Source: an uncultured Planctomycetales bacterium (GTDB lineage: Bacteria > Planctomycetota > Phycisphaerae > UBA1845 > PWPN01). Taken from it: a DNA stretch of 56,675 nt. The stretch spans positions 1 through 56,675 of the forward strand of contig CAZTQK010000002.1 of assembly GCA_964615635.1 (NCBI GenBank), given 5' to 3'. A program made the position numbers and the translations under genes. The notes under the pieces are model-generated. The model was given only the letters and a program-made list of their open reading frames with translations, had not been told where the DNA came from and ran no database searches. How positions within the stretch are numbered: position 1 is the first letter of the stretch; each line of letters opens with the position of its first letter. Below are positions 1 through 56,675 of the stretch, piece after piece.

Positions 1-69
1 TATTAATCTCTTTACCACCGTCAAACCGCCAATACCGGAATCAAACACTCCGATGGGACGATCATTCAT
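1..69 (-). CDS. murI: glutamate racemase, first 23 codons only (gene runs off the left edge)
   Basis: The reverse strand reads AAGGAGGAGCCC-ATG followed by MNDRPIGVFDSGIGGLTVVKRLI. IGVFDSGxGGLTV is the conserved MurI N-terminal motif, and there is a strong SD. Confidence 0.65.
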   Translation of the reverse strand, partial: MNDRPIGVFDSGIGGLTVVKRLI

Positions 70-100
70 GGGCTCCTCCTTGCCCGAACAGGTTGCGAAG

Positions 101-249
101 GGTCCGTGACAGTCTAGGCGGCTCTTTCAGAATTCCGAGCGGAAGCGAGGGGCCAAGCCGGAAAGCGGCCACACCACATGGGGGCCGCTCCCTCACGGTC
201 GCGGTTCTGAAAAAGCCGTAGCGTCCACCCGGTTCGACTGTCACGGACC
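101..249. repeat. MITE-like palindromic repeat, family 1, copy A
   Basis: Perfect 14-bp terminal inverted repeats: GGTCCGTGACAGTC at 101-114 and GACTGTCACGGACC at 236-249. The internal core is TTTCAGAA..CG..GAGGG.GC. / GGCCGCTCCCTCACGGTCGCGGTTCTGAAA. The same element recurs at 6390, 26599, 35125, 36564 and 56589. Confidence 0.85.
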
Positions 250-443
250 CGGTTCCGAAATCCGCCGGGGGCAGAAACCTGCCTCCCAGTATTGAAAGAC
301 CAGCCGACGGCGCGTCAAGGGCGGGGTAGACGTCCTCCCTGCCCGACAGGCTGCGGGTAATCTGCTTGCCTTATGTATCGTGCTTTCTGCCCGTCTGATT
401 CAAGGCAAATCTGGCGGGAGCGGCGATCGTCCTGCCATATGGG

Positions 444-1799
444 TCAGAACTTGTAGACCACGTCAAACCCGGCCGTCATCTGGCAGCTCTCGGCGAACGG
501 GGCGTCGTTTGCCGACCAGTCAGCCCGGATCTCCGGGCGGATGCTCAGATTCTTCAGGATACGATCATTGGGAAACGGGGTGATGCTTAGGCCGGTGGTC
601 AACTCGAAAAACGTGCCGCGATAGCCGGTTCTTACGCCATGGTTATCGGTGAACCACTCGGCCCGACCGGTGGCGTTGAGGTAATCGTTGAACGTGTAAT
701 TCAGCCAATACCCCAGTCCGTACCAGGCCGAATCGCGAACGCCCGGCACATCGCGGGCTCCCAGAGCCCCCGGGACGTCGTCCTGGAATCCGTAATCCGC
801 GTTGATATGTTGGGTCAGCTTCTCCGTCCACCTCCAGGTCCAGACGACATCCACGAGCACTCGGTTGCCGGGCCAGCCTTCGCCGGTCTGCTCGGGCCCG
901 GCGATGACATTCACGGCCAGTTGCGAGCGAGGGTTGTCGCCCATGAGCTGCTTGCTGGACAACTGAAATCCCCCCATGAACGTCGCACCATCGTTGTTGT
1001 CGTCGAAGACATCCCATCCGCGCACCACCCCGAAGTAGGCGTAGTTGGCCGGGTCGAAGAAATAGGTAAGCTTCAGTCCTGTGTGTGTCACCGGCTGGGC
1101 GAAGGTGAACAGGTATCCGTGAGAATAGAGATAATTGGCAGGTGCGGCGGTCACCTCCAAGCCGGCGGGCGTGAACCATTTGCCGAATATGACATCGAGG
1201 CCCTGCCCCGCGTCTCCGGTCTTGAACCACAACTCCCCGTAACCTTGCAGGATATCCGGTTGGGCCTCATGGTTCTGCTTGTCGAGCAGCCCCAATGAAT
1301 GGGTCAGCCTGGCGTCGGTGCCATAAAGGAAAGTGAACGTCCCGCCAACGTCGAAGCTCTTGCTCGTATCGACGGGGCGGTCGAGGGAGAGCATCAACTG
1401 GTTGAGACGCAGGTTCTGCGGCCGGCGGGAATCGAAGCCGCGCAGGGGAAGACCGGTGTTCTTGTCTCCCGGGCCGGTCAACTCAAAGGTCATTCCGGCT
1501 TCCACGTGGCCGTAGATCCGCAGGCCCAGATCTCTCATCGGCCTGCCCAGCCCGATGGCGTCCAGGCCGTCCATCATCAGACCAGGAGGCCAATCCGCAG
1601 AGGCCGGCTGGGTCTCGGGAATTCCCTGTTCGCCCCCCACCAGCGGGTCTGCGGCCGCAGGTTCGAGGGTGTCGGAGACAAGTCTCGCCGGATCCAGACG
1701 GATCCCCTCTGGATCGGCTGCCCTTGTTTCCCGCAGACCCCTGATTGCCAACAACAGGACCAGGACGGACAGAACTGATCGTATGCCCCTGCTATTCAT
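444..1799 (-). CDS. outer-membrane beta-barrel porin-like protein (OmpL/BBP2-like)
   Basis: 451-aa ORF with an N-terminal signal peptide (SVLSVLVLLLAIRG). It is rich in aromatic/Gly alternating beta-strand segments and has a C-terminal ...FDVVYKF ending in Phe, typical of OM barrels. Confidence 0.7.
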   Translation of the reverse strand: MNSRGIRSVLSVLVLLLAIRGLRETRAADPEGIRLDPARLVSDTLEPAAADPLVGGEQGIPETQPASADWPPGLMMDGLDAIGLGRPMRDLGLRIYGHVEAGMTFELTGPGDKNTGLPLRGFDSRRPQNLRLNQLMLSLDRPVDTSKSFDVGGTFTFLYGTDARLTHSLGLLDKQNHEAQPDILQGYGELWFKTGDAGQGLDVIFGKWFTPAGLEVTAAPANYLYSHGYLFTFAQPVTHTGLKLTYFFDPANYAYFGVVRGWDVFDDNNDGATFMGGFQLSSKQLMGDNPRSQLAVNVIAGPEQTGEGWPGNRVLVDVVWTWRWTEKLTQHINADYGFQDDVPGALGARDVPGVRDSAWYGLGYWLNYTFNDYLNATGRAEWFTDNHGVRTGYRGTFFELTTGLSITPFPNDRILKNLSIRPEIRADWSANDAPFAESCQMTAGFDVVYKF

Positions 1800-2245
1800 G
1801 AATGTATCTCCTTGCTACCTTGCCGTGTTCGGCAGTCACAGTTGGCCGTTCACTTCGGATCATGGGACGGCGGCCCTACCAGCAGGTACGATTCAAGAGC
1901 AAGAACCCACGGCACGGTAGGAATACCTCCTCGTGTCCTGCTCTTGAGCCGGCTCGTTGCCCCTCTCCGGTAGAACAAGCAATAGGCGTGCCAGACTCCA
2001 TCGCTGGGTTGTCAGGTCGGTCCAGGTGTGCGAACCCGACCGTGGTGGATTTGCGAGACGGAGCATCTGTGCTGGAAGCGGGGAACACGGGTCTCGTTGC
2101 CGTGCTTGAAGGCCGGTCCGGCTGATGAGGATCTGCGTCACGGCAGAGTGATCGGGACTGGCCCCAATCCAAAAAGCAGGACGGCATCGGCCACTGGCCA
2201 ATGCCGTCCGCAGAGTCTTTCAGTCGAACCATATCGCCGGTTCTG

Positions 2246-3481
2246 TTACAGATCCATCTGGAATCGGACGCCGCCCACCAAGGCCGTGTCCGCGCTGCCG
2301 CCACCCGGATTGCAGATGATCTGGAAGTCGGGGCTGATGTGCAGCCAGGGGAAGACCTCGATGCTGTAGTACATCTCGATGCCGCTCTCCTGCACGATCC
2401 CAGCAGGCGCGAGCTGGTTACTGGCGTTGCCGAAGTACCAACCGAGACCGCAGGTGTCCCGGTCCCGAGTGGGAATGAGCCCCTTGGCGCTGACGCCGAG
2501 GCTGTAGAAATACTCGATCGGGTTGACATCCCCATCGGCCCATCCAAACCGCCCGAAGATGCCCACACCCTGATCCGAGCCTTCGGACTCCGTCCACACG
2601 TACTGGTCGAAGTTGTACAAGAAAGCGAGGTTGCAGTCCTGCATTCCTCCCGCATACGTGGGGGTATCCCTGCAACTCGTGATCATCGCCACCCGCTGGT
2701 GACCAAGCTGACCGAAGGGCTTCACGGTGAAGTCCCATTCGTGCATGATGCTGGTGTTAGCGTCGCCATGAAACGCGGTGTCAAAGCCGGTCCTGGTGTC
2801 GCGACCGTCGGAATCAGTCACCGCCGTTCGAATGGACAACCATTCGAACGGGTTGAAGATGACCCCAACGCCCATCGTCGTGTAGGGGATGAACTGGCCG
2901 ATCATCGGATAATTGCGCAGCGCCAGGTTCATGAACTGCGTTTCCTCGTTGTTGGCAAACATGTTGGTGTCGAAAGCCCGCGACCCGTCCAGCTTGCCGG
3001 CGAGCAGGATCAGCTTTCCTTCAAAGAGGACTTGCTGGTAGAAAAACTCAGAGAGGGTCATTTCGCAACTGTCATCGCTGGTCGGTTTGAGAGCGTCCGT
3101 GTTGACGGGCATCAAAGTGCCGGCAAAACGGTTGACGCCGCGGCCCCACCTGGGCTCGCCGACGAAGACAAATGTCCCACCAGGCCAAAGGCCCATCTTA
3201 CCGGTATCCAGTTTGAACTCGAGGATGGATGATCCGGAGTACTTGATGGCACTACTCGTGTCGGCCCCACCGTGCATGTTCTCCTGCACAATCTGGGTGA
3301 CGCGCCAATCCAAGGTAATTCCCTTGTCTGCCAGAGCGGTACGAGCGCCGCCCCAATCGCCGGTCGCCTTGGACCACTCGGTCCAACTTCCGCCGTAGCC
3401 GGCCGGGGCAGTGGTCGACTGCGCCATGACCATTGGGACAACCAACAGGACTAGTAATGATGCCAGAAACGTTCTTGTCAT
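2246..3481 (-). CDS. carbohydrate-selective porin, OprB family
   Basis: Start set at MTRTFLASLLVLLVVPMVMAQS (signal peptide, GGAG SD upstream). GDWGGARTALADKGITLDW is the characteristic OprB-family N-terminal motif. Confidence 0.8.
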   Translation of the reverse strand: MTRTFLASLLVLLVVPMVMAQSTTAPAGYGGSWTEWSKATGDWGGARTALADKGITLDWRVTQIVQENMHGGADTSSAIKYSGSSILEFKLDTGKMGLWPGGTFVFVGEPRWGRGVNRFAGTLMPVNTDALKPTSDDSCEMTLSEFFYQQVLFEGKLILLAGKLDGSRAFDTNMFANNEETQFMNLALRNYPMIGQFIPYTTMGVGVIFNPFEWLSIRTAVTDSDGRDTRTGFDTAFHGDANTSIMHEWDFTVKPFGQLGHQRVAMITSCRDTPTYAGGMQDCNLAFLYNFDQYVWTESEGSDQGVGIFGRFGWADGDVNPIEYFYSLGVSAKGLIPTRDRDTCGLGWYFGNASNQLAPAGIVQESGIEMYYSIEVFPWLHISPDFQIICNPGGGSADTALVGGVRFQMDL

Positions 3482-3786
3482 GTGTGTCTCCTCAACTTGG
3501 AAGGGGCGCGCCCTTGGACCGATCACACTTGAGAGCGAGCTACTCCTTACGACTGTCTTCCGATAAGTGGGGTCCGCCGCGCCGCGCGAACACCATTCGT
3601 GCCCGCATTATGCGCGTAAGCGCCAGTTAACGCAACACCTTTGGTCCGACAAGTATCTGCTTTCTGGTCGGTAGATGTCCTGCCCCGCCGACACGGAGAG
3701 GTGGCGATAAACCGTCTCTTGCGGTTTTTCGGGAAGCTGGTCTGCCGTCTGGATCAGGAACCGCACGGCAGGCGAGACGTTCCGTT

Positions 3787-5058
3787 TCACCGCGTCTCGG
3801 CCGGCTGCGTTACAGCGTCTGGTTCCTGACGGACACCGCCTGTCGAGAATCGATCTCGCGACCTCGGCGGCGCAACGATAGGGACTGTGTGAACCTTCTG
3901 TCTGCTTCTGTTGTGCCAGACAGACTGGAGCGGAATGGCCGTCGCCAGAACGACCATAGCGGCCAGGTATGGTGCGGCCAAGCCAAACTGGTCGCCGATG
4001 GCCCCGCCGACAAAAGGTCCACCGATGCTGGTCAAACCGACAATAGCCTCGTTCACCGAAACGTATCGGGCCGCGCGGGTCGGATGCACCAGTGAGTGGA
4101 ACACGAAATAGAAGTAGAACGCCCCCGAGTAGACGCCAAAACACGCCGCTGCGAGGTAGAAGGGGAGCGTCGAGTCTGCGGCGGCGAAGAGGGCCAGACC
4201 GGCGAGCCCGCACAGCCCGAATAGAGCGATCGGTATCGGCCTGTACATCCACAGCTTGCCCCGCCCCAGGCCAAGCCCCACCAGGGCCTGAGTGGCGCTC
4301 AAGATCAGCAGGGTCGTGCCCTGGCCTGGTTTGGAGATGTCGAAGGCAGCCGCACTCGAAGGAAAGACGCTCCGAACCAGTGCCATGATCGCGCAGCCCA
4401 ACCCGCTGAAGACCCAAGCCATCCATGCCAGGTCGGGCATGTCGGCATATCGATCGGCAACCGGTGTCTCTGCCGCCTGGATGGTTGGGGCAGCCTCGGC
4501 GAACCGCTTCAGCCGCAAGATCCCACAGGCCATGATCACGGCCAGTAGGCCGTTGACCAGGTGGCAGCTCTGCCAGCCGAAATGCACCCACAGAAATCCG
4601 GCGATGAACGGTCCAAGGGCAAACCCCATGCTCCACGAGAACGTGTACAAGCCGGTGGAATGAGTGATGCTCTTCTTCTGGTTCTCGTCAAGCAACTTCA
4701 TGAAGAACTGAAACGGCGTGAAGAAGAAGGCGGTCGCGCATCCCTGGACGATGCCGAGCAAATACATGGCTGCCATGCCCGGGATGAGAACGTAACCGGC
4801 GGAAACGATGGTGCTGACAACGCAACTGCCGACCAGGATCCAGCCGGCGTTGCGTTTGGTGACCAGTCCGCCGGCGGTCAGTGAGGCAATCATGTAGGCG
4901 ATTGCCCACACGGACATGAAAGCTGCCACAGCCAGAGCACTCGTCTGCATGTCCGCCAAGCGGACCATGCAGACGAAAAAGACTGACGACAGAATCGTAT
5001 CCATCATCAGCGCGAATGAGTAGATCGCCAGGCGGACCATTAGGGCGTCGGCCTCCAT
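3787..5058 (-). CDS. MFS transporter
   Basis: 423 aa with about 12 hydrophobic helices in a two-halves architecture. It sits co-directionally between the glycosidase-like gene and the porin. Confidence 0.8.
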   Translation of the reverse strand: MEADALMVRLAIYSFALMMDTILSSVFFVCMVRLADMQTSALAVAAFMSVWAIAYMIASLTAGGLVTKRNAGWILVGSCVVSTIVSAGYVLIPGMAAMYLLGIVQGCATAFFFTPFQFFMKLLDENQKKSITHSTGLYTFSWSMGFALGPFIAGFLWVHFGWQSCHLVNGLLAVIMACGILRLKRFAEAAPTIQAAETPVADRYADMPDLAWMAWVFSGLGCAIMALVRSVFPSSAAAFDISKPGQGTTLLILSATQALVGLGLGRGKLWMYRPIPIALFGLCGLAGLALFAAADSTLPFYLAAACFGVYSGAFYFYFVFHSLVHPTRAARYVSVNEAIVGLTSIGGPFVGGAIGDQFGLAAPYLAAMVVLATAIPLQSVWHNRSRQKVHTVPIVAPPRSRDRFSTGGVRQEPDAVTQPAETR

Positions 5059-6287
5059 GTCAGCCGGTATACCCGCCCGCTGGTCAGCTTGACATCGAGC
5101 GGTTCACCCAGACGGGTCTTGCCGTCTTCGGAGAGGATCTCAAGGCGTCCCTCTGTCTCGCGGGCCGGCAGGGAGATGCTCTGCCGGTCCGGCCCGAGAG
5201 CACCGGTGGCGGTCAGAGTCTTTCCTTGCCGATCGGTGAAGATGAGTCTCTTCTGCAGCCAGCGGGCGAAGAGGCGGTTACGGTCCAGCGAGGGCACGGC
5301 TCCGGCGCCGTAGACAAACCCAAGAAGCCGGTCGCCGCTGGTGACCCATCCGACCGCGACGATGTACTTGTCGGCATCGTTGCGGCTGACGGCCATCTCG
5401 CGTTGCGTCTCGAATTTCATCCCGTCGTTCGAGAGGGCGTACCAAAGACGGCTGGTGTTGGCGTGAAGGGCCATCAGATAGACAGGCTGACCATCAACGA
5501 CGAAATCGCGAACGTCGTTGACCATCAGGGCGGCGTCGAGGCTGACGCCGTCATACTTGAAGTGCAGGCCGTCATCGGATGATGCCCTGTGGACCTGCAG
5601 GCGGGCCTTGAAGTCGCCGAAGTACAGGCGGTACTTGCCGTTCTCGTGTCGCAGCACGTTCATGCCGTTCATGTCGGCCGCGTTGTACTTGGGATAACCT
5701 TCGATCCGAATGACATCGCTCGCGGTCGCCGGATACGGTGCCGGTTTGCCGTTCCAGGCTGTGCCGTCGGGGCTGGTGAAGATGGCAGGCTTGTTGAGGC
5801 CATTGGCATCCGGATATGCCGTACACGCCATCCGAAAGGAGCCGTCGGGCAGACGAATGGCGTTGACATTGCACACGTGAGTGAACGTGCCGTTTTCGAT
5901 CTCGATGCGCCGCTCGCCGAGATCAATGAAGTCCGCGGTGAACCGGCTGTAGATACGGTCGTTGCCGGTTTGGACGCCGTCCCAGGCCCCATAGAACAGG
6001 CGCCATCCGCCAGGCACTTCGACCGGCGAAGGCGCGTAAATGTTGCGGAACGTGCCGGCTTGACACGGAGCCAGCAGTGGATGCCTTATGTCGGGCACCA
6101 AGTTCAGTGAGCCGGATCGCCAGATGGCCGGATCGAACGGTCCCGCCGACACGCCGTGGATCTCGACCGTGCCCAAATCGGCCTGGCCGGGAATGGCTTC
6201 GATCGTCACCGGCTCGCCGACAACCGGTGCGGCGAACACAATCAGCAGGGCAGCCATCGGGCAACACAGCCGTCTCCTTACAATCAT
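5040..6287 (-). CDS. secreted beta-propeller glycosidase-like protein (GH43/32-like or BNR-like, family not resolved)
   Basis: Start set at MIVRRRLCCPMAALLIVFAAPVVG (signal peptide, AGGAGGA SD). The longer ORF to 6602 reads through a MITE. Recurring SxDGxxW/F blade motifs are present: FTSPDGTAWNG, SSDDGLHFKY, LSNDGMKFET. Confidence 0.6.
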   Translation of the reverse strand: MIVRRRLCCPMAALLIVFAAPVVGEPVTIEAIPGQADLGTVEIHGVSAGPFDPAIWRSGSLNLVPDIRHPLLAPCQAGTFRNIYAPSPVEVPGGWRLFYGAWDGVQTGNDRIYSRFTADFIDLGERRIEIENGTFTHVCNVNAIRLPDGSFRMACTAYPDANGLNKPAIFTSPDGTAWNGKPAPYPATASDVIRIEGYPKYNAADMNGMNVLRHENGKYRLYFGDFKARLQVHRASSDDGLHFKYDGVSLDAALMVNDVRDFVVDGQPVYLMALHANTSRLWYALSNDGMKFETQREMAVSRNDADKYIVAVGWVTSGDRLLGFVYGAGAVPSLDRNRLFARWLQKRLIFTDRQGKTLTATGALGPDRQSISLPARETEGRLEILSEDGKTRLGEPLDVKLTSGRVYRLTWRPTP

Positions 6288-6389
6288 GGTCCTCGTCCTC
6301 CTCATAAGGCTGAGCCATGTTAACCGCGGCGCGGTATACCGCAACGCCTGGGAATGCAGAATGGTTATTGCGGGATTGAGAGTGAAGGG

Positions 6390-6577
6390 GGTCCGTGACA
6401 GTCTCGGCGGAAAGACGCTATGACTTCTTTCAGAACCGCGACCGTAAGGGAGCGGCCCCCGTATGGTGTTGGCCGCTTTGCGGTCTGGCCTGTTTTTCAC
6501 CGACTTGCAAAGGTCGGTCAAGCACCCCTCGTTTACGCTCGGGGTTCTGAAAGAGCCGCCTAAACCGTCACGCGCCC
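6390..6577. repeat. MITE-like repeat, family 1, copy B
   Basis: Left TIR GGTCCGTGACAGTC at 6390-6403. Core TTTCAGAACCGCGACCGTAAGGGAGCGGCC. The right end ...GGGGTTCTGAAAGAGCCGCCTAAACCGTCACGCGCC is degenerate. Confidence 0.8.
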
Positions 6578-6698
6578 GAATGAAGGCTTGATTGGCTTGC
6601 ACCTCGCCCGACGGTGTGGATAATTCGCACGTTCCCGTCGCGGTGCGCGGGATGTCCCGCGAATCTCTCGTTTCGGCGCTTGAGCAGAGGCAAGGGCC

Positions 6699-8297
6699 AT
6701 GCCGGCGGAATCAACAGTTGATATGGTGACCCAGAAGCTGGTCCCGATCGAATGGCTGATGGTCATCATCTTTTCGATCGGCATTATTGCATGGGGCTTC
6801 ATCATGCGCCGGGCGGCCGGCTCGTTGGAAGGCTCTTTTCTGGCCGGCCGCAAGGTGCCCGGCCTGCTGGCTTCCCTTTCCACGGTGGCGACCAACCTCA
6901 ATGCCAACGACTTCATCGGCGGTGCGGGTTTCGTCTACGCGTTTGGCGTGGTCATCCTGCACGGAAGCTGGGTCAACAGTCTGGCTCTGGTCCTGGTGTC
7001 ACTTTTCCTGGTCCAGAAGCTCAGGCGTCTCAACGTTTTTACTCTCGGAGGCTGGCTCGAGCGTCGGTATTGCTTCAGCGTCGGCTTCATGTACAGCCTC
7101 GCCTGGTCGGTGATCTGGATGTTGTTCAATCTCGGCCTCTACCTGTATGCCGGAGCTCTGGTTCTCCAGACGCTGGTTGGCTGGCCGCTGTATGAATCCA
7201 TCGTTGTGCTGTCGGTTATTGCGGCAGCGGTGACCCTGCTGGGCGGTTTCGGAGCCGTCGTCGCGGTTGACGTGCTGCAGATCCTGCTGATGTTCTTTCC
7301 GTTCATCTTTGTTGCCTGGGGAACAATGAGCGACATCGGCGGCATCGCTGAACTGGCCAGATCGCTTCCCGCGGACAAGGCTGCTTTCTGGACCCAAGAC
7401 ACGCCGTTCGGGGTGATGCCGATCATGCTGTTCGGCATCTTCTTCATGGGGTTGAGCTACTGGTCGACCGAGGCACAGGTCGTCCAGCGGCCGCTGGCCT
7501 CCAAGAGCGAAGAGGACTCGATCATCAGTTACCTTGGCGCGTCGTTCTGGTTCAGCATTCTCGTGCCGCTGCTCATTTCCCTGCCGGCGTTGGCCGCGAT
7601 CAAGTTCTACCCCGACCTCGAGAACAACGATCATGCGATGCCCATGCTGATCCGGCGCGTACTGCCGCGCGGCCTGTACGGCGTGACCGTCGTCGGACTC
7701 ATGGCCGGCGTCTTCTCCAGTGTTGAAGCTCAGATCAACTCGTTCTGCGCCATGTTCACGACCGACATCTACCGCCGGGTTCTGGTTCCCAATCGCAACG
7801 AGCGGCATTACCTGATTGCCTCGAAGGTCGCCGGGGTGGTCTTCGCGCTCGCGGCCATCGGGACGGCCGTGGTGTTCAGCTTCGCCAAGGAGGGGATGAT
7901 GCTGTTCGCCATCTCGGTGCTGGCGACGATCATGCCGCCGTTCGCCTCCGTGACCATCGTCGGCGCCCTCGATCGGAGGGTAAACAAGCATGGTGCATTG
8001 GCCGGGGTGATCGTCGCGGCTGCCGTTGCGATCGGTTTGGTCATTGCCGACAAGCTGGGATATCTGGCGAGCATCTCCAAGGAAACTCTCTACTTCAGGA
8101 CGATGGTTACTTTCCTGACAGGTGTGGTGGTCACCTATGCCGTCAGTCTGGCGAGCCGGCCGAGCCATGGCGGAGTTGAGGCTTCGTACACAGGCCTGGA
8201 CCTGTCGATGAAATGGAGCCCGAGGGTATTGCGCATGACGGTACTACTGCTCGCGGGCATGGCGGTGATGGTTGGGATCTGGTCGTACTACTTCTGA
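6699..8297 (+). CDS. sodium:solute symporter (SSF) family transporter
   Basis: 532 aa with about 13-14 TM helices and an SSF-like composition and layout. It is divergent from the sugar-uptake genes. Confidence 0.8.
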   Translation: MPAESTVDMVTQKLVPIEWLMVIIFSIGIIAWGFIMRRAAGSLEGSFLAGRKVPGLLASLSTVATNLNANDFIGGAGFVYAFGVVILHGSWVNSLALVLVSLFLVQKLRRLNVFTLGGWLERRYCFSVGFMYSLAWSVIWMLFNLGLYLYAGALVLQTLVGWPLYESIVVLSVIAAAVTLLGGFGAVVAVDVLQILLMFFPFIFVAWGTMSDIGGIAELARSLPADKAAFWTQDTPFGVMPIMLFGIFFMGLSYWSTEAQVVQRPLASKSEEDSIISYLGASFWFSILVPLLISLPALAAIKFYPDLENNDHAMPMLIRRVLPRGLYGVTVVGLMAGVFSSVEAQINSFCAMFTTDIYRRVLVPNRNERHYLIASKVAGVVFALAAIGTAVVFSFAKEGMMLFAISVLATIMPPFASVTIVGALDRRVNKHGALAGVIVAAAVAIGLVIADKLGYLASISKETLYFRTMVTFLTGVVVTYAVSLASRPSHGGVEASYTGLDLSMKWSPRVLRMTVLLLAGMAVMVGIWSYYF

Positions 8298-8313
8298 TCG
8301 GCCGGAGAACAAG

Positions 8314-8529
8314 ATGCACGAGAAGCCCACAGAATACCGGCTGCCCATCGCGGTCCCCAACGGGATCATTCTCGCGTTGATGGGTGTCCTGGTGCTGGTG
8401 ACACCGATGGTGGAGGCCGTCGAGCCCTCGAAACTGCGAATGAACATCATCGCCGGCGTTGTCATGACGGTTGGCGGCCTGGCCAGCCTGCTCTGGGGAC
8501 TCAGGCAGACCCGCCGGCCGGGGGGTTGA
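8314..8529 (+). CDS. small two-TM membrane protein, unknown function
   Basis: ATG preceded by GGAGAACAAG. MHEKPTEYRLPIAVPNGIILALMGVLVLVTP...IIAGVVMTVGGLASLLWGL gives two hydrophobic helices. It lies 17 nt after the SSF stop. Confidence 0.45.
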   Translation: MHEKPTEYRLPIAVPNGIILALMGVLVLVTPMVEAVEPSKLRMNIIAGVVMTVGGLASLLWGLRQTRRPGG

Positions 8530-8709
8530 CCCGCCATCCGGCCGGTCTCACCGTGCGTCCCTCGCACCGGCGGGGTAGAACGGCCCATCCATGAAGCTAC
8601 TTTCTGTCAGACGTGCGATCGCGGTACCGGCGGAACGGCCGGGGTTCTCGAAGCTCATTCTCGCATGCTGATCCCTGCCGAAACGCACGAGCCCGGATCG
8701 AAATGGTAG

Positions 8710-11364
<2,655 letters not shown>

Positions 11365-11688
11365 GGACGTTCTCTGCTCCGACAAAGCAAACCTTGAAAC
11401 CCGACGACAAACCAGGCAATCGTAAGCCTCGCCCCTCCCAAGGAGCCCGGAAGACCGAGCGGCGTATTCTAGTCGATCAGGGGTGGTTCGTGGAATGGGG
11501 CCGGGAACAGATGCTCGTCGCGGGCCCACGGGGCGACCCAAGGCCTCTGAGACGGACTCGCCACGCCGAGGCCTATCGCAGGCGCGATTGCGGCAGGTCT
11601 CAGCCGCGGGGGGCGACCCCGCCTGCGGCGAGGCAGGCGCGACGCTGCCCTACCTGCCGCTCGATTGCGTCTCTTCTCGCACGGGCTG

Positions 11689-12726
11689 TCAGCCGCCGAC
11701 AAGGTCCGTACGAGCAGCGGTTTGTGCGACCGACGACCTGCGTTGGCGCACGATCTCGCGGTTGCCGAGTTGCCCGCACGCGGCCATGTTTTCGCGACCC
11801 TTGGTCAGGCGGCGCTTGACCACCTGCCGTTGCTCCTTGAGCCAGGCAATGAACTGCTTGATGGTCTGTTCGTCAGGGGCCGGCCAGGGAGACTCGTGCC
11901 GGGGGTTGTACGGGATCACGTTGACCACGCACTTGAGCGGGCGGAGGTAGTCGGCCAGTTCGAGGGCGTGCTCGCGCCGGTCGTTCACGCCGGGGATGAG
12001 CACGTACTCGATCATGAAGAACTGGCACTTGCGCAGCGGGTATGCCAGCAGAGCCTCGCGAAGCTCGTCCATCGGTTCCAGGCGGTTGACGGGCATGATC
12101 CTCGAGCGGATCTCATCGTTTGGGGCATTGAGCGAAATCGCCAGGTTCAGTCGCCGCAGACCCAGGGCCGCGAGGCGCCGGATGCCCTCGATCCGTCCGA
12201 CGGTGGAGATCGCGATCCGCTCGCACGAAATCGACAGGCCCGCCGGGTCGTTCAGCACCCGCACGGCCTGGATCACGTTGTCGAAGTTGTCGAACGGCTC
12301 GCCCATACCCATGAAGACGATGTTGCGGACCTCCTGGCCGAAGTGAGTTCGCACTACGACCACCTGCCCGACGATCTCGGACGGTGTCAGATTGCGGACC
12401 AGGCCGATCTGGCCGGTTTCGCAAAACAGGCAGCCGCGGGCGCAGCCGACCTGAGACGAGACGCAGAGCGACTTCCACTCCTTGCCGTGCCGCCGCATGG
12501 GCACCATGACGCTCTCGGTCTCCAGGCCGTCGTGCGTCCGCTGGATGAACTTGGTCAGGTCGCCGTCCTCGATGCAGCGGACCACCGGCAACAGGTCTGC
12601 CCGCATACGCCTATCGCCCCGACCGGCCAGGGCCGCGCGGTACTCGGCCCGCAGAGCCTTGACCTCGTGCGGCTTGACGCCAAGGGCTTCCCGAACCTGG
12701 TCGAATGTCACACCCAGAACGTCCAC
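11689..12726 (-). CDS. rlmN: 23S rRNA/tRNA (adenine-C2)-methyltransferase, radical SAM, RlmN family
   Basis: Radical-SAM cluster motif CARGCLFCETG, plus MGMGEPFDN, C-terminal ACGQL and an RlmN-like length of 345 aa. Confidence 0.9.
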   Translation of the reverse strand: MDVLGVTFDQVREALGVKPHEVKALRAEYRAALAGRGDRRMRADLLPVVRCIEDGDLTKFIQRTHDGLETESVMVPMRRHGKEWKSLCVSSQVGCARGCLFCETGQIGLVRNLTPSEIVGQVVVVRTHFGQEVRNIVFMGMGEPFDNFDNVIQAVRVLNDPAGLSISCERIAISTVGRIEGIRRLAALGLRRLNLAISLNAPNDEIRSRIMPVNRLEPMDELREALLAYPLRKCQFFMIEYVLIPGVNDRREHALELADYLRPLKCVVNVIPYNPRHESPWPAPDEQTIKQFIAWLKEQRQVVKRRLTKGRENMAACGQLGNREIVRQRRSSVAQTAARTDLVGG

Positions 12727-12835
12727 CGAACGATCACTCCGTCCTCACGAGTGAATGATTCCATCTACTCACCCTGACACGGGCGATGAGCCGGCGGCAG
12801 AGCGAAGGCACACCGGCTTAGAACCTATCCCCGTT

Positions 12836-12920
12836 GGGTGCCACGGGCAGCTTGTCTGCCCGTGCACTGGCGGGCAAGCCCCTCGACCAAGGCTCGGGAC
12901 GAGAGCCGCCAGTGGCACCC
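12836..12920. repeat. palindromic repeat, family 3 (GGGTGCCAC...GTGGCACCC)
   Basis: GGGTGCCACGGGCAGCTTGTCTGCCCGTGCACTGGCGGGCAAGCC...GCCGCCAGTGGCACCC. The terminal 9-bp inverted repeat and the CACTGGCGG/CCGCCAGTG hairpin arms are shared with the core at 36597-36675. Confidence 0.7.
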
Positions 12921-13226
12921 GAGCCGACTGAGCGTACCGAGACAGGCTTACATCATACTCCATTCGTCAGCGGAAGCGGAATCGGCGCTGCCGCACTCTG
13001 CGGCTTGACCTCCCGCTGCAAGATCCATAGCATTTGGACTGCCCCCGGAGTTAGACGAGGCTGATCATTGCGGTCGTGGTCTTGTGTCCGTATTCACACC
13101 AGGCCGGGAGCATTCCTCATGCACGCACTCAACCGGGTCGGGGTTCCGAACGCCATTGCACCTGCCGGTCTGCACGGAACGCGGAGTCGCTGTCACCGTC
13201 TCTTTCCATCGGCATGGAGTCCAAGC

Positions 13227-15770
13227 ATGAGCAGGAGTCTGTATCTATCCATTCTGTTGACTGTGGGAATGACGACGGTGAACGAAACCGTCCAAGCCGG
13301 CGAGCCGCCCGAGTGGGCGGTGGCCGAATGTAAAGGACTGAGTGCCTTTGCCGAGGTGGTCCACCACTGGCTCGATCGCCAGAAGCCCGACGGCAGTTTC
13401 GGTTTTGGTCTCGATGATGACTGCGAATTCTACAAGACCTGGCCGATCTTCGTTCTGGCCGCCGACGACCAGCGGGTTCTCGAAAGCCTGCGCAAGGCAA
13501 TGGATTGGGTCTGGTACGACGACCGCCTTCAGGATGGCTTTGTGGCCGCACCACGGGATGTGCCGCACGCCTCTGAAGTCACGTCTTACACCGCTCCACT
13601 CATGTCCATCATCGACTACGGAAACCCGATCTTCATCGAGCGGCTGATGGTCACGAGCAAGAACATCGAGAAATGGACAAGTATCAACCAGGCCGGGCAT
13701 CGCCATTTCCGCTGCAACTGGCTCGGTTCGCAGGAGTGCCCGGAATATGCCTATTTCGCTTCCGATGTCGCCATCATCTCGCGGGCCACGATCCCGATGA
13801 TGCACCTGCTGTGGTACAACCGCGACAACGATCTGGCCCGCTACTACACCGAGTGGGGCCGCGCCTGGGTCGATCACGCCAGAGAAACAATATGGGGGAA
13901 ACCTTACGGACTGTTGCCGATCGAAGTGGTTTTCGAGACCGACGAGGCCGGCGGATTCACGAAGAACTGGAAGACGTCCGCCGCCGCCCGATCGCGATAC
14001 GATCGCCTGTATGAGATGCTGATGGTCAACTACATGATCACCGGCGACGCCGAGTTCCTGCTGCCGATCCGAGCCACCTTGACCTACCAGGCGTCAACGG
14101 ACGGGATCGAGGAGCACCTGTGGGAGATGTACCGGGCGTTGACCGGTGACACGCAGTATGACCGCTACGCCGAGGATCGTCCCCTCAAAGCGACACGGCA
14201 GTTGGCCATCACCGCCGGCCACAAGGCGGTGGACCTGGCCCGCAAGAGCCTGGAAATCGCCAAGACCATCAATGTCAGCAACTCGACCGACAACTACCGG
14301 GCCCAACTGGACAATGAGCCGTTGTGCTATCACCTTTACGAACTCTATCTCGGCTCCAACTGCTGGCCGGCCAAGGACCATGTCGATCTCCCCTTCCCGG
14401 CGGTCCGCTGGCGGCACGGCCGTTACGAGTTGGGTGTGATGCTTCTGGAGCATGGCCAAACCGGTTTCAAAGCGGTCTGCTGTAACGTGGGCAAGCAGAC
14501 AAGAGCGTTTGGTGCGCAGTTCTTCGAGCTGCAGCCGGGTGCGTACTCGATGACGCTGGGTGTTGACACCAACGCCGACGATCGCGTCGACCGGCCGATT
14601 CGCGAAGAGCTTGTCGAGGTCGAACGGGGAACCGAAATCGCGTTCGAGCTGGAGCCGGCCGTCGAGTACATCCTGGAGCTGCGGCAGTTGAGCAAGGGGC
14701 CGGGCTGGTCTTCTCAGGCCGACCTGGCAATCTGCGATCGCGACGTCTTCTGTTCGTCTCCGGCCCCCGGGGCGGGCACGGCCGTAACGCTGAAGATCCG
14801 TGTACACAATATCGGCTCGCAAGATGCTGCTCATGTCTCAGTCTGGGCCGAAGAATTGCCCGGGGGTCGGCTCATCGGGCAACGTTCCATCGCCTGGTTG
14901 CCCAAGCCACGCAATATGGTCCCCAGCTCCGTGATCGTGACCATGCCCTGGACTGTCGGTGCGGACGCTCAGAGCGTTCACGTCGTCATCGACAACGACC
15001 ATGTCGTTGAGGAAATCTACGAAGGCAACAACCAAGCGACGGTCGCCCTGGCGCAGATCCCCGAGGGCCCGCGGCTCAAGCGGAAGGTTTATGTCCCTGA
15101 ATGGCACGAACAGGAGCGGCTGGGCCCCGTGGCGAAATACACCGCGGCTTACATCGCCGAGCAGATCACCATCGACGGCAAGGTGGATGAGCCGGCCTGG
15201 CGCAAGGCTGAACGCCGCGGACCGCTGAACAACCTCCAGGAACGGCCCAACGAAAAAGCCACATTCGTCCGTATTGCCTACGGTCCCGATGCGTTGTACT
15301 ACGCCATGGAATGCCCCGAACCCGATATGGATCGGCTCATCGAGATTGCCACCAAACACGATGAGCACGCCATCTTTGAGAGCGACAGTTTCGAGTTCTT
15401 CATCGACCCGAACCTGAGCAGGCGAACGTACTACCAGTTCGCCGCCTGCACGAACGGCCTGACCGCCGAAGGGCGGCACTTCAACTATGACCTGTTCAAC
15501 AAACCGTGGGAATGCCGCGTCTTCAAGGGCCGCGATTTCTGGTCGGCCGAAGCGAAGATCCCGTATGTTTCCATCGACGCCGTTGCCCGCCCGGGCGACG
15601 TCTGGGGCATGAATGTCTATCGAACCACGCGTTCCTTCTCGGCGCCGAAATCGGTGGAAGAGCGCGAAAAAGGCTGGAAGGACAGCGAGCGCAACGCGCT
15701 GTCACCAACGTTCAGCGATTTCCATCAGCCGCGCCGCTTCGCAGAGGTTACCTTCGGGCCCAGACCATGA
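13227..15770 (+). CDS. large secreted multidomain protein with CARDB-like and CBM9/DOMON-like C-terminal domains
   Basis: Start at MSRSLYLSILLTVGMTTVNETVQA (signal peptide). The CARDB-like segment is VTLKIRVHNIGSQDAAHVSVWAEE...EEIYEGNNQATV. The CBM9-like segment is IDGKVDEPAWRKAE...DSFEFFIDPN...YYQFAA...WSAEAKIP...GDVWGMNVYR. Confidence 0.75.
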   Translation: MSRSLYLSILLTVGMTTVNETVQAGEPPEWAVAECKGLSAFAEVVHHWLDRQKPDGSFGFGLDDDCEFYKTWPIFVLAADDQRVLESLRKAMDWVWYDDRLQDGFVAAPRDVPHASEVTSYTAPLMSIIDYGNPIFIERLMVTSKNIEKWTSINQAGHRHFRCNWLGSQECPEYAYFASDVAIISRATIPMMHLLWYNRDNDLARYYTEWGRAWVDHARETIWGKPYGLLPIEVVFETDEAGGFTKNWKTSAAARSRYDRLYEMLMVNYMITGDAEFLLPIRATLTYQASTDGIEEHLWEMYRALTGDTQYDRYAEDRPLKATRQLAITAGHKAVDLARKSLEIAKTINVSNSTDNYRAQLDNEPLCYHLYELYLGSNCWPAKDHVDLPFPAVRWRHGRYELGVMLLEHGQTGFKAVCCNVGKQTRAFGAQFFELQPGAYSMTLGVDTNADDRVDRPIREELVEVERGTEIAFELEPAVEYILELRQLSKGPGWSSQADLAICDRDVFCSSPAPGAGTAVTLKIRVHNIGSQDAAHVSVWAEELPGGRLIGQRSIAWLPKPRNMVPSSVIVTMPWTVGADAQSVHVVIDNDHVVEEIYEGNNQATVALAQIPEGPRLKRKVYVPEWHEQERLGPVAKYTAAYIAEQITIDGKVDEPAWRKAERRGPLNNLQERPNEKATFVRIAYGPDALYYAMECPEPDMDRLIEIATKHDEHAIFESDSFEFFIDPNLSRRTYYQFAACTNGLTAEGRHFNYDLFNKPWECRVFKGRDFWSAEAKIPYVSIDAVARPGDVWGMNVYRTTRSFSAPKSVEEREKGWKDSERNALSPTFSDFHQPRRFAEVTFGPRP

Positions 15771-15827
15771 ATGCAATCCGCCGGTGGCGGAGAGGATAGG
15801 AGATTGTGGTTTCTTTCGGCCCGACGC

Positions 15828-16760
15828 TCACACGCGGCGCCGGCGGAGGATCAACAGGCTGCCGGCTGCGAGCAATGCGGCCGTCGCCGGCTCGGGAATC
15901 ACCTCGATGTTGTCGATCAGCGTCACGTTCAGAAGGACGTCATTGGGATCGGTCGACGAACTCGCGTTGGTGTCGCTGTGGCCGAAGAAAATGTTTCCTC
16001 CGCCCAGGGTCACGGTGCTCAGGTCGACCTTTGCCAGCGGCAGCCCGTCGATCGACCAAGTCGCAAAGCCGTCGGCGACATCGATGATTACCCTGCGCCA
16101 TGCGAAGCTGGTCTCACCGACGTCGGTGCTGCCGGTTTGCCCTGGGAAGAGGGCAACCTGTGCACCGGGCGCCGACTGGCCGGTGAAGCCGGCGTAGTAG
16201 GCGTCGCTGTTGTTAATGCTGGTGGCGAAGTAGACCGGATTGCCGGCCGGGTACGAGGTCGATGCGGCCGACGAATACGCGCGGAAGTCCGACGCGGAGC
16301 CGCCGTCCAGCGTCGTGCCGAATGCCACGCTCTCCTTCGGGCTCGAACCGGGCCAGATGGCGACGTTGCCGGCCGTCCCGATGCCGTAGAGCGTGATCTG
16401 CGTTGAGCCGCTGCCGCCAGCCCCCAGGGGACCGACGTAGTTCTGCCACATATCGAAGGACACCGAGTAGTTTCCGGAGAAGCTCTGACCGTTTGGCGAC
16501 ACGCTAAAGCCGGAGAACACTCCCCCGCTGTTGTTGGCCGTCAGCTTCAGGCCGCGGGTGCCCGTCCCGTTCGGGGCGGAAGGCACACCGATCGCTGAGT
16601 AGTCGTAATGAAAGTCCGCCAGCACATCCGACAGGCCCGGATCATTGACAGTCCAGTTCGCTGTCGGGTCCACGTCGAAGTTCTCATTGTACAGGCTTGC
16701 CGAGGTCGAGCCCGCCGACACGGTAGCCGCCAGGACACCCAGGATGATCAGCCGATTCAT
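15828..16760 (-). CDS. PEP-CTERM sorting-domain secreted protein
   Basis: Start at MNRLIILGVLAATVSAGSTSA (AGGAGG SD). The C-terminus is VIPEPATAALLAAGSLLILRRRRV: a PEP motif, a TM helix and a basic tail. Confidence 0.85.
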   Translation of the reverse strand: MNRLIILGVLAATVSAGSTSASLYNENFDVDPTANWTVNDPGLSDVLADFHYDYSAIGVPSAPNGTGTRGLKLTANNSGGVFSGFSVSPNGQSFSGNYSVSFDMWQNYVGPLGAGGSGSTQITLYGIGTAGNVAIWPGSSPKESVAFGTTLDGGSASDFRAYSSAASTSYPAGNPVYFATSINNSDAYYAGFTGQSAPGAQVALFPGQTGSTDVGETSFAWRRVIIDVADGFATWSIDGLPLAKVDLSTVTLGGGNIFFGHSDTNASSSTDPNDVLLNVTLIDNIEVIPEPATAALLAAGSLLILRRRRV

Positions 16761-17005
16761 AATTGTTCCTCCTGTTTGGGTACAGCCTCGACGCCAAGGG
16801 TAGGTCGGCCCGGTGTGAGGCGTGGGTAGACCGATGCGTCCCATCGAACGCGACAAGTAGTCTGCAAATGGCAATGACTGCCTGAGCAATGTGGCCTCTC
16901 CTCCAGACCGTCCTACTATAGGACGCCAGGTTCGGCACTGACCACTTAAAAACCGGGAATCCGTCCGCTCTGGTCGCAGATGGACGGGGCGGCAGCTATC
17001 GGCTT

Positions 17006-17254
17006 ATGCTGCCGCGGGCCACGGCCACGGTATTCGTCGCAGACTATCGTCTGACTACCAAATGCGACGTCGACCAGGCGGATTTCGACGCGTTTCAAGC
17101 CTGCCTGTCCGGGTCTTTTGTCCCTCAGACCGAGCCCACCTGCGCATCTGCTCTGCCGGAAGAGGACAACGACGTGGATCAGGGCGAATGGGCCCGGTTC
17201 ATGGCCTGCTTTACGGGGCCAAGCGATCCCGCGAACTACCGGTGCGCGGAGTGA
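17006..17254 (+). CDS. small ORF made of two dockerin/EF-hand-like repeats; possibly a remnant of a larger secreted protein
   Basis: CDVDQADFDAFQACLSG and DVDQGEWARFMACFTGP resemble the C-terminal tag of the 28295-28900 protein (DSDVDQSDFGIFQRCYG). No signal peptide is present and the start is weak. Confidence 0.35.
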   Translation: MLPRATATVFVADYRLTTKCDVDQADFDAFQACLSGSFVPQTEPTCASALPEEDNDVDQGEWARFMACFTGPSDPANYRCAE

Positions 17255-17661
17255 GCGCCAAGAGAGACGTATCGCCAATGCTTTTTCCCCATCGCATCTC
17301 GCCGATCCGGAAGATTCTGCTGAATCGGTCGCCCGGGCACGAGACCGTGCCCGTAACCTCATGAACGATACGTGGGCCTCCAACGACAACCAGTAGCTCG
17401 CGAGCCGAAGACAGCCATGTCGAGGCGAGTCAATCCTCGCCGCCTGACGCCTGGACCATCCTTGCAGACGACCTCAAAACGGCTGCGGTCGTCGGGGATG
17501 CCCCAGACTTGTGTCCGATAATATCGCTTTTCCTCAGCACATATCGTCGCTCGTTGCAGTTGTCTTTTGACTCCATGCCGAGCAGGCGATGGCCGATAAC
17601 CATTGTGCGGGGTTGCGATGCCAGCCCACGAATGCGTTGCATGTGACCGGGAGGCACTCGG

Positions 17662-17883
17662 TTGGAAGAGGAACGACCAGACAGACTCGGCGCGGTGACA
17701 GCGGACCAGAAGTACCCGCAGGCCGGAGTCCCTGCGCAGGAGAGTGAGATCTCCAGGCAGCCAGATGCTACCGGGACGCGGCGCCACTTCCTTGGCCGCT
17801 CGGCGCGCAAGCTGGCCTATATCTCGCCGGTGGTACTGCTGCTGCGGCCGCGCCCGGCGTGCGCGTCGCGGATCTACTCGTGA
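17662..17883 (+). CDS. candidate precursor/substrate peptide of the PqqD-kinase-NTase cassette (73 aa, ends ...ACASRIYS)
   Basis: TTG start 7 nt after GGGAGG. The stop lies 5-17 nt before the PqqD-like gene. The C-terminal half, TRRHFLGRSARKLAYISPVVLLLRPRPACASRIYS, looks like a Tat-type signal followed by only a few residues and a terminal Ser. Confidence 0.4.
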   Translation: MEEERPDRLGAVTADQKYPQAGVPAQESEISRQPDATGTRRHFLGRSARKLAYISPVVLLLRPRPACASRIYS

Positions 17884-17900
17884 AGTGATTGGCGCGGCCA

Positions 17901-18242
17901 ATGGATCCCATGACGATGTCGTCAGGTTCACGGAAGGACTCATCAGGCGACCAACGGCGCTGGATGCCTATCCGGCGCGAGGGCCTCTGTTGCCGGGCGC
18001 TCGACGATGAAGCGGTTCTCTACGACCCCGCCCATCATGCAGTCCACTACCTGAACCGGACGGCCTGGTTCATCTGGAACTGCTGCAACGGCCGGCGCGA
18101 TGTCGAGGACATTGTCTTAGAGGTCGCCGCGGGATTTGAGCCGAGTGCCGGCCACGACAACCCGCTGGCGGTGATTCGCGACGACGTTCGCTGCACCCTG
18201 TCGAATCTGACGGAGAACGGCCTGATCGAGTCGGCTTTATGA
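17901..18242 (+). CDS. PqqD-family protein (RiPP recognition element-like)
   Basis: LDDEAVLYDPAHHAVHYLNRTAWFIWNCCNGRRDVEDIVLEV...DDVRCTLSNLTENGLIE matches the PqqD/RRE pattern. The start is uncertain (TTG 17889, or ATG 17901/17910/17916). Confidence 0.8.
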   Translation: MDPMTMSSGSRKDSSGDQRRWMPIRREGLCCRALDDEAVLYDPAHHAVHYLNRTAWFIWNCCNGRRDVEDIVLEVAAGFEPSAGHDNPLAVIRDDVRCTLSNLTENGLIESAL

Positions 18243-19195
18243 TCGAACCCGCAATCTCTAACACGGTTGAAACGTCTGCTTCGTCGCGTGCTCGTTCCAG
18301 CTTTCGCTTGTTCGGTGGCTGGCCCGAAGCTCGCTGCTATCACATTGGACCCGTGCCCGTGTCGCTCAGCAGCGTCCTGCCAGGTGTCGCGGCGGACTTT
18401 CACGAGCTGTACGGCACCTACGAGGTCGAGGCACCCGCCGGCAACGAGTTCGAAATACGAGTCATCGCTAAGCGGTCCGCACGATCGCTTCGGCGTTACT
18501 ATCATGTGGTCGCCAACGGGGAAAGCCTGTTCGCGATGCGGAACGAAAACGAGATCCTTCCGCACGTGGAATGGGCGATCAACACCATGGTTGCCACGCG
18601 GATGTCGCAGTATCTGCAGATTCACGCGTCGGTTGTGGCCCGCGACGGCAGGGCAATCATCTGTCCGGGCCAGCCGGGCCAGGGCAAGACGACTTTGGCG
18701 GCCGCATTGCTCACGCGGGGTTGGTCGTACCTGTCTGACGAATTCGCGCTGTTCAATCCTCAGACGCAGTTGCTCGAGCCTTATCCCAAAGCCTTGTGCA
18801 TCAAGGCGGGTTCCTTCGATGTCCTGCGCCGAATGCGCCTGCCGATCGATGTTGATCGAGTCTACTACAAGGGTGAAAAGGGACGCGTGACGCTGCTCGA
18901 CCCTCTCAAGATTCGGCCGAACATCGTCGCGGGTCATTGCCGGTTGGATATGGTGATCTTCCCGGAGGTTAACCATTCGTCCACTCCGGTCATTGAGAAC
19001 GTCTCCCGGGCCCAGACGGTCTTCGAGCTGACGCGTTGCTCCTTCAATTTCGGGAAGTTCCGCGAGCCCGGATTCAACCTGCTGGCCGACGTCGTCGAAC
19101 AAGTCGGCTGCTACCGACTTCGATGCGGGCATCTCGGGACGACTTGCGATCTGGTTGAGGCATTCTTCTCCCGCCAAAGCGGCCAGGAGACATAG
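18239..19195 (+). CDS. HPr kinase/phosphorylase-like P-loop protein (HprK-related kinase)
   Basis: ATGA start/stop overlap with the PqqD gene. Walker A is in an HprK C-domain-like context: AIICPGQPGQGKTTLAAALLTRGWSYLSDEFALF. Confidence 0.8.
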   Translation: MIEPAISNTVETSASSRARSSFRLFGGWPEARCYHIGPVPVSLSSVLPGVAADFHELYGTYEVEAPAGNEFEIRVIAKRSARSLRRYYHVVANGESLFAMRNENEILPHVEWAINTMVATRMSQYLQIHASVVARDGRAIICPGQPGQGKTTLAAALLTRGWSYLSDEFALFNPQTQLLEPYPKALCIKAGSFDVLRRMRLPIDVDRVYYKGEKGRVTLLDPLKIRPNIVAGHCRLDMVIFPEVNHSSTPVIENVSRAQTVFELTRCSFNFGKFREPGFNLLADVVEQVGCYRLRCGHLGTTCDLVEAFFSRQSGQET

Positions 19196-19196
19196 G

Positions 19197-20372
19197 ATGC
19201 GTCGCGGAGACAGCGGACAGGTCGGCCAAAGGCTTGACAGTCTGCTTGCGGGCTGCCTCACGGATCGTGCGTTGTTGGCGGTTGAGGAAGTCGCTCGCGA
19301 CGGACTGTGGGAGCAGATGGTCGGGTATGCCTGCTCGGCCGGGGTTGGCGGGGCGATCGCCCGCCAGATGGCTGCACGCAATGTGGATCTCCCGCACGCC
19401 GCATCGATGCAACTCAACTCTTACAGACAGCACGTGGCGGCGGCAACGACCTATGGGATGGCGAAAAGCGAGTCGGCATTGGCCCGTCTGCAGGAAGCCG
19501 GGATCCCGTTCCTGGTGCTCAAGGGGGCGGCACTGAATACGGTGCTGTACGACGGACCGGGCCTCCGGCCAATGATGGATGTCGATCTGCTGATTCGGCC
19601 TTCTGACGCGCAGCGAGCCGACGCCGCACTCGCAAGCTTCGGCTGCCGTCGGGGCCCCGATCTGGTCAATGAAAACTTCTACCCGCGTTTCTACTATGAG
19701 CGGGAGTACTTCCTGCCCTGCCGTCCGGAGGTCAAGATCGACCTGCACGTGCGGCCGTTCCGTCCGCTGCGATACGCCGCCATTCTGCCCGACGACGTCT
19801 TGTGGGACAAACCGATGTCGGTCCGTTACGGCCGCTTGACGGTACTGATCCCGAACGTTGAGAACATGCTGATCCACTTGGCCGTCCACGCCGCCTGCCA
19901 CGGCGCGGGCGAGCTGAAATGGCTCTACGATATCAAGCTGTGGCTGGAACGATACGGAGATCGTCTTGATATCGATGAGCTGGTCAACAAATGCCGCAAG
20001 TGGAAGCTCACCTGGCCGGCACGTGTGGCGTTGGAGCAGGTCGGACGGCTGTTCAGTGAATCCTCCATCTATCTGCAGCGGGTGTTGGATGCATTGCGTC
20101 GGCAACCGGCTGGCTGGCAAGATCGACTCGCGCTGGCCCAGTGCCCTCGTGACGCGGCCCATCCGCTGGCCGCCGTCGCGGTGAACGTGCTCTGTACGCC
20201 GGGCGTCCGATTCAAGCTTGGCTACCTTCGGGCCGTGCTGCTCCCTGGCCGATCGCACCTGGCCCAACTCTACCACGGCCGCCATCCCGGCTGGCCGCTC
20301 GTGGCCCACGCCGTTCGGATCGGCCGTCGCCTGACACGGCGATTCTCCCGCACCTCCGCCGAGCACGCGTAG
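19197..20372 (+). CDS. uncharacterised nucleotidyltransferase family protein (PF14907/NTP_transf_5-like)
   Basis: The ATG lies 1 nt after the kinase stop, with GGAG upstream. FLVLKGAALNTVLYDGPGLRPMMDVDLLIRPSD is the family hallmark (LKG...R..DxDLL). Confidence 0.75.
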   Translation: MRRGDSGQVGQRLDSLLAGCLTDRALLAVEEVARDGLWEQMVGYACSAGVGGAIARQMAARNVDLPHAASMQLNSYRQHVAAATTYGMAKSESALARLQEAGIPFLVLKGAALNTVLYDGPGLRPMMDVDLLIRPSDAQRADAALASFGCRRGPDLVNENFYPRFYYEREYFLPCRPEVKIDLHVRPFRPLRYAAILPDDVLWDKPMSVRYGRLTVLIPNVENMLIHLAVHAACHGAGELKWLYDIKLWLERYGDRLDIDELVNKCRKWKLTWPARVALEQVGRLFSESSIYLQRVLDALRRQPAGWQDRLALAQCPRDAAHPLAAVAVNVLCTPGVRFKLGYLRAVLLPGRSHLAQLYHGRHPGWPLVAHAVRIGRRLTRRFSRTSAEHA

Positions 20373-20462
20373 CGGGGCGTCGATCTCGCTTGTCTCGATA
20401 ATCTCGCGTATCCTATCACCCATGTGAGATTGTCATTCCGTTTCAGTCAGACGAGGTGCGAC

Positions 20463-22370
20463 ATGGCATTCAGGACGGTCCTTCTGGCAGCAGTGACGGT
20501 TTCCGTGGTCTCGATGGCGTCGGCCGGTGAAGCGGGCATCGCCAGACTGAAGGCGGTTGCCCCGACGCAGGTGAAACTGAACGATTCGTTCTGGGCTCCG
20601 CGGCTGGAGGTCAACCGGACGGTCACGCTGCCGCACAATATCAAGATGTGCGAGGAGACCGGCCGGATCTCCAACTTCGACAAGGCCGCCGGCAAGATGG
20701 AGGGCAAATACGAAGGTGCTTATTTCAACGACTCGGACGTGTACAAGGTGCTGGAAGGCGCTGCCCACATCCTGGCCGCTCACCCGGACAAGGACATGGA
20801 GGCCCGTATCGCCGCGATCATCGCCAGAATCGCCGCCGCCCAGCAACCCGACGGCTATCTCAACGCCTACTACACCGTGATGGAGCCGGACAAGCGTTGG
20901 ACGGACCTGCCGAAGATGCACGAACTGTACTGCGCCGGACACATGACCGAGGCGGCCGTGGCCTGGGCCGACGCGACCGGCAGAACGGACTTCCTCGACG
21001 TCGCTCGCAAATTCATACACCACATTGAGGGGATCTTCGGCTTCGACAAGCGGCATGGTGTCCCCGGCCACGAGGAGATCGAACTGGCCCTCGTCAAGCT
21101 GTACCGCAAGACCGGCGAGGAGCGATACCTCAAGCTAGCCGAGTACTTCCTCGCCGCCCGCGGCACCAAACCCGCGCCGAAATCGGAGTACCTTCAAGAC
21201 CACATCCCGATCAAACAGCAGAAAGAGATCGTCGGCCACGCGGTGCGGGCGATGTACCTCTACTCGGGCGTGACCGACGTCACAGCAATCACCGGCGACA
21301 AGGAATATCTGCAGACTCTCGACACCATCTGGCACGATGTCGTCACGCGCAAGATGTACATTACCGGCGGCGTCGGCGCCCGACACGAGGGTGAGGCCTT
21401 CGGCGGGGCATACGAGTTGCCCAACGACTCGGCGTACGCCGAGACCTGCGCCGGCATCGGCCTGGCGTTCTGGGCCCACCGGATGCTGATCCTGCACGGT
21501 GAGAGCCGCTTTGCCGACGTCCTCGAGCGAGAGCTGTACAACGCGTTTCCGTCTTCAGTTTCGCTCAAAGGCGACACCTACTTCTACGTCAACCCGCTCT
21601 CGAGCAAGGGCGAGCACCACCGCAAACCGTGGTATGGTTGCGCCTGCTGCCCGACGAACATCGTTCGGGTGATGCCGCAGGTGCCGGGCTATGCGTATGT
21701 CCAATCTGACGACGGCATCTGGATCAACCTGTACATGGCCGGCGAGGCGACCATTACGCTCAAGTCCGGCGAGGTCAAGCTTGCGGTTGACACGAAATAC
21801 CCCTGGGACGGCCGGGTCAAGATCAACGTCGCCCCCAAGACGCCTGCCGAGTTCGTGATCCATCTCCGCGTGCCCGAATGGTGCAAGAAAGCCTCGGTCA
21901 GCGTGAACGGCAAACCCCTTGCCGGCCCGACCATGGACAAGGGGTACGCGGTGATCCGGCAGCAGTGGAAGGCCGGCGACGTGATCGAGATGGATATGCC
22001 GATGCCGGTTCAGCGGGTCCAGGCCCATCCGAACGTGGCCGCCAACCGGGGGCGAATCGCGTTGCAGCGAGGCCCGATTGTCTTCTGTCTCGAAGCGGTC
22101 GACAACGACGGCAAAGTGTTTGATCTGACTCTGCCGCGAGACTCTGAACTCAAGACCGAGTCCAAGCCCGACATGCTCGGCGGCATCCTGACGATCAGAG
22201 CCAAGGGCCTCAAATACCCGGCTCGCGACTGGAAGGACAAGCTCTATCAGCCGGCGCCCGCGCAGGCCGAGCCGGCCGAGCTGACGGCCATTCCCTACTG
22301 CGTCTGGGACAACCGCGCACCGGGCGAGATGACCGTGTGGATTCCGGAGGTCACCGGGCTGTCCAATTGA
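20463..22370 (+). CDS. glycoside hydrolase family 127 (beta-L-arabinofuranosidase-like, DUF1680)
   Basis: Signal peptide MAFRTVLLAAVTVSVVSMASA. GH127 motifs are present: YCAGHMTEAAVAW, GHEEIELALVKLY, GHAVRAMYLYSG, YAETCAGIG, CACCPTNIVR. Confidence 0.9.
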   Translation: MAFRTVLLAAVTVSVVSMASAGEAGIARLKAVAPTQVKLNDSFWAPRLEVNRTVTLPHNIKMCEETGRISNFDKAAGKMEGKYEGAYFNDSDVYKVLEGAAHILAAHPDKDMEARIAAIIARIAAAQQPDGYLNAYYTVMEPDKRWTDLPKMHELYCAGHMTEAAVAWADATGRTDFLDVARKFIHHIEGIFGFDKRHGVPGHEEIELALVKLYRKTGEERYLKLAEYFLAARGTKPAPKSEYLQDHIPIKQQKEIVGHAVRAMYLYSGVTDVTAITGDKEYLQTLDTIWHDVVTRKMYITGGVGARHEGEAFGGAYELPNDSAYAETCAGIGLAFWAHRMLILHGESRFADVLERELYNAFPSSVSLKGDTYFYVNPLSSKGEHHRKPWYGCACCPTNIVRVMPQVPGYAYVQSDDGIWINLYMAGEATITLKSGEVKLAVDTKYPWDGRVKINVAPKTPAEFVIHLRVPEWCKKASVSVNGKPLAGPTMDKGYAVIRQQWKAGDVIEMDMPMPVQRVQAHPNVAANRGRIALQRGPIVFCLEAVDNDGKVFDLTLPRDSELKTESKPDMLGGILTIRAKGLKYPARDWKDKLYQPAPAQAEPAELTAIPYCVWDNRAPGEMTVWIPEVTGLSN

Positions 22371-22443
22371 GCGGTCATCGAGCAGGGGCGCGTTTGCGAC
22401 CGGCGATATAACTTGACCATGTCCGTTGTGAGCTGACCAGGTG

Positions 22444-22908
22444 CTACGCGCAAATGTCAGCGGGCTTGGCGTTGAGAAGACGCACGACGTCATCGGTGGC
22501 CATCTCGACGAGCACCCCGCGACGGCCGCCGTTGACGATGATCCTGTCCAGGGCGAGCAGCGATTCCTCAATGACCGCGGGCAACTGACGCCGCATGGCG
22601 AACGGCGAAATGCCGCCGACTTGGTAGCCGGTGATCTTCTCGGCCTCATCGTGCTCGGCCAATTCGGCCTCGACCACGCCGATGGCCTTGGCCATCTTGC
22701 GGGTGTCGAATCGCTGGTCACCGGGCACGATGGCCACCCAGAAGGATTTGCCCACTGCTTTGACGATCAGCGTCTTACAGCACGATTCGAGCGGCCGGCC
22801 GACGGCCTCAGCCGCGTGGTCGGCTCCCACCTCGGTGAAGGTGTATTCGAGCACCTCGAACGTCACGCCCTGGGATCGCAGCCACTTAATCGCATTGGTA
22901 TCGGACAT
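22444..22908 (-). CDS. ybaK: Cys-tRNA(Pro)/Cys-tRNA(Cys) deacylase, YbaK/EbsC family
   Basis: Start at MSDTNAIKWLRSQGVTFEVLEY. Contains KTLIVKA and ITGYQVGGISPF, typical of the YbaK family. 154 aa. Confidence 0.8.
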   Translation of the reverse strand: MSDTNAIKWLRSQGVTFEVLEYTFTEVGADHAAEAVGRPLESCCKTLIVKAVGKSFWVAIVPGDQRFDTRKMAKAIGVVEAELAEHDEAEKITGYQVGGISPFAMRRQLPAVIEESLLALDRIIVNGGRRGVLVEMATDDVVRLLNAKPADICA

Positions 22909-22984
22909 GGTCTGTTGCGCCGTGTGGTCTCTGTAAGGACCGGACGCCTTCTCACTAACCGAAACGCACGCGGTGGGCCCGGCC

Positions 22985-23554
22985 TCAAGAGGCAAACGTG
23001 ATTCGGTCGATCATCAGACCGTTCTTGCGGCAATGCTCGACCAGAAGCGAGACATAGCTCTGCCGAACGGTCGGGCAGTCACCGAGGCCGAGAGCACGCT
23101 GGGTCTGCACAACGGCAGCCTCATCGGGCCCTTCGATCTCGATATAACGACCCAGATAGGGAACCTCGTCCAGTTCGACGGTGCAGTCGCCCAGTCGCCA
23201 GGTCTCCCGCCGTTTCTCGAAGCACAGCACCTCGACGAAGCCCAGGGCCTCGACCAACTCCTTGCAGGCCTCGCCGTCGTCTGTTGCGATCTCAATTTCT
23301 TCGCGGGTCTTGAGCGGTCCCTGGATGCGGGGCCCTTTGTAGGTCAACGTGGCGGGCGGGTCATTGCCGTCTTCAGCCCGACACATGCGGACCCGCAGAC
23401 CCCGTCCGCCCGACAGCAGCGAGCGATCCGGGCTATCGAAGATGTGATTGGTCTCCAACACCCGGCAGAGCCGCATGGCTCTCAGCGACGCGAGCCGTTC
23501 CAGAACGGCCGCGTGCGAGTCTACCTTGATCTTGGCTTCCACCTCAACAGGCAT
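22985..23554 (-). CDS. CYTH-domain protein (class IV adenylate cyclase / triphosphatase-like)
   Basis: N-terminal MPVEVEAKIKV carries the ExExK signature. The LRVR, TLTYKG, REEIE and VELDEV..LGRYIEIE strand pattern follows the CyaB/CYTH fold. Confidence 0.8.
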   Translation of the reverse strand: MPVEVEAKIKVDSHAAVLERLASLRAMRLCRVLETNHIFDSPDRSLLSGGRGLRVRMCRAEDGNDPPATLTYKGPRIQGPLKTREEIEIATDDGEACKELVEALGFVEVLCFEKRRETWRLGDCTVELDEVPYLGRYIEIEGPDEAAVVQTQRALGLGDCPTVRQSYVSLLVEHCRKNGLMIDRITFAS

Positions 23555-23561
23555 GGGTGCC

Positions 23562-26465
23562 TCAACTTGCCACGATATTGACCATCCGGCTGGGGATACA
23601 GATCACCTTGCGGACGGTCTTTCCGGCCAGAAACTTCTGGACCTGTTCGTCGGCCATGGCCGCAGCCTGCATAGCGGATTCAGACTGGGCCTGATCGGCC
23701 GGCAGCTTGATCCGCGAGCGGACCTTGCCGCTGATCTGCACCGGGATCTCGACCTCCGCCTCGACGCACAGGGCCTCATCGTAGGTCGGCCAGTCTTCAA
23801 ACGCGATGGACCGCTGCCAGCTCGAACCGGCCATCTGCTGCCACAGTTCCTCGCACAGATGCGGGGCGATGGGTGCCAGCAGCTTGAGGAACGGCTCGGC
23901 TATTTCGCGAGGCAGCGTGTCGCCCTTCATCGCGTTGTTCAGCTCGATCAACGCGGCAATCGCCGTATTGAACCGAAGGCCCTGCATGTCGCCGGTCACC
24001 TTGCGGATGGTTCGGTGCAGCAGACGTCGCAGCGAATCCTCGGCCGGGGCGTCGGTGACCTTCAATGATCCGTCCTCAGTGATGAATCTCCGCCACACGG
24101 CCAGAAGAAAGCGGCTCATGCCGACGATGTCGCGAACGCTCCAGGGCTTGCTGGCTTCCAGGGGGCCCATGTACATCTCATAGACCCGCAACGTGTCGGT
24201 CCCGTATTCGTGGCAGATGTCGTCCGGGGCTACCGCATTCTTGAGACCCTTTCCCATCTTGCCATACTTCTCGAAGACCTCCTCACCCTGCCAGAAGTAC
24301 TGCTGACCCTTCTCGCCCTGGACCTCCGGGGCAGGCTTCCCGTTGGCGCTGACCACCTCGACGACTGGTACACGTATGCCGTTGGCTTTCTCGTAGTAGT
24401 AGGCCTGGATGTACCCTTGATTGAACAACCGTCCGAACGGCTCGGCGGTGCTGACGCAGCCGAGGTCGAAAAGCACCTTGTGCCAGAACCGCGAATAGAG
24501 CAGATGCAACACGGCATGCTCGGCCCCGCCGACGTACAGATCGACGCCGCCGCACGGCGGCGCTCCCGGATGGTTCTTCGGGGCCATCCAGTAGTTCTCG
24601 ATTTGCGGGCCGACGAACGCCTGGTCGTTGCGGTTGTCGAGGTACCGCAAGTAATACCAGCACGAACCCGCCCACTGCGGCATGGTGTTCAGCTCGCGAT
24701 AGAACTCCCGCGCTTCGGTTCCCGCCGGTCGAGACTGCCCGGGCTTGAGCAGCTTGACCATGCCGGCATCGGTCACGTAGCCGCAGATGTTGACCCAGTC
24801 CTTCGCACGCCCGAGCGGGGGCGCGGGCGGGGCGTTGGGATCATCCGATGCCTGCGGACGATAATCGTCGATGGCCGGCAGTTCCACGGGCAGCTCGCTC
24901 TCGTCCAATGCCAGCACCTCGCCGGTCTTCGGGTCATGCACGATGGGGAAAGGCTCACCCCAGTAACGTTGACGGCTGAACAGCCAGTCTCGCAGCTTGT
25001 AGTTGACCGCCCCCTTGCCCAGGTTCTTCTGTTCGAGCCAAGTGGTGATTCGCTTCTTGAATTCGGCGGTGGTCAACCCGTCGAACTCGCCTGAGTTGAC
25101 CGCAACACCGTCCCCGACAAAGCCCCGCCAATCCTCGTTGCCCGGCGGCCGAACGACCTGGATGATGGGAAGGTTGAACTTCTGGGCAAACTCGAAATCG
25201 CGGGTGTCATGGGCCGGCACGGCCATGATCGCCCCGGTTCCGTAGCCCATCAGAACATAGTCGGCCACCCAGATCGGAATCTTCTCCCCGTTGACCGGGT
25301 TGATCGCATAAGCACCCGTGAAAACGCCTGTCTTCTCCTTGGTGTCGGCGGTGCGGTCGAGATCGGACTTGTGTTTCGCTTCTTCCACATAGGCACGAAC
25401 GGCTCCACGCTGTTGCGGCGTCGTGATCTGGCTCACAAGCTCGTGCTCCGGCGCCAGCACCATGTAGGTTGCCCCGAACAGCGTGTCCGGCCGGGTGGTG
25501 TAGACGCGGATGACCTCTTCGGAGCCGTCAATGGCGAATTCGACCTCTGCCCCCTCGCTGCGGCCGATCCAGTTTTGCTGCATCAGCTTGATCGCCTCGG
25601 GCCAATCGACCGGATCGAGATCGCGTTCGAGACGGTCGGCGTATTTGGTGATCCGCAGCATCCACTGCCGCAACGGCCGTCGGTAAACGGGGTGATTCCC
25701 TCGATCGCTTCAGCCCTCGTTGGTCACTTCTTCATTGGCCAGCACCGTCCCCAGGGCCGGGCACCAGTTCACCGGAATCTCGTCGATGAACGCCAGTCGT
25801 TGCCCGTCGATGACTGCCCGGCGCTCGGCCGGCGAAAGCTCCTCCCACTTGCTGATCCCCACCGGACTGCCCGTGATGGCCGAGATGGTCGGCCACGTTG
25901 CGACTTCACCATCCGGAGTCACCCCGAGGCGGCCCTGCTCCAGCTTGTGGATCAGTCCGCTGATCGGCCGGGCGGCGTCGGCCTCCGGGTCGTACCAACT
26001 GTTGAACAGCTTGAGGAAGATCCATTGGGTCCATTTGTAGAAAGCGACATCGGTGGTGGCCAGCTCGCGGTCCCAGTCGTAGCCGAGGCCAAGCCGCTGC
26101 ATCTGGGCCCGCATGTTGTCGATGTTCTTCTGGGTGGTTTCCCGCGGCGGTACGCCGTGCTCGACGGCGAACTGCTCGGCCGGAAGGCCGAACGCGTCGT
26201 AGCCCATCGGATGCAGGACATTGTACCCGCGCATGCGCAAGAAGCGAGCGTAGATGTCCGTGGCGATGTAACCGAGCGGGTGGCCGACGTGCAGACCCAC
26301 GCCGCTGGGGTACGGGAACATGTCCAGCACGTAGAACTTCGGCTTGGCCGCGTCGAAGTCCGCGTCTCCCGGCTGGGGTGTGCGGAAGGTCTTCTGCTCG
26401 ATCCAGTACTTCTGCCACTTCGCCTCAATGGCGGCGAAATCATAGCGCCCGCGTTCCGAACTCAT
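23562..26465 (-). CDS. leuS: leucine--tRNA ligase, interrupted by a single in-frame TGA at 25710-25712
   Basis: The N-terminal ORF (25710-26465) carries [12 protein letters not shown] (HIGH) and ends ...[19 protein letters not shown]. The same frame continues after the TGA as [27 protein letters not shown]..., and the [10 protein letters not shown] (KMSKS-type) motif lies further on. Confidence 0.9.
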
Positions 26466-26598
26466 TACTGCCTCTCTTCAGACCATGCTTGCCCGGGCCC
26501 GCGGTTTCGAGATCGCGGCGACCAGGGCGGGAAAGCTCAGATGATACTCCTCCTGTCCGTTCCCATCAAAGAAGCAGGTGCAATGGTCCCCTACCTTT

Positions 26599-26819
26599 GG
26601 GTACGTGACAGTCTGGGCAGGAAACCGCTACGGTTTTTTCAGAACCGCGACCGTGAGGGAGCGGCAGCTCCTTTCAGAACCGCGACCGTGAGGGAGCGGC
26701 GCCCTTGTGGTGTGGTCGCTCTGCGGCCTAGCCTGTCCTTTACCGACCTGCAAAGTTTGGTCAAGGGCCCCTCGCTTACGCTCGGGGTTCTGAAAGAGCC
26801 GCCTGAACTGTCACGGACC
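26599..26819. repeat. MITE-like repeat, family 1, copy C (with internal tandem duplication of the core)
   Basis: Left end GGTACGTGACAGTC and right end GAACTGTCACGGACC. The core TTTCAGAACCGCGACCGTGAGGGAGCGGC occurs twice in tandem. Confidence 0.85.
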
Positions 26820-26938
26820 CCGAGTGGCAAACGAGCCCGCCGAGAGATGGTCTGATTCGAGAGACTCTGGTACACTGCCTCATCGCCGGCCATGGTTCTG
26901 GCCGGGTCGCACAGTTTATTCGCAACGGAGGAACAGTC

Positions 26939-28273
26939 ATGTCATCGGGTAGCCAGAGTGATTCCAATCCGTCCGACTCGCCGTTCATGCTCCGCCGGAC
27001 GTTCCTGAAGAAGTCAGCCAGTGCCGCCGGTGCGGTTGGCGGCGCTCTAAGCATGGCCGGCATGGCTGTGACAGGGGGTTGCGCGGCGACCGGGAGCACC
27101 GGTCTGGCCGCGAGTGCGTCTGCGGCCAAGAGCCGCCGCATCGGCCCCAACGATCGGATCTCCATCGGCATCATCGGTTGCGGCGGACGCGGCAGTCAAC
27201 TGATGCAGGACATCCGCGCCGTGGCTAAAGATCGCAATGCCGAGATTACCGCCGTCTGCGACGTTTGGAAGATCAACCTCAACAACGCCGCCGCCAAGGC
27301 CAAGGAATGGTCCGGCAAGCAGCCGCGGACGTCCACGCGGTTCGGCGACATACTGGCCCTGAACGACGTCGACGCGGTGGTAATCGCGACGCCCGACTTC
27401 GGCCACACGCCGATCATGATCGAGGCCCTGAAGTCCGGCAAGGACGTCTACGTGGAAAAGCCGATGTCGATGGAAATCGGCAAAGCCAACGAGGCCCTCG
27501 ATCTCGCCCGGAAATACGAACGCGTCGTCCAGGTGGGCACGCAGCGTCGCAGCGAGGGCCGCTTCAAGGCGGCGGCCAGGGAGTTCGCCAGCGGCGTTCT
27601 CGGCAAGCTCAACCGCATTTCCGCGGCGATGAACGTCAACCATGCACGATGGGCGCGTGCCTACGCCGACTGCAAGCAGAGTGATGTTGACTGGGACGCC
27701 TTCCTGTTCAACCGGCCGAAGCGACCGTTCGACGCAAGCCTGCTGCGTCAATGGCACTTCTACAAGCTGTGCACCAACGGTCTGTCCGGTCTCTGGATGG
27801 CTCACTATTCCGACTCGGTTCACATGGTCACGGGCTCGAAATACCCGACGAGCGCTGTCGCCCACGGTGGGGTCTACGTCTGGAAAGACGGACGCGAACA
27901 CACCGATACGTTCCATGCCTTGCTTGAGTACCCGGAGGGCTTCCTCATGAGTTGGGGCATGGGTCTGGGTAACAGCTTTGGCGTGCACTTCCATCTGTGC
28001 GGCACGGACGGCACCATGGATCTGGAAAAATGGACCGTCTCCGACGAAGGCAAGGTCAGCGCCGCCAAGGCCAAGAGTCGCGAGATCAAGGGTGAGCAGA
28101 ATGAGTCGCACATGGGCAACTGGCTTGACTGTATTCGCTCGCGAAAGCGACCCAACGCCGACATCGAATACGGCCACCAGCACGCCGTGGCCACGATCAT
28201 GGCCGCCGCGGCCCTCGAGACGGGACACAAGCACCTCTACGATCCGCAGAAACGGGAGATGCGGGCGGTGTGA
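26939..28273 (+). CDS. Gfo/Idh/MocA-family oxidoreductase with Tat signal
   Basis: Twin-arginine signal MLRRTFLKKSASAAGAVGG. Rossmann N-terminus ISIGIIGCGGRGSQLM and EKPMS motif. Confidence 0.85.
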   Translation: MSSGSQSDSNPSDSPFMLRRTFLKKSASAAGAVGGALSMAGMAVTGGCAATGSTGLAASASAAKSRRIGPNDRISIGIIGCGGRGSQLMQDIRAVAKDRNAEITAVCDVWKINLNNAAAKAKEWSGKQPRTSTRFGDILALNDVDAVVIATPDFGHTPIMIEALKSGKDVYVEKPMSMEIGKANEALDLARKYERVVQVGTQRRSEGRFKAAAREFASGVLGKLNRISAAMNVNHARWARAYADCKQSDVDWDAFLFNRPKRPFDASLLRQWHFYKLCTNGLSGLWMAHYSDSVHMVTGSKYPTSAVAHGGVYVWKDGREHTDTFHALLEYPEGFLMSWGMGLGNSFGVHFHLCGTDGTMDLEKWTVSDEGKVSAAKAKSREIKGEQNESHMGNWLDCIRSRKRPNADIEYGHQHAVATIMAAAALETGHKHLYDPQKREMRAV

Positions 28274-28294
28274 AACACGAGAGGAGGAGATAAG

Positions 28295-28900
28295 ATGCAT
28301 TCGAGGCGCTTTTACCGGCTTGTTCGCTCTGCGGGAGCGTGGGCAGCGGTTGCGATTGGCCTGTTCATCTGCTCGGCCGGCGCGGAAGCAAGATCATTCA
28401 TCTACGAAAACATCACGGACGGCTCGGGCGGTCCCGGCGGGCTCGGTGACAGCTTCGCTCTGAATGACCGGGGCGACATCGCCATTTTCCTGCCCGATGC
28501 GGTCACCTACTACGAAGCCTCGTCCGGGAGCTTTCTCTGCCTGGCGACGCTGCCGGGCTTCCCCGCAGGGTCGGCATCGAGCTACGGCAACGACCTCTCA
28601 AACCGCGGGGGCATCTCGTTTTGGCGAACCGACCTCTACTACTTCGACCCGATCGATCGGTCGTTCACTCGCCTCAACAATAAGCCCTCGGTCCCGGTCG
28701 GGGGAATGACAACGAGTATCAATGCCGACGGTCTCATTGCGATGGCCGCCGGACTCACCTCGATTGAAGACATCTATCTGGCGGTGCCGCTGTCTCGGGC
28801 CGACTTCGACAACGATAGTGATGTCGATCAATCGGACTTCGGCATCTTTCAGCGCTGCTACGGCGACGAATCACCGGCTGATCCGACGTGCGATCAATAG
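28295..28900 (+). CDS. secreted hypothetical protein with dockerin/EF-hand-like C-terminal tag
   Basis: Signal-like N-terminus (AWAAVAIGLFICSAGAEA). C-terminus ADFDNDSDVDQSDFGIFQRCYGDESPADPTCDQ. Confidence 0.6.
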   Translation: MHSRRFYRLVRSAGAWAAVAIGLFICSAGAEARSFIYENITDGSGGPGGLGDSFALNDRGDIAIFLPDAVTYYEASSGSFLCLATLPGFPAGSASSYGNDLSNRGGISFWRTDLYYFDPIDRSFTRLNNKPSVPVGGMTTSINADGLIAMAAGLTSIEDIYLAVPLSRADFDNDSDVDQSDFGIFQRCYGDESPADPTCDQ

Positions 28901-28929
28901 CGTGCCTTTCGTTGTCGAAACAGAGTTGC

Positions 28930-29673
28930 TCAGGAAGACAGACCGGTCGCTTCGGCGGGTTGTGGGGCAGGCGCGGTTGCCGAGGCCGTCTGCCGCAGGA
29001 AGACCTCCAGTCTGGAAGTGACGCGGTAGCGAAACTCGCTCTTCAACTGCTCCGGCGTGCGGGCACCTGCCGCGATCGCGGCCGCGAAGCGCGTCAGCCC
29101 CTTGGCCAGATCGCGGACGCCCCCCACCAGCTCGCGATCTACCCCGCCCGGCATGTAGACCCATCGTCCTTCGTGCCGTGCGAATTTCACATCTCGCAGC
29201 GGCAGCCGTCCGGCCACCTGGATTTCGACGGTTGCCTGGTCACCCTGGATCATCTCGCGTTTGAACTCGGCATCTTGTGCGAACAGCTCAAGGAAATAGC
29301 CGATTCGAGACATGTCAAACTGGTGAGGATCGACATCCGGACAATACTGATCCAACGCCACCTGCACGGTTGTGTTGGCGGTCGTCATCTCGTCCAAGGC
29401 AATCAGAAGGTCAACCAGCTCGTCGCTACTGTCCGGATGGACCCACGGCACCATGCTCCCGTGAGAATGCAAATCTCGCCATTTCCGCAGTTGCTCGTAA
29501 ACCTCCTTGGGCGAGGCTGTAGCGGCCAGGCCCAGCGCCGGCGGATCGGCTTTCCTGCGATCCCATATGCCCAGACAGGCGCAGCCTAACAACACCAACA
29601 CCAACGCCGCCGCCCATCCTCGCCATCTGCGGGACTGTAATTGTCGATGCTCCTCGACCATCTGCGATTCCAC
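28930..29673 (-). CDS. membrane-anchored hypothetical protein downstream of the ECF sigma factor
   Basis: 247 aa with a single N-terminal TM helix (WAAALVLVLLGCACLGIW). No recognisable domain. Confidence 0.5.
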   Translation of the reverse strand: MESQMVEEHRQLQSRRWRGWAAALVLVLLGCACLGIWDRRKADPPALGLAATASPKEVYEQLRKWRDLHSHGSMVPWVHPDSSDELVDLLIALDEMTTANTTVQVALDQYCPDVDPHQFDMSRIGYFLELFAQDAEFKREMIQGDQATVEIQVAGRLPLRDVKFARHEGRWVYMPGGVDRELVGGVRDLAKGLTRFAAAIAAGARTPEQLKSEFRYRVTSRLEVFLRQTASATAPAPQPAEATGLSS

Positions 29674-30038
29674 CTCGGCCTGTCATCCCCCGACGCACAA
29701 GATACACCCGCGTCACCTGAAACTCATCATCATGTACCCGGCGGCAAGAGCCGGTTACCGGCGGGTGAGTTGTCTCGGGAACCTCGAAGACACCCCGGTC
29801 ATAGATCATATACACCTGATCCGGTCCGCGGCTGCCCAACAATAGCCGCCAACTGGATAGGCCGCACTCGCCATCAGGCTCGCGGGCCGAGTATGGTGCT
29901 CCGTTTGGCAACCCGATCCACCCGATGCCGCTCTGCGGCCGCTTTTCTCGGTCCTGAAAGAGCCGGGGCGTCCGAAAAGCCGCTGGCGATCAGGAGCCGG
30001 GAAATGCCGGTGTCGACGTTTCCCGACGCAGCCAATCT

Positions 30039-30593
30039 TTATCGCTGAAAGTACCTCCGCGTGCGAGAATCGTTCTGCAATCGCTCTAAAGCCCGGTGCA
30101 GCTTGGACTTGACGGTCCCGATCGGTATGCGCAGAGCCCCCGCGATCTCAGCCAGGCGCATGTCGTCGACGATTCGCATCAGAACGACCTCACGCTGGTC
30201 CTCCGGCAACCCAGCCATCACCTCGGCCAGGCCGCTCCGAATCCCCTCGTTTTCACCCGAAGGCGGAGCCGGAACATCGGCATCCAGCTCACAACCGAGT
30301 GAACGGCGACCCTTTCGGCGAGCGGCCAGACTGATGTGCTTCACGACAGGGTAGAGAAACGTCGTCATCCTGGCAGAGAGACGAAGACTCGGCGTCTTGC
30401 GAAGCAGGTAGGCGAAGGTGTCTTGCAGGACGTCCAGGGCATCATCAGCCCGCCCGGTGAACCGGGTGGCCAGCCCGACCACCCAATCACGATACCGGTA
30501 GTACAGGGCCTCGAAAGCCGCAGTGTCGCCCTGGTTGATCGCCCGGATCAACTCCTCGTCACTTCGGGGGTCGGCCGGCGGCAGGGAACCCAC
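30039..30593 (-). CDS. RNA polymerase sigma-70 family ECF sigma factor
   Basis: Region 2 (DTAAFEALYYRYRDWVVGLA) and region 4 HTH (EDQREVVLMRIVDDMRLAEIAGALRIPIGTVKSKLHRAL). A GTG start preceded by AGGAG is preferred. The maximal ORF extends to 30704 (TTG). Confidence 0.85.
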   Translation of the reverse strand: MGSLPPADPRSDEELIRAINQGDTAAFEALYYRYRDWVVGLATRFTGRADDALDVLQDTFAYLLRKTPSLRLSARMTTFLYPVVKHISLAARRKGRRSLGCELDADVPAPPSGENEGIRSGLAEVMAGLPEDQREVVLMRIVDDMRLAEIAGALRIPIGTVKSKLHRALERLQNDSRTRRYFQR

Positions 30594-30911
30594 GGAGATA
30601 CTCCTGATGCCCCCCCACCCGCCGGCTGGTGCGACAGCCGGCGTGACGAACCCTTGTGTCGAGTTTCGGTGTATCCGATCCCTGAGACCCCGTCCATCCC
30701 TCAAAGGTGGAATCAGGGAACTTTTTCGGCACGCTCGCGTCTAAACGGTTGGCCGACGGGTAGAATACAGTGTAGGGACTCATAACCACACGGGGCCGGG
30801 TATGCCCCCACCCGCGGGTTACTAAGGACATACCGGAGCGCCCGCCTGATTGACATCCCACACGGGCCATCCATCGGCTGACTGTCTTGCCCATTAACGG
30901 AGGAACGCGTC

Positions 30912-33311
30912 ATGACGATCTCGATCAGATCCCTCGGTATTGTGCTTGCACTTGTCACCTTGTTCGCTCTTGCCACTGCCGGCCCTGTCCCGCGGGCGAT
31001 GGCCGACGGTTTCATCGTGGTCGATGATCGCAGCGCCGAGGAGATCCGCCGGCTGCCCTGGCCTCATCCACACCCCATGCCTCGGCCGACGCCCTGGCGG
31101 TATCACATGCCCCTGCAGGTGAAGAATCACCTGGTCGAGGCCGAACTCACCGACAGCGTCGGCATCACGCGCATCGATCAGACTTTCCACAACCCCAACA
31201 ACGTTCAGCTCGAAGGCACCTACATCTTCCCAATGGCTGACGACGTGGCCGTCCAGAAGTTCAGCATGATGATCGGCGACAAAGAGGTGCAGGCCGAGGT
31301 CCTCGACAAAGACAAGGCCCGGCAGATCTACGAGGAGATCGTCAGCAAGATGAAGGACCCGGCCTTGCTCGAGTACGTCGGCAGCCGCATGTACAAAGCT
31401 CGCGTGTTCCCGATCCCAGCCAAGGGGGATGTGCGTATCAAGCTCGAATACTCGCAGGTCATCACCGCCACGAACGGCTTGGCAACATACCGTTACCCGC
31501 TCAACACCGAGAAGTACTCGTCGGCCCCGATCGGCCAGGTTGCCATTCGCGCCCGCATCAAGACCCGCCAGCCATTGGCTACAGTGTTCTGCCCGTCGCA
31601 CCAGGCGAGCATCGATCGGAAGGGGGATACCGAAGCCAGCGTCGGCTATGAGGCCTCCAATGTGCTGCCGGACAAGGACTTCGTGGTCAGCTACAAAACC
31701 AGCAACGAGGACTTTGCGTTCGTCATGCTGGCTCACCGGCAGGCGGGTGAAGGAGGCTACTTCATGGCCCGGATCATCCCCGGCGAGGGCGCTCGGCCCC
31801 GCAAGGTGGTGGCCAAGGACATCTGCTTCGTCATCGACACCTCGGGCAGCATGGCGGGCAAGAAGATCCAGCAGGCCCGCGAGGCTCTGCGTTACTGCCT
31901 GGCGAACCTCAACGCAGACGATCGTTTCAACATCGTGGCCTTCTCAACGGAGGCACGGCCTTACAAAGAAAGCCTGACTTCGGCCAAGACGGAGAACACC
32001 GAATCAGCCCGCCAGTTTGCGGCTGAGCTGCAATCGGCCGGCGGCACGGCGATCAATGACGCTCTGCTCGCGGCCCTGAAAGCCCGCGGCAGAAGCGATG
32101 AAGACAAGGGCAGGCCGTATATGATCGTTTTCCTCACTGACGGCCTCCCGACCATCGGCGAGACCAATATCGACCGGATCCTCGAAAACGTGAAGAAGGC
32201 TAATGCCGGCGGTGTTCGTCTCTTTGTCTTCGGGGTGGGAAACGACGTCAACACCAAGCTGCTCGACAAGCTGGCAGAGGACAACCACGGCTCGCGCGAC
32301 TACGTCGCCGAGAACGAAGACCTGGAACTGAAGCTCTCGAACTTCTACGGCACGATCGCCAACCCGGTGCTCAGCGACCTGAAGCTGACCTTCGACAGCA
32401 CCCTGGGTGTGCATGACACGTATCCCAAGGTCCTGCCCGATTTGTTCAAGGGTGGCGAACTGGTCATCTTCGGCCGTTACGACAACCCCGGAAAAGGCAA
32501 GGTTGATCTGGCCGGCCGCTGCGGTGACGAGGACCTGAAGCGATCGTGGGAGGAGTCGTTCCCGCAGACCGATGCGGGGCAGGAATACCTGCCGCGGCTG
32601 TGGGCGACACGCAAGGTCGGCTATCTGCTCGATGAAATCCGGCTGCACGGCGAGAACCAGGAGGTCCGCGAGGAGGTCGTCCAGTTGGCCAAGCGGTTCG
32701 GCATCGTCACGCCGTACACCTCGATGCTGATCATGGAGGAAGACCGAGGCCGGATCGCCCGCGGCGAAGGGGACCGTATTGAAGGTCTGATGCTGCACCG
32801 CAGGCTGGCGGAGGCACAGCCACAGTTGCTGGACGACCTGAAGCGCGGCTATGCGAGGAGCAGGTCCGGCTTCGAGACTGGGCCAGGCGCGGTGGCAATG
32901 TCGAAGGAAACCAACAGGCTCGCAGCTGCTGAGAGGGTCGAGGTGGACAGGTACTCGCACGGTGATTGGTCATACAGCCTTGCCGACGGGGGCGTAGCGG
33001 CCTCTGCCGGCCGGCCCTCCAGTCAGCCTGCTATCTACGGCATGGGTGGCGGGTACGGCGCGGCCGGTCGAGTGGGTGGCCGACAGGATGAGCAAGTGAT
33101 GCAGTACGTCGGCTCACGCACCTTCTACCGCGACGGCGACAAGTGGGTCGACAGCCGCTACAAGAAGGAGCTTCAGACGGTCACTGTCAAGGCCTTCAGC
33201 AAGGAGTACTTCGAACTGGTCGCCGCCCATCCGGACCTGGGCAAGTGCTTCGCCCTGGGCAGCAAGGTCATCGTGGTGATCGGAGACAAGGCCTGGAAAA
33301 CAACTGAATAG
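30912..33311 (+). CDS. VIT + von Willebrand factor type A domain secreted protein
   Basis: Signal peptide MTISIRSLGIVLALVTLFALATA. VIT-like N-terminal domain. vWA MIDAS motif DICFVIDTSGSMAGKKI plus FLTDGLPT. Confidence 0.85.
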   Translation: MTISIRSLGIVLALVTLFALATAGPVPRAMADGFIVVDDRSAEEIRRLPWPHPHPMPRPTPWRYHMPLQVKNHLVEAELTDSVGITRIDQTFHNPNNVQLEGTYIFPMADDVAVQKFSMMIGDKEVQAEVLDKDKARQIYEEIVSKMKDPALLEYVGSRMYKARVFPIPAKGDVRIKLEYSQVITATNGLATYRYPLNTEKYSSAPIGQVAIRARIKTRQPLATVFCPSHQASIDRKGDTEASVGYEASNVLPDKDFVVSYKTSNEDFAFVMLAHRQAGEGGYFMARIIPGEGARPRKVVAKDICFVIDTSGSMAGKKIQQAREALRYCLANLNADDRFNIVAFSTEARPYKESLTSAKTENTESARQFAAELQSAGGTAINDALLAALKARGRSDEDKGRPYMIVFLTDGLPTIGETNIDRILENVKKANAGGVRLFVFGVGNDVNTKLLDKLAEDNHGSRDYVAENEDLELKLSNFYGTIANPVLSDLKLTFDSTLGVHDTYPKVLPDLFKGGELVIFGRYDNPGKGKVDLAGRCGDEDLKRSWEESFPQTDAGQEYLPRLWATRKVGYLLDEIRLHGENQEVREEVVQLAKRFGIVTPYTSMLIMEEDRGRIARGEGDRIEGLMLHRRLAEAQPQLLDDLKRGYARSRSGFETGPGAVAMSKETNRLAAAERVEVDRYSHGDWSYSLADGGVAASAGRPSSQPAIYGMGGGYGAAGRVGGRQDEQVMQYVGSRTFYRDGDKWVDSRYKKELQTVTVKAFSKEYFELVAAHPDLGKCFALGSKVIVVIGDKAWKTTE

Positions 33312-33392
33312 CCCTGGATCTAGGCTCACCGCGAATCTGACGAGACCGGGCGGAGACTACGGCTGGTCGCCCGGCGGTTCACCCAGCCCGAT

Positions 33393-34022
33393 CTATGACC
33401 CAGTTTGGCGGGAGGCATCCTCAAACGTCTTTGCCAGCATGATGGTCTTGAGCCGTGGCGGACACTCCGGCCCATAGGAGAACCACGCAGGGTATTCGGC
33501 CCAACTGCCATCCAATCCAAAACAGTAATAGCCGGGATCGGTGCCGACCACTTTGCCGATCGAACTCCTCCAGCGGCGCAGCCTCACGTGCGCGAGGACC
33601 TTTGGCAGCAGAGCCGCCGAGAAGCAATAGAGCTCGGTCATCGCACATCGAGCCAGAATCACCAGAGCGATCTTCAAGGCAACTCCATTCTGTGCGACGA
33701 CCAAGCCACCTTGGGCCGAAACGAGATAGCTGAGCGGGTAAGCCCAGAGAGGCAGCATCGGCCCTTCCCAGAGAATGCGAAGATCAGGCAGGTTCTTCAA
33801 TGCAACGTAGGTCCGCCGAAGCTGGGAGCCGTAGCCAAAGAGGGCACAAACCCGGTCGGACCTGAACAGCTCCTCGCATTCAGCGACCCAGTCAGCTCTC
33901 ACCCGGAACTCATCATCGCTGATCGAGCCCTCATAGTAAGCGCAGGTGCATTTCAGGACGTGAGGATGTCCCGTACGCCGAAGGTCGGTGATTGACTGTT
34001 CCGCGAACACGTCCTCCTCCAT
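33393..34022 (-). CDS. hypothetical protein (Trp/Tyr/Cys-rich, one hydrophobic stretch)
   Basis: ORF on the same strand, 13 nt after the nitrilase-family stop when started at MEEDVFAEQS. No recognisable motif. It looks less GC-rich than its neighbours by eye. Confidence 0.4.
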   Translation of the reverse strand: MEEDVFAEQSITDLRRTGHPHVLKCTCAYYEGSISDDEFRVRADWVAECEELFRSDRVCALFGYGSQLRRTYVALKNLPDLRILWEGPMLPLWAYPLSYLVSAQGGLVVAQNGVALKIALVILARCAMTELYCFSAALLPKVLAHVRLRRWRSSIGKVVGTDPGYYCFGLDGSWAEYPAWFSYGPECPPRLKTIMLAKTFEDASRQTGS

Positions 34023-34035
34023 GAACTCCCACAGA

Positions 34036-35052
34036 CTACTGCTCGAGCAGCGGGCCATATGCTCCCGGCCGGCGGTGGTGGCGTCCGTAGATGCCGTTCT
34101 CGCGGTGCTTCTTGAGAGCATCCAGATCGAGCACGGCGTCAAGGATCTCCTCCTCGCGACCACCGAGCCGGATCACCTCACCGCTCGGGCTGATGATCAT
34201 GCTGTGTCCTTTGAACACCGGTCCGGCCCAGTTGGCCATCGCGACATACACCTCGTTTTCGTAGGCCCGCACGCGAAGCTGGTCGCGGTGAATCGGTATC
34301 TTGCAGGTGCAACCGGTTGCCTGCGGGATCGCGATGATGTCCGCCCCCAACACGGTCAGGCAACGAGCGGCCTCGGGCACCTCGCGGTCGAAGCAGATCA
34401 TGATACCCAGGTTGAACAAAACGCCATCGATCTCACAGGGCCAGACCTGGAAGCGATCGCCATTGGTCCAACCCATCTGGCTCTCGTATTTGTTGATGTG
34501 TACCTTGCGATAGGTGCCGAGGATCTCACCTTTCGGCGAAAGCAGCACCGCGGCGTTGTAGTACTTGTCGTCGGATCGCTCGTGCAGGCCCCAGATGATG
34601 TAGACCTTGAGTTCCGCCGCGAGCCGGGCGAAGTGGTTCGCCGATGGGCCGGGAACCGGCTCGGCCATTTCGCGCGTCCGGGCCAGGGTCGTGCCCCCGT
34701 CCGACGGTGATGCGTAGCCGGTCAGCGTGGTCTCCGGCAGGATGAGCAGTTGAGCACCGCGCTTCTCAACCGCCTCACGAACGAGCCGGGTGGCCCGCTC
34801 GACGTTCGCCTTGGGGTCGCCGGTCGCAGGCAGCATCTGGATGGCGGCGACGCGCACCTGGCGTGCTCCAGCCTTGTTCCTGACCTCAGGCGCCTCCTCG
34901 GATCGCCGCCCCGCGTCATCGCGCTGCGAATTCACCGCAAGCCCTCCGGGTCGCATATCGCCGCTGCAGCCGCAAGCAAAAGCGACAATCACCAACATCG
35001 TTCGTGAGATATGCCGCAGACATGCGGCACGCCGGCAGTGGTCCTCGTTCAT
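34036..35052 (-). CDS. carbon-nitrogen hydrolase (nitrilase superfamily) protein, probable lipoprotein
   Basis: E-K-C triad contexts: LLILPETTLTGY, YRKVHIN, MICFDREVPE. N-terminus MLVIVAFACGCSG (lipobox-like). The start is ambiguous (35052 or 34998). Confidence 0.8.
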   Translation of the reverse strand: MNEDHCRRAACLRHISRTMLVIVAFACGCSGDMRPGGLAVNSQRDDAGRRSEEAPEVRNKAGARQVRVAAIQMLPATGDPKANVERATRLVREAVEKRGAQLLILPETTLTGYASPSDGGTTLARTREMAEPVPGPSANHFARLAAELKVYIIWGLHERSDDKYYNAAVLLSPKGEILGTYRKVHINKYESQMGWTNGDRFQVWPCEIDGVLFNLGIMICFDREVPEAARCLTVLGADIIAIPQATGCTCKIPIHRDQLRVRAYENEVYVAMANWAGPVFKGHSMIISPSGEVIRLGGREEEILDAVLDLDALKKHRENGIYGRHHRRPGAYGPLLEQ

Positions 35053-35124
35053 GCATGGTCCTCTCGTCATCGATCGGGTCGATCTGAAGCCGCAAGCCAC
35101 AGCTACCCTTCGCCCCACTGGATG

Positions 35125-35287
35125 GGTCCGTCACAGATTCAGCAGAGAAACGCAACAATTCCTCAAAGGGGCTCTTTCAGAACCGCGACCGCAAGGGAGC
35201 GGCCCCCCCTGGGGTTGGCAGCTTCGTTGCCCGACCCCTCGCTCACGCTCGGGCTTCTGAAAGAGCCGCCCGGAGTGTCACGGTTCC
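35125..35287. repeat. MITE-like repeat, family 1, copy D (degenerate ends)
   Basis: GGGTCCGTCACAGATTC ... CTCTTTCAGAACCGCGACCGCAAGGGAGCGGCC ... GGGCTTCTGAAAGAGCCGCCCGGAGTGTCACGGTTCC. Confidence 0.75.
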
Positions 35288-35335
35288 CCCGCTGGATCGG
35301 ACTCGATCATCGCCTCGACGCCTGCCGCTCTCTGA

Positions 35336-35986
35336 TCACCGAATGTACTTGATGACGGCGAAACCGCCAACCAGCAGGATCACGAACACGACGCAGAGCA
35401 GATTGAAATAACGATCGATGAACCGCTTCATCGGCGGACCGAAGAAATACAGCAGTGCGGAGACCGCAAAGAACCTCGCGCCGCGGCCCACGATCGAAAC
35501 AAGCACGAACCCCAGCAGATTCATGTGGAACGCGCCGGAAGCGATCGTGAAAACCTTGTAGGGGATCGGCGTCAGGGCAGCGATGAATACGATCCAGTAG
35601 TCGTACTGCTGATACCACTGCGTCACCTGTTCATAATACGATTCGGCATGATAGAAGGCGATGATCCGCACCCCGATCGTGTCCATAAACGCAAGCCCGA
35701 TCCCGTAGCCCGCCATGCCTCCGACCGCGCTGGCCAGCGTGCAGATCACCGCGAAACGGAACCATCGCCCGCGCGATCCGAGCACCAGGGCGATCAGCAG
35801 CACGTCCGGCGGCACCGGGAAGAAGCTCGACTCGGCAAAGGCGAGGCAGAAAAGGGCGATCGCGCCGTAGGGCGTGTCCGCCCAGTGGAGCACCCAATCG
35901 TACATGCGCCGGTGAAGGTGCCATCGCGGCACGGCCGGTTTCGCCGTCGCCGGCGATACTGCGGGGGACTGGCTACTGTTCGTCAT
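35336..35986 (-). CDS. YqaA/DedA-family (VTT domain) membrane protein
   Basis: Start at MTNSSQ. YGAIALFCLAFAESSFFPVPPDVLLIAL is the YqaA/DedA signature. Multiple TM helices. Confidence 0.8.
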   Translation of the reverse strand: MTNSSQSPAVSPATAKPAVPRWHLHRRMYDWVLHWADTPYGAIALFCLAFAESSFFPVPPDVLLIALVLGSRGRWFRFAVICTLASAVGGMAGYGIGLAFMDTIGVRIIAFYHAESYYEQVTQWYQQYDYWIVFIAALTPIPYKVFTIASGAFHMNLLGFVLVSIVGRGARFFAVSALLYFFGPPMKRFIDRYFNLLCVVFVILLVGGFAVIKYIR

Positions 35987-36563
35987 GCGTCGTGGTTCCT
36001 CTTTGCCGAAACGCACTCTAACCGGCCGGCAACTGCTTTGACAAACGCATCGCCGCACGGATTGGGTGCCGATTTCTCGGCCACTTGGTCGGCAACGGCC
36101 CGGAGACCTCGACAGGCGGTTTGTTCATTCGTTCGACAACGCGGACAGCCATTGAACCGCTTCGCGGCGGAATGGACGGACGGGGGAAAATCGCAGATGG
36201 ACGGGGATAGACACGGATGTGGGCGGATGATTGAAGTGGGGCTTTGTCTTGGGTTCGTTTGGCGCGAGCGAGCTTTCAGCTCTCGGCAATCAGCCGTCAG
36301 ACACAAGAGGATGGGACTCAGCTTCAAGGGCAACACAAGGCGAAAACGACCCGGCCCGTTTTCTGCTTCCATCAGGGCTCCTCATTTCAAAGTGCTGAAA
36401 TAATAGCTGGATAGGGAGGATGCCCCTCGTCTTTTTGATTGGCGCAGGTGTGACACTATCTCCATGTCGGATCAGTAACTCTTTGCCCGCAACGAGATAC
36501 CAAGACGCCCTTCCGCTTCTATGGTCGGCCGTTCTCGTCAACTGGATCAGCTAACCGACAGCG

Positions 36564-36693
36564 GGTCCGCGACAGATTAGGCGGGCATGCTCTGAGGGTG
36601 CCACTGGCGGCTTGCCCGCCAGTGCATGCCTGAGAAGCAGAAGACACTGGTAGACGAGCTGCCAGTGGCACCCGTCTAAAGTGTCACGGACCC
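36564..36693. repeat. chimeric repeat: family-1 termini flanking a family-3 core
   Basis: Left GGTCCGCGACAGATTAGGCGG (family-1 end). Core GGGTGCCACTGGCGGCTTGCCCGCCAGTGCA...CTGCCAGTGGCACCC (family 3). Right AAAGTGTCACGGACCC (family-1 end). Confidence 0.7.
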
Positions 36694-36800
36694 ACCGACA
36701 GCAAGAAGCGAGTTTGCGATTGTGGTCCCTTTGGGGAATTGGTAAAATATGGAACGATGTTTGGGTCACGGCATGTGCCGGGCTTAAGGGAGGAAAGACG

Positions 36801-37385
36801 ATGCGGAAACTGGCGATGTTGGGCGTGGTGTTGGCCACGTGCATGTCTTGGGCGTCTACGGTCAGCGCGGCGACGGTAACGGTCTACACGGACAAGGCGC
36901 AATGGGAGAGCGCCTTGGGCGGGCAGTTCCTGACCGAGGATTTCGCCGACAGTCAACTGAACGACGGAGTCAGCTTTACGTCCACGGAATCCGGCCACAT
37001 AAACCCTGCGGAGGAATGCTACCAGGATGTTCTGGCTTCTCAGATCCAGAATGAACCTATGACCATCTGGAGCTTCAGCCCCGAAATGGCCGCCTACGGC
37101 GGGGATTGGACTCTAGGTGGCCCCGGCGGTTCCGGCAACAGCCTACTGGTCTACATCGCTGACTTCTCTCTTTACGTGGGAGCTATTTCCAACAACTACG
37201 GCGGCGAATTCTGGGGCTTCATCTCTGATACTCCGTTCACCTCGGTCAAATTGGTCGGGGGACCGGGCAGCAATCAGCAGAACTATCGTTTGGACAACAT
37301 GGTTTACTCACAAGTTCCCGAGCCGGCTACAATAAGCCTGTTGACCCTGGGCGGGCTGGTGCTGATTCGCCGCCGCAGAGCCTGA
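36801..37385 (+). CDS. PEP-CTERM sorting-domain secreted protein
   Basis: Start at MRKLAMLGVVLATCMSWASTVSA (GGGAGGAAAG SD). C-terminus VPEPATISLLTLGGLVLIRRRRA. Confidence 0.85.
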   Translation: MRKLAMLGVVLATCMSWASTVSAATVTVYTDKAQWESALGGQFLTEDFADSQLNDGVSFTSTESGHINPAEECYQDVLASQIQNEPMTIWSFSPEMAAYGGDWTLGGPGGSGNSLLVYIADFSLYVGAISNNYGGEFWGFISDTPFTSVKLVGGPGSNQQNYRLDNMVYSQVPEPATISLLTLGGLVLIRRRRA

Positions 37386-37499
37386 CCACCAATATCTGCC
37401 CCGTCGAACAGACCAACGCCGCACAGGTAACTGCGGGATGCGGTCTTGTGCGAAGAATGTGCCGGTCGGCGCGATTGACGGCCCAAGTGGCAACAAAAA

Positions 37500-38180
37500 T
37501 CATTCTGAAACCTTTTTCTTGATATGCCGGATGATTTGTCCGGTGACGAGGAAGATTACGTCTTCGGCGATGTTGACAGCGTGGTCGGCGGTGCGCTCGA
37601 GGTTCTTGGCGATGGAGAGGACGTCCAAATGGGCGGCCATGGCCTCGGGCGACCTCGATGCATCTGTGACGAGCTTCCGGATGAAGTCGCCGTAGAAGGC
37701 GTCGATGATCTCGTCCTCGGTCATGACTCTCTCGGCCGCCTCGCGATCGAGCGTGGCATAGGCGTTGATCGCCCCGTGCAGCATGCGGCGCACGACGGGG
37801 TAGATCTCTTTCAGGTCGTTGCGGGCCTCAACGAGCATGTCGGGCCCCAAATGGGCGGCCCGCTCGGCGATGTTGACGCCGCAGTCGGCGATCCGCTCCA
37901 GGTCGTTGTTGACCTTGAGAATGGTGCATAGACGCCGCATGTCCGAGCCCATCGGTTGGAAAAGGGTCATCAGACGAACGGCCTCGGCCTCAATGGCCAC
38001 CTCCTCGGCGTCGATCTCGCAGTCGCGGTTGACGACCCGGCGAGCGAGGTTGTGGTCGGCATAGGTGACGGCCTCGCAGGCCTCGAGCAGCATGTCTTCG
38101 ACGGCCGCCCCCATTCGCAGGGAGCGCCGCATCAGTTCGTCCAGCAAGTTGATAAAATGCGTAGCCATATGATCATCCAA
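37500..38180 (-). CDS. phoU: phosphate signalling complex protein PhoU
   Basis: Two PhoU repeats with D..VN..E..IDA and [12 protein letters not shown] / [13 protein letters not shown] motifs. It is the last gene of the pst operon. Confidence 0.9.
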
Positions 38181-39021
38181 ATCGTCCGGTGATGTAGTCC
38201 TGTGTCTTCTGCTCGCTCGGGCTGGTGAACAGCTTCGACGTCGAGTCGAACTCGATCAACTCGCCCATGTACATGAACGCGGTCATGTCGGACACGCGGG
38301 CGGCCTGCTGCATGTTGTGGGTGACGATGATCACAGTGTAATGGCCGCGGAGCTCGCCGATCAGGTCTTCGATGCGGTCGGTGGCGATCGGATCGAGCGC
38401 CGAGGTCGGTTCGTCCATCAGCAGCAGTTCCGGCTGAACGGCCAGTGCCCTGGCGATGCACAGCCGCTGCTGCTGGCCGCCGGAGAGGCCCAGCGCGTTT
38501 TCGTGCAGGCGATCCTTGACCTCGTCCCACAGGGCCGCCCGCTTGAGGCTCTCTTCGACAATGGAGGCCAGGTCGCCGCGGCCGCGGATCCCGTGGATGC
38601 GCGGCCCGAAGGCAACGTTTTCGAAGACTGTTTTGGGGAACGGGTTGGGCTTCTGAAACACCATGCCTACGCGGCGGCGCAGGGCCGTCACGTCGATTCG
38701 CGGTCCGTAGATTTCCTCACCGTCGAGCATCAGCCGGCCGTCGGTGCGGCAGCCGGGAATCAGATCGTTCATGCGGTTGATGGCCCGCAGCAGCGTGCTC
38801 TTGCCGCATCCGCTCGGCCCGATGATGGCGGTCACCTTGCCGGTGGGGAGGGCCATGGTGACTTTCTTGACCGCCTCGTTGTTGCCATAAAAGACGGAGA
38901 ATTCCTCGGCGGTCACATGGGACGTCTGCAGGGCATGGGCAACGCCGGAGTCCCCCGAAGTGTCACGTCTGGTTGTCACCGTCACCGTCCGTTCCATCAT
39001 CGCCACCGCCATCGTAATCAT
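38173..39021 (-). CDS. pstB: phosphate ABC transporter ATP-binding protein PstB
   Basis: Walker [10 protein letters not shown], signature [15 protein letters not shown] and Walker [17 protein letters not shown] overlap with pstA. Confidence 0.95.
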
Positions 39022-40367
39022 CCTCGAAGCCGTTTTGAAATCTTCGCCCGTGCATAGATCGCCGCCGAGTTCAGCAGGAGCACCAGCATGACAAGGGTGA
39101 AGACCATACCGTACTGAACGTGTCGGATCTCGTCGACCCGCTGGTGCTCGGTGGCAAGGTTGTAGATGTTCCAGGGCAGGGCGGGCGTCGGCTGGCTGAG
39201 GGTCTCCTTGAGGGAGAGAGGCAGGCCCACGCTCACCGCGGCCGTGTAGATGATGGGAGCTGTTTCACCCGCGGCCCGGCCCATGCTGATGACGATACCG
39301 GTCAAGATGCCAGGAAGAGCCGAGGGCAGAATGACCCTCACGATGGTCCGCCATTTGCCCGCGCCCAGGCTCAGCGAGGCCTCTTTGTAGGTATGCGGCA
39401 CGGCGCGAATGGCCTCCTCCGACGCCCGTATCACCAACGGCAGAATCAGGATCGACAGAGTCAGCGCACCGGCCAAGACGCTCTTGGTTTGCGATACCCC
39501 GACCGCGTTGATGAAAAACGCCAGTCCGAACAGGCCGAAGACGATGCTCGGCACGCCCGCCAGCGTGCTGATGCACGTCCGGATCAACTGAACCAGCCTG
39601 CTGGTTGCCGGGGCGTACTCCACCAGGTAGATCGCCGACACCACGCCCATCGGGACGGCGAAGATGATCGCTCCGACCGTCAGGTAGAACGTTCCCAACA
39701 GCTCCGCCCAGACACCGCCGAAGTAGTGGGAGTCATATGATGTCTGTGTCAGGAACCCCCAGTAGACGGTCACTCTGGGCAGCAGCATCCTGTCCAGGTT
39801 CTGTTCGACGTAGGCAAATAGCGGCTCGAGCGAGGTTCCTTTGAATTCGTCGACCCGCGGCACATCGATCGGTGTGCCCATCTCATTCGGATTGGAGTAG
39901 TCGTACTGCTTGTCGTAGAGCAGGTGATGCAGCACGACGTGGGCCCGGTCCCAGCGGGTCTGACCATACTGATCACGATACATCACCGGCCGTGGCTCGC
40001 CGGGCGCCGGCCCAAGCAGGAGCCGCAGCTCGTCTTTCACCGCCTGGAGGGGTTCGGCGTACTTGCGGGAAGCAAGGAAGCCCTGCGACTCGATCTCCTT
40101 TTCGAAGGCGGCCACCATCTCATAGATCGGCTTGCGGGCCTCCAGCACGCCGGCCATCTCGGCTTCGAGCTTGTCCTTGTCGCCCGCCTCGAACAACTCA
40201 AGTTGCATGCGGCGGTGTTCCACTGTGCCGCGGAAGATGAACGCTCCAATGCCGCCGACAGCAATCGGAGTCAGCAACACCAGCAGGAACGCCGCCAGCA
40301 GCAGGACCGAGCTGACACCCATGGAGGTGAAGAGGCGGTCGGTCAGTTTGCGCGACGTCAATGCCAT
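39018..40367 (-). CDS. pstA: phosphate ABC transporter permease PstA (long form)
   Basis: Permease EAA-type region [28 protein letters not shown], six TM helices and a large N-terminal loop. It follows pstC with a 2-nt gap. Confidence 0.9.
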
Positions 40368-40369
40368 GG

Positions 40370-41560
40370 TCAGCGTTTGCCTCCCTTGCCCTTGTCGGAG
40401 CGTCGCACGATCGTCTCGCTGATCAGATTGAACACAAACGAGATGACCAGCAGGCAGAAGCCCATCAGAAACAGAGAGCTGTAATGGGCGGCCCCGGTCA
40501 TCTGGTCGGTTTCACCCATCTCGCCGGCGATGGTCGCAGTCAGGGTGCGGATGGGTTGGAGGAAGTTGTACATCGGCGAGGGGATGCGCGAGGCGTTTCC
40601 GGAGGCCATCCAGACCACCATCGTCTCACCGATGGCCCGCATGATGCCCAGAATCACCGCCGCACAGATGCCGCTTTTGGCGGCGGGAATCACGACACGG
40701 AGCATAGTCTCCGCACGGGTGGCCCCGAGGGCGTATGAGCCTTCGCGCAGCTCGCGGCCGACGGCCTGCAGTGCATCTTCCGATACGCTCACGACCGTCG
40801 GCAGGGCCATGATGCCGAGGATGATCGATACGTTGAGGGAATTGCATCCGCTGTCGATGTGCAGTGCCCGCAGCAAGGCTGAGACCCACCAGAGAAGGCC
40901 GCCTGCCAGGCACACGAGTAATGCCCCGACGATGCCCCTGGCAATGCGGCGAGTGGAGGGGGTCTGGATACCTGTGGTCGTGACCTCGGTTGCGATGAAC
41001 ACCGCCAACAACAGTATCGGTGTGGCGATCAGCCACCAGGCAGTCGACAGGATGGTCCCGCCGTTGTTCTGCAGTTGCGTGGCGAAGACGACCAGGGCGA
41101 AAAAGCCGAACGCCACGGATGGAATGGCGGCCAGCAGTTCAATCACCGGCTTGGTCCATTGCCGCAGCCAGAAGGGCAGAACATCACTCAGGCACACGGC
41201 CGCCGCCACCCCGAGCGGCACGGCCACCACCGTCGCACCGAGCGTTACCATTGCGCTGCCGTAGAAGATGGCCAGTGCGCCGAAGTGCGCCTCGGTTCTG
41301 GTGGGATACCACTCGGTGCTCGTGAGAAACTCCCTGACACCCGCCCATCCTTGAGCCCGGAAGAAGGGAATCGAATCCCGGGCGATGAAGTAGAAGATGA
41401 AGAGAACGATGAGTATCGAACTGCAGGTGATCGCCAGCAGCAGTCCCTGGCCCAGCCAACTCGCAATCCAACGGGCGAAATCGGCTTTCCTGCTGATGAC
41501 CAGGCTTGGCCTGCGCATCGCCCGCAGATCGCTGAAGCTACCGCCGACCGATTCCATCAT
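40370..41560 (-). CDS. pstC: phosphate ABC transporter permease PstC
   Basis: VSEDALQAVGRELREGSYALGATRAETM permease motif. Start placed at MMESVGG because the longer ORF (to 41764) reads through a family-2 repeat. Confidence 0.9.
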   Translation of the reverse strand: MMESVGGSFSDLRAMRRPSLVISRKADFARWIASWLGQGLLLAITCSSILIVLFIFYFIARDSIPFFRAQGWAGVREFLTSTEWYPTRTEAHFGALAIFYGSAMVTLGATVVAVPLGVAAAVCLSDVLPFWLRQWTKPVIELLAAIPSVAFGFFALVVFATQLQNNGGTILSTAWWLIATPILLLAVFIATEVTTTGIQTPSTRRIARGIVGALLVCLAGGLLWWVSALLRALHIDSGCNSLNVSIILGIMALPTVVSVSEDALQAVGRELREGSYALGATRAETMLRVVIPAAKSGICAAVILGIMRAIGETMVVWMASGNASRIPSPMYNFLQPIRTLTATIAGEMGETDQMTGAAHYSSLFLMGFCLLVISFVFNLISETIVRRSDKGKGGKR

Positions 41561-41612
41561 GCACACAACCTTTTGACAACCTGACCGCCGGGCGCCTCTG
41601 GTGGCTTGGCCG

Positions 41613-41770
41613 CCGTACGTGTTTGGCGGGCCGGGGTCTGGCTCCTTCTTGCCTGACGCGGTTCGCAGAGTGACCCGGGGAAGGTCAACGAGGCCATCTG
41701 GCACTCTGCCATGCAGGGGAGGCCGCAAGAAGGTGCCTGACCCGCTCTTTTGCACGCTAAACACGTACCG
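41613..41770. repeat. MITE-like repeat, family 2, copy 1 (in the pstS-pstC spacer)
   Basis: CCGTACGTGTTTGGCGGGCCGGGGTCTGGCTCCTTCTTGCC...AAGGTGCCTGACCCGCTCTTTTGCACGCTAAACACGTACCGG. The terminal GTACGTGTTT / AAACACGTAC ends are inverted repeats. A second copy lies at 49975-50131 in the same orientation. Confidence 0.8.
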
Positions 41771-41815
41771 GCCGCCAGTGCCGATCAGGCAAATCGTCGC
41801 CGACGCGCCGGCGGA

Positions 41816-42670
41816 TCAGTATTCCGTCAAAGGCACAAACCCGATAGCTTCGATCATCTCCTGCCCCTTCTTACTCAGGTACAGGTTGATGAAATTGTAC
41901 AGATGACTGCCCATTGCCGGATAGCCGTTGGTGAACAGGAACAATGGCCGGGCGATCGGGTATCGGCCCGAGGCCACCGTGGCTTTGGTCGGCATGATCT
42001 TGTCGATCTCAAGGGTCTTGACCGTCCGGTCGGTAAAGCCGATGCCGACGTAACCGATAGCCCCTTGCGTGGACTGGACGCGCTGGCGGATCGCGCCGCT
42101 GCTGCCGACGTACTCCACCGAACCAGCCATTTTCTCCTTGTTCATGACCAGAGTCTCAAAACTCTCGTAAGTGCCGCTGCTGCTGTCCCTGCTGATGACG
42201 ACGATCTTGGCGTTCGGCCCGCCGACCTGGTTCCAGTTCGTGACCTTGCCGGTGTAGATGTCGCGAACCTGTGCCACCGTCAATCCTTTGACAGGGTTGC
42301 TGGGGTGCACGACGACGGCGATCCCGTCGACGGCCACTGTGTGGCATACGGGCGTAACGCCTTTCTCGATTGCCGTCTTAAACTCCTCCTCCTTCATGAA
42401 CCGCGACATGGAGGCCACATCACACGTGCCGTTGACCAGTGACTTGGCCCCGTTGCCGCTGCCCGACTCGCTCACGGTGATGTTCACGCCGGGGTTCTGT
42501 TTCATGTAGTACTCGGCGAACGCTTTGGCGACCGGGCCGACAGTGGTCGAACCGTCGATGACGATCTTGTTCTTGGCCTTGCCCTGGGCTTGGGCGTAAG
42601 TCACATCGACACACAGAGCACCGGCCGCCACGAATGCCGACGCAGCCGCAACACTCGTCCACTTCCTCAT
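41816..42670 (-). CDS. pstS: phosphate ABC transporter substrate-binding protein PstS
   Basis: Signal peptide MRKWTSVAAASAFVAAGALC. Contains IDGSTTVGP, SGSGNG and ISRDSSSGTY, the PstS/PBP-like motifs. Confidence 0.9.
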   Translation of the reverse strand: MRKWTSVAAASAFVAAGALCVDVTYAQAQGKAKNKIVIDGSTTVGPVAKAFAEYYMKQNPGVNITVSESGSGNGAKSLVNGTCDVASMSRFMKEEEFKTAIEKGVTPVCHTVAVDGIAVVVHPSNPVKGLTVAQVRDIYTGKVTNWNQVGGPNAKIVVISRDSSSGTYESFETLVMNKEKMAGSVEYVGSSGAIRQRVQSTQGAIGYVGIGFTDRTVKTLEIDKIMPTKATVASGRYPIARPLFLFTNGYPAMGSHLYNFINLYLSKKGQEMIEAIGFVPLTEY

Positions 42671-42821
42671 CTCTACAGTCTCCTTGCTTCTCCAACCGTG
42701 TATTGACGTTTGTTCTCGAATCCGCAGGTGTGAGGCGCGCCCGATGCGGGCCGTTGAGGCGTCGCCTCGATTGCGCGCCTCACATCATCACTGTAGGTGG
42801 ACCCTGTTAGGGCTGCGTTGT

Positions 42822-42846
42822 TCAAGTGTTAAGAACAGGTTAAACT
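42822..42846 (-). promoter_or_regulatory. candidate Pho box upstream of pstS
   Basis: The minus strand reads AGTTTAACCTGTTCTTAACACTTGA. TTAACC and TTAACA are direct repeats with an 11-bp period, about 155-175 nt upstream of the pstS ATG. 14/20 positions are identical to a site upstream of phoB. Confidence 0.4.
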
Positions 42847-42921
42847 TGCTGGACCCGACCCCGATTCATGATCGGCGATTGGCGTGAACGCGGTCTGCTT
42901 GACCGAAAATGAATAGCAGTC

Positions 42922-44814
42922 TCACAGATCTTGGGGGATGCTGATCGTGACACACGTTCCCTCGCCCACCCTGCTGGTCAGGGTGACGCGGCCGTGCATG
43001 GCGGCCACGGCGTGCCGAACAATGGACAGGCCCAGGCCGGTGCCGCGGTCGGGACCGCTGCGGGCTTTCTCGACCTGGTAGAATCGCTCGAAGACACGCT
43101 CCTGTTCCTCCTCGGCGATGCCGCAGCCCGTGTCTTCGACCGAGATGTTGATCCCCTCGACCTTGCCGGCTTCGTTCATCACCCCTTGGGAACAGATCTG
43201 CACGCGGCCGCCCGGGCCGGTGAACTTGATCGCGTTGTCCACCAGGTTGTCGAGCACGACACGCAGCAGATGGGGGCTGGCCGTGACGGTCCGCAGTTCC
43301 GGGTCGGTCTTGAGTGACCACTCAAGGTTCTTGGCGGCGAGTTTCTCGGCAAAGCGGGCCTGGAGCTCGTCCAGAACTGCCGGCAGCACGAGCGTCTGCG
43401 GCTTGAACTGGCCGGGAGACGATTCGATTCGCGACAAGTCGAGCAGATCGGACACCATCTGCTGCATTCGGGCGCTGTGGCGGTCAATCATGCTCAAGAA
43501 TCGCTTTGCGGAATCCTGATCTTTCTCGAAATCGAGGCCCAGCAGAGTCTCGACGGCGGCTCGGATCGCAGACAGCGGCGTCCGAAGTTCGTGTGAGGCA
43601 TTGGCCGCAAAATCCGTCTTGATCCGGACCATTCGGCTGATTTGGGTGATGTCCGACAATACGAGCATCCGGCCCACATCCGGCCGTTCGGACGACCCGC
43701 CGGTGGCCGCGGGTACAGGCAGCACAATGTCCGACGCGCGGGCCATCAGCACGATTTCGCCATTCTCCTCCTCGACCTGCACCCGGACCTCACTGGAGGC
43801 TGAAGACCCGGTCGGAGGCTTGTGATCTCGAATGTTGTCGCCCGCCGGCTGCGGATCGGATAGCAGCATCTTCTGCAAGTTATGCTGCAAGACGCACTGC
43901 TCGACGGCCTGTCCCTTCAGCGATTGCGCTCGGTCGGCAGGGTCGCCGCTGATACCCAGCATCCGGACGGCCGACGGGTTCATCAGTAGTACACGTCCGT
44001 TGCTGCCCGCCACGATGACACCTTCGTGGAGTTGGGCCAGCAGCGACTCCAGTGTACGCCGCTGGCGGTCGATTGTGGCCAGTTGATCGGCGATGTGATC
44101 TCGCATGTCGTTGAGCGAGGCGGCAAGCACGGCCAGTTCATCGGTGCCGGTCACTCGGGCTCTGGTCGATAAGTCTCCCTTCGACAGGCTGCGGGCAATG
44201 ACAGTGATCCGCCGGATGGGCCAGCTCCACAAACGAGCCAGACCAAGGGCAAACAGAATTGCCGCGATCGCCCCCAGCAGCACGGTGGTCCAAATGATCC
44301 GTCCAAACGCGTTAGCCCTGGCCGTGATCATGCGAACCGGCATCGAGACGCGAATGACACCCGACGGGGCGTCCGCAGGCCCGACCCGAAGCGCGCCGTA
44401 CCTCCGGAAATGCCCGAGAGTCTCCGAGTAATGGGTCTCTTCACCCCAGCCTGCGGCCATCGCCTGTATGACCTCGGAGCGAGCGGTGTGTGACTCCATC
44501 TTCTTGGGATCGGCTTCCGAGTCTGCCAGGACCCGGCCATTGGGCAGAATGAGGGTGATCCGCACCTGATTGTCGGTGGCGATGCCGATTTGTTTGGCCG
44601 ACCGGTCCAGCTCATCAGCCCGGTCGGGACTGAACTGATCGCGGATCACCGACTCCAGCAGGTAGGCATGAAACCGAAGCTCCTGACTGATTTGCTCGGT
44701 ATGGGCTTTCTGAACATGCTGGACAATCAGGTACGCACACGTCCCGAGAACGGCGATGATCAGCAGCGTGTTCCCAAGAAACAACTTCCAGAACAGTGAG
44801 CGCGGGCGTCTCAT
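42922..44814 (-). CDS. phoR: phosphate-regulon-type sensor histidine kinase (PhoR-like; TM-HAMP-PAS-HisKA-HATPase)
   Basis: H-box FAANASHELRTPLSAI, N-box DNLVDNAIKFT and G-boxes VEDTGCGI / GTGLGLSIV. It lies adjacent to phoB and the pst operon. Confidence 0.85.
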   Translation of the reverse strand: MRRPRSLFWKLFLGNTLLIIAVLGTCAYLIVQHVQKAHTEQISQELRFHAYLLESVIRDQFSPDRADELDRSAKQIGIATDNQVRITLILPNGRVLADSEADPKKMESHTARSEVIQAMAAGWGEETHYSETLGHFRRYGALRVGPADAPSGVIRVSMPVRMITARANAFGRIIWTTVLLGAIAAILFALGLARLWSWPIRRITVIARSLSKGDLSTRARVTGTDELAVLAASLNDMRDHIADQLATIDRQRRTLESLLAQLHEGVIVAGSNGRVLLMNPSAVRMLGISGDPADRAQSLKGQAVEQCVLQHNLQKMLLSDPQPAGDNIRDHKPPTGSSASSEVRVQVEEENGEIVLMARASDIVLPVPAATGGSSERPDVGRMLVLSDITQISRMVRIKTDFAANASHELRTPLSAIRAAVETLLGLDFEKDQDSAKRFLSMIDRHSARMQQMVSDLLDLSRIESSPGQFKPQTLVLPAVLDELQARFAEKLAAKNLEWSLKTDPELRTVTASPHLLRVVLDNLVDNAIKFTGPGGRVQICSQGVMNEAGKVEGINISVEDTGCGIAEEEQERVFERFYQVEKARSGPDRGTGLGLSIVRHAVAAMHGRVTLTSRVGEGTCVTISIPQDL

Positions 44815-44839
44815 CGGCCGTACCTTTCAGGGCGAAGGA

Positions 44840-45535
44840 TCAGGGGCTGTCGCGGAAAGCGTACCCGACACCACGGATTGTCTGTAGCCACCGGGCAGCC
44901 TTGCCCAGTTTCTTGCGAAGGGCCGTCACGTGAACGTCAACCGTTCGGTCCGTCACAGCGACCCCAACGCCCATGACGGTCTCGATGAGATGGCCTCGAC
45001 TCAGAACTCGCCCATTGGCAGCCATGAGCGTCCTCAGAAGGCGGAATTCCGTCGCGGTCAATTGGACCTGTGAGCCGGCCACCGTGACCTCGTGTCGGCT
45101 GCTGTCCAGGCAGACAGGGCCCTTTGTCAGAACCTCTTGCTCGGTCGAAGCGATTTCCACGCGTCGAAACATCACGGCCACCCGGGCCAGGAGCAGTTTC
45201 ATCGAGAACGGCTTGGTGATGTAGTCGTCTGCGCCGAGGCTCAGGCCGACCAACTGGTCGGCCTCCTCGGCCTTGGCGGTCAGCATGATGACGGGAATCG
45301 AAGCCACGCGATTGTCCCGCTTCAGATGCGTGATGAACTCGTCACCCGACATTCCCGGCAGCATCCGATCGAGGAGGATCAGGTCCGGAGGATGCGCAAC
45401 CGCCTCGGCCAGAGCCGACCCACCGTTGGATACGACCCGGCAAGCATACCCCTCGCGTTCCATGTTGTGACGGACCAGCTCCGCCAGATCGGTCTCATCC
45501 TCGACCACGAGAATGCTTCTCTTTCTTGCCGCCAT
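44840..45535 (-). CDS. phoB: OmpR/PhoB-family response regulator
   Basis: Start at MAARKRSILVVEDETDLAEL. The receiver domain has DLILLDRMLPGMSG. The winged-helix domain has LTATEFRLLRTLM...VDVHVTALRKKL...IRGVGYAF. Confidence 0.85.
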   Translation of the reverse strand: MAARKRSILVVEDETDLAELVRHNMEREGYACRVVSNGGSALAEAVAHPPDLILLDRMLPGMSGDEFITHLKRDNRVASIPVIMLTAKAEEADQLVGLSLGADDYITKPFSMKLLLARVAVMFRRVEIASTEQEVLTKGPVCLDSSRHEVTVAGSQVQLTATEFRLLRTLMAANGRVLSRGHLIETVMGVGVAVTDRTVDVHVTALRKKLGKAARWLQTIRGVGYAFRDSP

Positions 45536-45667
45536 CAGCACACGCCTCTTGCATCGCAGACAGGACGCAGGTCGCCTCGACCGTTCGTCCCCGATTGTCA
45601 TTCCCCCCCTTTTGCATCAACCGAGAGAGCCCCTTTTACAAACATTTCATTAATCTGGCGCGACGAT

Positions 45668-45688
45668 CAGATTAGGAACTGGTTAAAG
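45668..45688 (-). promoter_or_regulatory. candidate Pho box upstream of phoB
   Basis: The minus strand reads CTTTAACCAGTTCCTAATCTG, about 135-150 nt upstream of the phoB ATG. It shares the core TTTAACCnGTTCyTAA with the pstS site. Confidence 0.35.
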
Positions 45689-46058
45689 ATACATGCCTTG
45701 CCCTGCCCAAGATCAGATTCCGTTTATCGGACATTGTCATGCCGGGCGGGCAGAACGCAAGTCCGGTGTCCGGGGACGGTTTGCGGCTTGTCCCAACGCC
45801 GGACGGTCCTCCAGGCTTCTGATCGGTCGAATCGACAACGTCCGGGAATAAGTCGTGTGGCAAGACAGGGATGCTGACACTGCCGGCCGCCTTGGGCGGA
45901 CATGGAAGCGACAACTCCGCCGGTGTTTCGGGGCCCGAGAACAAGCGCAAAACAAACCTTCCGGATGGCCGTTTTCGCACCCCGGTAACTTAGGTCCGAG
46001 AAGGCAATGTCCGATTATCTGTGCAGGAACTTCCCCAGGGACGGTGAGGCGTACACGC

Positions 46059-49000
46059 ATGTACAACGAGTTCTACCATCTGACCGAGAACCCATTTTCC
46101 GATTCGATCGACCCGCAGTTTTTCTACGCGCCGAGCGAATACGAGGAAATCCTGTCAACCCTCATCGAGAACGTGGGCCGGCGGCGAGGCGTGTCGATCG
46201 TCACGGGGCCGGCCGGCAGCGGCAAGGATCTGATCGCTCAAGTACTGGCTCAGACGATGGATTACGACAAGAGCCTTCCGATCAGGCTGCGAGCGCCGGC
46301 CAGCCCTCAGGCGCTGCTTCTGAATCTGTGCCGCGGTCTGGGCGTGAGCTGCAGTGCGACGATGTCCGCCGAAAAGCTGCTGCAAAGGGCCGAGCTTCAT
46401 CTGCTGTCACAGCTCAGCCAGCATCGCGACGTGGCGGCGATCATCAATGATGCGGAGGGTATCTCCCGAGAAACAGGCGAGTGGGTCCTCAGACTGGCAC
46501 GTCTCGAGCGAGACGGAAGTCGCCTCCTGCCGGTCGTCCTGCTGGGCAAGCCGGACTTGCAGGAGCGGATCACCGCCGGGGAACTCGATCTTCTCGAAGG
46601 GGAGGTCTGCTGCTGCCGCCAGATTCCGCCGCTGAGTCGGGATCAGACCCGCGACTTCCTCGAATACCGGCTGCGGCTCGCCAACGCCGACAACCCTTCG
46701 CTGTTCACCACCGACGCCGTGCACCTGATCTACGAGGAATCGGGCGGCGTTCCCGGGTTGATCAATCGGATCGCAGAGCAGGCCTTGAAGGACGCGGCTG
46801 CCGAATCGGCGCCCACCGTTGACAGTGAGATCGTCGCCGGCTGCATCGGAAAGGCGATGGCCATGCAATTCGAAGAGATCTTTGATTCATCGCAAGAGGG
46901 ACCCATGGATACGAGGACAAATACCGGTGAGACGTCGTCGGCTGCTCATGACGCGAACGCCTCGGCCGGACAGACGCAGGACTCGGGGCTGGCCGGCGGC
47001 ATTGACCGTGATGCCATCCGCGCGATCACCGAACAGCGGGCACAGGCCCGCATGCTGCTCGACCGGACCATCAAGCAGTGCCGCGAGTTGCACGAACAGG
47101 TCCAGCAGCAGGCTCGCATCGCTGATGCCAAATTGTGCAGCGCCGAGAGTGTCGCGGACTACCTCCGTGATCTGCACAAGGACCTGGCGGCCAACTACAA
47201 TCCGGAAACGCTGCAAACCTTCGATACCAAGAGCCTGCAGTTGCGCGAGGTGATTGAACGCGCCGACCGGCGGCAAGAGGAATTGGGGAGCGCATCGGTC
47301 ACCGTGGAGTCGCTGCGTGACGAAGTCATGGACTGGACTCATCGGGCGGCCGAAGCTCACAGCACGCTGCTTCGTAGTTCGCAGTCGGCTAAGGCCAGAC
47401 AGATCGAGGTCAGCGGCGCTGCCGAGCGGGCCGAACAAGCCCGCGAGACCCTCGAAACGGCGACCCAGACAGCCGTCAGCCTTGTCGATAAGGTTTCCGG
47501 CCTTTCGCAGCGAATCGACGAGCAAACCGCGACCTTCGACCGAAGAATCAGCGAGATGCGACAGGTCGTCGTCGATCTCGAATCGCTATACGAGAAGGCC
47601 CTGGCGCTCACCACCGGGCAGATGGAGTCGGCGACGACACTCGCCCGCCGTATTGATGAGCAGACGCAGGTGTTCAACGATCGGTTAGCGGATGCCGAGA
47701 GCGCGACAACGCGGCTGCTGGATGTGCACGACCGGGCCACGGCCGCGACCAATGAGCAGTTGCAGGCGGGGTCGGAGCTGGCCCAACGCATGCAGGATCA
47801 GACGACGGCTTTCGACAATCGGATGGAGAGCGCCAAGGGAATCGCCTCGGCCCTTGATGACGCCTGTGATCGAGCAGTCGCGGCTGCGGATCGACAACTG
47901 GAACAGGGTGAAGCGCTGGGCCGGCGCATCGACGAACAGACGCAGACCTTTGACAAGCGGGTTGCTGACTCGACGGTGGCCGCCAATCGCCTGGACGAGA
48001 TGCTCCTTGCCTCAGACATGGTGTTCGAGCGGATCGAACAGCAGGCACAGCGACTGAACGAACGAATCGCGGCATCGGACACGGTGGCGGCTCGCATGGA
48101 CGAGCACTACAACCGTGTCGGCCGGGTCGTTGATGAACAACTGCAGACGATCAACAATCTGGCAGGCCGTATCCAGTCGCAGGAGGATGCCCTGGGGGCC
48201 TACATCGGCCAGATGCAAAGCAACATGACGGCATTGAACGAGGCCTACGAGCGGGCCGACGCCGCCAGCAACCGCCACATCGAAGCCGCCGATGCACTGG
48301 CCGCACATGCCCGCGAGTACATGGAAGCGCTTGAAGCGCGCATCAACACGGCTCGTGCCGCGACAGGCCAATTGGAGGAGACCACCGCCCGATCGACCGA
48401 GGCCGTCGCCCGCCAGACGGAAGCGGCCGACGCCATGTCCGCGCGGTTCCAGGAACAGACAGCCGCGCTGAATTCCACCATTCAAAACGCCGGACAGGTG
48501 AGCGAGCAGCTCCAAGACGTTTACGGCAGGCTGTCTTCCAACGCGACGGCACAACTGGATGCCATGAATGCCCTGTCCGCCCGGGTTCAGGAGCGATCGC
48601 AGGCATTCGATGCCCGCGTCAGCGAGAGCCAGGCCGTCGTCGATCGGATCGAGGAAGCTTCGTCGCGAGCACTCGAGGCATCCAACCGACAAATGGAAAC
48701 CGCGAATGACACCCTGCAGCGACTGATGGACCAGACCGCCCGGATCGAATCGTGTATCACGACCGCAAAGGACACGACCGAGCATCTGGCCAACACCTAT
48801 GAGAAGACTTCGGCCAACAGCAGGAGACAGGTCGAAGCGGCCAACGCCCTGATCGACAAGATGCAGGAACAGATGCGAAACCTGAGCACTCAAACCGAAG
48901 ACGCTCGCAGTGCAGGGGAACACCTTGAAACGGTGACCGGTCGCACCACGGAAGCGGCTGCTCAACAGACCGAAGCGGTCAACGCCATGATTGACCGCGT

Positions 49001-49937
49001 GCGGGAGCAGATGGAGAACCTCGCCGGCCAGATCAACGACGCCCGCAAGACCGGCGAACACCTCGACAAGGTTTACGCGCGGGTGACCGAAACGGCCGCC
49101 AGCCAGGTGGAAGCGGCAAACGCCTTGGCCGGCCGGATCGGCGAGCAGGTCCAGGTGTTCGACTCGAAGACGACGGATGCCAGAGCGGTAGCCGATCGTC
49201 TGGACGAGGTGTATGCCCGCGTACAGGCCGGGGCCGCCGAGCAGGCCGCTGCCGCTGAGACGCTGACCAAGAAGATCCGCGAGCAGACGCAGTCGCTCGA
49301 TCGTTGGATCAAGGCTGCCAAGAACGCCAGCGATAATCTGCACGAGGTCTACACGATGACGACCGAAGCGGCCGACCGCCAGCGCGAGGCCGCGCACACC
49401 ATGATGGAGCGCATTCGCGAACAGTCACAGACCCTGGACAACCGAATCGCCGAACTGAAGTCGACCGTCGCGGGAACCGGAGAGCAGATCGATCGGATGA
49501 CGACGCTCACGGCGGAAGCCCGCACCGCAGCCTTCGATCTGTCCTTCAACTTGGCGCAAGTCCAGCAGCACGCGGAACTCGCCGAGGCCAGTTGCAGCAG
49601 CCGGATGCAGGATCTGACCGCCAAGCGAGCCGAAGCCGAGAACCAAGCCTCACAGTTGGAGTCGGTCCTTCGACGAGCTGAGAAGATGGCGACGGAGCTG
49701 CCCGTCCAGTTGGAGGCGTTCTTCGAGGTCCAGAAGCAGGTCGGAATGACGATCGAAACCCTCCAAGGGACCAGTATCCCGAGCGAGACCCGAAGCCGGC
49801 TGGCAGAGGCGGCAGACCGCTCCATCCGAGCGGTCCAGGCGGTCCGGGAAGGCAGCGAACCCCGTCGAGGCGGCGCGGATCGCATGCCGCCCAGCGGCGT
49901 CGCCGGTGAAACACCCACCGCTTCAACGACGATCTAA
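46059..49937 (+). CDS. ExeA/MshM-like AAA(+) N-domain fused to a ~950-aa alpha-helical repeat region
   Basis: Start at MYNEFYHLTENPFSDSIDPQFFY (ExeA-type N-terminus). P-loop TGPAGSGKDL. Also VVLLGKPDLQERI, GGVPGLINRI, then a Glu/Gln/Ala/Arg-rich repeat region. Confidence 0.85.
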   Translation: MYNEFYHLTENPFSDSIDPQFFYAPSEYEEILSTLIENVGRRRGVSIVTGPAGSGKDLIAQVLAQTMDYDKSLPIRLRAPASPQALLLNLCRGLGVSCSATMSAEKLLQRAELHLLSQLSQHRDVAAIINDAEGISRETGEWVLRLARLERDGSRLLPVVLLGKPDLQERITAGELDLLEGEVCCCRQIPPLSRDQTRDFLEYRLRLANADNPSLFTTDAVHLIYEESGGVPGLINRIAEQALKDAAAESAPTVDSEIVAGCIGKAMAMQFEEIFDSSQEGPMDTRTNTGETSSAAHDANASAGQTQDSGLAGGIDRDAIRAITEQRAQARMLLDRTIKQCRELHEQVQQQARIADAKLCSAESVADYLRDLHKDLAANYNPETLQTFDTKSLQLREVIERADRRQEELGSASVTVESLRDEVMDWTHRAAEAHSTLLRSSQSAKARQIEVSGAAERAEQARETLETATQTAVSLVDKVSGLSQRIDEQTATFDRRISEMRQVVVDLESLYEKALALTTGQMESATTLARRIDEQTQVFNDRLADAESATTRLLDVHDRATAATNEQLQAGSELAQRMQDQTTAFDNRMESAKGIASALDDACDRAVAAADRQLEQGEALGRRIDEQTQTFDKRVADSTVAANRLDEMLLASDMVFERIEQQAQRLNERIAASDTVAARMDEHYNRVGRVVDEQLQTINNLAGRIQSQEDALGAYIGQMQSNMTALNEAYERADAASNRHIEAADALAAHAREYMEALEARINTARAATGQLEETTARSTEAVARQTEAADAMSARFQEQTAALNSTIQNAGQVSEQLQDVYGRLSSNATAQLDAMNALSARVQERSQAFDARVSESQAVVDRIEEASSRALEASNRQMETANDTLQRLMDQTARIESCITTAKDTTEHLANTYEKTSANSRRQVEAANALIDKMQEQMRNLSTQTEDARSAGEHLETVTGRTTEAAAQQTEAVNAMIDRVREQMENLAGQINDARKTGEHLDKVYARVTETAASQVEAANALAGRIGEQVQVFDSKTTDARAVADRLDEVYARVQAGAAEQAAAAETLTKKIREQTQSLDRWIKAAKNASDNLHEVYTMTTEAADRQREAAHTMMERIREQSQTLDNRIAELKSTVAGTGEQIDRMTTLTAEARTAAFDLSFNLAQVQQHAELAEASCSSRMQDLTAKRAEAENQASQLESVLRRAEKMATELPVQLEAFFEVQKQVGMTIETLQGTSIPSETRSRLAEAADRSIRAVQAVREGSEPRRGGADRMPPSGVAGETPTASTTI
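47502..49538 (+). repeat. 15 tandem, in-register 46-residue (138-nt) coding repeats within the ExeA-like gene
   Basis: In ORF-track numbering, units begin at residues 550, 596, 642, 688, 734 (this unit is 35 aa), 769, 815, 861, 907, 953, 999, 1045, 1091, 1137 and 1183. Each unit opens with L/M-x-x-R-I/M/V-x-E/D-Q, for example LARRIDEQTQVF, LGRRIDEQTQTF, MIDRVREQMENL. Confidence 0.8.
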
Positions 49938-49974
49938 GCTTCATTGTGCGCGAATCAGTGAGCGGGGCGGATCG

Positions 49975-50131
49975 ACGTACGTGTTTGGCGTGCTGGGGTC
50001 TGGCTCTTTTTGCCCAAATGCGGTTCGCCGTGCAATCTGGAGTGGTTGGCTCAGTCAGGCGGGGGCTTGGCGGCGCGAAAAAGACGGCAAAAAGTGCCTG
50101 ACCCGCTGTCTTGCACGCTAAGCACGTACGG
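49975..50131. repeat. MITE-like repeat, family 2, copy 2
   Basis: ACGTACGTGTTTGGCGTGCTGGGGTCTGGCTCTTTTTGCC...AAAGTGCCTGACCCGCTGTCTTGCACGCTAAGCACGTACGG. It starts 38 nt after the stop of the ExeA-like gene. Confidence 0.8.
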
Positions 50132-50218
50132 ATCGTCGATCCGTCCCGTTTTAACAGATGAAAGGAGCGGAAGGGTCTTGGTGACCGATCCGCCCCTGGT
50201 GCATGCAGTTAATCTGTT

Positions 50219-50833
50219 TCAGTTGTGCCGGCCGTGGCCGTTAACCGGTTTCGCGGGCCGGGACGGGCCAGGGGAGCGACCGATTTCCACGATCGACTGC
50301 GTTTTCAGGATCGTGTAGTCCGCAGGGAATACATGGAACGACTGCACGTGCAGCTCCCGATCTCGGGCTTCATAGTCGATGAACGTGAACGGCACGAGCT
50401 CGTCACCCTGTGCCCATTCGGCAAACCGAACAAGCATCCCTCGCGTGCTGGCATACCTCACAAGGTCGCGGTGCGAAGCGTGGAAAAGATTCTGAGTCAT
50501 CCGTTCGACCTGGGTCGAGAGGATGTACTTCATGCCGTCGTCGAAATCCTCGACATGGTCGCGTTCACCCCGAAACTGGAACGAAGTCACAAGTCCATTC
50601 TGGGGAAGGACTTCCAGATCGTCGGTCGTTGCCTCGGTAACGCAGCGCGAGTCGGCCTGTACGGTGACCGCGTGCGAAAGCCCCATCACCCAGATGTCGG
50701 CCGAGTACGCGGGCCGCTCCAGGTGCCTGCTCTCATGAATGTGAAACAGCTCCGGGTGGAGCCGGCGGCGGTACAACACAAACTTGGCGTCCGCCACGCG
50801 CTGCAATGTTTGGCCCAGTTCCACGTTATCCAT
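50219..50833 (-). CDS. conserved-looking hypothetical protein
   Basis: Start at MDNVELGQTLQ. 204 aa, globular composition (FVLYRRRLHPELFHIHE...), no signal peptide. No motif I can name with confidence. Confidence 0.55.
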   Translation of the reverse strand: MDNVELGQTLQRVADAKFVLYRRRLHPELFHIHESRHLERPAYSADIWVMGLSHAVTVQADSRCVTEATTDDLEVLPQNGLVTSFQFRGERDHVEDFDDGMKYILSTQVERMTQNLFHASHRDLVRYASTRGMLVRFAEWAQGDELVPFTFIDYEARDRELHVQSFHVFPADYTILKTQSIVEIGRSPGPSRPAKPVNGHGRHN

Positions 50834-51578
50834 TCCTTCGAGATACCCCTGTCTCAATCGAAGCCGCGCGCCATGCGCGACCTTTACCCAGTTCACCACC
50901 CTGAGCAAACAGAACACTCAGCCTGCCATCTCTCAAAAAGGGATGGTGAGCGCCGCCTCTAGCTCTCCTCAAGCTACCCACCGCGGCGGCTACTCCCTCC
51001 TCGTAGGCGGGGGTGGGCTGGATTTCGATCGACGCGCATTATAACTTGCTGTGCCGCCGAAACCAAGAGAAAAATCGTCGAAATCAACTTTTTACCCGTT
51101 ACCACCCCGGCGGGCTATCTATATATTTTGTACGAAGTTAGAGTTAGATTGTTGCACCCTAATCTGGCTTTCTTTCAGATTCTGATCTACTGAGATCGGC
51201 CAGCAAATGACGGCCATGCGTCAGGGAGTGAATATGGAATAATTATCGGTCTTGGGAAAGATTCGCTCTGGTCATTCTTCCGCGCCCCGACAATGCAACG
51301 GTGCTCACCAGTCGGACTGGCGCTGCAAGCTGGCTGAGGGGTCTGGCTGTGAACCGGAGCTGGCGGTAGGTCCTTCTGGTCAGGTGGCTTCGTTTCGGGC
51401 GCACGTGTTGCCCGCGGAGGGGGTGTATACCTTCGGGCTCAGCGCGCAAGGGCCTGTGAGAACACAACCGTTGGACCACTGTGGACACCTGCGGCACAAA
51501 CGACGGCCTCACTCTTCGAATCGACGCCAGGGGGGGCTCTACTCGCCAGAAACTGACCACGCATGATCGGGTAGACGT

Positions 51579-52577
51579 TCAGGCGTCTAGTTCTTTGAGC
51601 ACCCTGTTCATGTGGGCCAGCGAGCGGATAGCCTCGTCCTCGGTGCCGCACTCGACCGATAGAACGCCCTTGAAACCGGCTTTCTTGAGCCGCCCGACCA
51701 ATCGCTTCCAGTCGATCACACCATCGCCGCAGGCGCAACCTACGGCCGTCCCGGTGACCTTGCCGCGCTCCGCGTCGGCCTGCTTGACCGAGATGTCCTT
51801 GGCGTGGACATGCACGACCTTGTCGATCACCGCTTCGAGCATCTCATATGGGTCCTCGCCCGAGATGAACGTGTTGCCGCAGTCGAAGTTGCAGCGGATC
51901 CACGGTGAATCGACCAGTTCGAGCAGGCGGGTCATGTGTTTGATTTTGGAGGTATAGGGCCCATGCTGCTCGACGCCGAGGTAGACGCCGTTCTCCTCGC
52001 AGGTTTCCGAGATCGCCCGCAGGTTGATCCGCATGATCTCGTAAGCGGTTTTCTCGTCGACCCACTTGGCGGGATACATGTTCTCGGTGATCTGAACGAC
52101 GTTGGTGCCTACCTCGCGGGCGTAGCGGATGCCGCGCCGAGCATAAGCCACGCCGAACTCGGGGTCGAGCAGATCCGCGTGGGATGAGAGGGCGCTGATC
52201 TTCACTCCGGCCTGAGCGCACAGGTCGCGGATCTTGCTCGGATCAGTGTCGAAGCTGGTGACGTGGCAGTACTTGCCGATTGAGATCAGGCACTGGCCCA
52301 TCAGGAAGCACGGCTCGACGTACTTGTAGCCCATTTTGCCGGCGGTCTTGACGCCGTACTCAAGGCTCTTGTCGGCGTGCCGGACGTATTCCAGATTGAT
52401 GCCGACAGCCATGCCCTTGGGGGCCTCGTCGGTCTTCTCGGCCTTGGCATCGGCCGCCTTGGCCTTGCCGGCCACGCTGGCGATGGTGCCCGCGGCAGCG
52501 ACCGAGCTGACCAGGAAATCCCGACGTGCGATGGGTGTTGATGACGACTTACTCGACTTGGCGTTCTTTGATGACAT
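51579..52577 (-). CDS. sugar phosphate isomerase/epimerase (xylose-isomerase-like TIM barrel) with Tat signal
   Basis: Start at MSSKNAKSS (GGAGGA SD). Tat motif ARRDFLVSSVAAAGT. TIM-barrel family pattern: GYKYVE, VQITEN, YLGVEQHGP, HVHAKD. Confidence 0.8.
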   Translation of the reverse strand: MSSKNAKSSKSSSTPIARRDFLVSSVAAAGTIASVAGKAKAADAKAEKTDEAPKGMAVGINLEYVRHADKSLEYGVKTAGKMGYKYVEPCFLMGQCLISIGKYCHVTSFDTDPSKIRDLCAQAGVKISALSSHADLLDPEFGVAYARRGIRYAREVGTNVVQITENMYPAKWVDEKTAYEIMRINLRAISETCEENGVYLGVEQHGPYTSKIKHMTRLLELVDSPWIRCNFDCGNTFISGEDPYEMLEAVIDKVVHVHAKDISVKQADAERGKVTGTAVGCACGDGVIDWKRLVGRLKKAGFKGVLSVECGTEDEAIRSLAHMNRVLKELDA

Positions 52578-52828
52578 GTGATCCTCCGTGGCCTCGATGT
52601 CTTGAACGAGAAGACCGGCCTCGGCAGACCGCCCGTGGGCCTGCAGACCGCACAAGGCGACCGGCCGTGATCGGCCTTAGTGAAACGCTTTAGATCGAAA
52701 TCATACTGGATTGCCGGAGGCTTGGGTAGCCCAGTCCGGACCCTATGACACAGAGCTTGTCAGGACGGAATGATTGCCGAACAGGGCAGACGGGACGTCC
52801 TGCTTCTTTGTGTCGCCGTCGTCCTGGC

Positions 52829-53965
52829 TCAGACGTCCGCCAGTCCGGCCGACGGCCCGCGACCATGGCGATACGTCAGGCCGGCACAGATGCCCACCAC
52901 GAGCCCGCCCGCGTGGGCGAGATACGCGACGCCTCCGAAGCCTTGCAGCTGGAAGTAGCTACCCACGATCTGCATGAGCATATAGAGCACCAGTGCCCAC
53001 ACGGCGCGGACCCGGAACCACTGGAAGTAGAGGAAATACCGGAACAGAAACGCCAACCGGACGTTGGGAAACAGGATAGCGTACAGGGCGATCACGCCGC
53101 TGATTCCCGCGCTCGCGCCGACGCAAGGTGTCTCGGGATGCGGCGTGAAGACTGCCTGAGTGATAAGGCCGGCGACGTGAGCCGCCAGCAGGACCAGCAG
53201 GTAGACACTGTGCCCGAGCCGGTCTTCGACGTTGTCACCGAAGACAAAGAGAAAGTACATGTTGCCGAGCAGATGAAGGATGCCGCCATGCAGGAAGAAT
53301 GACGTCAGCCATGTGAGGCATGCAAGGCGCTCCCACTGAGCCGGAATAAAACCCCATTTCCAGATGACCGAATCGAAGCCGGTTGAAGGGCCGGACCATA
53401 TCGAGCTCGTCGCCAGGATGCAGACGGCAATCAAGCCCCAGGTCAACCAAGGCCGGCGCCTGACCACCGGTGCGTCCAGTTCGACGGGCAGGCCCAGAAG
53501 ACCCGGCAACCATTGCCACGCTTCGTCAGGTGATGCCAGAGGATCGGCATCCTCTTGCCGTCTGGCCATCTCTTGGACCTTCAGAATGGCGAGCTTCTCG
53601 CGCACCTCAGGAGACATGTGCTCCTCGATCGGCGGCGGCGGCGGCTGATGGTGAACCGACTGGTATTCCGAGGGGTCAAACCAGATGGCCGGACAGACCG
53701 GGCACACGTCGAGCATGAGGCGGCTTCGTGCAACCGCCGTTTCAACTTGGGTCATCGACCCGCCGCAAAGCGGGCACGTTCGCAGCGATGGCGCGGCCTC
53801 CTCTCGGCTCTTCCGCCACACGTCGGTCAGGAACGCCGGTTGAACCCTGGCCTTTCGCAGAACCGGCAGCGTGACAGCACGCCCGTGGCACTGCGAGCAG
53901 ACCCATATCAGGCCGTGAGCGGTTCTTTGCCGGCCCAGTCGCGATCCACAAGACGGGCATTCCAT
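52829..53965 (-). CDS. rhomboid-family intramembrane serine protease with two N-terminal zinc-ribbon modules
   Basis: CPSCGS...CSQCHG and CPLCGG...CPVCPAIWFDPSEY (TFIIB-like zinc ribbons). Rhomboid motifs HGGILHLLGNMYFLFVFG, GASAGISGV (catalytic Ser) and AHAGGLVVG (His). Confidence 0.85.
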   Translation of the reverse strand: MECPSCGSRLGRQRTAHGLIWVCSQCHGRAVTLPVLRKARVQPAFLTDVWRKSREEAAPSLRTCPLCGGSMTQVETAVARSRLMLDVCPVCPAIWFDPSEYQSVHHQPPPPPIEEHMSPEVREKLAILKVQEMARRQEDADPLASPDEAWQWLPGLLGLPVELDAPVVRRRPWLTWGLIAVCILATSSIWSGPSTGFDSVIWKWGFIPAQWERLACLTWLTSFFLHGGILHLLGNMYFLFVFGDNVEDRLGHSVYLLVLLAAHVAGLITQAVFTPHPETPCVGASAGISGVIALYAILFPNVRLAFLFRYFLYFQWFRVRAVWALVLYMLMQIVGSYFQLQGFGGVAYLAHAGGLVVGICAGLTYRHGRGPSAGLADV

Positions 53966-54194
53966 GTGGCCCGATCACCCCTTTCCATTGCGGATGGTAC
54001 TCGTCCGGTCGTGGCGGTTCAATGCACTTGGCGAAGCCGTCAGGATACAGCAAGCTCTTCCAGCGCCAGGGCGTATGCAAAGGGACTCTCCCAGAACGCC
54101 GGTGCCGGAGCAGAAGGACCGCCAGGGTGATGTTCATCTCCGGCGCGGGAACCGCACATCGAGATACGGGACGACAAGTCGGGTCGTTCGGGGA

Positions 54195-55472
54195 TCATTT
54201 GCCTCGGCAAGACCGGATCACCTGTTGCCCATATACGCGCTGCCCATAGACGACTGTCTCTTTGGATAACTCGCTGATCTTCAGCTTGCGCTCCGCCAGC
54301 TTCAGCCCGGTCTGGTAGGTGTCGTTCAACGGCTTCGTCCATTGTTCGGGAATGGCTTTGTGGCCGTGCATCGCTCCCAGGATCGCTCCAACCGTTCCTG
54401 CGTTGCAGTCGTTGTCGTAACCGATCATGGCGGCCAAGCAGATGCTCTTGGAGAAATCGCCCTGGCCGTACAACAGGGCCATCACGCACGCGGCTCCGTT
54501 GACATCGGCATAGACCCATCGCCAGTTGCCCCACAAGTAGGGGGTCTTGCCCGTGTTGTACTGCTCGTCGGCGAATTTGTCGCCGCGAGTGCCGTCCGGG
54601 TCGAAGCCGTACTTCTTGTCAAGTTGCTCCCAAGCACCTTGCCAATCCTTGTATTGGCGATGCCAGACGATCACGTCGCGGATGGCCTCGGCATATCGGC
54701 AATCAGCAGGGATCACCGCCAGTCCCCGGCGCACGACGGTGTTCACGTCCTTCTCGACCATGGCGGCACTGACGGCGGCGGCGATGAACTGGGCGGCGTA
54801 GATGCCGTTGTCGGCGTGAGAGATGGACGCGTCCATGGCCGCATAGTCGGCGGCCAGGCGCGGCAGGCCGGGGGCCATCATTCCCCAGATGTCCACCCTC
54901 ATCTGCGCGCCGATCCATTCGGCATAGGGATTGCCGGTGGTCGCCGACGCCGGCGGCCAGATGCCTCGCTTGAAGTTCTCGAGGGCAACCAGTTCGGCCG
55001 TGCAGGCCCCCGGCACGTACTTGAGCCAGCATTCGGCGAGGTCGCGCGCAGTCAGATGGATCCCTCGCTCGCGGACCGCCAGAAAAGCGGCCAGCATCAG
55101 GTCCGAATCGTCGTTCGGCGGTGAACTGTCGAAGCTGCCCACGAGAAAACCCTTGTGCGGGGTATCGAAGTTGGCAGGCATGTAGGCGGTAATGGGGTAG
55201 CAGCCGGCCTCCCGGGCCTTCTTCTCGATCTGTTCTCTGCCCCAGCCCTCAGTGGGCTGGCCGAGGATGAGCCCGATCAATTTCCCCGACCAGGAACCGT
55301 AGACCTTGTCGAAGTAGGTTCCCTCGTCGTCCGTGAGCCGACAAGCCTGGCGTAGTTCCCGATTGCCGAACCGCCTATCTTCTTGCTCACCCGTCGTCAG
55401 AGCACAGCCACCGGCCAGGATCAGGACCCCAACCAGGGCCGCGAAAGAGATAGGAAGTGAATCTTTCACCAT
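54195..55472 (-). CDS. ADP-ribosylglycohydrolase-family protein, predicted lipoprotein
   Basis: Lipobox VLILAGGC. Family motifs DDSDLMLA, SHADNGIYAAQFIAA, GYDNDCNAGTVGAILGAMHG. Confidence 0.8.
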   Translation of the reverse strand: MVKDSLPISFAALVGVLILAGGCALTTGEQEDRRFGNRELRQACRLTDDEGTYFDKVYGSWSGKLIGLILGQPTEGWGREQIEKKAREAGCYPITAYMPANFDTPHKGFLVGSFDSSPPNDDSDLMLAAFLAVRERGIHLTARDLAECWLKYVPGACTAELVALENFKRGIWPPASATTGNPYAEWIGAQMRVDIWGMMAPGLPRLAADYAAMDASISHADNGIYAAQFIAAAVSAAMVEKDVNTVVRRGLAVIPADCRYAEAIRDVIVWHRQYKDWQGAWEQLDKKYGFDPDGTRGDKFADEQYNTGKTPYLWGNWRWVYADVNGAACVMALLYGQGDFSKSICLAAMIGYDNDCNAGTVGAILGAMHGHKAIPEQWTKPLNDTYQTGLKLAERKLKISELSKETVVYGQRVYGQQVIRSCRGK

Positions 55473-55568
55473 GTGCCCCGTTCTTGCGGTTGGAAAACAA
55501 GAAGGGGGCAGTCTGCTTGTTCGAAGGAAAAGTAGAATGTCCCCTTTTTTCCAGGACGTCCGCTTCCG

Positions 55569-56414
55569 TCAAGTTCCTTCCCAGCCGGAGATGCGGGCCA
55601 TCAGCCACCAGAAGGCGCGGCCCTTCTGGTAGCAGTTGAAGCACTCGGAGTGCTGACACTCGGTGCAGGTCGGACAGGTGTGTGTGGCGCACCAGTTGAC
55701 ACACCATTCACACGCATCAGAGCCGTCCGGGTAGTAGGTTCCGTCAGGGTCGTAGCTCTCGATGTCGGCGAAATCGAACAGGATCTTGCCGTTGGTCTGG
55801 CAGTAGTTGCGGATCTGATTGTTACGCACGTAGAGGTTCTCGCTCGGGCCGGTGCCGTCCAGGTGGCCCGTCATGTAGATGAAGGTGACGTCGGCATAGT
55901 CCGTTTCGAGCTGGTTCATGGCGTCGAGGTAGGCGTCGATTCCCGCCTCCGTGTTCTCACTCACCCCGCCGCACCAGGACCACATCACCACGTTGATGTT
56001 GTTGCCCGGCTCATCGAGTACGCCGCGAGTGATATCCACCCAGTCGAGGTTGCCCTCTTGACCGAGGTCTACGTCGCCCCGCTCCTCCAGAGCCAGCGAG
56101 CCCGCCCCAGCGTTGAAGGCGTACTGACTGTCCTCGGCGTAGAGCATGTCCATGCCGGTGACGATCTGGCTGCCGTGCGAGGTATGACCGTACCAGATCT
56201 GGTAGCCTGACTGGACGGCCTGAATCGTCGCCACGGGGATGTCATCGAAAGCCGCCGCAGCAGAGTGGTCGGCGGTGATGGCGTTCTCGTCGGGAATCAC
56301 GGGGCCGTTGCCACCGTTATCGTCGTCGGTGTCGCCGTCGCCCGTGGACTGCGGAATGCAGTTCTGCCCCATGCACAATGCAACAACAAGCAGGAAGAGC
56401 ATCAGGTAGCGCAT
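55569..56414 (-). CDS. secreted hypothetical protein with acidic linker and Cys-rich C-terminus
   Basis: Signal peptide MRYLMLFLLVVALCMG, then a DGDTDDDNGGNG linker. Contains WYGHTSHGSQ, VMWSWCGG and YMTGHLDG, and a C-terminal CEWCVNWCATHTCPTCTECQHSECFNC. Confidence 0.7.
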   Translation of the reverse strand: MRYLMLFLLVVALCMGQNCIPQSTGDGDTDDDNGGNGPVIPDENAITADHSAAAAFDDIPVATIQAVQSGYQIWYGHTSHGSQIVTGMDMLYAEDSQYAFNAGAGSLALEERGDVDLGQEGNLDWVDITRGVLDEPGNNINVVMWSWCGGVSENTEAGIDAYLDAMNQLETDYADVTFIYMTGHLDGTGPSENLYVRNNQIRNYCQTNGKILFDFADIESYDPDGTYYPDGSDACEWCVNWCATHTCPTCTECQHSECFNCYQKGRAFWWLMARISGWEGT

Positions 56415-56588
56415 GACAGACTCCTTTCATCAATGGGCGGGCTGAGTTGCGGTCCAGGACGGGCGTGTCATCGGCAACGTTCGAGGGCAGTATCCCAGGT
56501 ATCCTGGGCCGGTCGCCGCCGTGTTTCTCTCAAAGCTACACTGTTTGCTGGTCGCACGCAAGCGAGGCGATGGAGGCCGGAGTTCCTG

Positions 56589-56675
56589 GAGTCCGTGACA
56601 GTTCAGGCGGCTCTTTCAGAACCCCGAGCGTGAGCGAGGGGCCCTTGACCGACCCTTCCAGGTCGGTCAAGGACA
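56589..56675. repeat. MITE-like repeat, family 1, copy E (truncated by the window end)
   Basis: GAGTCCGTGACAGTTCAGGCGGCTCTTTCAGAACCCCGAGCGTGAGCGAGGGGCCCTTGACCGACC... has the same left end and core as the other copies. Confidence 0.75.

Follow-up and report, generated by a model that had tools for sequence, protein, structure and literature searches.

A lasso-free Phycisphaerae cassette for a probable serine-phospho-modified peptide with a twin-arginine-like leader

The closest described counterparts of the locus reported here are the LPP clusters, which combine an RRE, an HprK-like kinase and an NTP-transferase, have no cyclase, and make linear polyphosphorylated peptides in Bacillota, to which they are stated to be restricted (Popov et al. 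2026, PMC13381572). In Paenibacillus alginolyticus the genes are arranged as lppA-K-B-S-D-N (Popov et al., Nat Commun 2026, PMC13381572). The LPP leader follows the pattern YxxPxVLxHQxIxFET, with xxS beyond the cleavage point, placing Leu at -10, Phe at -3, Glu at -2, Thr at -1 and the phosphorylated Ser at +3; a cut of signal-peptidase type separates leader from core, and Ser+3 of the core is polyphosphorylated (PMC13381572). Related chemistry is known from lasso peptide tailoring, where PadeK and PsmK place a phosphate on a Ser of the linear precursor, and PsmN attaches a hexose to this phosphate (PMC6993621, PMC9266682). With LPP now characterised as a family, the view taken in an initial annotation of the present locus, that no product or function is known for such a gene trio, is partly outdated (PMC13381572).

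We analysed a window of 56,675 nucleotides from a Phycisphaerae (Planctomycetota) bacterium, in which four co-directional, close-packed genes form an operon at 17662-20372 on the plus strand. An ORF check found all four ORFs where the initial annotation had placed them, and the junctions it had described were borne out on inspection. The precursor peptide gene (17662-17883) begins at TTG 17662, with GGAGG 8 nt upstream, and ends with a TGA at 17881-17883. The gene for the PqqD-family RRE, a discrete peptide chaperone (17889-18242), follows after 5 nt if it starts at TTG 17889 or after 17 nt if it starts at ATG 17901. An ATGA overlap (18239-18242) joins it to the gene for an HprK-related P-loop kinase (18239-19195), whose TAG stop (19193-19195) lies 1 nt ahead of ATG 19197, the start of the gene for a PF14907 (NTP_transf_5) nucleotidyltransferase-fold enzyme (19197-20372). 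This packing supports a single, tightly coupled unit of peptide, RRE, kinase and PF14907 enzyme.

The family assignments of the three proteins are far beyond chance. The PqqD protein matches PF05402 with 47.7 bits (E = 1.9e-12), and a profile of 40 orthologues matches TbiB1 (1.7e-11), TfuB1 (2.8e-11) and LppB 9X8Z (2.9e-8), being closest to the lasso B1 proteins; the similarity to LppB is seen at profile level only. Two leader-contacting residues of LppB, N33 and D70, are retained as N52 and D95, and the equivalent of D70 is a His in 10 of the 40 orthologues, a change that does not covary cleanly with the leader Tyr. Discrete PqqD proteins are not known to have any role besides peptide binding. 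For the kinase, PF07475, the Pfam family originally proposed, gives no better than E = 0.02; TIGR04352 (HprK_rel_A) fits instead, at 194.7 bits (E = 1.7e-57; curated cut-off 200), and the precomputed Pfam family of the kinase homologues is PF27840 'ScmC'. The P-loop GQPGQGKTT (residues 144-152; 18668-18694) is present as previously quoted, as is a YLSDEF motif (residues 164-169; 18728-18745), and all 58 homologues compared keep G149, K150, T152, D167 and E168. An AF2 model of the kinase (pLDDT 90.3) matches ATP-dependent PEP carboxykinase (E = 2.8e-7) and HprK/P (E = 4e-4). With a PEPCK/HprK fold, an intact P-loop and the Asp-Glu pair, the kinase looks active.

Much the same picture emerges for the nucleotidyltransferase-fold enzyme, which matches PF14907 with 143.1 bits (E = 1.4e-41). 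The quoted LKGAAL...DVDLL signature occupies residues 108-132 (LKGAAL at 19518-19535, DVDLL at 19578-19592), a KIDLH motif lies at 19734-19748, and K109, G110, D128, D130, D182 and H184 do not vary among 50 homologues. The AF2 model (pLDDT 91.9) matches MenT1, ANT(2'')-Ia (5cfs, 4xje), LnuA and, more weakly, FKRP; the same ANT(2'')-like fold templates have been reported for PsmN. This fold and the invariant D128, D130 and D182 make the enzyme appear active as well.

The initial annotation had linked the trio to a TIGRFAMs 'HPr-rel-A' system, and correctly so. Of its two models, TIGR04352 (HprK-related kinase A) scores best with the kinase among the NCBIfam families, TIGR04353 describes a PqqD family peptide chaperone, and the adjacency of PqqD and kinase is that of HPr-rel-A, but the window kinase stays just under its cut-off (194.7 versus 200 bits) and the PqqD protein under that of TIGR04353 (24.4 versus 35 bits). 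Phycisphaerae relatives score 163-176 bits with TIGR04352, compared with 381 in Competibacter and 346 in Casimicrobiaceae; the PqqD orthologues of two related loci, L003 (39.1) and L064 (40.7), pass the TIGR04353 cut-off. Because of the scores under the curated cut-offs, we regard the Phycisphaerae clade as a close sister group of HPr-rel-A and not as an equivalog. Bona fide HPr-rel-A members (Competibacter, Casimicrobiaceae) also follow an ORF with an RRR leader, and we found no publication describing an HPr-rel-A substrate in the literature searched. An HprK-like protein is likewise paired with a PqqD-like one in SynChlorMet (ScmC/ScmD; TIGR04249, TIGR04248), and ScmD is the top NCBIfam match of the window PqqD protein (32.5 bits). 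SynChlorMet differs in other respects: both scores fall far under the cut-offs (100 and 125 bits), radical-SAM genes are missing from the surroundings, and the precursor belongs to another type.

The first gene encodes a product of 73 aa from TTG 17662, MEEERPDRLGAVTADQKYPQAGVPAQESEISRQPDATGTRRHFLGRSARKLAYISPVVLLLRPRPACASRIYS. An alternative in-frame GTG at 17695 would give a 62-aa peptide, which is the length of the NCBI call for this peptide in a near relative (P0244), although P0244 has MS at its start in place of the VT of the window. Over the last 36 codons, close relatives differ by 10-11 synonymous versus 2-5 non-synonymous codon changes, and the core SRIYS stays the same in loci L001, L010 and L011 although their DNA carries synonymous changes; these patterns indicate a real coding sequence under purifying selection. 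A survey of orthologous trios, as the initial annotation had suggested, reveals a conserved small ORF that precedes PqqD in about 70 out of 78 related loci; the loci yield 62 unique leader-plus-core sequences. No Pfam or NCBIfam family matched the precursor peptide, and 78 homologues are annotated 'hypothetical'. Judged by sequence, the small ORF belongs to a conserved, previously uncatalogued precursor family, new here, with 203 representative clusters in public data, almost all of 52-147 aa.

The leaders share a layout of [S/T]RRxFL, then YxxPxVL, then AxA. RR together with [YFW]xxPx[VIL] occurs in 191 of 199 database sequences, and it is to these 191 precursors that the leader and core statistics refer. 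In the window, the twin-arginine motif T39-R-R-H-F-L44 (17776-17793) agrees with the S/T-R-R-x-F-L portion of the Tat consensus; R40, R41, F43 and L44 are invariant or nearly so across homologues, and S/T precedes RR in 161/191. The second element, Y53-I-S-P-V-V-L59 (17818-17838), is an RRE-binding-type motif spanning -16 to -10 from the predicted cleavage site. Its Y53, P56 and L59 are likewise invariant or near-invariant, and the Tyr stands at -16 in 185/191. A predicted signal-peptidase-I-type cleavage site, A66-C-A68 (17857-17865), lies 29 residues past the first Arg. A66 and A68 are near-invariant, positions -3 to -1 read A-x-A in 159/191 and small-x-small in 175/191 precursors, the spacing from RR to AxA is fixed, and the +1 residue is S/A/G in 169/191. 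Cleavage there would leave the predicted core S69-R-I-Y-S73 (17866-17880), with Ser+1 and the C-terminal Ser+5 as candidate phospho-acceptors.

Cores in the family have a median length of 10 aa and are either 4-13 residues long and Ser/Gly-rich, like that of the window, or knottin-like with 6 Cys. S69 is kept in at least 90% of precursor sequences, and a Ser at +1 to +5 past AxA is found in 182/191 precursors of all core types. A C-terminal Ser, the phosphorylation target originally proposed, is confined to short cores (20 of the 30 unique ones); it is one candidate site, but it is the Ser at +1 to +5 that is family-wide. The most informative features of the peptide, unseen in the initial annotation, are the twin-arginine/AxA signal-peptide-like architecture and the YxxPxVL RRE-binding motif embedded in it.

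In 78 loci the four components occur together. At least two arrangements exist: 32 loci have pep-pqqd-kin-nt, and more than 12 have nt-pep-(vkor)-pqqd-kin. The neighbouring genes show no conservation among these loci, the only recurring extra families being VKOR-DsbA and GT4. One may ask whether the trio acts on some other substrate (a protein C-terminus, a sugar or a lipid), with the small ORF an unrelated secreted peptide travelling along. The link between enzymes and peptide rests on linkage and motif, and the function of PF14907 is poorly defined: because LppN was inactive in the sole LPP reconstitution (PMC13381572), its role outside PsmN is unproven. Yet the small ORF accompanies PqqD, kinase and nucleotidyltransferase in nearly every locus, across rearrangements and unrelated contexts, and its RRE-binding motif is of the lasso/LPP type and stands in precisely the register of LPP, so that we consider such a substrate improbable. 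A linear peptide, as previously guessed, is the best candidate.

An RRE, an HprK-like kinase and a PF14907 enzyme are also typical of paeninodin/pseudomycoidin-type clusters and, given an RRE profile closest to lasso B1 proteins, the cassette could be an ordinary lasso tailoring module whose cyclase and B2 protease lie elsewhere in the genome. Pfam scans of about 40 further window ORFs, some 10 of which matched no family, gave no hit to Asn_synthase, Transglut_core3, Peptidase_S24/S26 or an ABC exporter; the sole ABC components in the window belong to a Pst-type phosphate importer (38173-42670). Nor was a lasso cyclase or B2 protease found within +/-10 kb of the cassette in six annotated relatives, or a lasso cyclase/protease as a recurring family in the 78 related loci. 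The earlier statement that the 56.7-kb window holds no lasso machinery is thus borne out for the tested ORFs, and the related loci agree. A lasso peptide consists of a 7-9-residue macrolactam ring closed on Asp or Glu, plus a tail, for which the predicted core SRIYS, with 5 residues and neither Asp nor Glu, is too short, and the short family cores speak in the same direction. From the window, the six relatives and the 78 loci, we regard an ordinary lasso module as very improbable indeed.

A SipW-like signal peptidase was absent from the Pfam-matched window ORFs and from the six annotated neighbourhoods, and none recurs in the 78 loci; similarly, no MsbA-like ABC exporter was found in the window or conserved beside the cassette in the six relatives or the 78 loci. 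Since neither peptidase nor exporter is encoded, and since the leader combines a twin-arginine motif with hydrophobic, basic and AxA segments, hand-over to housekeeping Tat or Sec appears plausible. The segments are T39-RRHFL, a hydrophobic stretch L51-L61, the basic R62-P-R64 and A66-C-A68, which together make up the Tat-type feature set, with the caveat that the basic pair R49, K50 splits RRxFL from an uncharged, Pro-containing stretch of about 11 residues. The leader, by its sequence, is not a textbook Tat signal; rather, it looks like a twin-arginine export signal that also bears a chaperone docking motif.

These departures from the textbook bear on a different explanation, in which the leader is a recognition element only, RRxFL and YxxPxVL form a bipartite dock for kinase, nucleotidyltransferase and RRE, and the product stays cytoplasmic or leaves by unlinked, non-general machinery, the chemistry being the same. 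The h-region is atypical (short, Pro-containing and placed after R49-K50), the n-region is long and acidic, and RiPP leaders are frequently kept purely for enzyme recognition; the window peptide does not match TIGR01409, the curated Tat-signal model (cut-off 16.7 bits), for which the best relative, L003, reaches 13.0 bits. Long n-regions, however, are also seen in two window enzymes whose Tat signals are of the canonical RRxFL kind. The S/T-RR-x-F-L motif is joined by a basic c-region, by AxA at constant spacing and by a small residue at +1, and the cassette is without the dedicated peptidase and exporter of LPP and lasso clusters. In addition, a VKOR+DsbA fusion gene, whose product works outside the cytoplasm, is present in 15 of 19 loci with Cys-rich cores as against 0 of 44 with short cores, which supports export at the level of the family. 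This periplasmic argument is borrowed from relatives, because the short-core subtype of the window has no VKOR-DsbA neighbour. On balance, we find a leader used for recognition only unlikely.

By analogy with LPP and lasso tailoring, the cassette is probably a RiPP-like pathway that stands by itself and yields a linear peptide, phospho-modified on serine and exported; it would be a Planctomycetota branch of 'HPr-rel-A' and a mechanistic cousin of LPP. In such a pathway, the 73-aa precursor would be made and the discrete PqqD/RRE would dock on its YxxPxVL strand (residues 53-59), as motif identity, register and RRE homology suggest. The RRE would then present the precursor to the HprK-like kinase, which, in the manner of LppK, PadeK and PsmK, would (poly)phosphorylate Ser+1 or the C-terminal Ser of SRIYS, and the PF14907 enzyme may decorate the phosphate, for example with a hexose as PsmN does. 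Release from the RRE would hand the precursor to housekeeping Tat (or Sec), and signal peptidase I would cut after A68, giving a modified pentapeptide outside the cytoplasm. Against this last step, a Ser+1 that bears a phosphate or a sugar might impede signal peptidase I.

One possible and more tentative hypothesis is that the leader is dual, a Tat export signal and an RRE dock in one. PqqD would act as a Tat proofreading chaperone that masks the hydrophobic YxxPxVL until the Ser beside AxA has been phospho(glyco)sylated, and housekeeping Tat and signal peptidase I would take the place of the exporter and protease that every other RRE-dependent pathway has of its own. If this is true, the products would be phosphoglycopeptides of 4-13 residues or, in relatives, N-terminally modified cystine-knot mini-proteins, and the long-unknown substrate class of HPr-rel-A would be identified across several Gram-negative phyla.

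Several known systems share parts of this scheme. Bufferins carry Sec signal peptides (PMC11626156), and other RiPPs use the lipoprotein pathway (PMC13056109); much like the window peptide, such general-secretion RiPPs bear an export signal on the precursor and need no dedicated peptidase or exporter. Tat leaders have their own chaperones, the REMPs such as TorD and DmsD (PMC3316669, PMC3712460), small proteins that bind the hydrophobic segment of a twin-arginine leader ahead of export. Both are analogies only, as enzymes and chemistry differ and the window chaperone is an RRE, with no cofactor insertion. The proteobacterial substrates of HPr-rel-A are 108-203 aa long and lack the Tyr of YxxP, which the window peptide of 73 aa has. 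Paeninodin and pseudomycoidin tailoring (PadeK/ThcoK/PsmK, PsmN) offers a kinase of the same HprK family acting on a precursor Ser, a PF14907-like 'NTP transferase' with an ANT(2'')-like fold and DxD motif, and a B1-type RRE, all with counterparts in the window family, many short cores of which end in Ser. Lasso clusters, in contrast, have a cyclase, a B2 protease and an ABC exporter, all missing from the window cassette along with a core of sufficient length, and their C-terminal Ser target is not conserved across the window family, unlike the Ser at +1 to +5, which is.

The closest parallel is LPP, which has the same discrete RRE, homologous to lasso B1/LppB, with an HprK-like kinase and an NTP transferase, and no macrolactam synthetase. 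The LPP register of Y-16/P-13/V-11/L-10 is that of Y53/P56/V58/L59 counted from the predicted cleavage site after A68, and a Ser stands early in both cores, at +3 in LPP and at +1 in the window. LPP differs in its dedicated leader peptidase LppS, a SipW-like archaeal-type SpI enzyme, and its MsbA-like exporter LppD, both lacking in the window cassette, in a 27-aa leader ending in FET as opposed to about 68 aa with a twin-arginine motif and AxA, and in cores of about 45 aa as opposed to 4-13 aa or knottin-like ones. Its hosts are Bacillota, whereas the window family occurs in Planctomycetota and also in Proteobacteria, Acidobacteriota and Actinomycetota. Because its Tat-like leader carries a chaperone docking motif, we describe the cassette, on sequence grounds, as a lasso-free, hitherto undescribed cousin of the LPP systems of Bacillota.

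Four co-directional ORFs occupy 17662-20372 of the forward strand, all located as the initial annotation had described them: a small precursor ORF (17662-17883; TTG start, 73 aa, with GGAGG 8 nt before the start codon), a PqqD-like ORF (17889/17901-18242), a kinase-like ORF (18239-19195) and a nucleotidyltransferase (NTase)-like ORF (19197-20372). PqqD follows the precursor after 5 or 17 nt and overlaps the kinase ORF by ATGA, and 1 nt separates the kinase from the NTase. When 16800-20700 was scanned for sigma-70 promoters and intrinsic terminators, nothing near the cassette rose above shuffled expectation. HMM searches bore out the proposed families of the PqqD (PF05402, 47.7 bits, E = 1.9e-12) and the NTase (PF14907, 143.1 bits, E = 1.4e-41). 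For the kinase, the HprK-like assignment held through TIGR04352, ‘HprK-related kinase A’ (194.7 bits, E = 1.7e-57, narrowly under the curated cut-off of 200), whereas PF07475 was marginal (E = 0.02); its homologues are assigned to a newer Pfam family, PF27840 ‘ScmC’.

Searched singly against PDB sequences, the PqqD, kinase and NTase produced nothing better than chance-level matches (E ~1), and the informative comparisons came instead from a PqqD orthologue profile and from fold searches with predicted kinase and NTase structures. AlphaFold2 models, made from alignments of 58 (kinase) and 50 (NTase) homologues, were confident (pLDDT 90.3 and 91.9, respectively). ATP-dependent PEP carboxykinases (E = 2.8e-7) and HprK/P (E = 4e-4) were the sole groups matched by the kinase model with E <= 0.001, while the NTase model matched MenT1, ANT(2'')-Ia (5cfs, 4xje), LnuA and, more weakly, FKRP. 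Both enzymes look catalytically competent, because the following residues are invariant in their families: P-loop G149, K150 and T152 with D167-E168 in the kinase, and K109-G110, D128, D130, D182 and H184 in the NTase.

Close homologues of the kinase number 174 in a collection of 5.8 billion proteins, and the named ones are nearly all from Phycisphaerae or Planctomycetota MAGs. In six annotated neighbourhoods, a small ORF of 69-75 aa lacking a Pfam match is followed by PqqD, kinase and NTP_transf_5, and the flanks are wholly different in each. Scanning one genome per GTDB species yielded 78 loci, labelled as about 70 Planctomycetota, a few Acidobacteriota, Alpha- or Deltaproteobacteria and Actinomycetota, and seven Casimicrobiaceae or Competibacteraceae. 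The conserved small ORF sought among orthologous trios was located with a precursor HMM, derived from five of the upstream ORFs, which placed a homologue directly before PqqD in about 70 loci and also recovered it where the gene caller had missed it (L001, L008, L009). All-against-all clustering left the cassette genes as the only near-universal ORF families; recurrent accessory families were a VKOR-DsbA fusion (16 loci) and a GT4 glycosyltransferase (8 loci), and no cassette contained an exporter gene. There are at least two gene orders, with precursor-PqqD-kinase-NTase in 32 loci, NTase-precursor-PqqD-kinase in 7 and NTase-precursor-VKOR-PqqD-kinase in 5, besides others. Persistence of co-occurrence through rearrangement argues for a functional link between the four genes. 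The parts of the cassette had been read essentially correctly, and the feature is real and conserved.

The relation to HPr-rel-A, the computationally defined system of TIGR04352 kinases and TIGR04353 PqqDs, can be read from kinase scores. Since Phycisphaerae kinases reach 163-195 bits against TIGR04352, compared to 381 for the Competibacter kinase and 346 for Casimicrobiaceae, the window cassette is, on these scores, a sister branch of the curated equivalog. In the bona fide TIGR04352 loci (L073, L075 and L077 of Casimicrobiaceae; L079-L081 and L083 of Competibacteraceae; L084 of Actinomycetota), PqqD is directly preceded by an ORF whose leader has two or three arginines in a row and whose length, 108-203 aa, exceeds that of the Phycisphaerae precursors; the NTase is missing from some of these loci. 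In Competibacter and Casimicrobiaceae, where the kinase lies behind PqqD and this ORF, the leader reads ‘RRRL(V/L)xG...P..xTL’. L084 has two Cys-rich ORFs with ‘RRSLIKRAG’ leaders. Substrates with a twin-arginine leader thus seem characteristic of HPr-rel-A as a whole.

Between close relatives, the last 36 codons of the precursor show 10-11 synonymous versus 2-5 non-synonymous codon changes, and the core SRIYS stays the same. From 1.84 billion representative proteins, a profile built on 65 precursors retrieved 203 clusters at E <= 1e-3, almost all of 52-147 aa. Statistics were drawn from 199 database sequences recovered in this way, 191 of which have RR followed by [YFW]xxPx[VIL]. Among these 191, S or T precedes RR in 161, Tyr stands 16 residues before the A-x-A end in 185, and the end itself is A-x-A in 159 and small-x-small in 175. 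In 169 the next position holds S, A or G, 182 have a Ser at +1 to +5, and median core length is 10 residues. The window peptide carries these elements as T39-RRHFL44, Y53-ISPVVL59, R62-P-R-P65, A66-C-A68 and the tail S69-RIYS73. All database copies are annotated ‘hypothetical protein’; with ten precursors as queries, neither Pfam nor NCBIfam yielded a family, the sole matches being to Tat signals and below threshold, and the precursor profile had no match among PDB chains.

Cores could be delimited in 60 locus precursors and fall into 39 short tails (4-13 residues) and 21 longer cores. Ser makes up 32% and Gly 17% of the residues in short tails, and 25 of the 39 end in Ser. Longer cores mostly show the spacing C-x6-C-x5-CC-x3/4-C-x4/6-C, which is the inhibitor-cystine-knot framework. 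The VKOR-DsbA gene (410-540 aa, inserted between precursor and PqqD, or upstream) is found in 15/19 loci with Cys-rich cores (L039, L043, L045, L049-L051, L057, L060, L061, L063, L064, L066, L068, L072, L076) versus 0/44 with short cores (Fisher p = 3e-11, treating loci as independent). GT4, often after the VKOR-DsbA gene, follows the same division (8/19 versus 0/44). VKOR and DsbA enzymes form disulfides outside the cytoplasm, and because these partners of the Cys-rich cores act there, these precursors are very probably exported. In related cassettes, a SET domain of the protein lysine methyltransferase type (PF00856) forms the C-terminus of many PF14907 enzymes, P0169, P0172, P0175, P0180 and P0186 among them, with locus L049 as an example; this suggests an additional modification in those systems.

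The linear polyphosphorylated peptides (LPP) were described in Bacillota by Popov et al. in May 2026 (PMC13381572). Their clusters encode a discrete RRE (LppB), an HprK-like kinase (LppK) and an NTP transferase (LppN), together with LppS, a signal peptidase I resembling SipW, and LppD, a pump resembling MsbA, and the cyclase is absent (PMC13381572). The LPP leader consensus, YxxPxVLxHQxIxFETxxS, is numbered L-10, F-3, E-2, T-1 and cleaved after T-1 (PMC13381572), which places Y, P, V and L at -16, -13, -11 and -10. Counted from A68, the window peptide has an identical register (Y53 = -16, P56 = -13, V58 = -11, L59 = -10). A profile of 40 cassette PqqDs matched the lasso B1 proteins TbiB1 (1.7e-11) and TfuB1/FusB1 (2.8e-11), and also PqqD (8e-9), LppB 9X8Z (2.9e-8) and PbaB1 9X90 (9e-7). 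LppB N33, whose hydrogen bonds hold the leader kink at P-13 (PMC13381572), aligns with cassette N52, kept in 37/40 orthologues. A second conserved residue, D70, contributes a hydrogen bond that tight binding of the leader requires (PMC13381572); it aligns with D95, which is Asp in 24/40 and His in 10/40. When this position was compared with leader residue -16, which may be Tyr, Phe or Lys, His was the partner of all three Phe leaders and equally of seven Tyr leaders. Because of the identical register, the RRE profile matches and the aligned residues, the recognition module is, judged from sequence, of the lasso/LPP type. An opposite reading, with the N-terminal acidic region as core and the conserved part as follower, was rejected, as the LPP register and the C-terminal cystine-knot cargo put the core after AxA.

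For the modification itself, the HprK-family kinases PadeK, ThcoK and PsmK (poly)phosphorylate the Ser that ends a linear lasso precursor, and the PF14907-like PsmN is required for adding one or two hexoses onto that phosphate (PMC6993621, PMC9266682). The reported templates of PsmN are the ANT(2'') entries also matched by the cassette NTase model. The initial annotation had pointed to a C-terminal Ser, which is present in 20/30 unique short cores but in 0/21 long ones. Nearly all precursors have a Ser near AxA, and at least 90% of the 65 aligned sequences keep S69 (+1). In LPP, Ser+3 is the sole phosphorylated site and is multiply phosphorylated (PMC13381572), and by this analogy we rate Ser+1 as a candidate site at least as likely as Ser73.

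About 40 further window ORFs were scanned against Pfam, some 10 of them without a match. As had been noted, none encodes an Asn-synthetase-like cyclase or a transglutaminase-like protease; a signal-peptidase homologue and a peptide exporter were likewise not found among them. Reading the locus as a lasso cluster was rejected, as neither the scanned window ORFs nor the related loci supply lasso machinery and as the cores have too few residues. The Pfam matches comprise porins, MFS and SSF transporters, AlaRS, LeuRS, a tRNA-editing protein, a GH127 enzyme, a CBM9/CARDB protein, an ECF sigma factor, a two-component system, PhoU with PstSCAB, a CYTH protein, a VIT-VWA protein, a nitrilase-type hydrolase and an ADP-ribosylglycohydrolase. 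For a 1360-aa ORF (45855-49937, +), matches were limited to AAA_22 at the N-terminus and, weakly, DUF948. In leuS (23562-26465, -), a single in-frame TGA at 25710-25712 splits the leucyl-tRNA synthetase gene where relatives L001 and L011 have Arg; possible explanations are an error in sequencing, a pseudogene at strain level or the recoding of an essential gene. Two PEP-CTERM-type proteins are encoded, one (15828-16889, -; ending …IPEPATAALLAAGSLLILRRRRV) directly upstream of the cassette on the opposite strand, a neighbour not conserved in relatives, and one (36681-37385, +) matching PF07589. A rhomboid protease gene (52829-53965, -) lies far from the cassette; another lies about 4 kb upstream of it in L003/L004 (4448-5665), probably by coincidence.

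The organism evidently uses the Tat pathway, because two window enzymes carry canonical twin-arginine signals: a GFO/IDH/MocA oxidoreductase (26939-28273, +; ‘LRRTFLKKSASAAG...’, LRRTFLKK…) and a xylose-isomerase-like TIM-barrel protein (51579-52655, -; ‘ARRDFLVSSVAAAG...AKA’, ARRDFLVSS…AKA). Housekeeping Tat (or Sec) and LepB would replace dedicated peptidase and exporter functions in the cassette. Against a Tat reading, the uncharged stretch of the leader is short, at about 11 residues, and contains Pro, R49-K50 lies between RRxFL and this stretch, and the leader does not reach the threshold of Tat-signal model TIGR01409. REMP chaperones mask Tat leaders (PMC3316669, PMC3712460); speculatively, the RRE might mask the hydrophobic segment in a similar manner until modification is complete. 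Both modification chemistry and export route are what we infer for the cassette.

If true, these readings would extend (poly)phosphorylation or phosphoglycosylation of Ser in linear ribosomal peptides beyond Bacillota into Planctomycetota, and to the bona fide HPr-rel-A loci of Proteobacteria, Acidobacteriota and Actinomycetota. HPr-rel-A would gain a concrete family of substrates, open to testing, in which both the recognition motif and the site of cleavage are defined. An RRE-dependent pathway would have left the general secretion machinery to remove the leader and export the product, a minimal three-enzyme design of use in engineering secreted modified peptides. The cysteine-knot subtype, accompanied by VKOR-DsbA, GT4 and NTases fused to SET, would point to bacterial knottin-like peptides with an unusual N-terminal modification.

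The cassette is not categorically new, as LPP is an experimentally characterised analogue. As far as the searchable literature shows, it is an undescribed variant: searches for Tat signals with RREs, or RiPPs with Planctomycetes, returned no account of such a cassette, which is weak evidence with most subscription journals outside coverage. In place of the LppS-like peptidase and LppD-like pump of LPP, both absent here, the leader has twin-arginine signal elements and ends in AxA, a signal peptidase I motif. The cassette differs from LPP in four respects: it belongs to another phylum, its leader is a composite of signal peptide and RRE-binding elements, it has neither a peptidase nor an exporter of its own, and its cores are ultrashort or knottin-like.

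Follow-up and report, generated by a model that had tools for sequence, protein, structure and literature searches.

Sequence comparison across related loci identifies the open reading frame (ORF) at 17662-17883 as a genuine, conserved small gene under purifying selection. We read it as the cognate partner of the neighbouring PqqD/HprK-related kinase/PF14907 cassette, in all likelihood its substrate precursor, with a probability of roughly 0.6. Because its leader always accompanies the cassette, the small peptide is a very probable substrate of it. The relevant features of the window (the whole 56.7-kb stretch of DNA that was analysed) are:

17592-17600, + strand: upstream box GCCGATAAC, candidate promoter or operator element of the operon, from sequence conservation
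17649-17654, + strand: Shine-Dalgarno-like GGGAGG, 7 nt before TTG 17662
17662-17883, + strand: small gene for the candidate precursor or substrate peptide, 73 codons (62 if GTG 17695 is the start)
17662-17775, + strand: N-terminal extension (residues 1-38), acidic/hydrophilic and variable, with little conservation of sequence or length in the family
17776-17793, + strand: twin-arginine motif T39-R-R-H-F-L44, from the family alignment
17809-17844, + strand: short, very hydrophobic segment K50-LAYISPVVLLL61 with the motif Y53-x-x-P56-x-V58, putative RRE-binding strand and/or signal h-region
17845-17865, + strand: basic, Pro-containing c-region R62-P-R-P-A-C-A68 ending in a signal-peptidase-I-like AxA, from the family alignment
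17866-17880, + strand: tail S69-R-I-Y-S73, candidate core, whose Ser hydroxyls are the likely acceptor sites
17889-18242, + strand: PqqD-family RRE or peptide chaperone (PF05402 at 1.9e-12; alternative start ATG 17901)
18239-19195, + strand: HprK-related kinase A-like P-loop protein (TIGR04352), with an ATGA overlap with the PqqD gene
19197-20372, + strand: PF14907 (NTP_transf_5) nucleotidyltransferase-family protein (PF14907 at 1.4e-41)

The ORF runs from a TTG at 17662 to a TGA stop at 17881-17883, and its translation reads MEEERPDRLGAVTADQKYPQAGVPAQESEISRQPDATGTRRHFLGRSARKLAYISPVVLLLRPRPACASRIYS. The sequence-only reading had described a 73-codon TTG ORF that follows GGGAGG by 7 nt and ends before the PqqD-like gene, and the positions are exactly so; the tail string that it quoted is right in its letters but counts 37 residues rather than 40, a trivial difference. 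A GGGAG together with a TTG or GTG start in one alignment column is kept in four genomes of the genus. The choice of TTG 17662 as the start is not fully settled; the alternative GTG at 17695 would give 62 residues, and in P0009, a relative with 90% identity, the peptide starts there with ATG.

Length is no evidence for a gene here, because 14 kb of this high-GC DNA hold 157 ORFs of at least 30 aa. Spurious ORFs of such length are common in the window, and the presence of a 194-codon antisense ORF (17359-17943) raises the further option that the true gene lies on the other strand. Comparison of the six frames over eight related loci speaks against both. Only the frame of the small ORF stays open in every one of the eight loci, and its pN/pS is the lowest of the six (0.34 pooled), whereas the five other frames contain 1-9 stops with pN/pS values of 0.47-1.92. 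Within the genus, pN/pS of the small ORF is 0.11-0.39 at pS 0.15-0.48. Homologues are found at the protein level down to E 1e-26, and gene callers had predicted the same peptides in public data. Because it is conserved, the small ORF stands above chance level, and these comparisons refute the readings as a chance ORF or as the shadow of an antisense gene. Upstream of it, the box GCCGATAAC occurs as a single copy in the whole window, is invariant in the genus alignment and, in each of the eight related loci (five genera), precedes the RR codon by 107-203 nt. It may serve the operon as a promoter or operator element. An Rfam scan of 16800-18000 returned no credible match.

The sequence-only reading had also allowed for an orphaned signal peptide, that is, a functionless Tat signal left from a longer secreted protein. 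The proteobacterial gene in the same position encodes a protein of 100-260 aa with the same kind of leader; since this counterpart is longer and its leader similar, the short form could come from truncation. The stop, however, lies 5 nt before the PqqD ORF (TTG 17889), which leaves no space for remnants, and the four genomes of the genus, at pS 0.15-0.48, agree exactly in where it lies and in the RIYS tail; the same tail is also found in further metagenomic relatives. The frame is under purifying selection while the other frames carry stops, and short forms of 56-100 aa are usual across dozens of Planctomycetota clusters. On these grounds the decayed-gene explanation is largely refuted, and only a slender chance is left to it.

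The small gene is followed by three co-directional genes that overlap or abut. The PqqD protein scores 24.4 bits against TIGR04353, under the cut-off of 35, and a profile built from its group finds, at E 1e-14 to 1e-20, proteins that NCBI and JGI call 'HPr-rel-A system PqqD family peptide chaperone'. For the kinase, TIGR04352 is by far the best model (E 1.7e-57, covering positions 3-276 of 280), with 194.7 bits at a cut-off of 200 that is likewise unreached in all 22 relatives with the kinase. Because both proteins score under their cut-offs, we regard the cassette as a divergent planctomycete branch of the NCBIfam 'HPr-rel-A system' (TIGR04352, TIGR04353 and a PF14907 protein), with which it shares the set of three proteins, the gene order and the adjacent PF14907 gene. 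The catalytic-type motifs of the cassette enzymes are intact: 10 homologues show no variation in the kinase P-loop (G147/G149/K150/T152) or in S166-D167-E168, and the NTase contains MMDVDLL. The start of the latter is listed among the ORFs as TTG 19155, and after the stop codon of the kinase comes an ATG at 19197.

Seven relatives from 5 genera share the order peptide-PqqD-kinase-NTase; the most distant members have NTase-peptide-PqqD-kinase instead, with the genes still adjacent. Among 41 relatives, all 13 peptide matches with E<1e-3 lie on the contig of the kinase, upstream of it and on the same strand, and no kinase-less genome in this set has a match at that threshold. The flanking genes differ between genomes, and the four genes therefore form a module.

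The peptide family comprises 56 cluster representatives at 90% identity, and a profile search gives 192 matches at 50% clustering; Pfam and NCBIfam hold no family matching the small peptide or its relatives. The order of parts is the same throughout: (S/T)RRxFL, a basic linker, KLAYxxPxVLL, a basic Pro-containing stretch, AxA and a short variable tail. In 36 aligned members, R40, R41, F43, Y53, P56, P63 and A66 are invariant and A68 is nearly so. One apparent member, P0057 (4900 aa, 9 'matches'), was discarded as a false positive caused by IPT/TIG-like repeats that contain YAAPxI. When the peptide profile (A2) was run against 300 evenly sampled genomes of the phylum, with 18 candidates scored per genome, none was found. 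Divergent leaders are present in those sampled lineages and were found by reading the loci; with these leaders and the 18 candidates per genome, the zero of the profile search marks a limit of sensitivity and not absence.

A second set of 80 loci from several phyla was gathered with the kinase as anchor. In nearly every one of these loci with enough upstream DNA, a leader-bearing product is encoded just before the PqqD gene, with the pattern RR(R)xF/L...(A/S/T)P(V/I)(V/L)L(T)L...AxA. Profile-profile comparison of this leader set with that of the peptide family gave a probability of 76.5% (E 2e-5). In Proteobacteria, Acidobacteriota and Gemmatimonadota the same leader sits mostly on proteins of 100-260 aa; RR is likewise invariant in the partner proteins of the proteobacterial cassettes, whose mature parts are unrelated, so that the leader is the only element they share. 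Comparison of the upstream small ORFs of homologous cassettes had been proposed in the sequence-only reading, and it bears the proposal out, with RRxFL, the hydrophobic segment and AxA conserved in many genera and several phyla. Because the leader is conserved next to orthologous cassettes, the small ORF is a strong candidate for their substrate or partner. The traits generally looked for in a RiPP precursor are also present, namely a small gene beside an RRE set in all loci examined, a conserved leader and a hypervariable tail.

The tails are strongly enriched in Ser, Thr and Gly, with a Ser content of 18% in the short ones. A C-terminal Ser ends 64 of the 126 short-tail relatives (51%) but 1 of the 62 long-tail ones. 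The suggestion that this terminal Ser marks a substrate thus fares unevenly: the residue is kept in the genus and in about half of the short tails, and tails differ between genera, with sister genera ending in GGSQLTQA, GGSQITP or NGSTLTYWD.... S69 is replaced by Ala in one sister genus (G018), and no single tail residue is conserved throughout the family. Conservation therefore does not single out an acceptor residue in the tail, which counts against our reading; the C-terminal Ser is frequent but not universal.

Fold comparison sets the PqqD protein near lasso leader-binding domains. Sequence searches of the PDB with the PqqD protein, the kinase and the NTase gave no match, and only the fold search was informative. 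The AlphaFold model of the PqqD protein (pLDDT 86.6) is closest to the lasso B1 protein TbiB1 with its leader (5V1U, 5V1V) and to 6JX3, followed by PqqD 5SXY; the leader-bound lasso B1 domains superimpose with TM 0.80-0.84 (target-normalised) and an rmsd of 2.1-2.4 Å. No natural RRE-peptide fusion was found in this subfamily among the top 120 PqqD homologues.

The phosphorylated and phosphoglycosylated lasso systems (kinases PadeK, PsmK, ThcoK, SyanK and BsfK; NTase-like PsmN/BsfN) have the same composition, a small precursor gene by a discrete PqqD-type RRE, an HprK-like kinase and an NTase-family enzyme. The targets of the HprK-type kinases in these systems are Ser residues of lasso precursors that bear a leader, and PsmN, which is NTase-like, attaches a hexose to the phosphate (PMC6993621, PMC9266682, PMC10368454). 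A premise of the sequence-only reading, that the lasso kinases modify the C-terminal Ser, was incomplete, as BsfK phosphorylates core Ser3 (PMC10368454). Our peptide has Ser in its tail, including the last residue. Lasso leaders carry YxxPxL at -17 to -12 (PMC10368454), and the leader here has YxxPx(V/L), as Y53-I-S-P56-V-V58, at the lasso spacing from the leader/core boundary: the boundary between leader and tail falls 17 residues after Y53, and this geometry is constant in the family, with 15 residues between the Tyr and the end of AxA in 121 of 184 members. The residue at -2 is Ala here, in contrast to Thr or Ile in lasso leaders.

This kinship would also fit a degenerate kinase-type lasso cluster, in which the peptide is a former precursor, the cyclase and the protease are lost and the module is non-functional or decaying: lasso B1 domains are the closest folds to the RRE, YxxPxV stands at lasso spacing, and the pair of kinase and NTase is known from lasso clusters. 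A lasso core has about 15-25 residues with an Asp or Glu at position 7-9 for the macrolactam, whereas the tail is SRIYS or RIYS here and 4-12 residues long in relatives; a tail of 4-9 residues without an acidic acceptor could not form a lasso. For the lasso B2 peptidase (Transglut_core3, PF13471), no match exceeds the cut-off in this genome (G000) or in four relatives that are 94-100% complete (G001, G003, G009 and G018), and no lasso cyclase (asparagine-synthetase-like C protein) is present among the Pfam-scanned neighbour genes. The module is under selection across many genera and phyla and never has lasso genes nearby. The leader also differs from lasso leaders in its invariant twin-arginine motif, its basic c-region and its AxA; to our knowledge, no twin-arginine motif has been reported in a lasso leader. 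A lasso relic is thus a very improbable account.

The twin-arginine motif, basic c-region and AxA make the leader look like an export signal. Tat signals consist of (S/T)-R-R-x-F-L-K, a moderately hydrophobic h-region of some 12-20 residues after the motif, and a basic c-region with AxA. The peptide matches them in (S/T)RRxFL (T39-R-R-H-F-L-G), in the basic c-region, in a Pro at -6 and in AxA at -3/-1, and with these elements Tat export of the product is possible. This genome and four relatives carry the translocase gene tatC. The middle of the leader is different, with a short Pro-containing hydrophobic segment that starts 6 residues past the RR motif, behind the basic linker GRSARK (R46, R49, K50). 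It has 11 uncharged residues with a mean Kyte-Doolittle value of 2.38, compared with a median of 16 residues, a value of 1.10±0.38 and an offset of 1 in 41 Tat-like N-termini of long ORFs from the same genome, and it is more hydrophobic than these by over 3 SD. The segment after RRxFL is thus atypical for the Tat signals of this genome, a point against our model. The curated Tat models (PF10518, TIGR01409) do not match the window peptide, and its relatives reach a sub-threshold 13-15 bits by the RR motif only. The passenger, too, would depart from Tat precursors in having only 5 residues, for which we know of no precedent. Two other assignments of this region were rejected. A transmembrane helix would need more than the 11 hydrophobic residues of the segment. 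In the case of a lipoprotein, the residues at -3/-2 of ...PACAS (R/P, P) are unfit for a lipobox, and the Cys is V, L, I or F in many relatives.

Two known systems offer analogies for such a layout. TorD/DmsD/NapD-type proteins are signal-binding proofreading chaperones of the Tat pathway, and the cassette resembles them in encoding a dedicated small protein, predicted to be cytoplasmic and to bind, beside the signal-bearing product; the binding protein here has the RRE fold, unlike the TorD-like chaperones. In the Phr peptides of Bacillus, signalling pentapeptides are Sec-exported, unmodified and paired with Rap receptors. Their precursors of ~40-70 aa likewise consist largely of export signal and carry the active portion in a few C-terminal residues, an analogy of layout only: Phr peptides use Sec, lack modification and act on Rap receptors, and we see no such receptor here.

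The main competing account takes the peptide as a partner that is itself unmodified. It could be a Tat/Sec-targeted mini-protein or a membrane-associated leader chaperoned by PqqD, or it could regulate or scaffold a kinase and an NTase that act on a sugar, a lipid or another protein. The conservation across phyla of the leader alone, with unrelated mature parts on proteobacterial proteins of 100-260 aa, counts for this account and against ours: as the leader is the only common element, it may be what the cassette acts on, or the cassette may simply be its chaperone. The lack of a universal tail residue points the same way, as does the position of some proteobacterial cassettes beside polysaccharide-export genes (L037 and L074, each with a Wza-like ORF upstream). 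On the other side, the nearest structural relatives of the RRE bind precursors that then get modified, and where HprK-type kinases occur with an RRE, their target is the peptide itself. The Ser/Thr/Gly-rich tails, half of the short ones with a terminal Ser, would be unneeded in a pure leader or regulator. We therefore hold an unmodified partner to be unlikely and prefer the reading as a substrate precursor.

For that precursor we propose the following mechanism. The four genes, which are tightly packed, would be co-transcribed and expressed as one operon. The PqqD-type RRE would bind the conserved leader, with the K-LAY-x-x-P-x-V-LL strand as the probable contact, in the manner of lasso B1 with YxxPxL, and present the tail SRIYS to the kinase, which would phosphorylate a Ser hydroxyl (S69 or S73). 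If the analogy with PsmK/PsmN of pseudomycoidin holds, the PF14907 enzyme would then place a further group on the phosphate. Tat could export the finished product, and cleavage after A68 by signal peptidase could free a modified oligopeptide; the PqqD protein might also act like a Tat proofreading chaperone that holds the signal until modification is complete. By analogy, the catalytic precedent and the intact motifs count for phosphorylation of the peptide by the cassette. In BsfA, replacement of Y/P/L by Ala left phosphorylation in place (PMC10368454), and since these variants are still phosphorylated, the kinase does not necessarily rely on YxxP. More broadly, and only tentatively, the cassettes may define a new RiPP-like class in which a Tat signal doubles as the RRE leader, an RRE-fold PqqD protein serves as the proofreading chaperone, and the kinase and PF14907 enzyme decorate a tail of 4-10 residues. 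Tat export and signal peptidase would then free an oligopeptide (here S-R-I-Y-S), for example a signal molecule, and the same machinery would serve knottin-like Cys-rich peptides and the proteins of 100-260 aa in other phyla.

The small peptide and the cassette module appear in no paper found in our literature search, and neither the libraries nor the literature searched gave a substrate or a function for the HPr-rel-A cassette. NCBIfam has no model for a fourth, leader-bearing member of that system, and neither the RRE-Finder paper nor the 2025 RRE-structure paper speaks of kinase or NTase contexts. The peptide or protein that bears the leader is thus a new addition to the HPr-rel-A system, and a gene found consistently before the cassette, whose twin-arginine, lasso-like leader has a fixed geometry, provides a testable substrate for it. 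The product here is extremely short, about 5 residues past the predicted cleavage site, and is well suited to synthesis and mass spectrometry. If the proposed mechanism is true, it would tie RRE-guided peptide chemistry to Tat export, give lasso-type 'tailoring' enzymes a role where the lasso is absent, and reveal a large unannotated family of small secreted products, Cys-rich mini-proteins among them.

A small ORF of 73 codons lies directly upstream of the enzyme cassette, starting with TTG seven nucleotides after GGGAGG and ending just before the PqqD gene, as the sequence-only reading had placed it.

17662-17883, + strand: small ORF, whose product reads MEEERPDRLGAVTADQKYPQAGVPAQESEISRQPDATGTRRHFLGRSARKLAYISPVVLLLRPRPACASRIYS
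17649-17654, + strand: Shine-Dalgarno-like GGGAGG, seven nucleotides before the TTG start at 17662
17881-17883, + strand: stop codon of the small ORF, 5 nt before TTG 17889, the first start of the PqqD ORF
First of three ORFs downstream of the peptide, + strand: PqqD-family protein (PF05402, 1.9e-12)
Downstream of PqqD, + strand: HprK-related kinase A-like protein (TIGR04352, E 1.7e-57, with 194.7 bits where the cut-off is 200)
Third downstream ORF, + strand: nucleotidyltransferase (NTase)-family protein (PF14907, 1.4e-41)

Length alone is no evidence for a gene in such high-GC DNA: 157 ORFs of at least 30 amino acids occur within 14 kb of the window, and a 194-codon antisense ORF overlaps the small ORF. 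When 41 related genomes were searched in six frames, protein matches turned up in the other three of the genus (E 1e-18 to 1e-21) as well as in additional genera of the family and order; in the seven loci inspected in detail the match lies directly 5' of the PqqD-kinase-NTase set on the same strand. Over an ungapped conserved block of 30 codons, within-genus pN/pS of the peptide frame is 0.11-0.39 (pS 0.15-0.48), and the value pooled across 28 pairs from eight sequences is 0.34. Among the six frames the peptide frame is the only one free of stops in all eight sequences; the remaining five carry 1-9 stops, with pN/pS of 0.47-1.92. The readings as a chance ORF, or as a by-product of a real antisense gene, fall because the peptide frame alone is stop-free and has the lower pN/pS, and their probability is practically nil. 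The sequence-only reading had also entertained the orphaned signal peptide of a decayed gene. That the ORF is what remains of a longer, truncated secreted protein is most improbable, as the stop is conserved, the spacer to the PqqD ORF is only 5 nt, the peptide frame is under selection and short forms are abundant. GGGAG and a TTG or GTG start in the same alignment column are kept across the four genomes of the genus. A metagenomic relative of 90% identity (P0009) begins with ATG where the window has GTG 17695, and therefore the N-terminus is 17662 or 17695; both fall in an acidic, poorly conserved region.

The cassette genes abut or overlap. The kinase retains an intact P-loop (G147, G149, K150, T152) and S166-D167-E168, and the NTase has a DVD motif. 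By profile comparison the three enzymes appear to correspond to the NCBIfam 'HPr-rel-A system', as a divergent branch just below the curated cut-offs, and the PqqD-protein profile retrieves proteins of that name. The kinase was found in 22 of the 41 relatives. All 13 peptide matches at E<1e-3 share contig and strand with the kinase, which they precede by 0.4-2.4 kb, and none occurs in any kinase-less genome among the 41. Public contigs with homologues carry the same four genes between unrelated flanks (aminotransferase/PilZ/M16 peptidase on one, CNNM transporters on another), a recurrence which argues that peptide, PqqD, kinase and NTase are a self-contained module; the most divergent group has the NTase first (NTase-peptide-PqqD-kinase). 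The small ORF is, with high probability, a genuine gene and the cassette's cognate partner. No match above cut-off to the lasso B2 peptidase (PF13471) was found in the window's genome (70% complete, 638 contigs) or in four relatives (94-100% complete). That peptide and cassette are a decaying lasso cluster is very unlikely, given that the module is conserved across phyla without lasso genes and that the RR motif is invariant.

With a profile built from eight peptides, 56 cluster representatives were recovered from Planctomycetes/Phycisphaerae assemblies; every one is unnamed or 'hypothetical' and lacks a Pfam domain. When 1.84 billion representatives were scanned in full with HMMER, 192 matched at E<=1e-3, one of which (P0057) is a false positive. 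The family has no model in Pfam or NCBIfam, and the sub-threshold Tat-signal matches of some relatives in these databases are confined to the RR motif. Residues R40, R41, F43, R49, L51, A52, Y53, P56, L60, P63, A66 and A68 are invariant or nearly so. Of 184 members, 132 have an RR-to-Tyr distance of 13 residues, and 121 have a distance of 15 residues from the Tyr to the end of the small-x-small motif; judged from these alignments, the leader geometry is fixed.

This leader resembles both an export signal and a lasso leader. Its (S/T)RRxFL motif, basic residues and Pro in the c-region, and AxA at -3/-1 are export-signal features, and tatC is present in the window's genome and four relatives. 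Beside 41 Tat-like N-termini of long ORFs from the same genome, the leader looks atypical: the reference h-region has a median of 16 residues, starts 1 residue past the motif and has a mean hydropathy of 1.10±0.38, whereas in the window peptide a basic linker (GRSARK) precedes a shorter, more hydrophobic stretch of just 11 uncharged residues (hydropathy 2.38). In lasso leaders, those of kinase/NTase-type clusters among them, YxxPxL spans positions -17 to -12 (PMC10368454), and Y53-x-x-P56-x-V58 fits it. Counting 17 residues from Y53 sets a boundary after S69, one residue past AxA; in sister genera Gly follows this boundary (ACAS/GGSQ..., slash at the boundary). Modelled with AlphaFold from a 20-sequence alignment (mean pLDDT 86.6), the PqqD protein is closest to leader-bound lasso B1 domains, namely TbiB1 (5V1U, 5V1V) and 6JX3 (target-normalised TM 0.80-0.84, rmsd 2.1-2.4 Å), with PqqD 5SXY ranking lower; the model points to a B1-like RRE fold.

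With kinase alignment A3 as the anchor, 80 loci were taken from one-genome-per-species contigs of Phycisphaerae, other Planctomycetota, many Beta- and Gammaproteobacteria (Massilia, Pseudoduganella, Rheinheimera, Methylococcaceae, Roseateles, Thioalkalivibrio, Alteromonas), Vicinamibacteria, Gemmatimonadota and Stellaceae. In nearly all loci with enough upstream DNA, the product of the gene before PqqD opens hydrophilic and with RR(R)xF/L, followed by a short hydrophobic segment that contains an invariant Pro, ...(A/S/T)P(V/I/F)(V/L)(L/M)TL.S..., and then by a small-x-small motif. It ends 5-70 residues after that motif in Planctomycetota, Vicinamibacteria, Stellaceae and Gemmatimonadota, and runs on for 100-260 residues in Proteobacteria, where the mature parts are of several unrelated types, a common one being C.SPS..SGN(L/T)S....C..SPGYWK. 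Neither short nor long products belong to a family in Pfam or NCBIfam. A profile-profile comparison of Phycisphaerae peptides with proteobacterial N-termini aligned RR, Pro and AxA (76.5% probability, E 2e-5), and a radical-SAM/SPASM cassette variant in another planctomycete has the same leader before a Cys-rich peptide. Across small ORFs 5' of homologous cassettes, the comparison proposed in the sequence-only reading, the leader is thus conserved in the seven detailed loci and in further phyla. By these alignments the leader is the common denominator of all cassettes compared, which is the strongest argument that the cassette recognizes it. We put the probability that the peptide is a modified substrate of the cassette, as its sequence context suggests, at about 0.6; that it is a real partner while the enzymes act on some other true substrate is unlikely.

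In proteobacterial HprK-related-kinase-A cassettes (L035-L104; e.g. L057 3216-3818, L074 2895-3608, L064 3080-3643) the gene 5' of PqqD encodes a 100-260-aa protein with a similar twin-arginine leader, often followed directly by the SPGYWK-type motif. The radical-SAM/SPASM variant (L017, G066:C184, ~6500-6702, minus strand) combines PqqD and an HprK-like kinase with a leader-bearing peptide that ends QSASCQPENCHPVDCIPGDCNPGPCVPASCRPAN, with Cys-x-Pro repeated.

Post-leader sequences split into three kinds: short tails of Ser/Gly/Thr (RIYS, GGSQLTQA, GGSQITP, ASPSS, SGSGS), Cys-rich, knottin-like tails of 30-50 residues, and Lys/His-rich tails with few members. The terminal Ser had been read as fitting a substrate. 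It occurs in 64 of 126 short-tail members versus 1 of 62 long-tail members, and Ser makes up 18% of short-tail residues; the set is redundant, with about 19 of the 64 being RIYS variants, and leaving those out does not abolish the enrichment (45 of 107). In the closest sister genera the C-terminus is ...LTKP, ...LTQA or ...ITP, and a terminal Ser is, on these counts, a frequent but not defining feature of the family. The accompanying premise, that lasso kinases modify the C-terminal Ser, holds for PsmK and PadeK, which modify the last Ser of the precursor (PMC6993621), but not for BsfK, which phosphorylates Ser3 of the core (PMC10368454). Cys-rich tails (L031 1622-2300, L032 3026-3573, L033 3351-3542, L034 ~1931, L046 ~1677; proteins P0100-P0189) follow a leader RRxF..K.AY..P.V..L...AxA, have the pattern GSPC..D.DCC...C over 30-50 residues and resemble conotoxin/knottin models weakly, below threshold. 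The NTase of these loci sits 5' of the peptide gene(s), and L031 has two leader and Cys-rich-tail genes in tandem.

The DNA upstream of the peptide gene holds further elements.

17592-17600, upstream of the peptide gene: 9-mer GCCGATAAC, single copy in the window, usually with TG before it
17006-17254, + strand: 82-codon ORF with two dockerin/EF-hand-like DVDQxDF/W..F..C..G repeats
15828-16889, minus strand: PEP-CTERM protein gene, 770-bp spacer to the peptide gene

All eight related loci (L002-L008 and L025), which represent five genera, keep the 9-mer 5' of the peptide gene, 107-203 nt before the RR codon; L007 has a second CCGATAAC 29 nt farther upstream. The 9-mer probably serves the operon as a promoter or operator element. 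The 82-codon ORF lies inside the 770-bp spacer, and the PEP-CTERM gene is the divergent upstream neighbor of the cassette. In Oxalobacteraceae (L037, L074 ~2050-2800; also L061, L083, L100) the cassette is directly 3' of a polysaccharide-export (Wza-like) gene. These neighbors hint at a link to exopolysaccharide loci, which the variable Phycisphaerae flanks do not support. Elsewhere, leuS (23562-26465, minus strand) has one in-frame TGA at 25710-25712, where relatives presumably have Lys or Arg, and otherwise encodes an intact leucyl-tRNA synthetase; the TGA could be a sequencing variant, a population variant, a pseudogene or recoding.

In the literature searched, HprK-type kinases accompanied by PqqD proteins and NTases occur only within lasso clusters, two papers on RRE mining leave this context unmentioned, and no description of a leader-bearing partner of the cassette was found. 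The finding would be known in kind, as RRE-guided peptide modification with lasso-type tailoring enzymes; the module shares these with kinase-type lasso clusters, but the export-signal leader and the absence of the class-defining cyclase from it would be new. We propose that the RRE binds the LAYxxPxVLL strand of the leader and presents the tail, that the kinase would phosphorylate a tail Ser (S69 or S73 as candidate acceptors), and that the PF14907 enzyme may attach a further group, much as PsmN adds, directly or indirectly, one or two hexoses onto phosphoserine (PMC6993621, PMC9266682). The twin-arginine leader would then route the product to Tat export, with signal peptidase cutting after A68, a step of somewhat less than even probability. 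Tat is the bacterial pathway for substrates that need completion in the cytoplasm, so modification there followed by Tat export would be coherent. By analogy, this suggests that the PqqD protein may serve as a signal-binding proofreading chaperone.

Follow-up and report, generated by a model that had tools for sequence, protein, structure and literature searches.

How an ExeA-type ATPase came to carry a rod of roughly a thousand residues, with its own catalytic residues lost, and which of its parts now does the work, are questions raised by a gene in a 56,675-nucleotide stretch of DNA (hereafter the window) from an uncultured planctomycete of the class Phycisphaerae. In this genome of 62% GC (G000) the gene is an intact reading frame of 1292 codons plus a stop, with no internal stop in its translation, and its start (MYNEF...) agrees with the family-conserved N-terminus MY..F.L...PF. 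Orthologues in conserved synteny are present in three other genomes of the genus (G001, G002 and G003). The gene and its N-terminal part are:

46059-49937, + strand: whole gene, made up of a pseudo-ATPase head, a linker and a coiled-coil rod (translation; orthologues).
46059-46844, + strand: AAA+ domain of the ExeA/AAA_22/TIGR03015 type, residues 1-262, catalytically degenerate (Pfam, NCBIfam, AF2, Foldseek).

The original prediction, made from the sequence alone, assigned the first ~270 residues an ExeA/AAA_22 layout, and profile searches agree. Pfam AAA_22 matches residues 42-170 (E 1.1e-12; 48.8 bits, with a cut-off of 27) and NCBIfam TIGR03015 matches residues 1-262 (E 9.8e-34), covering profile positions 1-262 of 269. 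The AAA_22 score of 49 bits compares with 88-103 bits in relatives, and the TIGR03015 score of 117 bits lies under the curated cut-off of 324.5 bits. An AlphaFold2 model of the head (pLDDT 89, pTM 0.84) has its closest structural matches by Foldseek among initiator-clade AAA+ proteins, namely ORC/Cdc6, TnsC and MuB. A Pfam search found no PG-binding domain (PG_binding_1, PF01471) in the protein, as anticipated, and the protein has neither a signal peptide nor a TM segment (top 19-residue Kyte-Doolittle mean, 1.15).

To describe the degeneracy of the head we used the 44 positions with a family conservation of 90% or more. The window head keeps 28 of these and has lost 16, whereas other family members keep a mean of 97%. 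Four of the losses (T57D in Walker A, D130N and E131D in Walker B, and R233G) fall in three motifs, each placed by alignment:

46206-46229, + strand: Walker A, GPAGSGKD, residues 50-57, in which the Lys is kept and Asp stands in place of the Ser/Thr Mg ligand.
46434-46457, + strand: Walker B region, AAIINDAE, residues 126-133, where the family has hhhhDEAQ; Asp130 is replaced by Asn and Glu131 by Asp.
46746-46769, + strand: GVPGLINR, residues 230-237, where the family has G(I/L)PRLINQ; the near-invariant Arg233 is replaced by Gly.

Twelve further family-conserved residues are gone; several Gln/Asn residues of the sensor region are replaced. The degenerate catalytic motifs, including a P-loop with Asp in place of Ser/Thr, had been correctly read from the sequence. 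For Walker B the degeneracy stands but the reading 'DA for DE' does not, since the ungapped alignment sets hhhhDEAQ over I-I-N-D-A-E and thereby gives Asp to Asn and Glu to Asp. Likewise, the decay goes further than the suggested nucleotide binding without normal hydrolysis would imply, with 16 of 44 positions replaced and the whole domain deleted in two sister species; judged from its sequence, the window head is doubtful even as a nucleotide-binding domain. Similar erosion is seen in G002, which keeps 29 of the 44 positions and reads GKS in Walker A and IIDDAE in Walker B, and in P0004 (86% identical), which keeps 30 and reads GKD, like the window, and ISDAE. Other clade members, L099, L100 and L101 among them, keep 43-44 of 44, the exceptions being G014/L104 (36) and the N-terminally cut G004/L103 ORF (29). 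In the head tree, the stem branch of the window gene and G002 measures 1.86 substitutions per site.

The genus has probably also lost a partner. Relatives in other genera have intact ATPase motifs, and directly downstream of their ATPase gene, abutting or overlapping its stop codon, lies a gene that encodes a two-TM protein of ~200 aa. We did not find the partner gene in G000-G003 at E <= 1, in a search that recovered it in five of five other genera as a positive control, and a survey of 41 genomes gave the same picture (present with the clade, absent from the genus). The window genome is 70% complete; it is chiefly the other three genomes of the genus, at 90-99% completeness, that support the absence.

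In two species of the genus (G001 and G003) and in metagenome contig L105, loss has gone further: a ~770-bp deletion with an identical junction has removed the entire AAA+ domain, leaving a 5' remnant and the synteny in place. These orthologues retain the leader block upstream of the gene and the first ~27 codons, and start at an internal Met equivalent to residue ~270. The head-less rod that results, 1024 aa long, is intact and under purifying selection (rod dN/dS 0.04-0.28 in four pairs that include a head-less species). The alignment of G000, G001 and G003 is free of indels over 1024 aa, although 20-25% of residues differ between these rods. At least the two head-less species can do without the head, and its deletion there suggests that the function resides in the rod and not in the ATPase. 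The N-terminal ExeA-type AAA+ domain is probably a catalytically dead relic, with function lying in the rod of a soluble cytoplasmic protein.

Could the head instead be a working nucleotide switch, in which binding of ATP or ADP without hydrolysis sets the oligomeric state and controls bundling of the rod, the head-less species having moved control elsewhere? Lys56 of the P-loop has survived, as has the overall fold, which is predicted with high confidence, and the head dN/dS of 0.33 (window versus G002) indicates purifying selection. Together with the intact P-loop Lys in G000 and G002, this value argues against neutral drift of the head, which may still bind nucleotide or have some other role. 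Walker B E-to-Q mutants adopt a nucleotide-trapped state, and G014/L104, from another genus, is a natural E-to-Q version with its partner gene still present, so that hydrolysis seems dispensable in more than one lineage in which the domain stays. However, Thr57 to Asp and Asp130 to Asn take away both Mg2+ ligands, Arg233 and the sensor-region residues are gone as well, and full deletion of the head is tolerated in two species with conserved rods. We therefore consider a switch unlikely.

The relic reading can be set against the wider family. Within the genome sample, an ExeA-type head fused to a coiled-coil tail of 700-2300 aa defines two clades, both confined to Planctomycetota; we found no paper on the planctomycetal AAA+/coiled-coil clade with the two-TM partner. 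The window gene's clade (12 rows in the head tree, 100/100 support, including the window gene and G002) is sister to a clade found at EPS loci, and the window gene carries a long TM-less coiled-coil tail with its clade's C-terminal motif, as judged from a motif alignment of moderate quality. The expectation that a giant repeat array would be unusual for the ExeA type holds in part: long tails are not a one-off, but the 46-residue period described below is specific to this genus, the array not being seen in the other members examined. Tails of widely differing length occur in the family, and this speaks against a ruler function common to all members.

Members of the EPS-locus clade also have long TM-less tails, and are always divergent from a gene set comprising Poly_export, a 580-aa protein, a Tyr-kinase-like ATPase, FemAB and GT1. 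That association, and the fact that the closest curated family is an XrtA/PEP-CTERM-associated ATPase, might suggest that the window protein still assists polysaccharide export or secretion, as its TIGR03015/GspA-type relatives do, by acting at a distance from an unlinked locus; the window genome does hold two EPS loci. Yet each of these already owns an ATPase paralogue (G000:C236 and G000:C116), and five EPS-locus proteins gave no BLAST match in a 20-kb stretch of the window, all five being found beside G000:C236. The window gene's clade never adjoins EPS genes in the loci examined, and the protein has no TM segment, PG-binding domain or membrane partner and a dead ATPase. A role in export is, in our judgement, very improbable.

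The immediate surroundings of the gene offer a different lead. Upstream lie phoB-phoR, transcribed divergently from the rod gene, with the pst operon close by, and downstream lie a MITE and then a DUF2617 gene. Divergence from phoB, a MITE following the gene and the lack of secretion genes nearby had all been noted originally, and the gene order bears them out. Two elements flank the gene:

45983-46058, + strand: leader block of ~75 nt abutting the ATG, conserved in four of four genomes of the genus.
49975-50131, unstranded: MITE-like element, starting 38 nt past the stop codon (sequence alignment).

A second MITE-like copy lies at 41613-41770 (mean column identity 82% across both aligned stretches). 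The leader block has no Rfam match and terminates in GGTGAGGCGTACACGC-ATG, of which GGTGAGGCGTACACGC may contain a ribosome-binding site; the block probably includes promoter or leader sequence. The divergent phoB-phoR arrangement is retained in all four genomes of the genus, and the intergenic region (45602-46058) contains conserved blocks, as might be expected if the gene shared a control region with phoB-phoR beside the pst operon and its rod served a starvation-specific structure as part of the Pho regulon. This synteny is nonetheless limited to one genus: other-genus orthologues have unrelated neighbours, the histidine kinase beside the G013 orthologue being only 27% identical to PhoR. 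Moreover, the strongest conserved block is the rod gene's own proximal leader and not a shared Pho box. We find membership of the Pho regulon very improbable, and as an idea about regulation it is compatible with the relic reading.

The rest of the protein, including the rod to which the relic reading assigns the function, comprises:

46845-47012, + strand: acidic Ser/Thr/Gly-rich linker, residues 263-318, predicted disordered, holding the internal Met at ~270 (AF2, alignments).
47013-47501, + strand: proximal non-repetitive coiled-coil segment, residues 319-481 (conservation in the genus, AF2 helical).
47502-49538, + strand: repeat array, residues 482-1160, 14 units of 46 aa and one of 35 aa (self-score, unit alignment, AF2).
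49539-49808, + strand: distal coiled-coil segment, residues 1161-1250 (dN/dS, C-terminal alignment).
49809-49934, + strand: basic Gly/Pro-rich C-terminal tail, residues 1251-1292, pI 9.4, predicted non-helical (AF2, composition).

The in-register array of ~680 residues that had been described from the sequence was recovered in full by self-score and unit alignment (14 x 46 + 35 = 679 aa). Units start at residues 482, 528, 574, 620, 666, 701, 747, 793, 839, 885, 931, 977, 1023, 1069 and 1115, the short one being residues 666-700 (46 minus 11), and follow the consensus LAxRIQEQTQALDxRIxDARxAxxxLxEVYxRATAAAARQxEAANA. The opening motif, originally ascribed to every unit, is degenerate in units 747 and 885. 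The mean BLOSUM62 self-score is 0.82 at an offset of 46 and 0.73, 0.57 and 0.57 at 92, 138 and 184, as against a maximum of -0.19 over 200 shuffles. Identity between units averages 45% for nucleotides (maximum 63%) and 28% for amino acids (maximum 57%), and TRF detected no period-138 DNA array, in keeping with the earlier view that the copies are diverged and not a recent duplication. The array is older than the divergence of the genus.

The repeats are helical, as predicted. Hydrophobicity has a Fourier peak at 3.54 residues (46/13), each 46-mer thus having 13 hydrophobic core positions, or six heptads plus one four-residue stutter, and the rod contains few Gly or Pro. AF2 renders it as almost pure helix, with helices of 100-180 aa crossing several units; this model is of low confidence (pLDDT 53) and uninformative on strand number, orientation and filament formation. 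Along its whole length the rod is a heptad-type coiled coil, and it would measure roughly 100 nm for the array alone and 140 nm with all helix counted. With a pI of 4.9 it is acidic, and on cursory inspection it shows no obvious zoning of charge over long distances of the type behind myosin-like or IF-like packing, a point against the scaffold reading.

Constraint is greatest at the two ends of the rod. Residues 319-481 are 74-81% identical within the genus (dN/dS 0.13-0.18), and residues 1069-1250, the last two repeats plus the distal segment, are the most conserved part of the protein (dN/dS 0.04-0.12). The distal motif AELAEASC...QDLTAKRAEA...L...RAEK.A.EL is recognisable in other genera in an alignment of moderate quality. 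The linker has a pLDDT below 50 and a dN/dS of 0.3-0.8. That the gene is merely decaying towards loss with no remaining function, as the lost catalytic residues, lost partner gene and deleted heads could be taken to mean, is already contradicted by the selection data and hardly credible, given a 1292-codon frame open in a 62% GC genome, a rod dN/dS of 0.04-0.26 in pairs with the window genome (0.04-0.38 over all five pairs), rods without indels in three diverged species, and a conserved upstream leader.

We propose that the ancestral protein would have combined a long rod with a head that oligomerised in an ATP-dependent manner, the small partner holding it at the inner membrane, and that in this genus the partner would have been lost and the head would have decayed. 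E131D and R233G would have arisen first, in the ancestor of the genus; T57D and D130N/S would have followed, and full deletion, in one branch, would have come last. A head that persists would most likely be only a non-catalytic oligomerisation or docking knob, and the remaining rod most likely a structural scaffold or tether acting through its conserved end segments; it would probably be a parallel two- or three-stranded coiled coil, which may bundle further. On balance we favour, and infer as its function, a structural or scaffolding role for a cytoplasmic rod that has parted with its membrane anchor and its ATP-driven head, although 'scaffold' is in itself a weak description of function. The original suggestion of a scaffold or ruler-like filament would fit the coiled-coil anatomy and the indel-free 1024 aa in three species. 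More tentatively, the rod could be a cytoskeletal element of Phycisphaerae in its own right, forming filaments or serving as a tether: a new class of coiled-coil cytoskeletal protein in bacteria, with a 46-residue super-repeat of six heptads plus a stutter, derived from an ATP-driven, membrane-anchored AAA+ machine by stepwise loss. If this were true, the successive steps, in which first the anchor, next catalysis and finally the motor domain as a whole disappeared, would each still be represented among living species.

Among known systems, the best curated match to the head is the TIGR03015 XrtA/PEP-CTERM ATPase, but the window gene falls far short of its cut-off, has no EPS or exosortase genes nearby and has lost its catalytic residues. 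The EPS-locus planctomycetal clade shares the head type and the long TM-less coiled-coil tail, whereas the window gene's separate clade pairs with a small two-TM protein and not with an EPS operon. ExeA/GspA and MshM have a homologous AAA_22-type AAA+ domain (~30% identity to gammaproteobacterial members). In relatives of the window gene the ATPase is paired with a small membrane protein, which recalls ExeA-ExeB. ExeA-type proteins, as seen in the gammaproteobacterial homologues, are nevertheless 520-640 aa long with a TM segment and a periplasmic PG_binding_1 domain, unlike the cytoplasmic window protein with its ~1000-aa rod, its dead ATPase and no GspB-like partner or secretin context.

Non-catalytic AAA+/P-loop pseudo-ATPases exist, some ORC subunits among them, and the window head resembles these in keeping the AAA+ fold and losing Walker and Arg residues, ORC/Cdc6 also being nearest structurally. 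The comparison is one of principle, with no orthology, and full deletion of the dead domain, as in the sister species here, is unusual for structural pseudo-ATPases. Scy, FilP and crescentin (IF-like) are long TM-less, nucleotide-independent coiled-coil rods, and the window protein likewise has a long uninterrupted heptad-based rod. The repeat of Scy and FilP is 51 residues long. Both have been described, in the account given in PMC6599971, as having a long non-heptad super-repeat (Walshaw et al. 2010, PMID 20178847), and FilP self-assembles into filaments (PMC6599971), which for the window rod may be considered a candidate property only. Unlike these proteins, to which it is unrelated in sequence, the window rod has a period of 46 with 13 core positions and comes from an AAA+ fusion protein.

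The gene under study was predicted to encode a 1292-aa protein with an ExeA-type N-domain, and both points hold: the frame is open across all 1292 codons, and residues 1-262 (the head) form an ExeA-type AAA+ domain. The features considered here, with window coordinates, are as follows.

Features of the window
41613-41770 and 49975-50131: copies of a MITE-like element of ~158 bp
45602-45900: phoB-proximal half of the intergenic region
45983-46058: leader of ~75 nt just before the start codon
46059-49937 (+): rod gene, encoding the head and a coiled-coil rod
49992-50004: weak terminator-like hairpin in the MITE-like copy 3' of the rod gene
50219-50917 (-): convergent downstream gene for a DUF2617 protein (Pfam E 1.8e-12)

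The N-terminus, MYNEFYHLTENPF, fits the pattern MY..F.L...PF conserved in the family, and the Pfam match suggested for the N-domain was obtained (AAA_22, E 1.1e-12). The head also aligned with the whole NCBIfam profile TIGR03015, the XrtA/PEP-CTERM-associated ATPase (E 9.8e-34), scoring 117 bits where the cut-off is 324.5. An AlphaFold2 model of the head (pLDDT 89, input alignment of 46 sequences) is structurally like the initiator-clade AAA+ proteins ORC/Cdc6, TnsC and MuB; a PDB sequence search gave no match. A word-indexed search returned zero relatives for residues 1-290 and two for the full-length query, reflecting a limit of the index and not absence, and exhaustive HMMER searching with the head identified 20,854 relatives.

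Aligning the head without gaps to 25 and to 45 relatives defined four family motifs, GxxGxGKT, hhhhDEAQ, LLQ(V/I)VLLGQP and G(I/L)PRLINQ, whose counterparts in the window head are GPAGSGKD, AAIINDAE, LLPVVLLGKP and GVPGLINR. The Walker motifs had been called degenerate; the GPAGSGKD P-loop is indeed present, while the description of Walker B as DA for DE was wrong, the actual changes being Asp130->Asn and Glu131->Asp. In addition, Arg233 is replaced by Gly. In a leave-one-out count of 44 positions conserved in at least 90% of the other 45 sequences, the window head retains 28, whereas those 45 sequences retain a mean of 97% and a minimum of 87%. Its AAA_22 score is 49 bits, compared with 88-103 bits for relatives, and in a maximum-likelihood tree the stem shared by the window and G002, another genome of its genus, measures 1.86 substitutions per site, with other clade branches at 0.04 to 0.85. 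Judged by its lost motifs, the window head is a predicted dead ATPase.

The remainder of the protein is dominated by an array at residues 482-1160, made up of units in a single register, fourteen of 46 aa and one of 35 aa. Mean BLOSUM62 self-scores at offsets of 46, 92, 138 and 184 residues were 0.82, 0.73, 0.57 and 0.57, and the maximum of 200 shuffles was -0.19; the 46-residue periodicity is far above chance. Consistent with the original prediction of in-register units with diverged DNA copies, TRF detected no array in the rod-gene DNA, and units within the protein average 45% nucleotide and 28% residue identity. Between species, units in matching positions share 67-79% protein identity, which argues that the array is older than the genus; set against the 45% nucleotide identity of paralogous units, this also led us to reject a recent duplication or an assembly artefact.

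The consensus unit, LAxRIQEQTQALDxRIxDARxAxxxLxEVYxRATAAAARQxEAANA, has hydrophobic or Ala residues at positions 1, 5, 9, 12, 16, 19, 22/23, 26, 29/30, 33, 36/37, 41 and 44. These 13 core positions amount to six heptads and a stutter, an additional step of four residues. The hydrophobicity Fourier spectrum has a single sharp peak at 3.54 (46/13) and none at 3.67 (11/3), and an apolipoprotein/perilipin-type 11/3 amphipathic repeat was therefore rejected. The 35-aa unit is a 46-mer minus 11 residues, a loss of three helical turns that roughly maintains the hydrophobic seam. The helical character expected of the repeats was reproduced by AlphaFold2, which modelled residues 299-1292 as nearly pure helix (segment residues 17-967); the tertiary arrangement in this model is unreliable because pLDDT is 53 and pTM 0.26, the input sequences being the window and metagenome contig L105 only. 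Gly and Pro are infrequent in the 46-mers and lie at varying positions, and helices of ~100-180 residues cross several units; on both grounds, the 46-mer was rejected as a discrete helical-hairpin domain. At the α-helical rise of 0.1485 nm per residue, a length of about 100 nm is predicted for the array and of about 140 nm for the entire helical part. With a pI of 4.9 the rod is acidic, and sequence scans of the protein found no TM segment, signal peptide or peptidoglycan (PG)-binding domain. Assignment to a well-characterised repeat family, which would have undercut the original prediction, was rejected: every Pfam/NCBIfam match to the rod fell below threshold and was coiled-coil noise (DUF948, 21 bits versus a cut-off of 37; also SMC, Rad50, Fib_alpha and ATG17).

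A genome search identified orthologues in three further genomes of the genus (G001, G002 and G003), in which the head takes different forms.

Head states in the genus
G002: full-length, head present; GKS, IIDDAE, IPGMINR; 29/44 conserved positions
P0004 (276-aa fragment, 86% identical): head present; GKD, ISDAE; 30/44 conserved positions
G001, G003, metagenome contig L105: head deleted; AAA+ domain absent

The G002 head has an intact P-loop and an altered Walker B, and those of the window genome and P0004 have lost both Mg ligands. Many substitutions are common to the three heads (H28Y, A74P, E131D, Q133E, N148R, K155R, Q158P, Q181G and R233G), so head decay appears to have started in the genus ancestor, progressing in the branch of the window genome (G000) and P0004. 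The head-less genomes keep the first ~27 codons (MYKKF...) in a 30-codon remnant ORF closed by TGA, joined directly to sequence matching window ~46830, with CGCCG(A/G)G microhomology at both breakpoints; the product is 1024 aa, its start being an internal Met that corresponds to residue ~270. A MAG artefact was rejected, as the deletion occurs in two separate species and one independent metagenome contig. Because flanking genes place G000, G001 and G003 roughly equidistant from each other with G002 outside, one deletion in a G001/G003 ancestor is possible.

The leader is better conserved than the coding sequence among the four genus genomes, with blocks GGCA(A/G)TGTCCGATTATGTGT and GGTGAGGCGTACAC(G/A)CATG, and had no match in Rfam. 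Head-less species retain it together with the remnant ORF, which ends in TGA a few bases 5' of the new ATG, suggesting translational coupling or re-initiation there.

Residues 269-1292 of the window protein and the G001 and G003 products are each exactly 1024 aa, with zero indels and 75-80% identity. Array length, which bears on the suggested check of repeat number between related genomes, is constant in these three and differs in G002, where insertions of 22 and 40 residues are the sole array length changes within the genus; the 40-residue insertion consists of short tandem AQAFDTR / AKAFDTR / AQAFETR / ARSFETC motifs. Comparing G000 with G002 gave a dN/dS of 0.33 in the head, against 0.12-0.26 over the rod, and for residues 1069-1250 it was 0.04-0.12 in all pairs, head-less pairs included, all values being rough with synonymous distances near saturation. 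As read from these comparisons, the rod is the part preserved by selection, and its conservation across altered-, dead- and no-head forms suggests a function in the genus that is independent of ATP hydrolysis and, in two species, of the head.

Many of the best 150 of the 20,854 relatives are 700-2500 aa long, with tails rich in Ala, Glu, Arg, Gln and Leu that nearly all lack a TM segment; tail periods among these 150 include 91, 81, 40, 35, 18 and 14, and period 46 occurs only in the window's genus. As for the spread of the head-tail fusion, tail length tracks taxonomy among 80 loci returned from a scan of species-representative genomes. Long tails belong to Planctomycetota (Phycisphaerae, Planctomycetales; 16 of 21 loci, with stand-alone heads of 270-342 aa in the remaining five); Omnitrophota, Verrucomicrobiota and Acidobacteriota have mostly stand-alone proteins of 270-360 aa, and Gammaproteobacteria mostly the classical 510-640-aa form (PG_binding_1 confirmed in both scanned). 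Long-tailed heads fall into two sister clades, of which clade 1 (support 100/100) includes the window gene. The rod has a C-terminal motif that can be recognised from one genus to another; close to the C-terminus, relatives also have ~45 additional residues that are absent in the window's genus, by an alignment that is only moderate.

In five other genera, the clade-1 gene is followed by an abutting or one-base-overlapping ORF of ~200 aa at its 3' end. The encoded protein, of an undescribed family and without a match in Pfam, has two TM helices at its N-terminus, an acidic linker, and a conserved domain at its C-terminus.

Partner genes
L015:12798-13445
L100:15726-16376
L101:11563-12198
L103:4740-5327 (-)
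L104:11336-11941

A partner profile run on 41 genomes found it in G004, G005, G013, G014, G015 and G017, all with a clade-1 gene; in G019 a clade-1 gene is present but runs off the contig. The profile had no match in 30 genomes without a clade-1-level match, nor in G000-G003 (70, 98, 90 and 99% complete, G000 being a MAG). Partner and clade-1 gene thus co-occur across the 41 genomes searched. In the G014 orthologue (L104:8405-11335), the Walker B Glu is naturally replaced by Gln (D-Q-V-E), the classic ATP-trap substitution, and the partner gene is kept, so hydrolysis may be dispensable in more than one lineage.

We propose that the ancestral clade-1 protein combined a long coiled-coil rod with an AAA+ head that oligomerised in an ATP-dependent manner, and that the small partner anchored it to the inner membrane. 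In the window's genus, the partner would have been lost, the head would have decayed stepwise, and one branch would finally have deleted it, rod length and phase being preserved exactly (G002 insertions apart) and the two ends most strictly. The most economical reading, which we moderately favour, is that the protein is a cytoplasmic structural scaffold or tether acting through its conserved end segments, the remaining heads serving as a non-catalytic knob. The main rival, that the head still binds nucleotide and works as a switch, would fit the retained Lys56, the head dN/dS and the partnered Glu->Gln form in G014; set beside the lost Mg ligands and the head-less orthologues, we consider it doubtful.

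A role in exopolysaccharide (EPS) export would be in keeping with clade 2 (support 100/98), which lies divergent from an EPS operon in 12 of the 12 loci with enough flank, the operon encoding a Poly_export/SLBB protein, a ~580-aa protein, an AAA_31 tyrosine-kinase-like ATPase, a FemAB-like acetyltransferase and a GT1 glycosyltransferase. The window's genome has its own clade-2 paralogue, with a >1100-aa coiled-coil tail and all five operon neighbours (G000:C236:1-9779, L096), and a short (360 aa) ExeA-type paralogue in a second EPS-export locus (G000:C116, L097). Around the clade-1 genes at the loci examined, nothing is conserved besides the two-TM partner gene, and an export role exerted at a distance is unlikely. 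Membership of the Pho regulon, to which the divergent upstream phoB-phoR genes in 4/4 genus genomes might point, is also unlikely; an association outside the genus was rejected, the kinase adjoining the G013 orthologue being only 27% identical to PhoR. Simple gene decay, which the eroded heads would fit, is unlikely for a rod under such constraint.

The phoB-proximal intergenic half contains blocks conserved in 4/4 genomes, such as TTAGGAA(T/C)TGGTTAA and GGACATTGTCAT, which may be a phoB promoter or Pho boxes. The DUF2617 gene is syntenic in G001 and G003 (91-93% identical) and did not turn up in the part of G002 that was examined. The MITE-like copies have termini GTACGTGTTTGGCG ... GCACGCTAA(A/G)CACGTAC, and their aligned stretches have 82% mean column identity.

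Planctomycetota have an unusual cell biology, and to our knowledge few cytoskeletal or scaffold proteins have been described in them. A single genus here offers a natural dissection series of head states (altered Walker B, both Mg ligands lost, head absent), in effect ready-made constructs for probing the roles of the head and the lost membrane partner in relatives, and the 46-residue repeat, with its strict phasing, makes a clean model for a stutter-containing coiled-coil super-repeat. What this work adds to the family is the 46-residue array, the dead head, the series of deletion states and the loss of the partner.

We found no paper on the widespread family in which an ExeA-type head is joined to a very long coiled coil. 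Literature searches combining ExeA, coiled coils and Planctomycetes gave nothing relevant, nor did those for TIGR03015 or a repeat of 46 residues; those on PEP-CTERM, exosortase and ExeA yielded PEP-CTERM papers, none treating the head-rod architecture, and Haft 2006 does not mention the ATPase. Among known systems, ExeA/GspA and the TIGR03015 ATPases are homologous to the window protein in the head. Unlike ExeA/GspA, it lacks active motifs, a TM segment and PG-binding domain, and a GspB partner; unlike the TIGR03015 ATPases, it lacks active motifs, an EPS locus and the curated score. Nearest in probable role, with no sequence relationship and with self-assembly hypothetical for the window protein, are the coiled-coil-rich, intermediate filament-like bacterial proteins Scy and FilP, which, according to Walshaw et al. 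2010 as cited in PMC6599971, also have a long non-heptad super-repeat.
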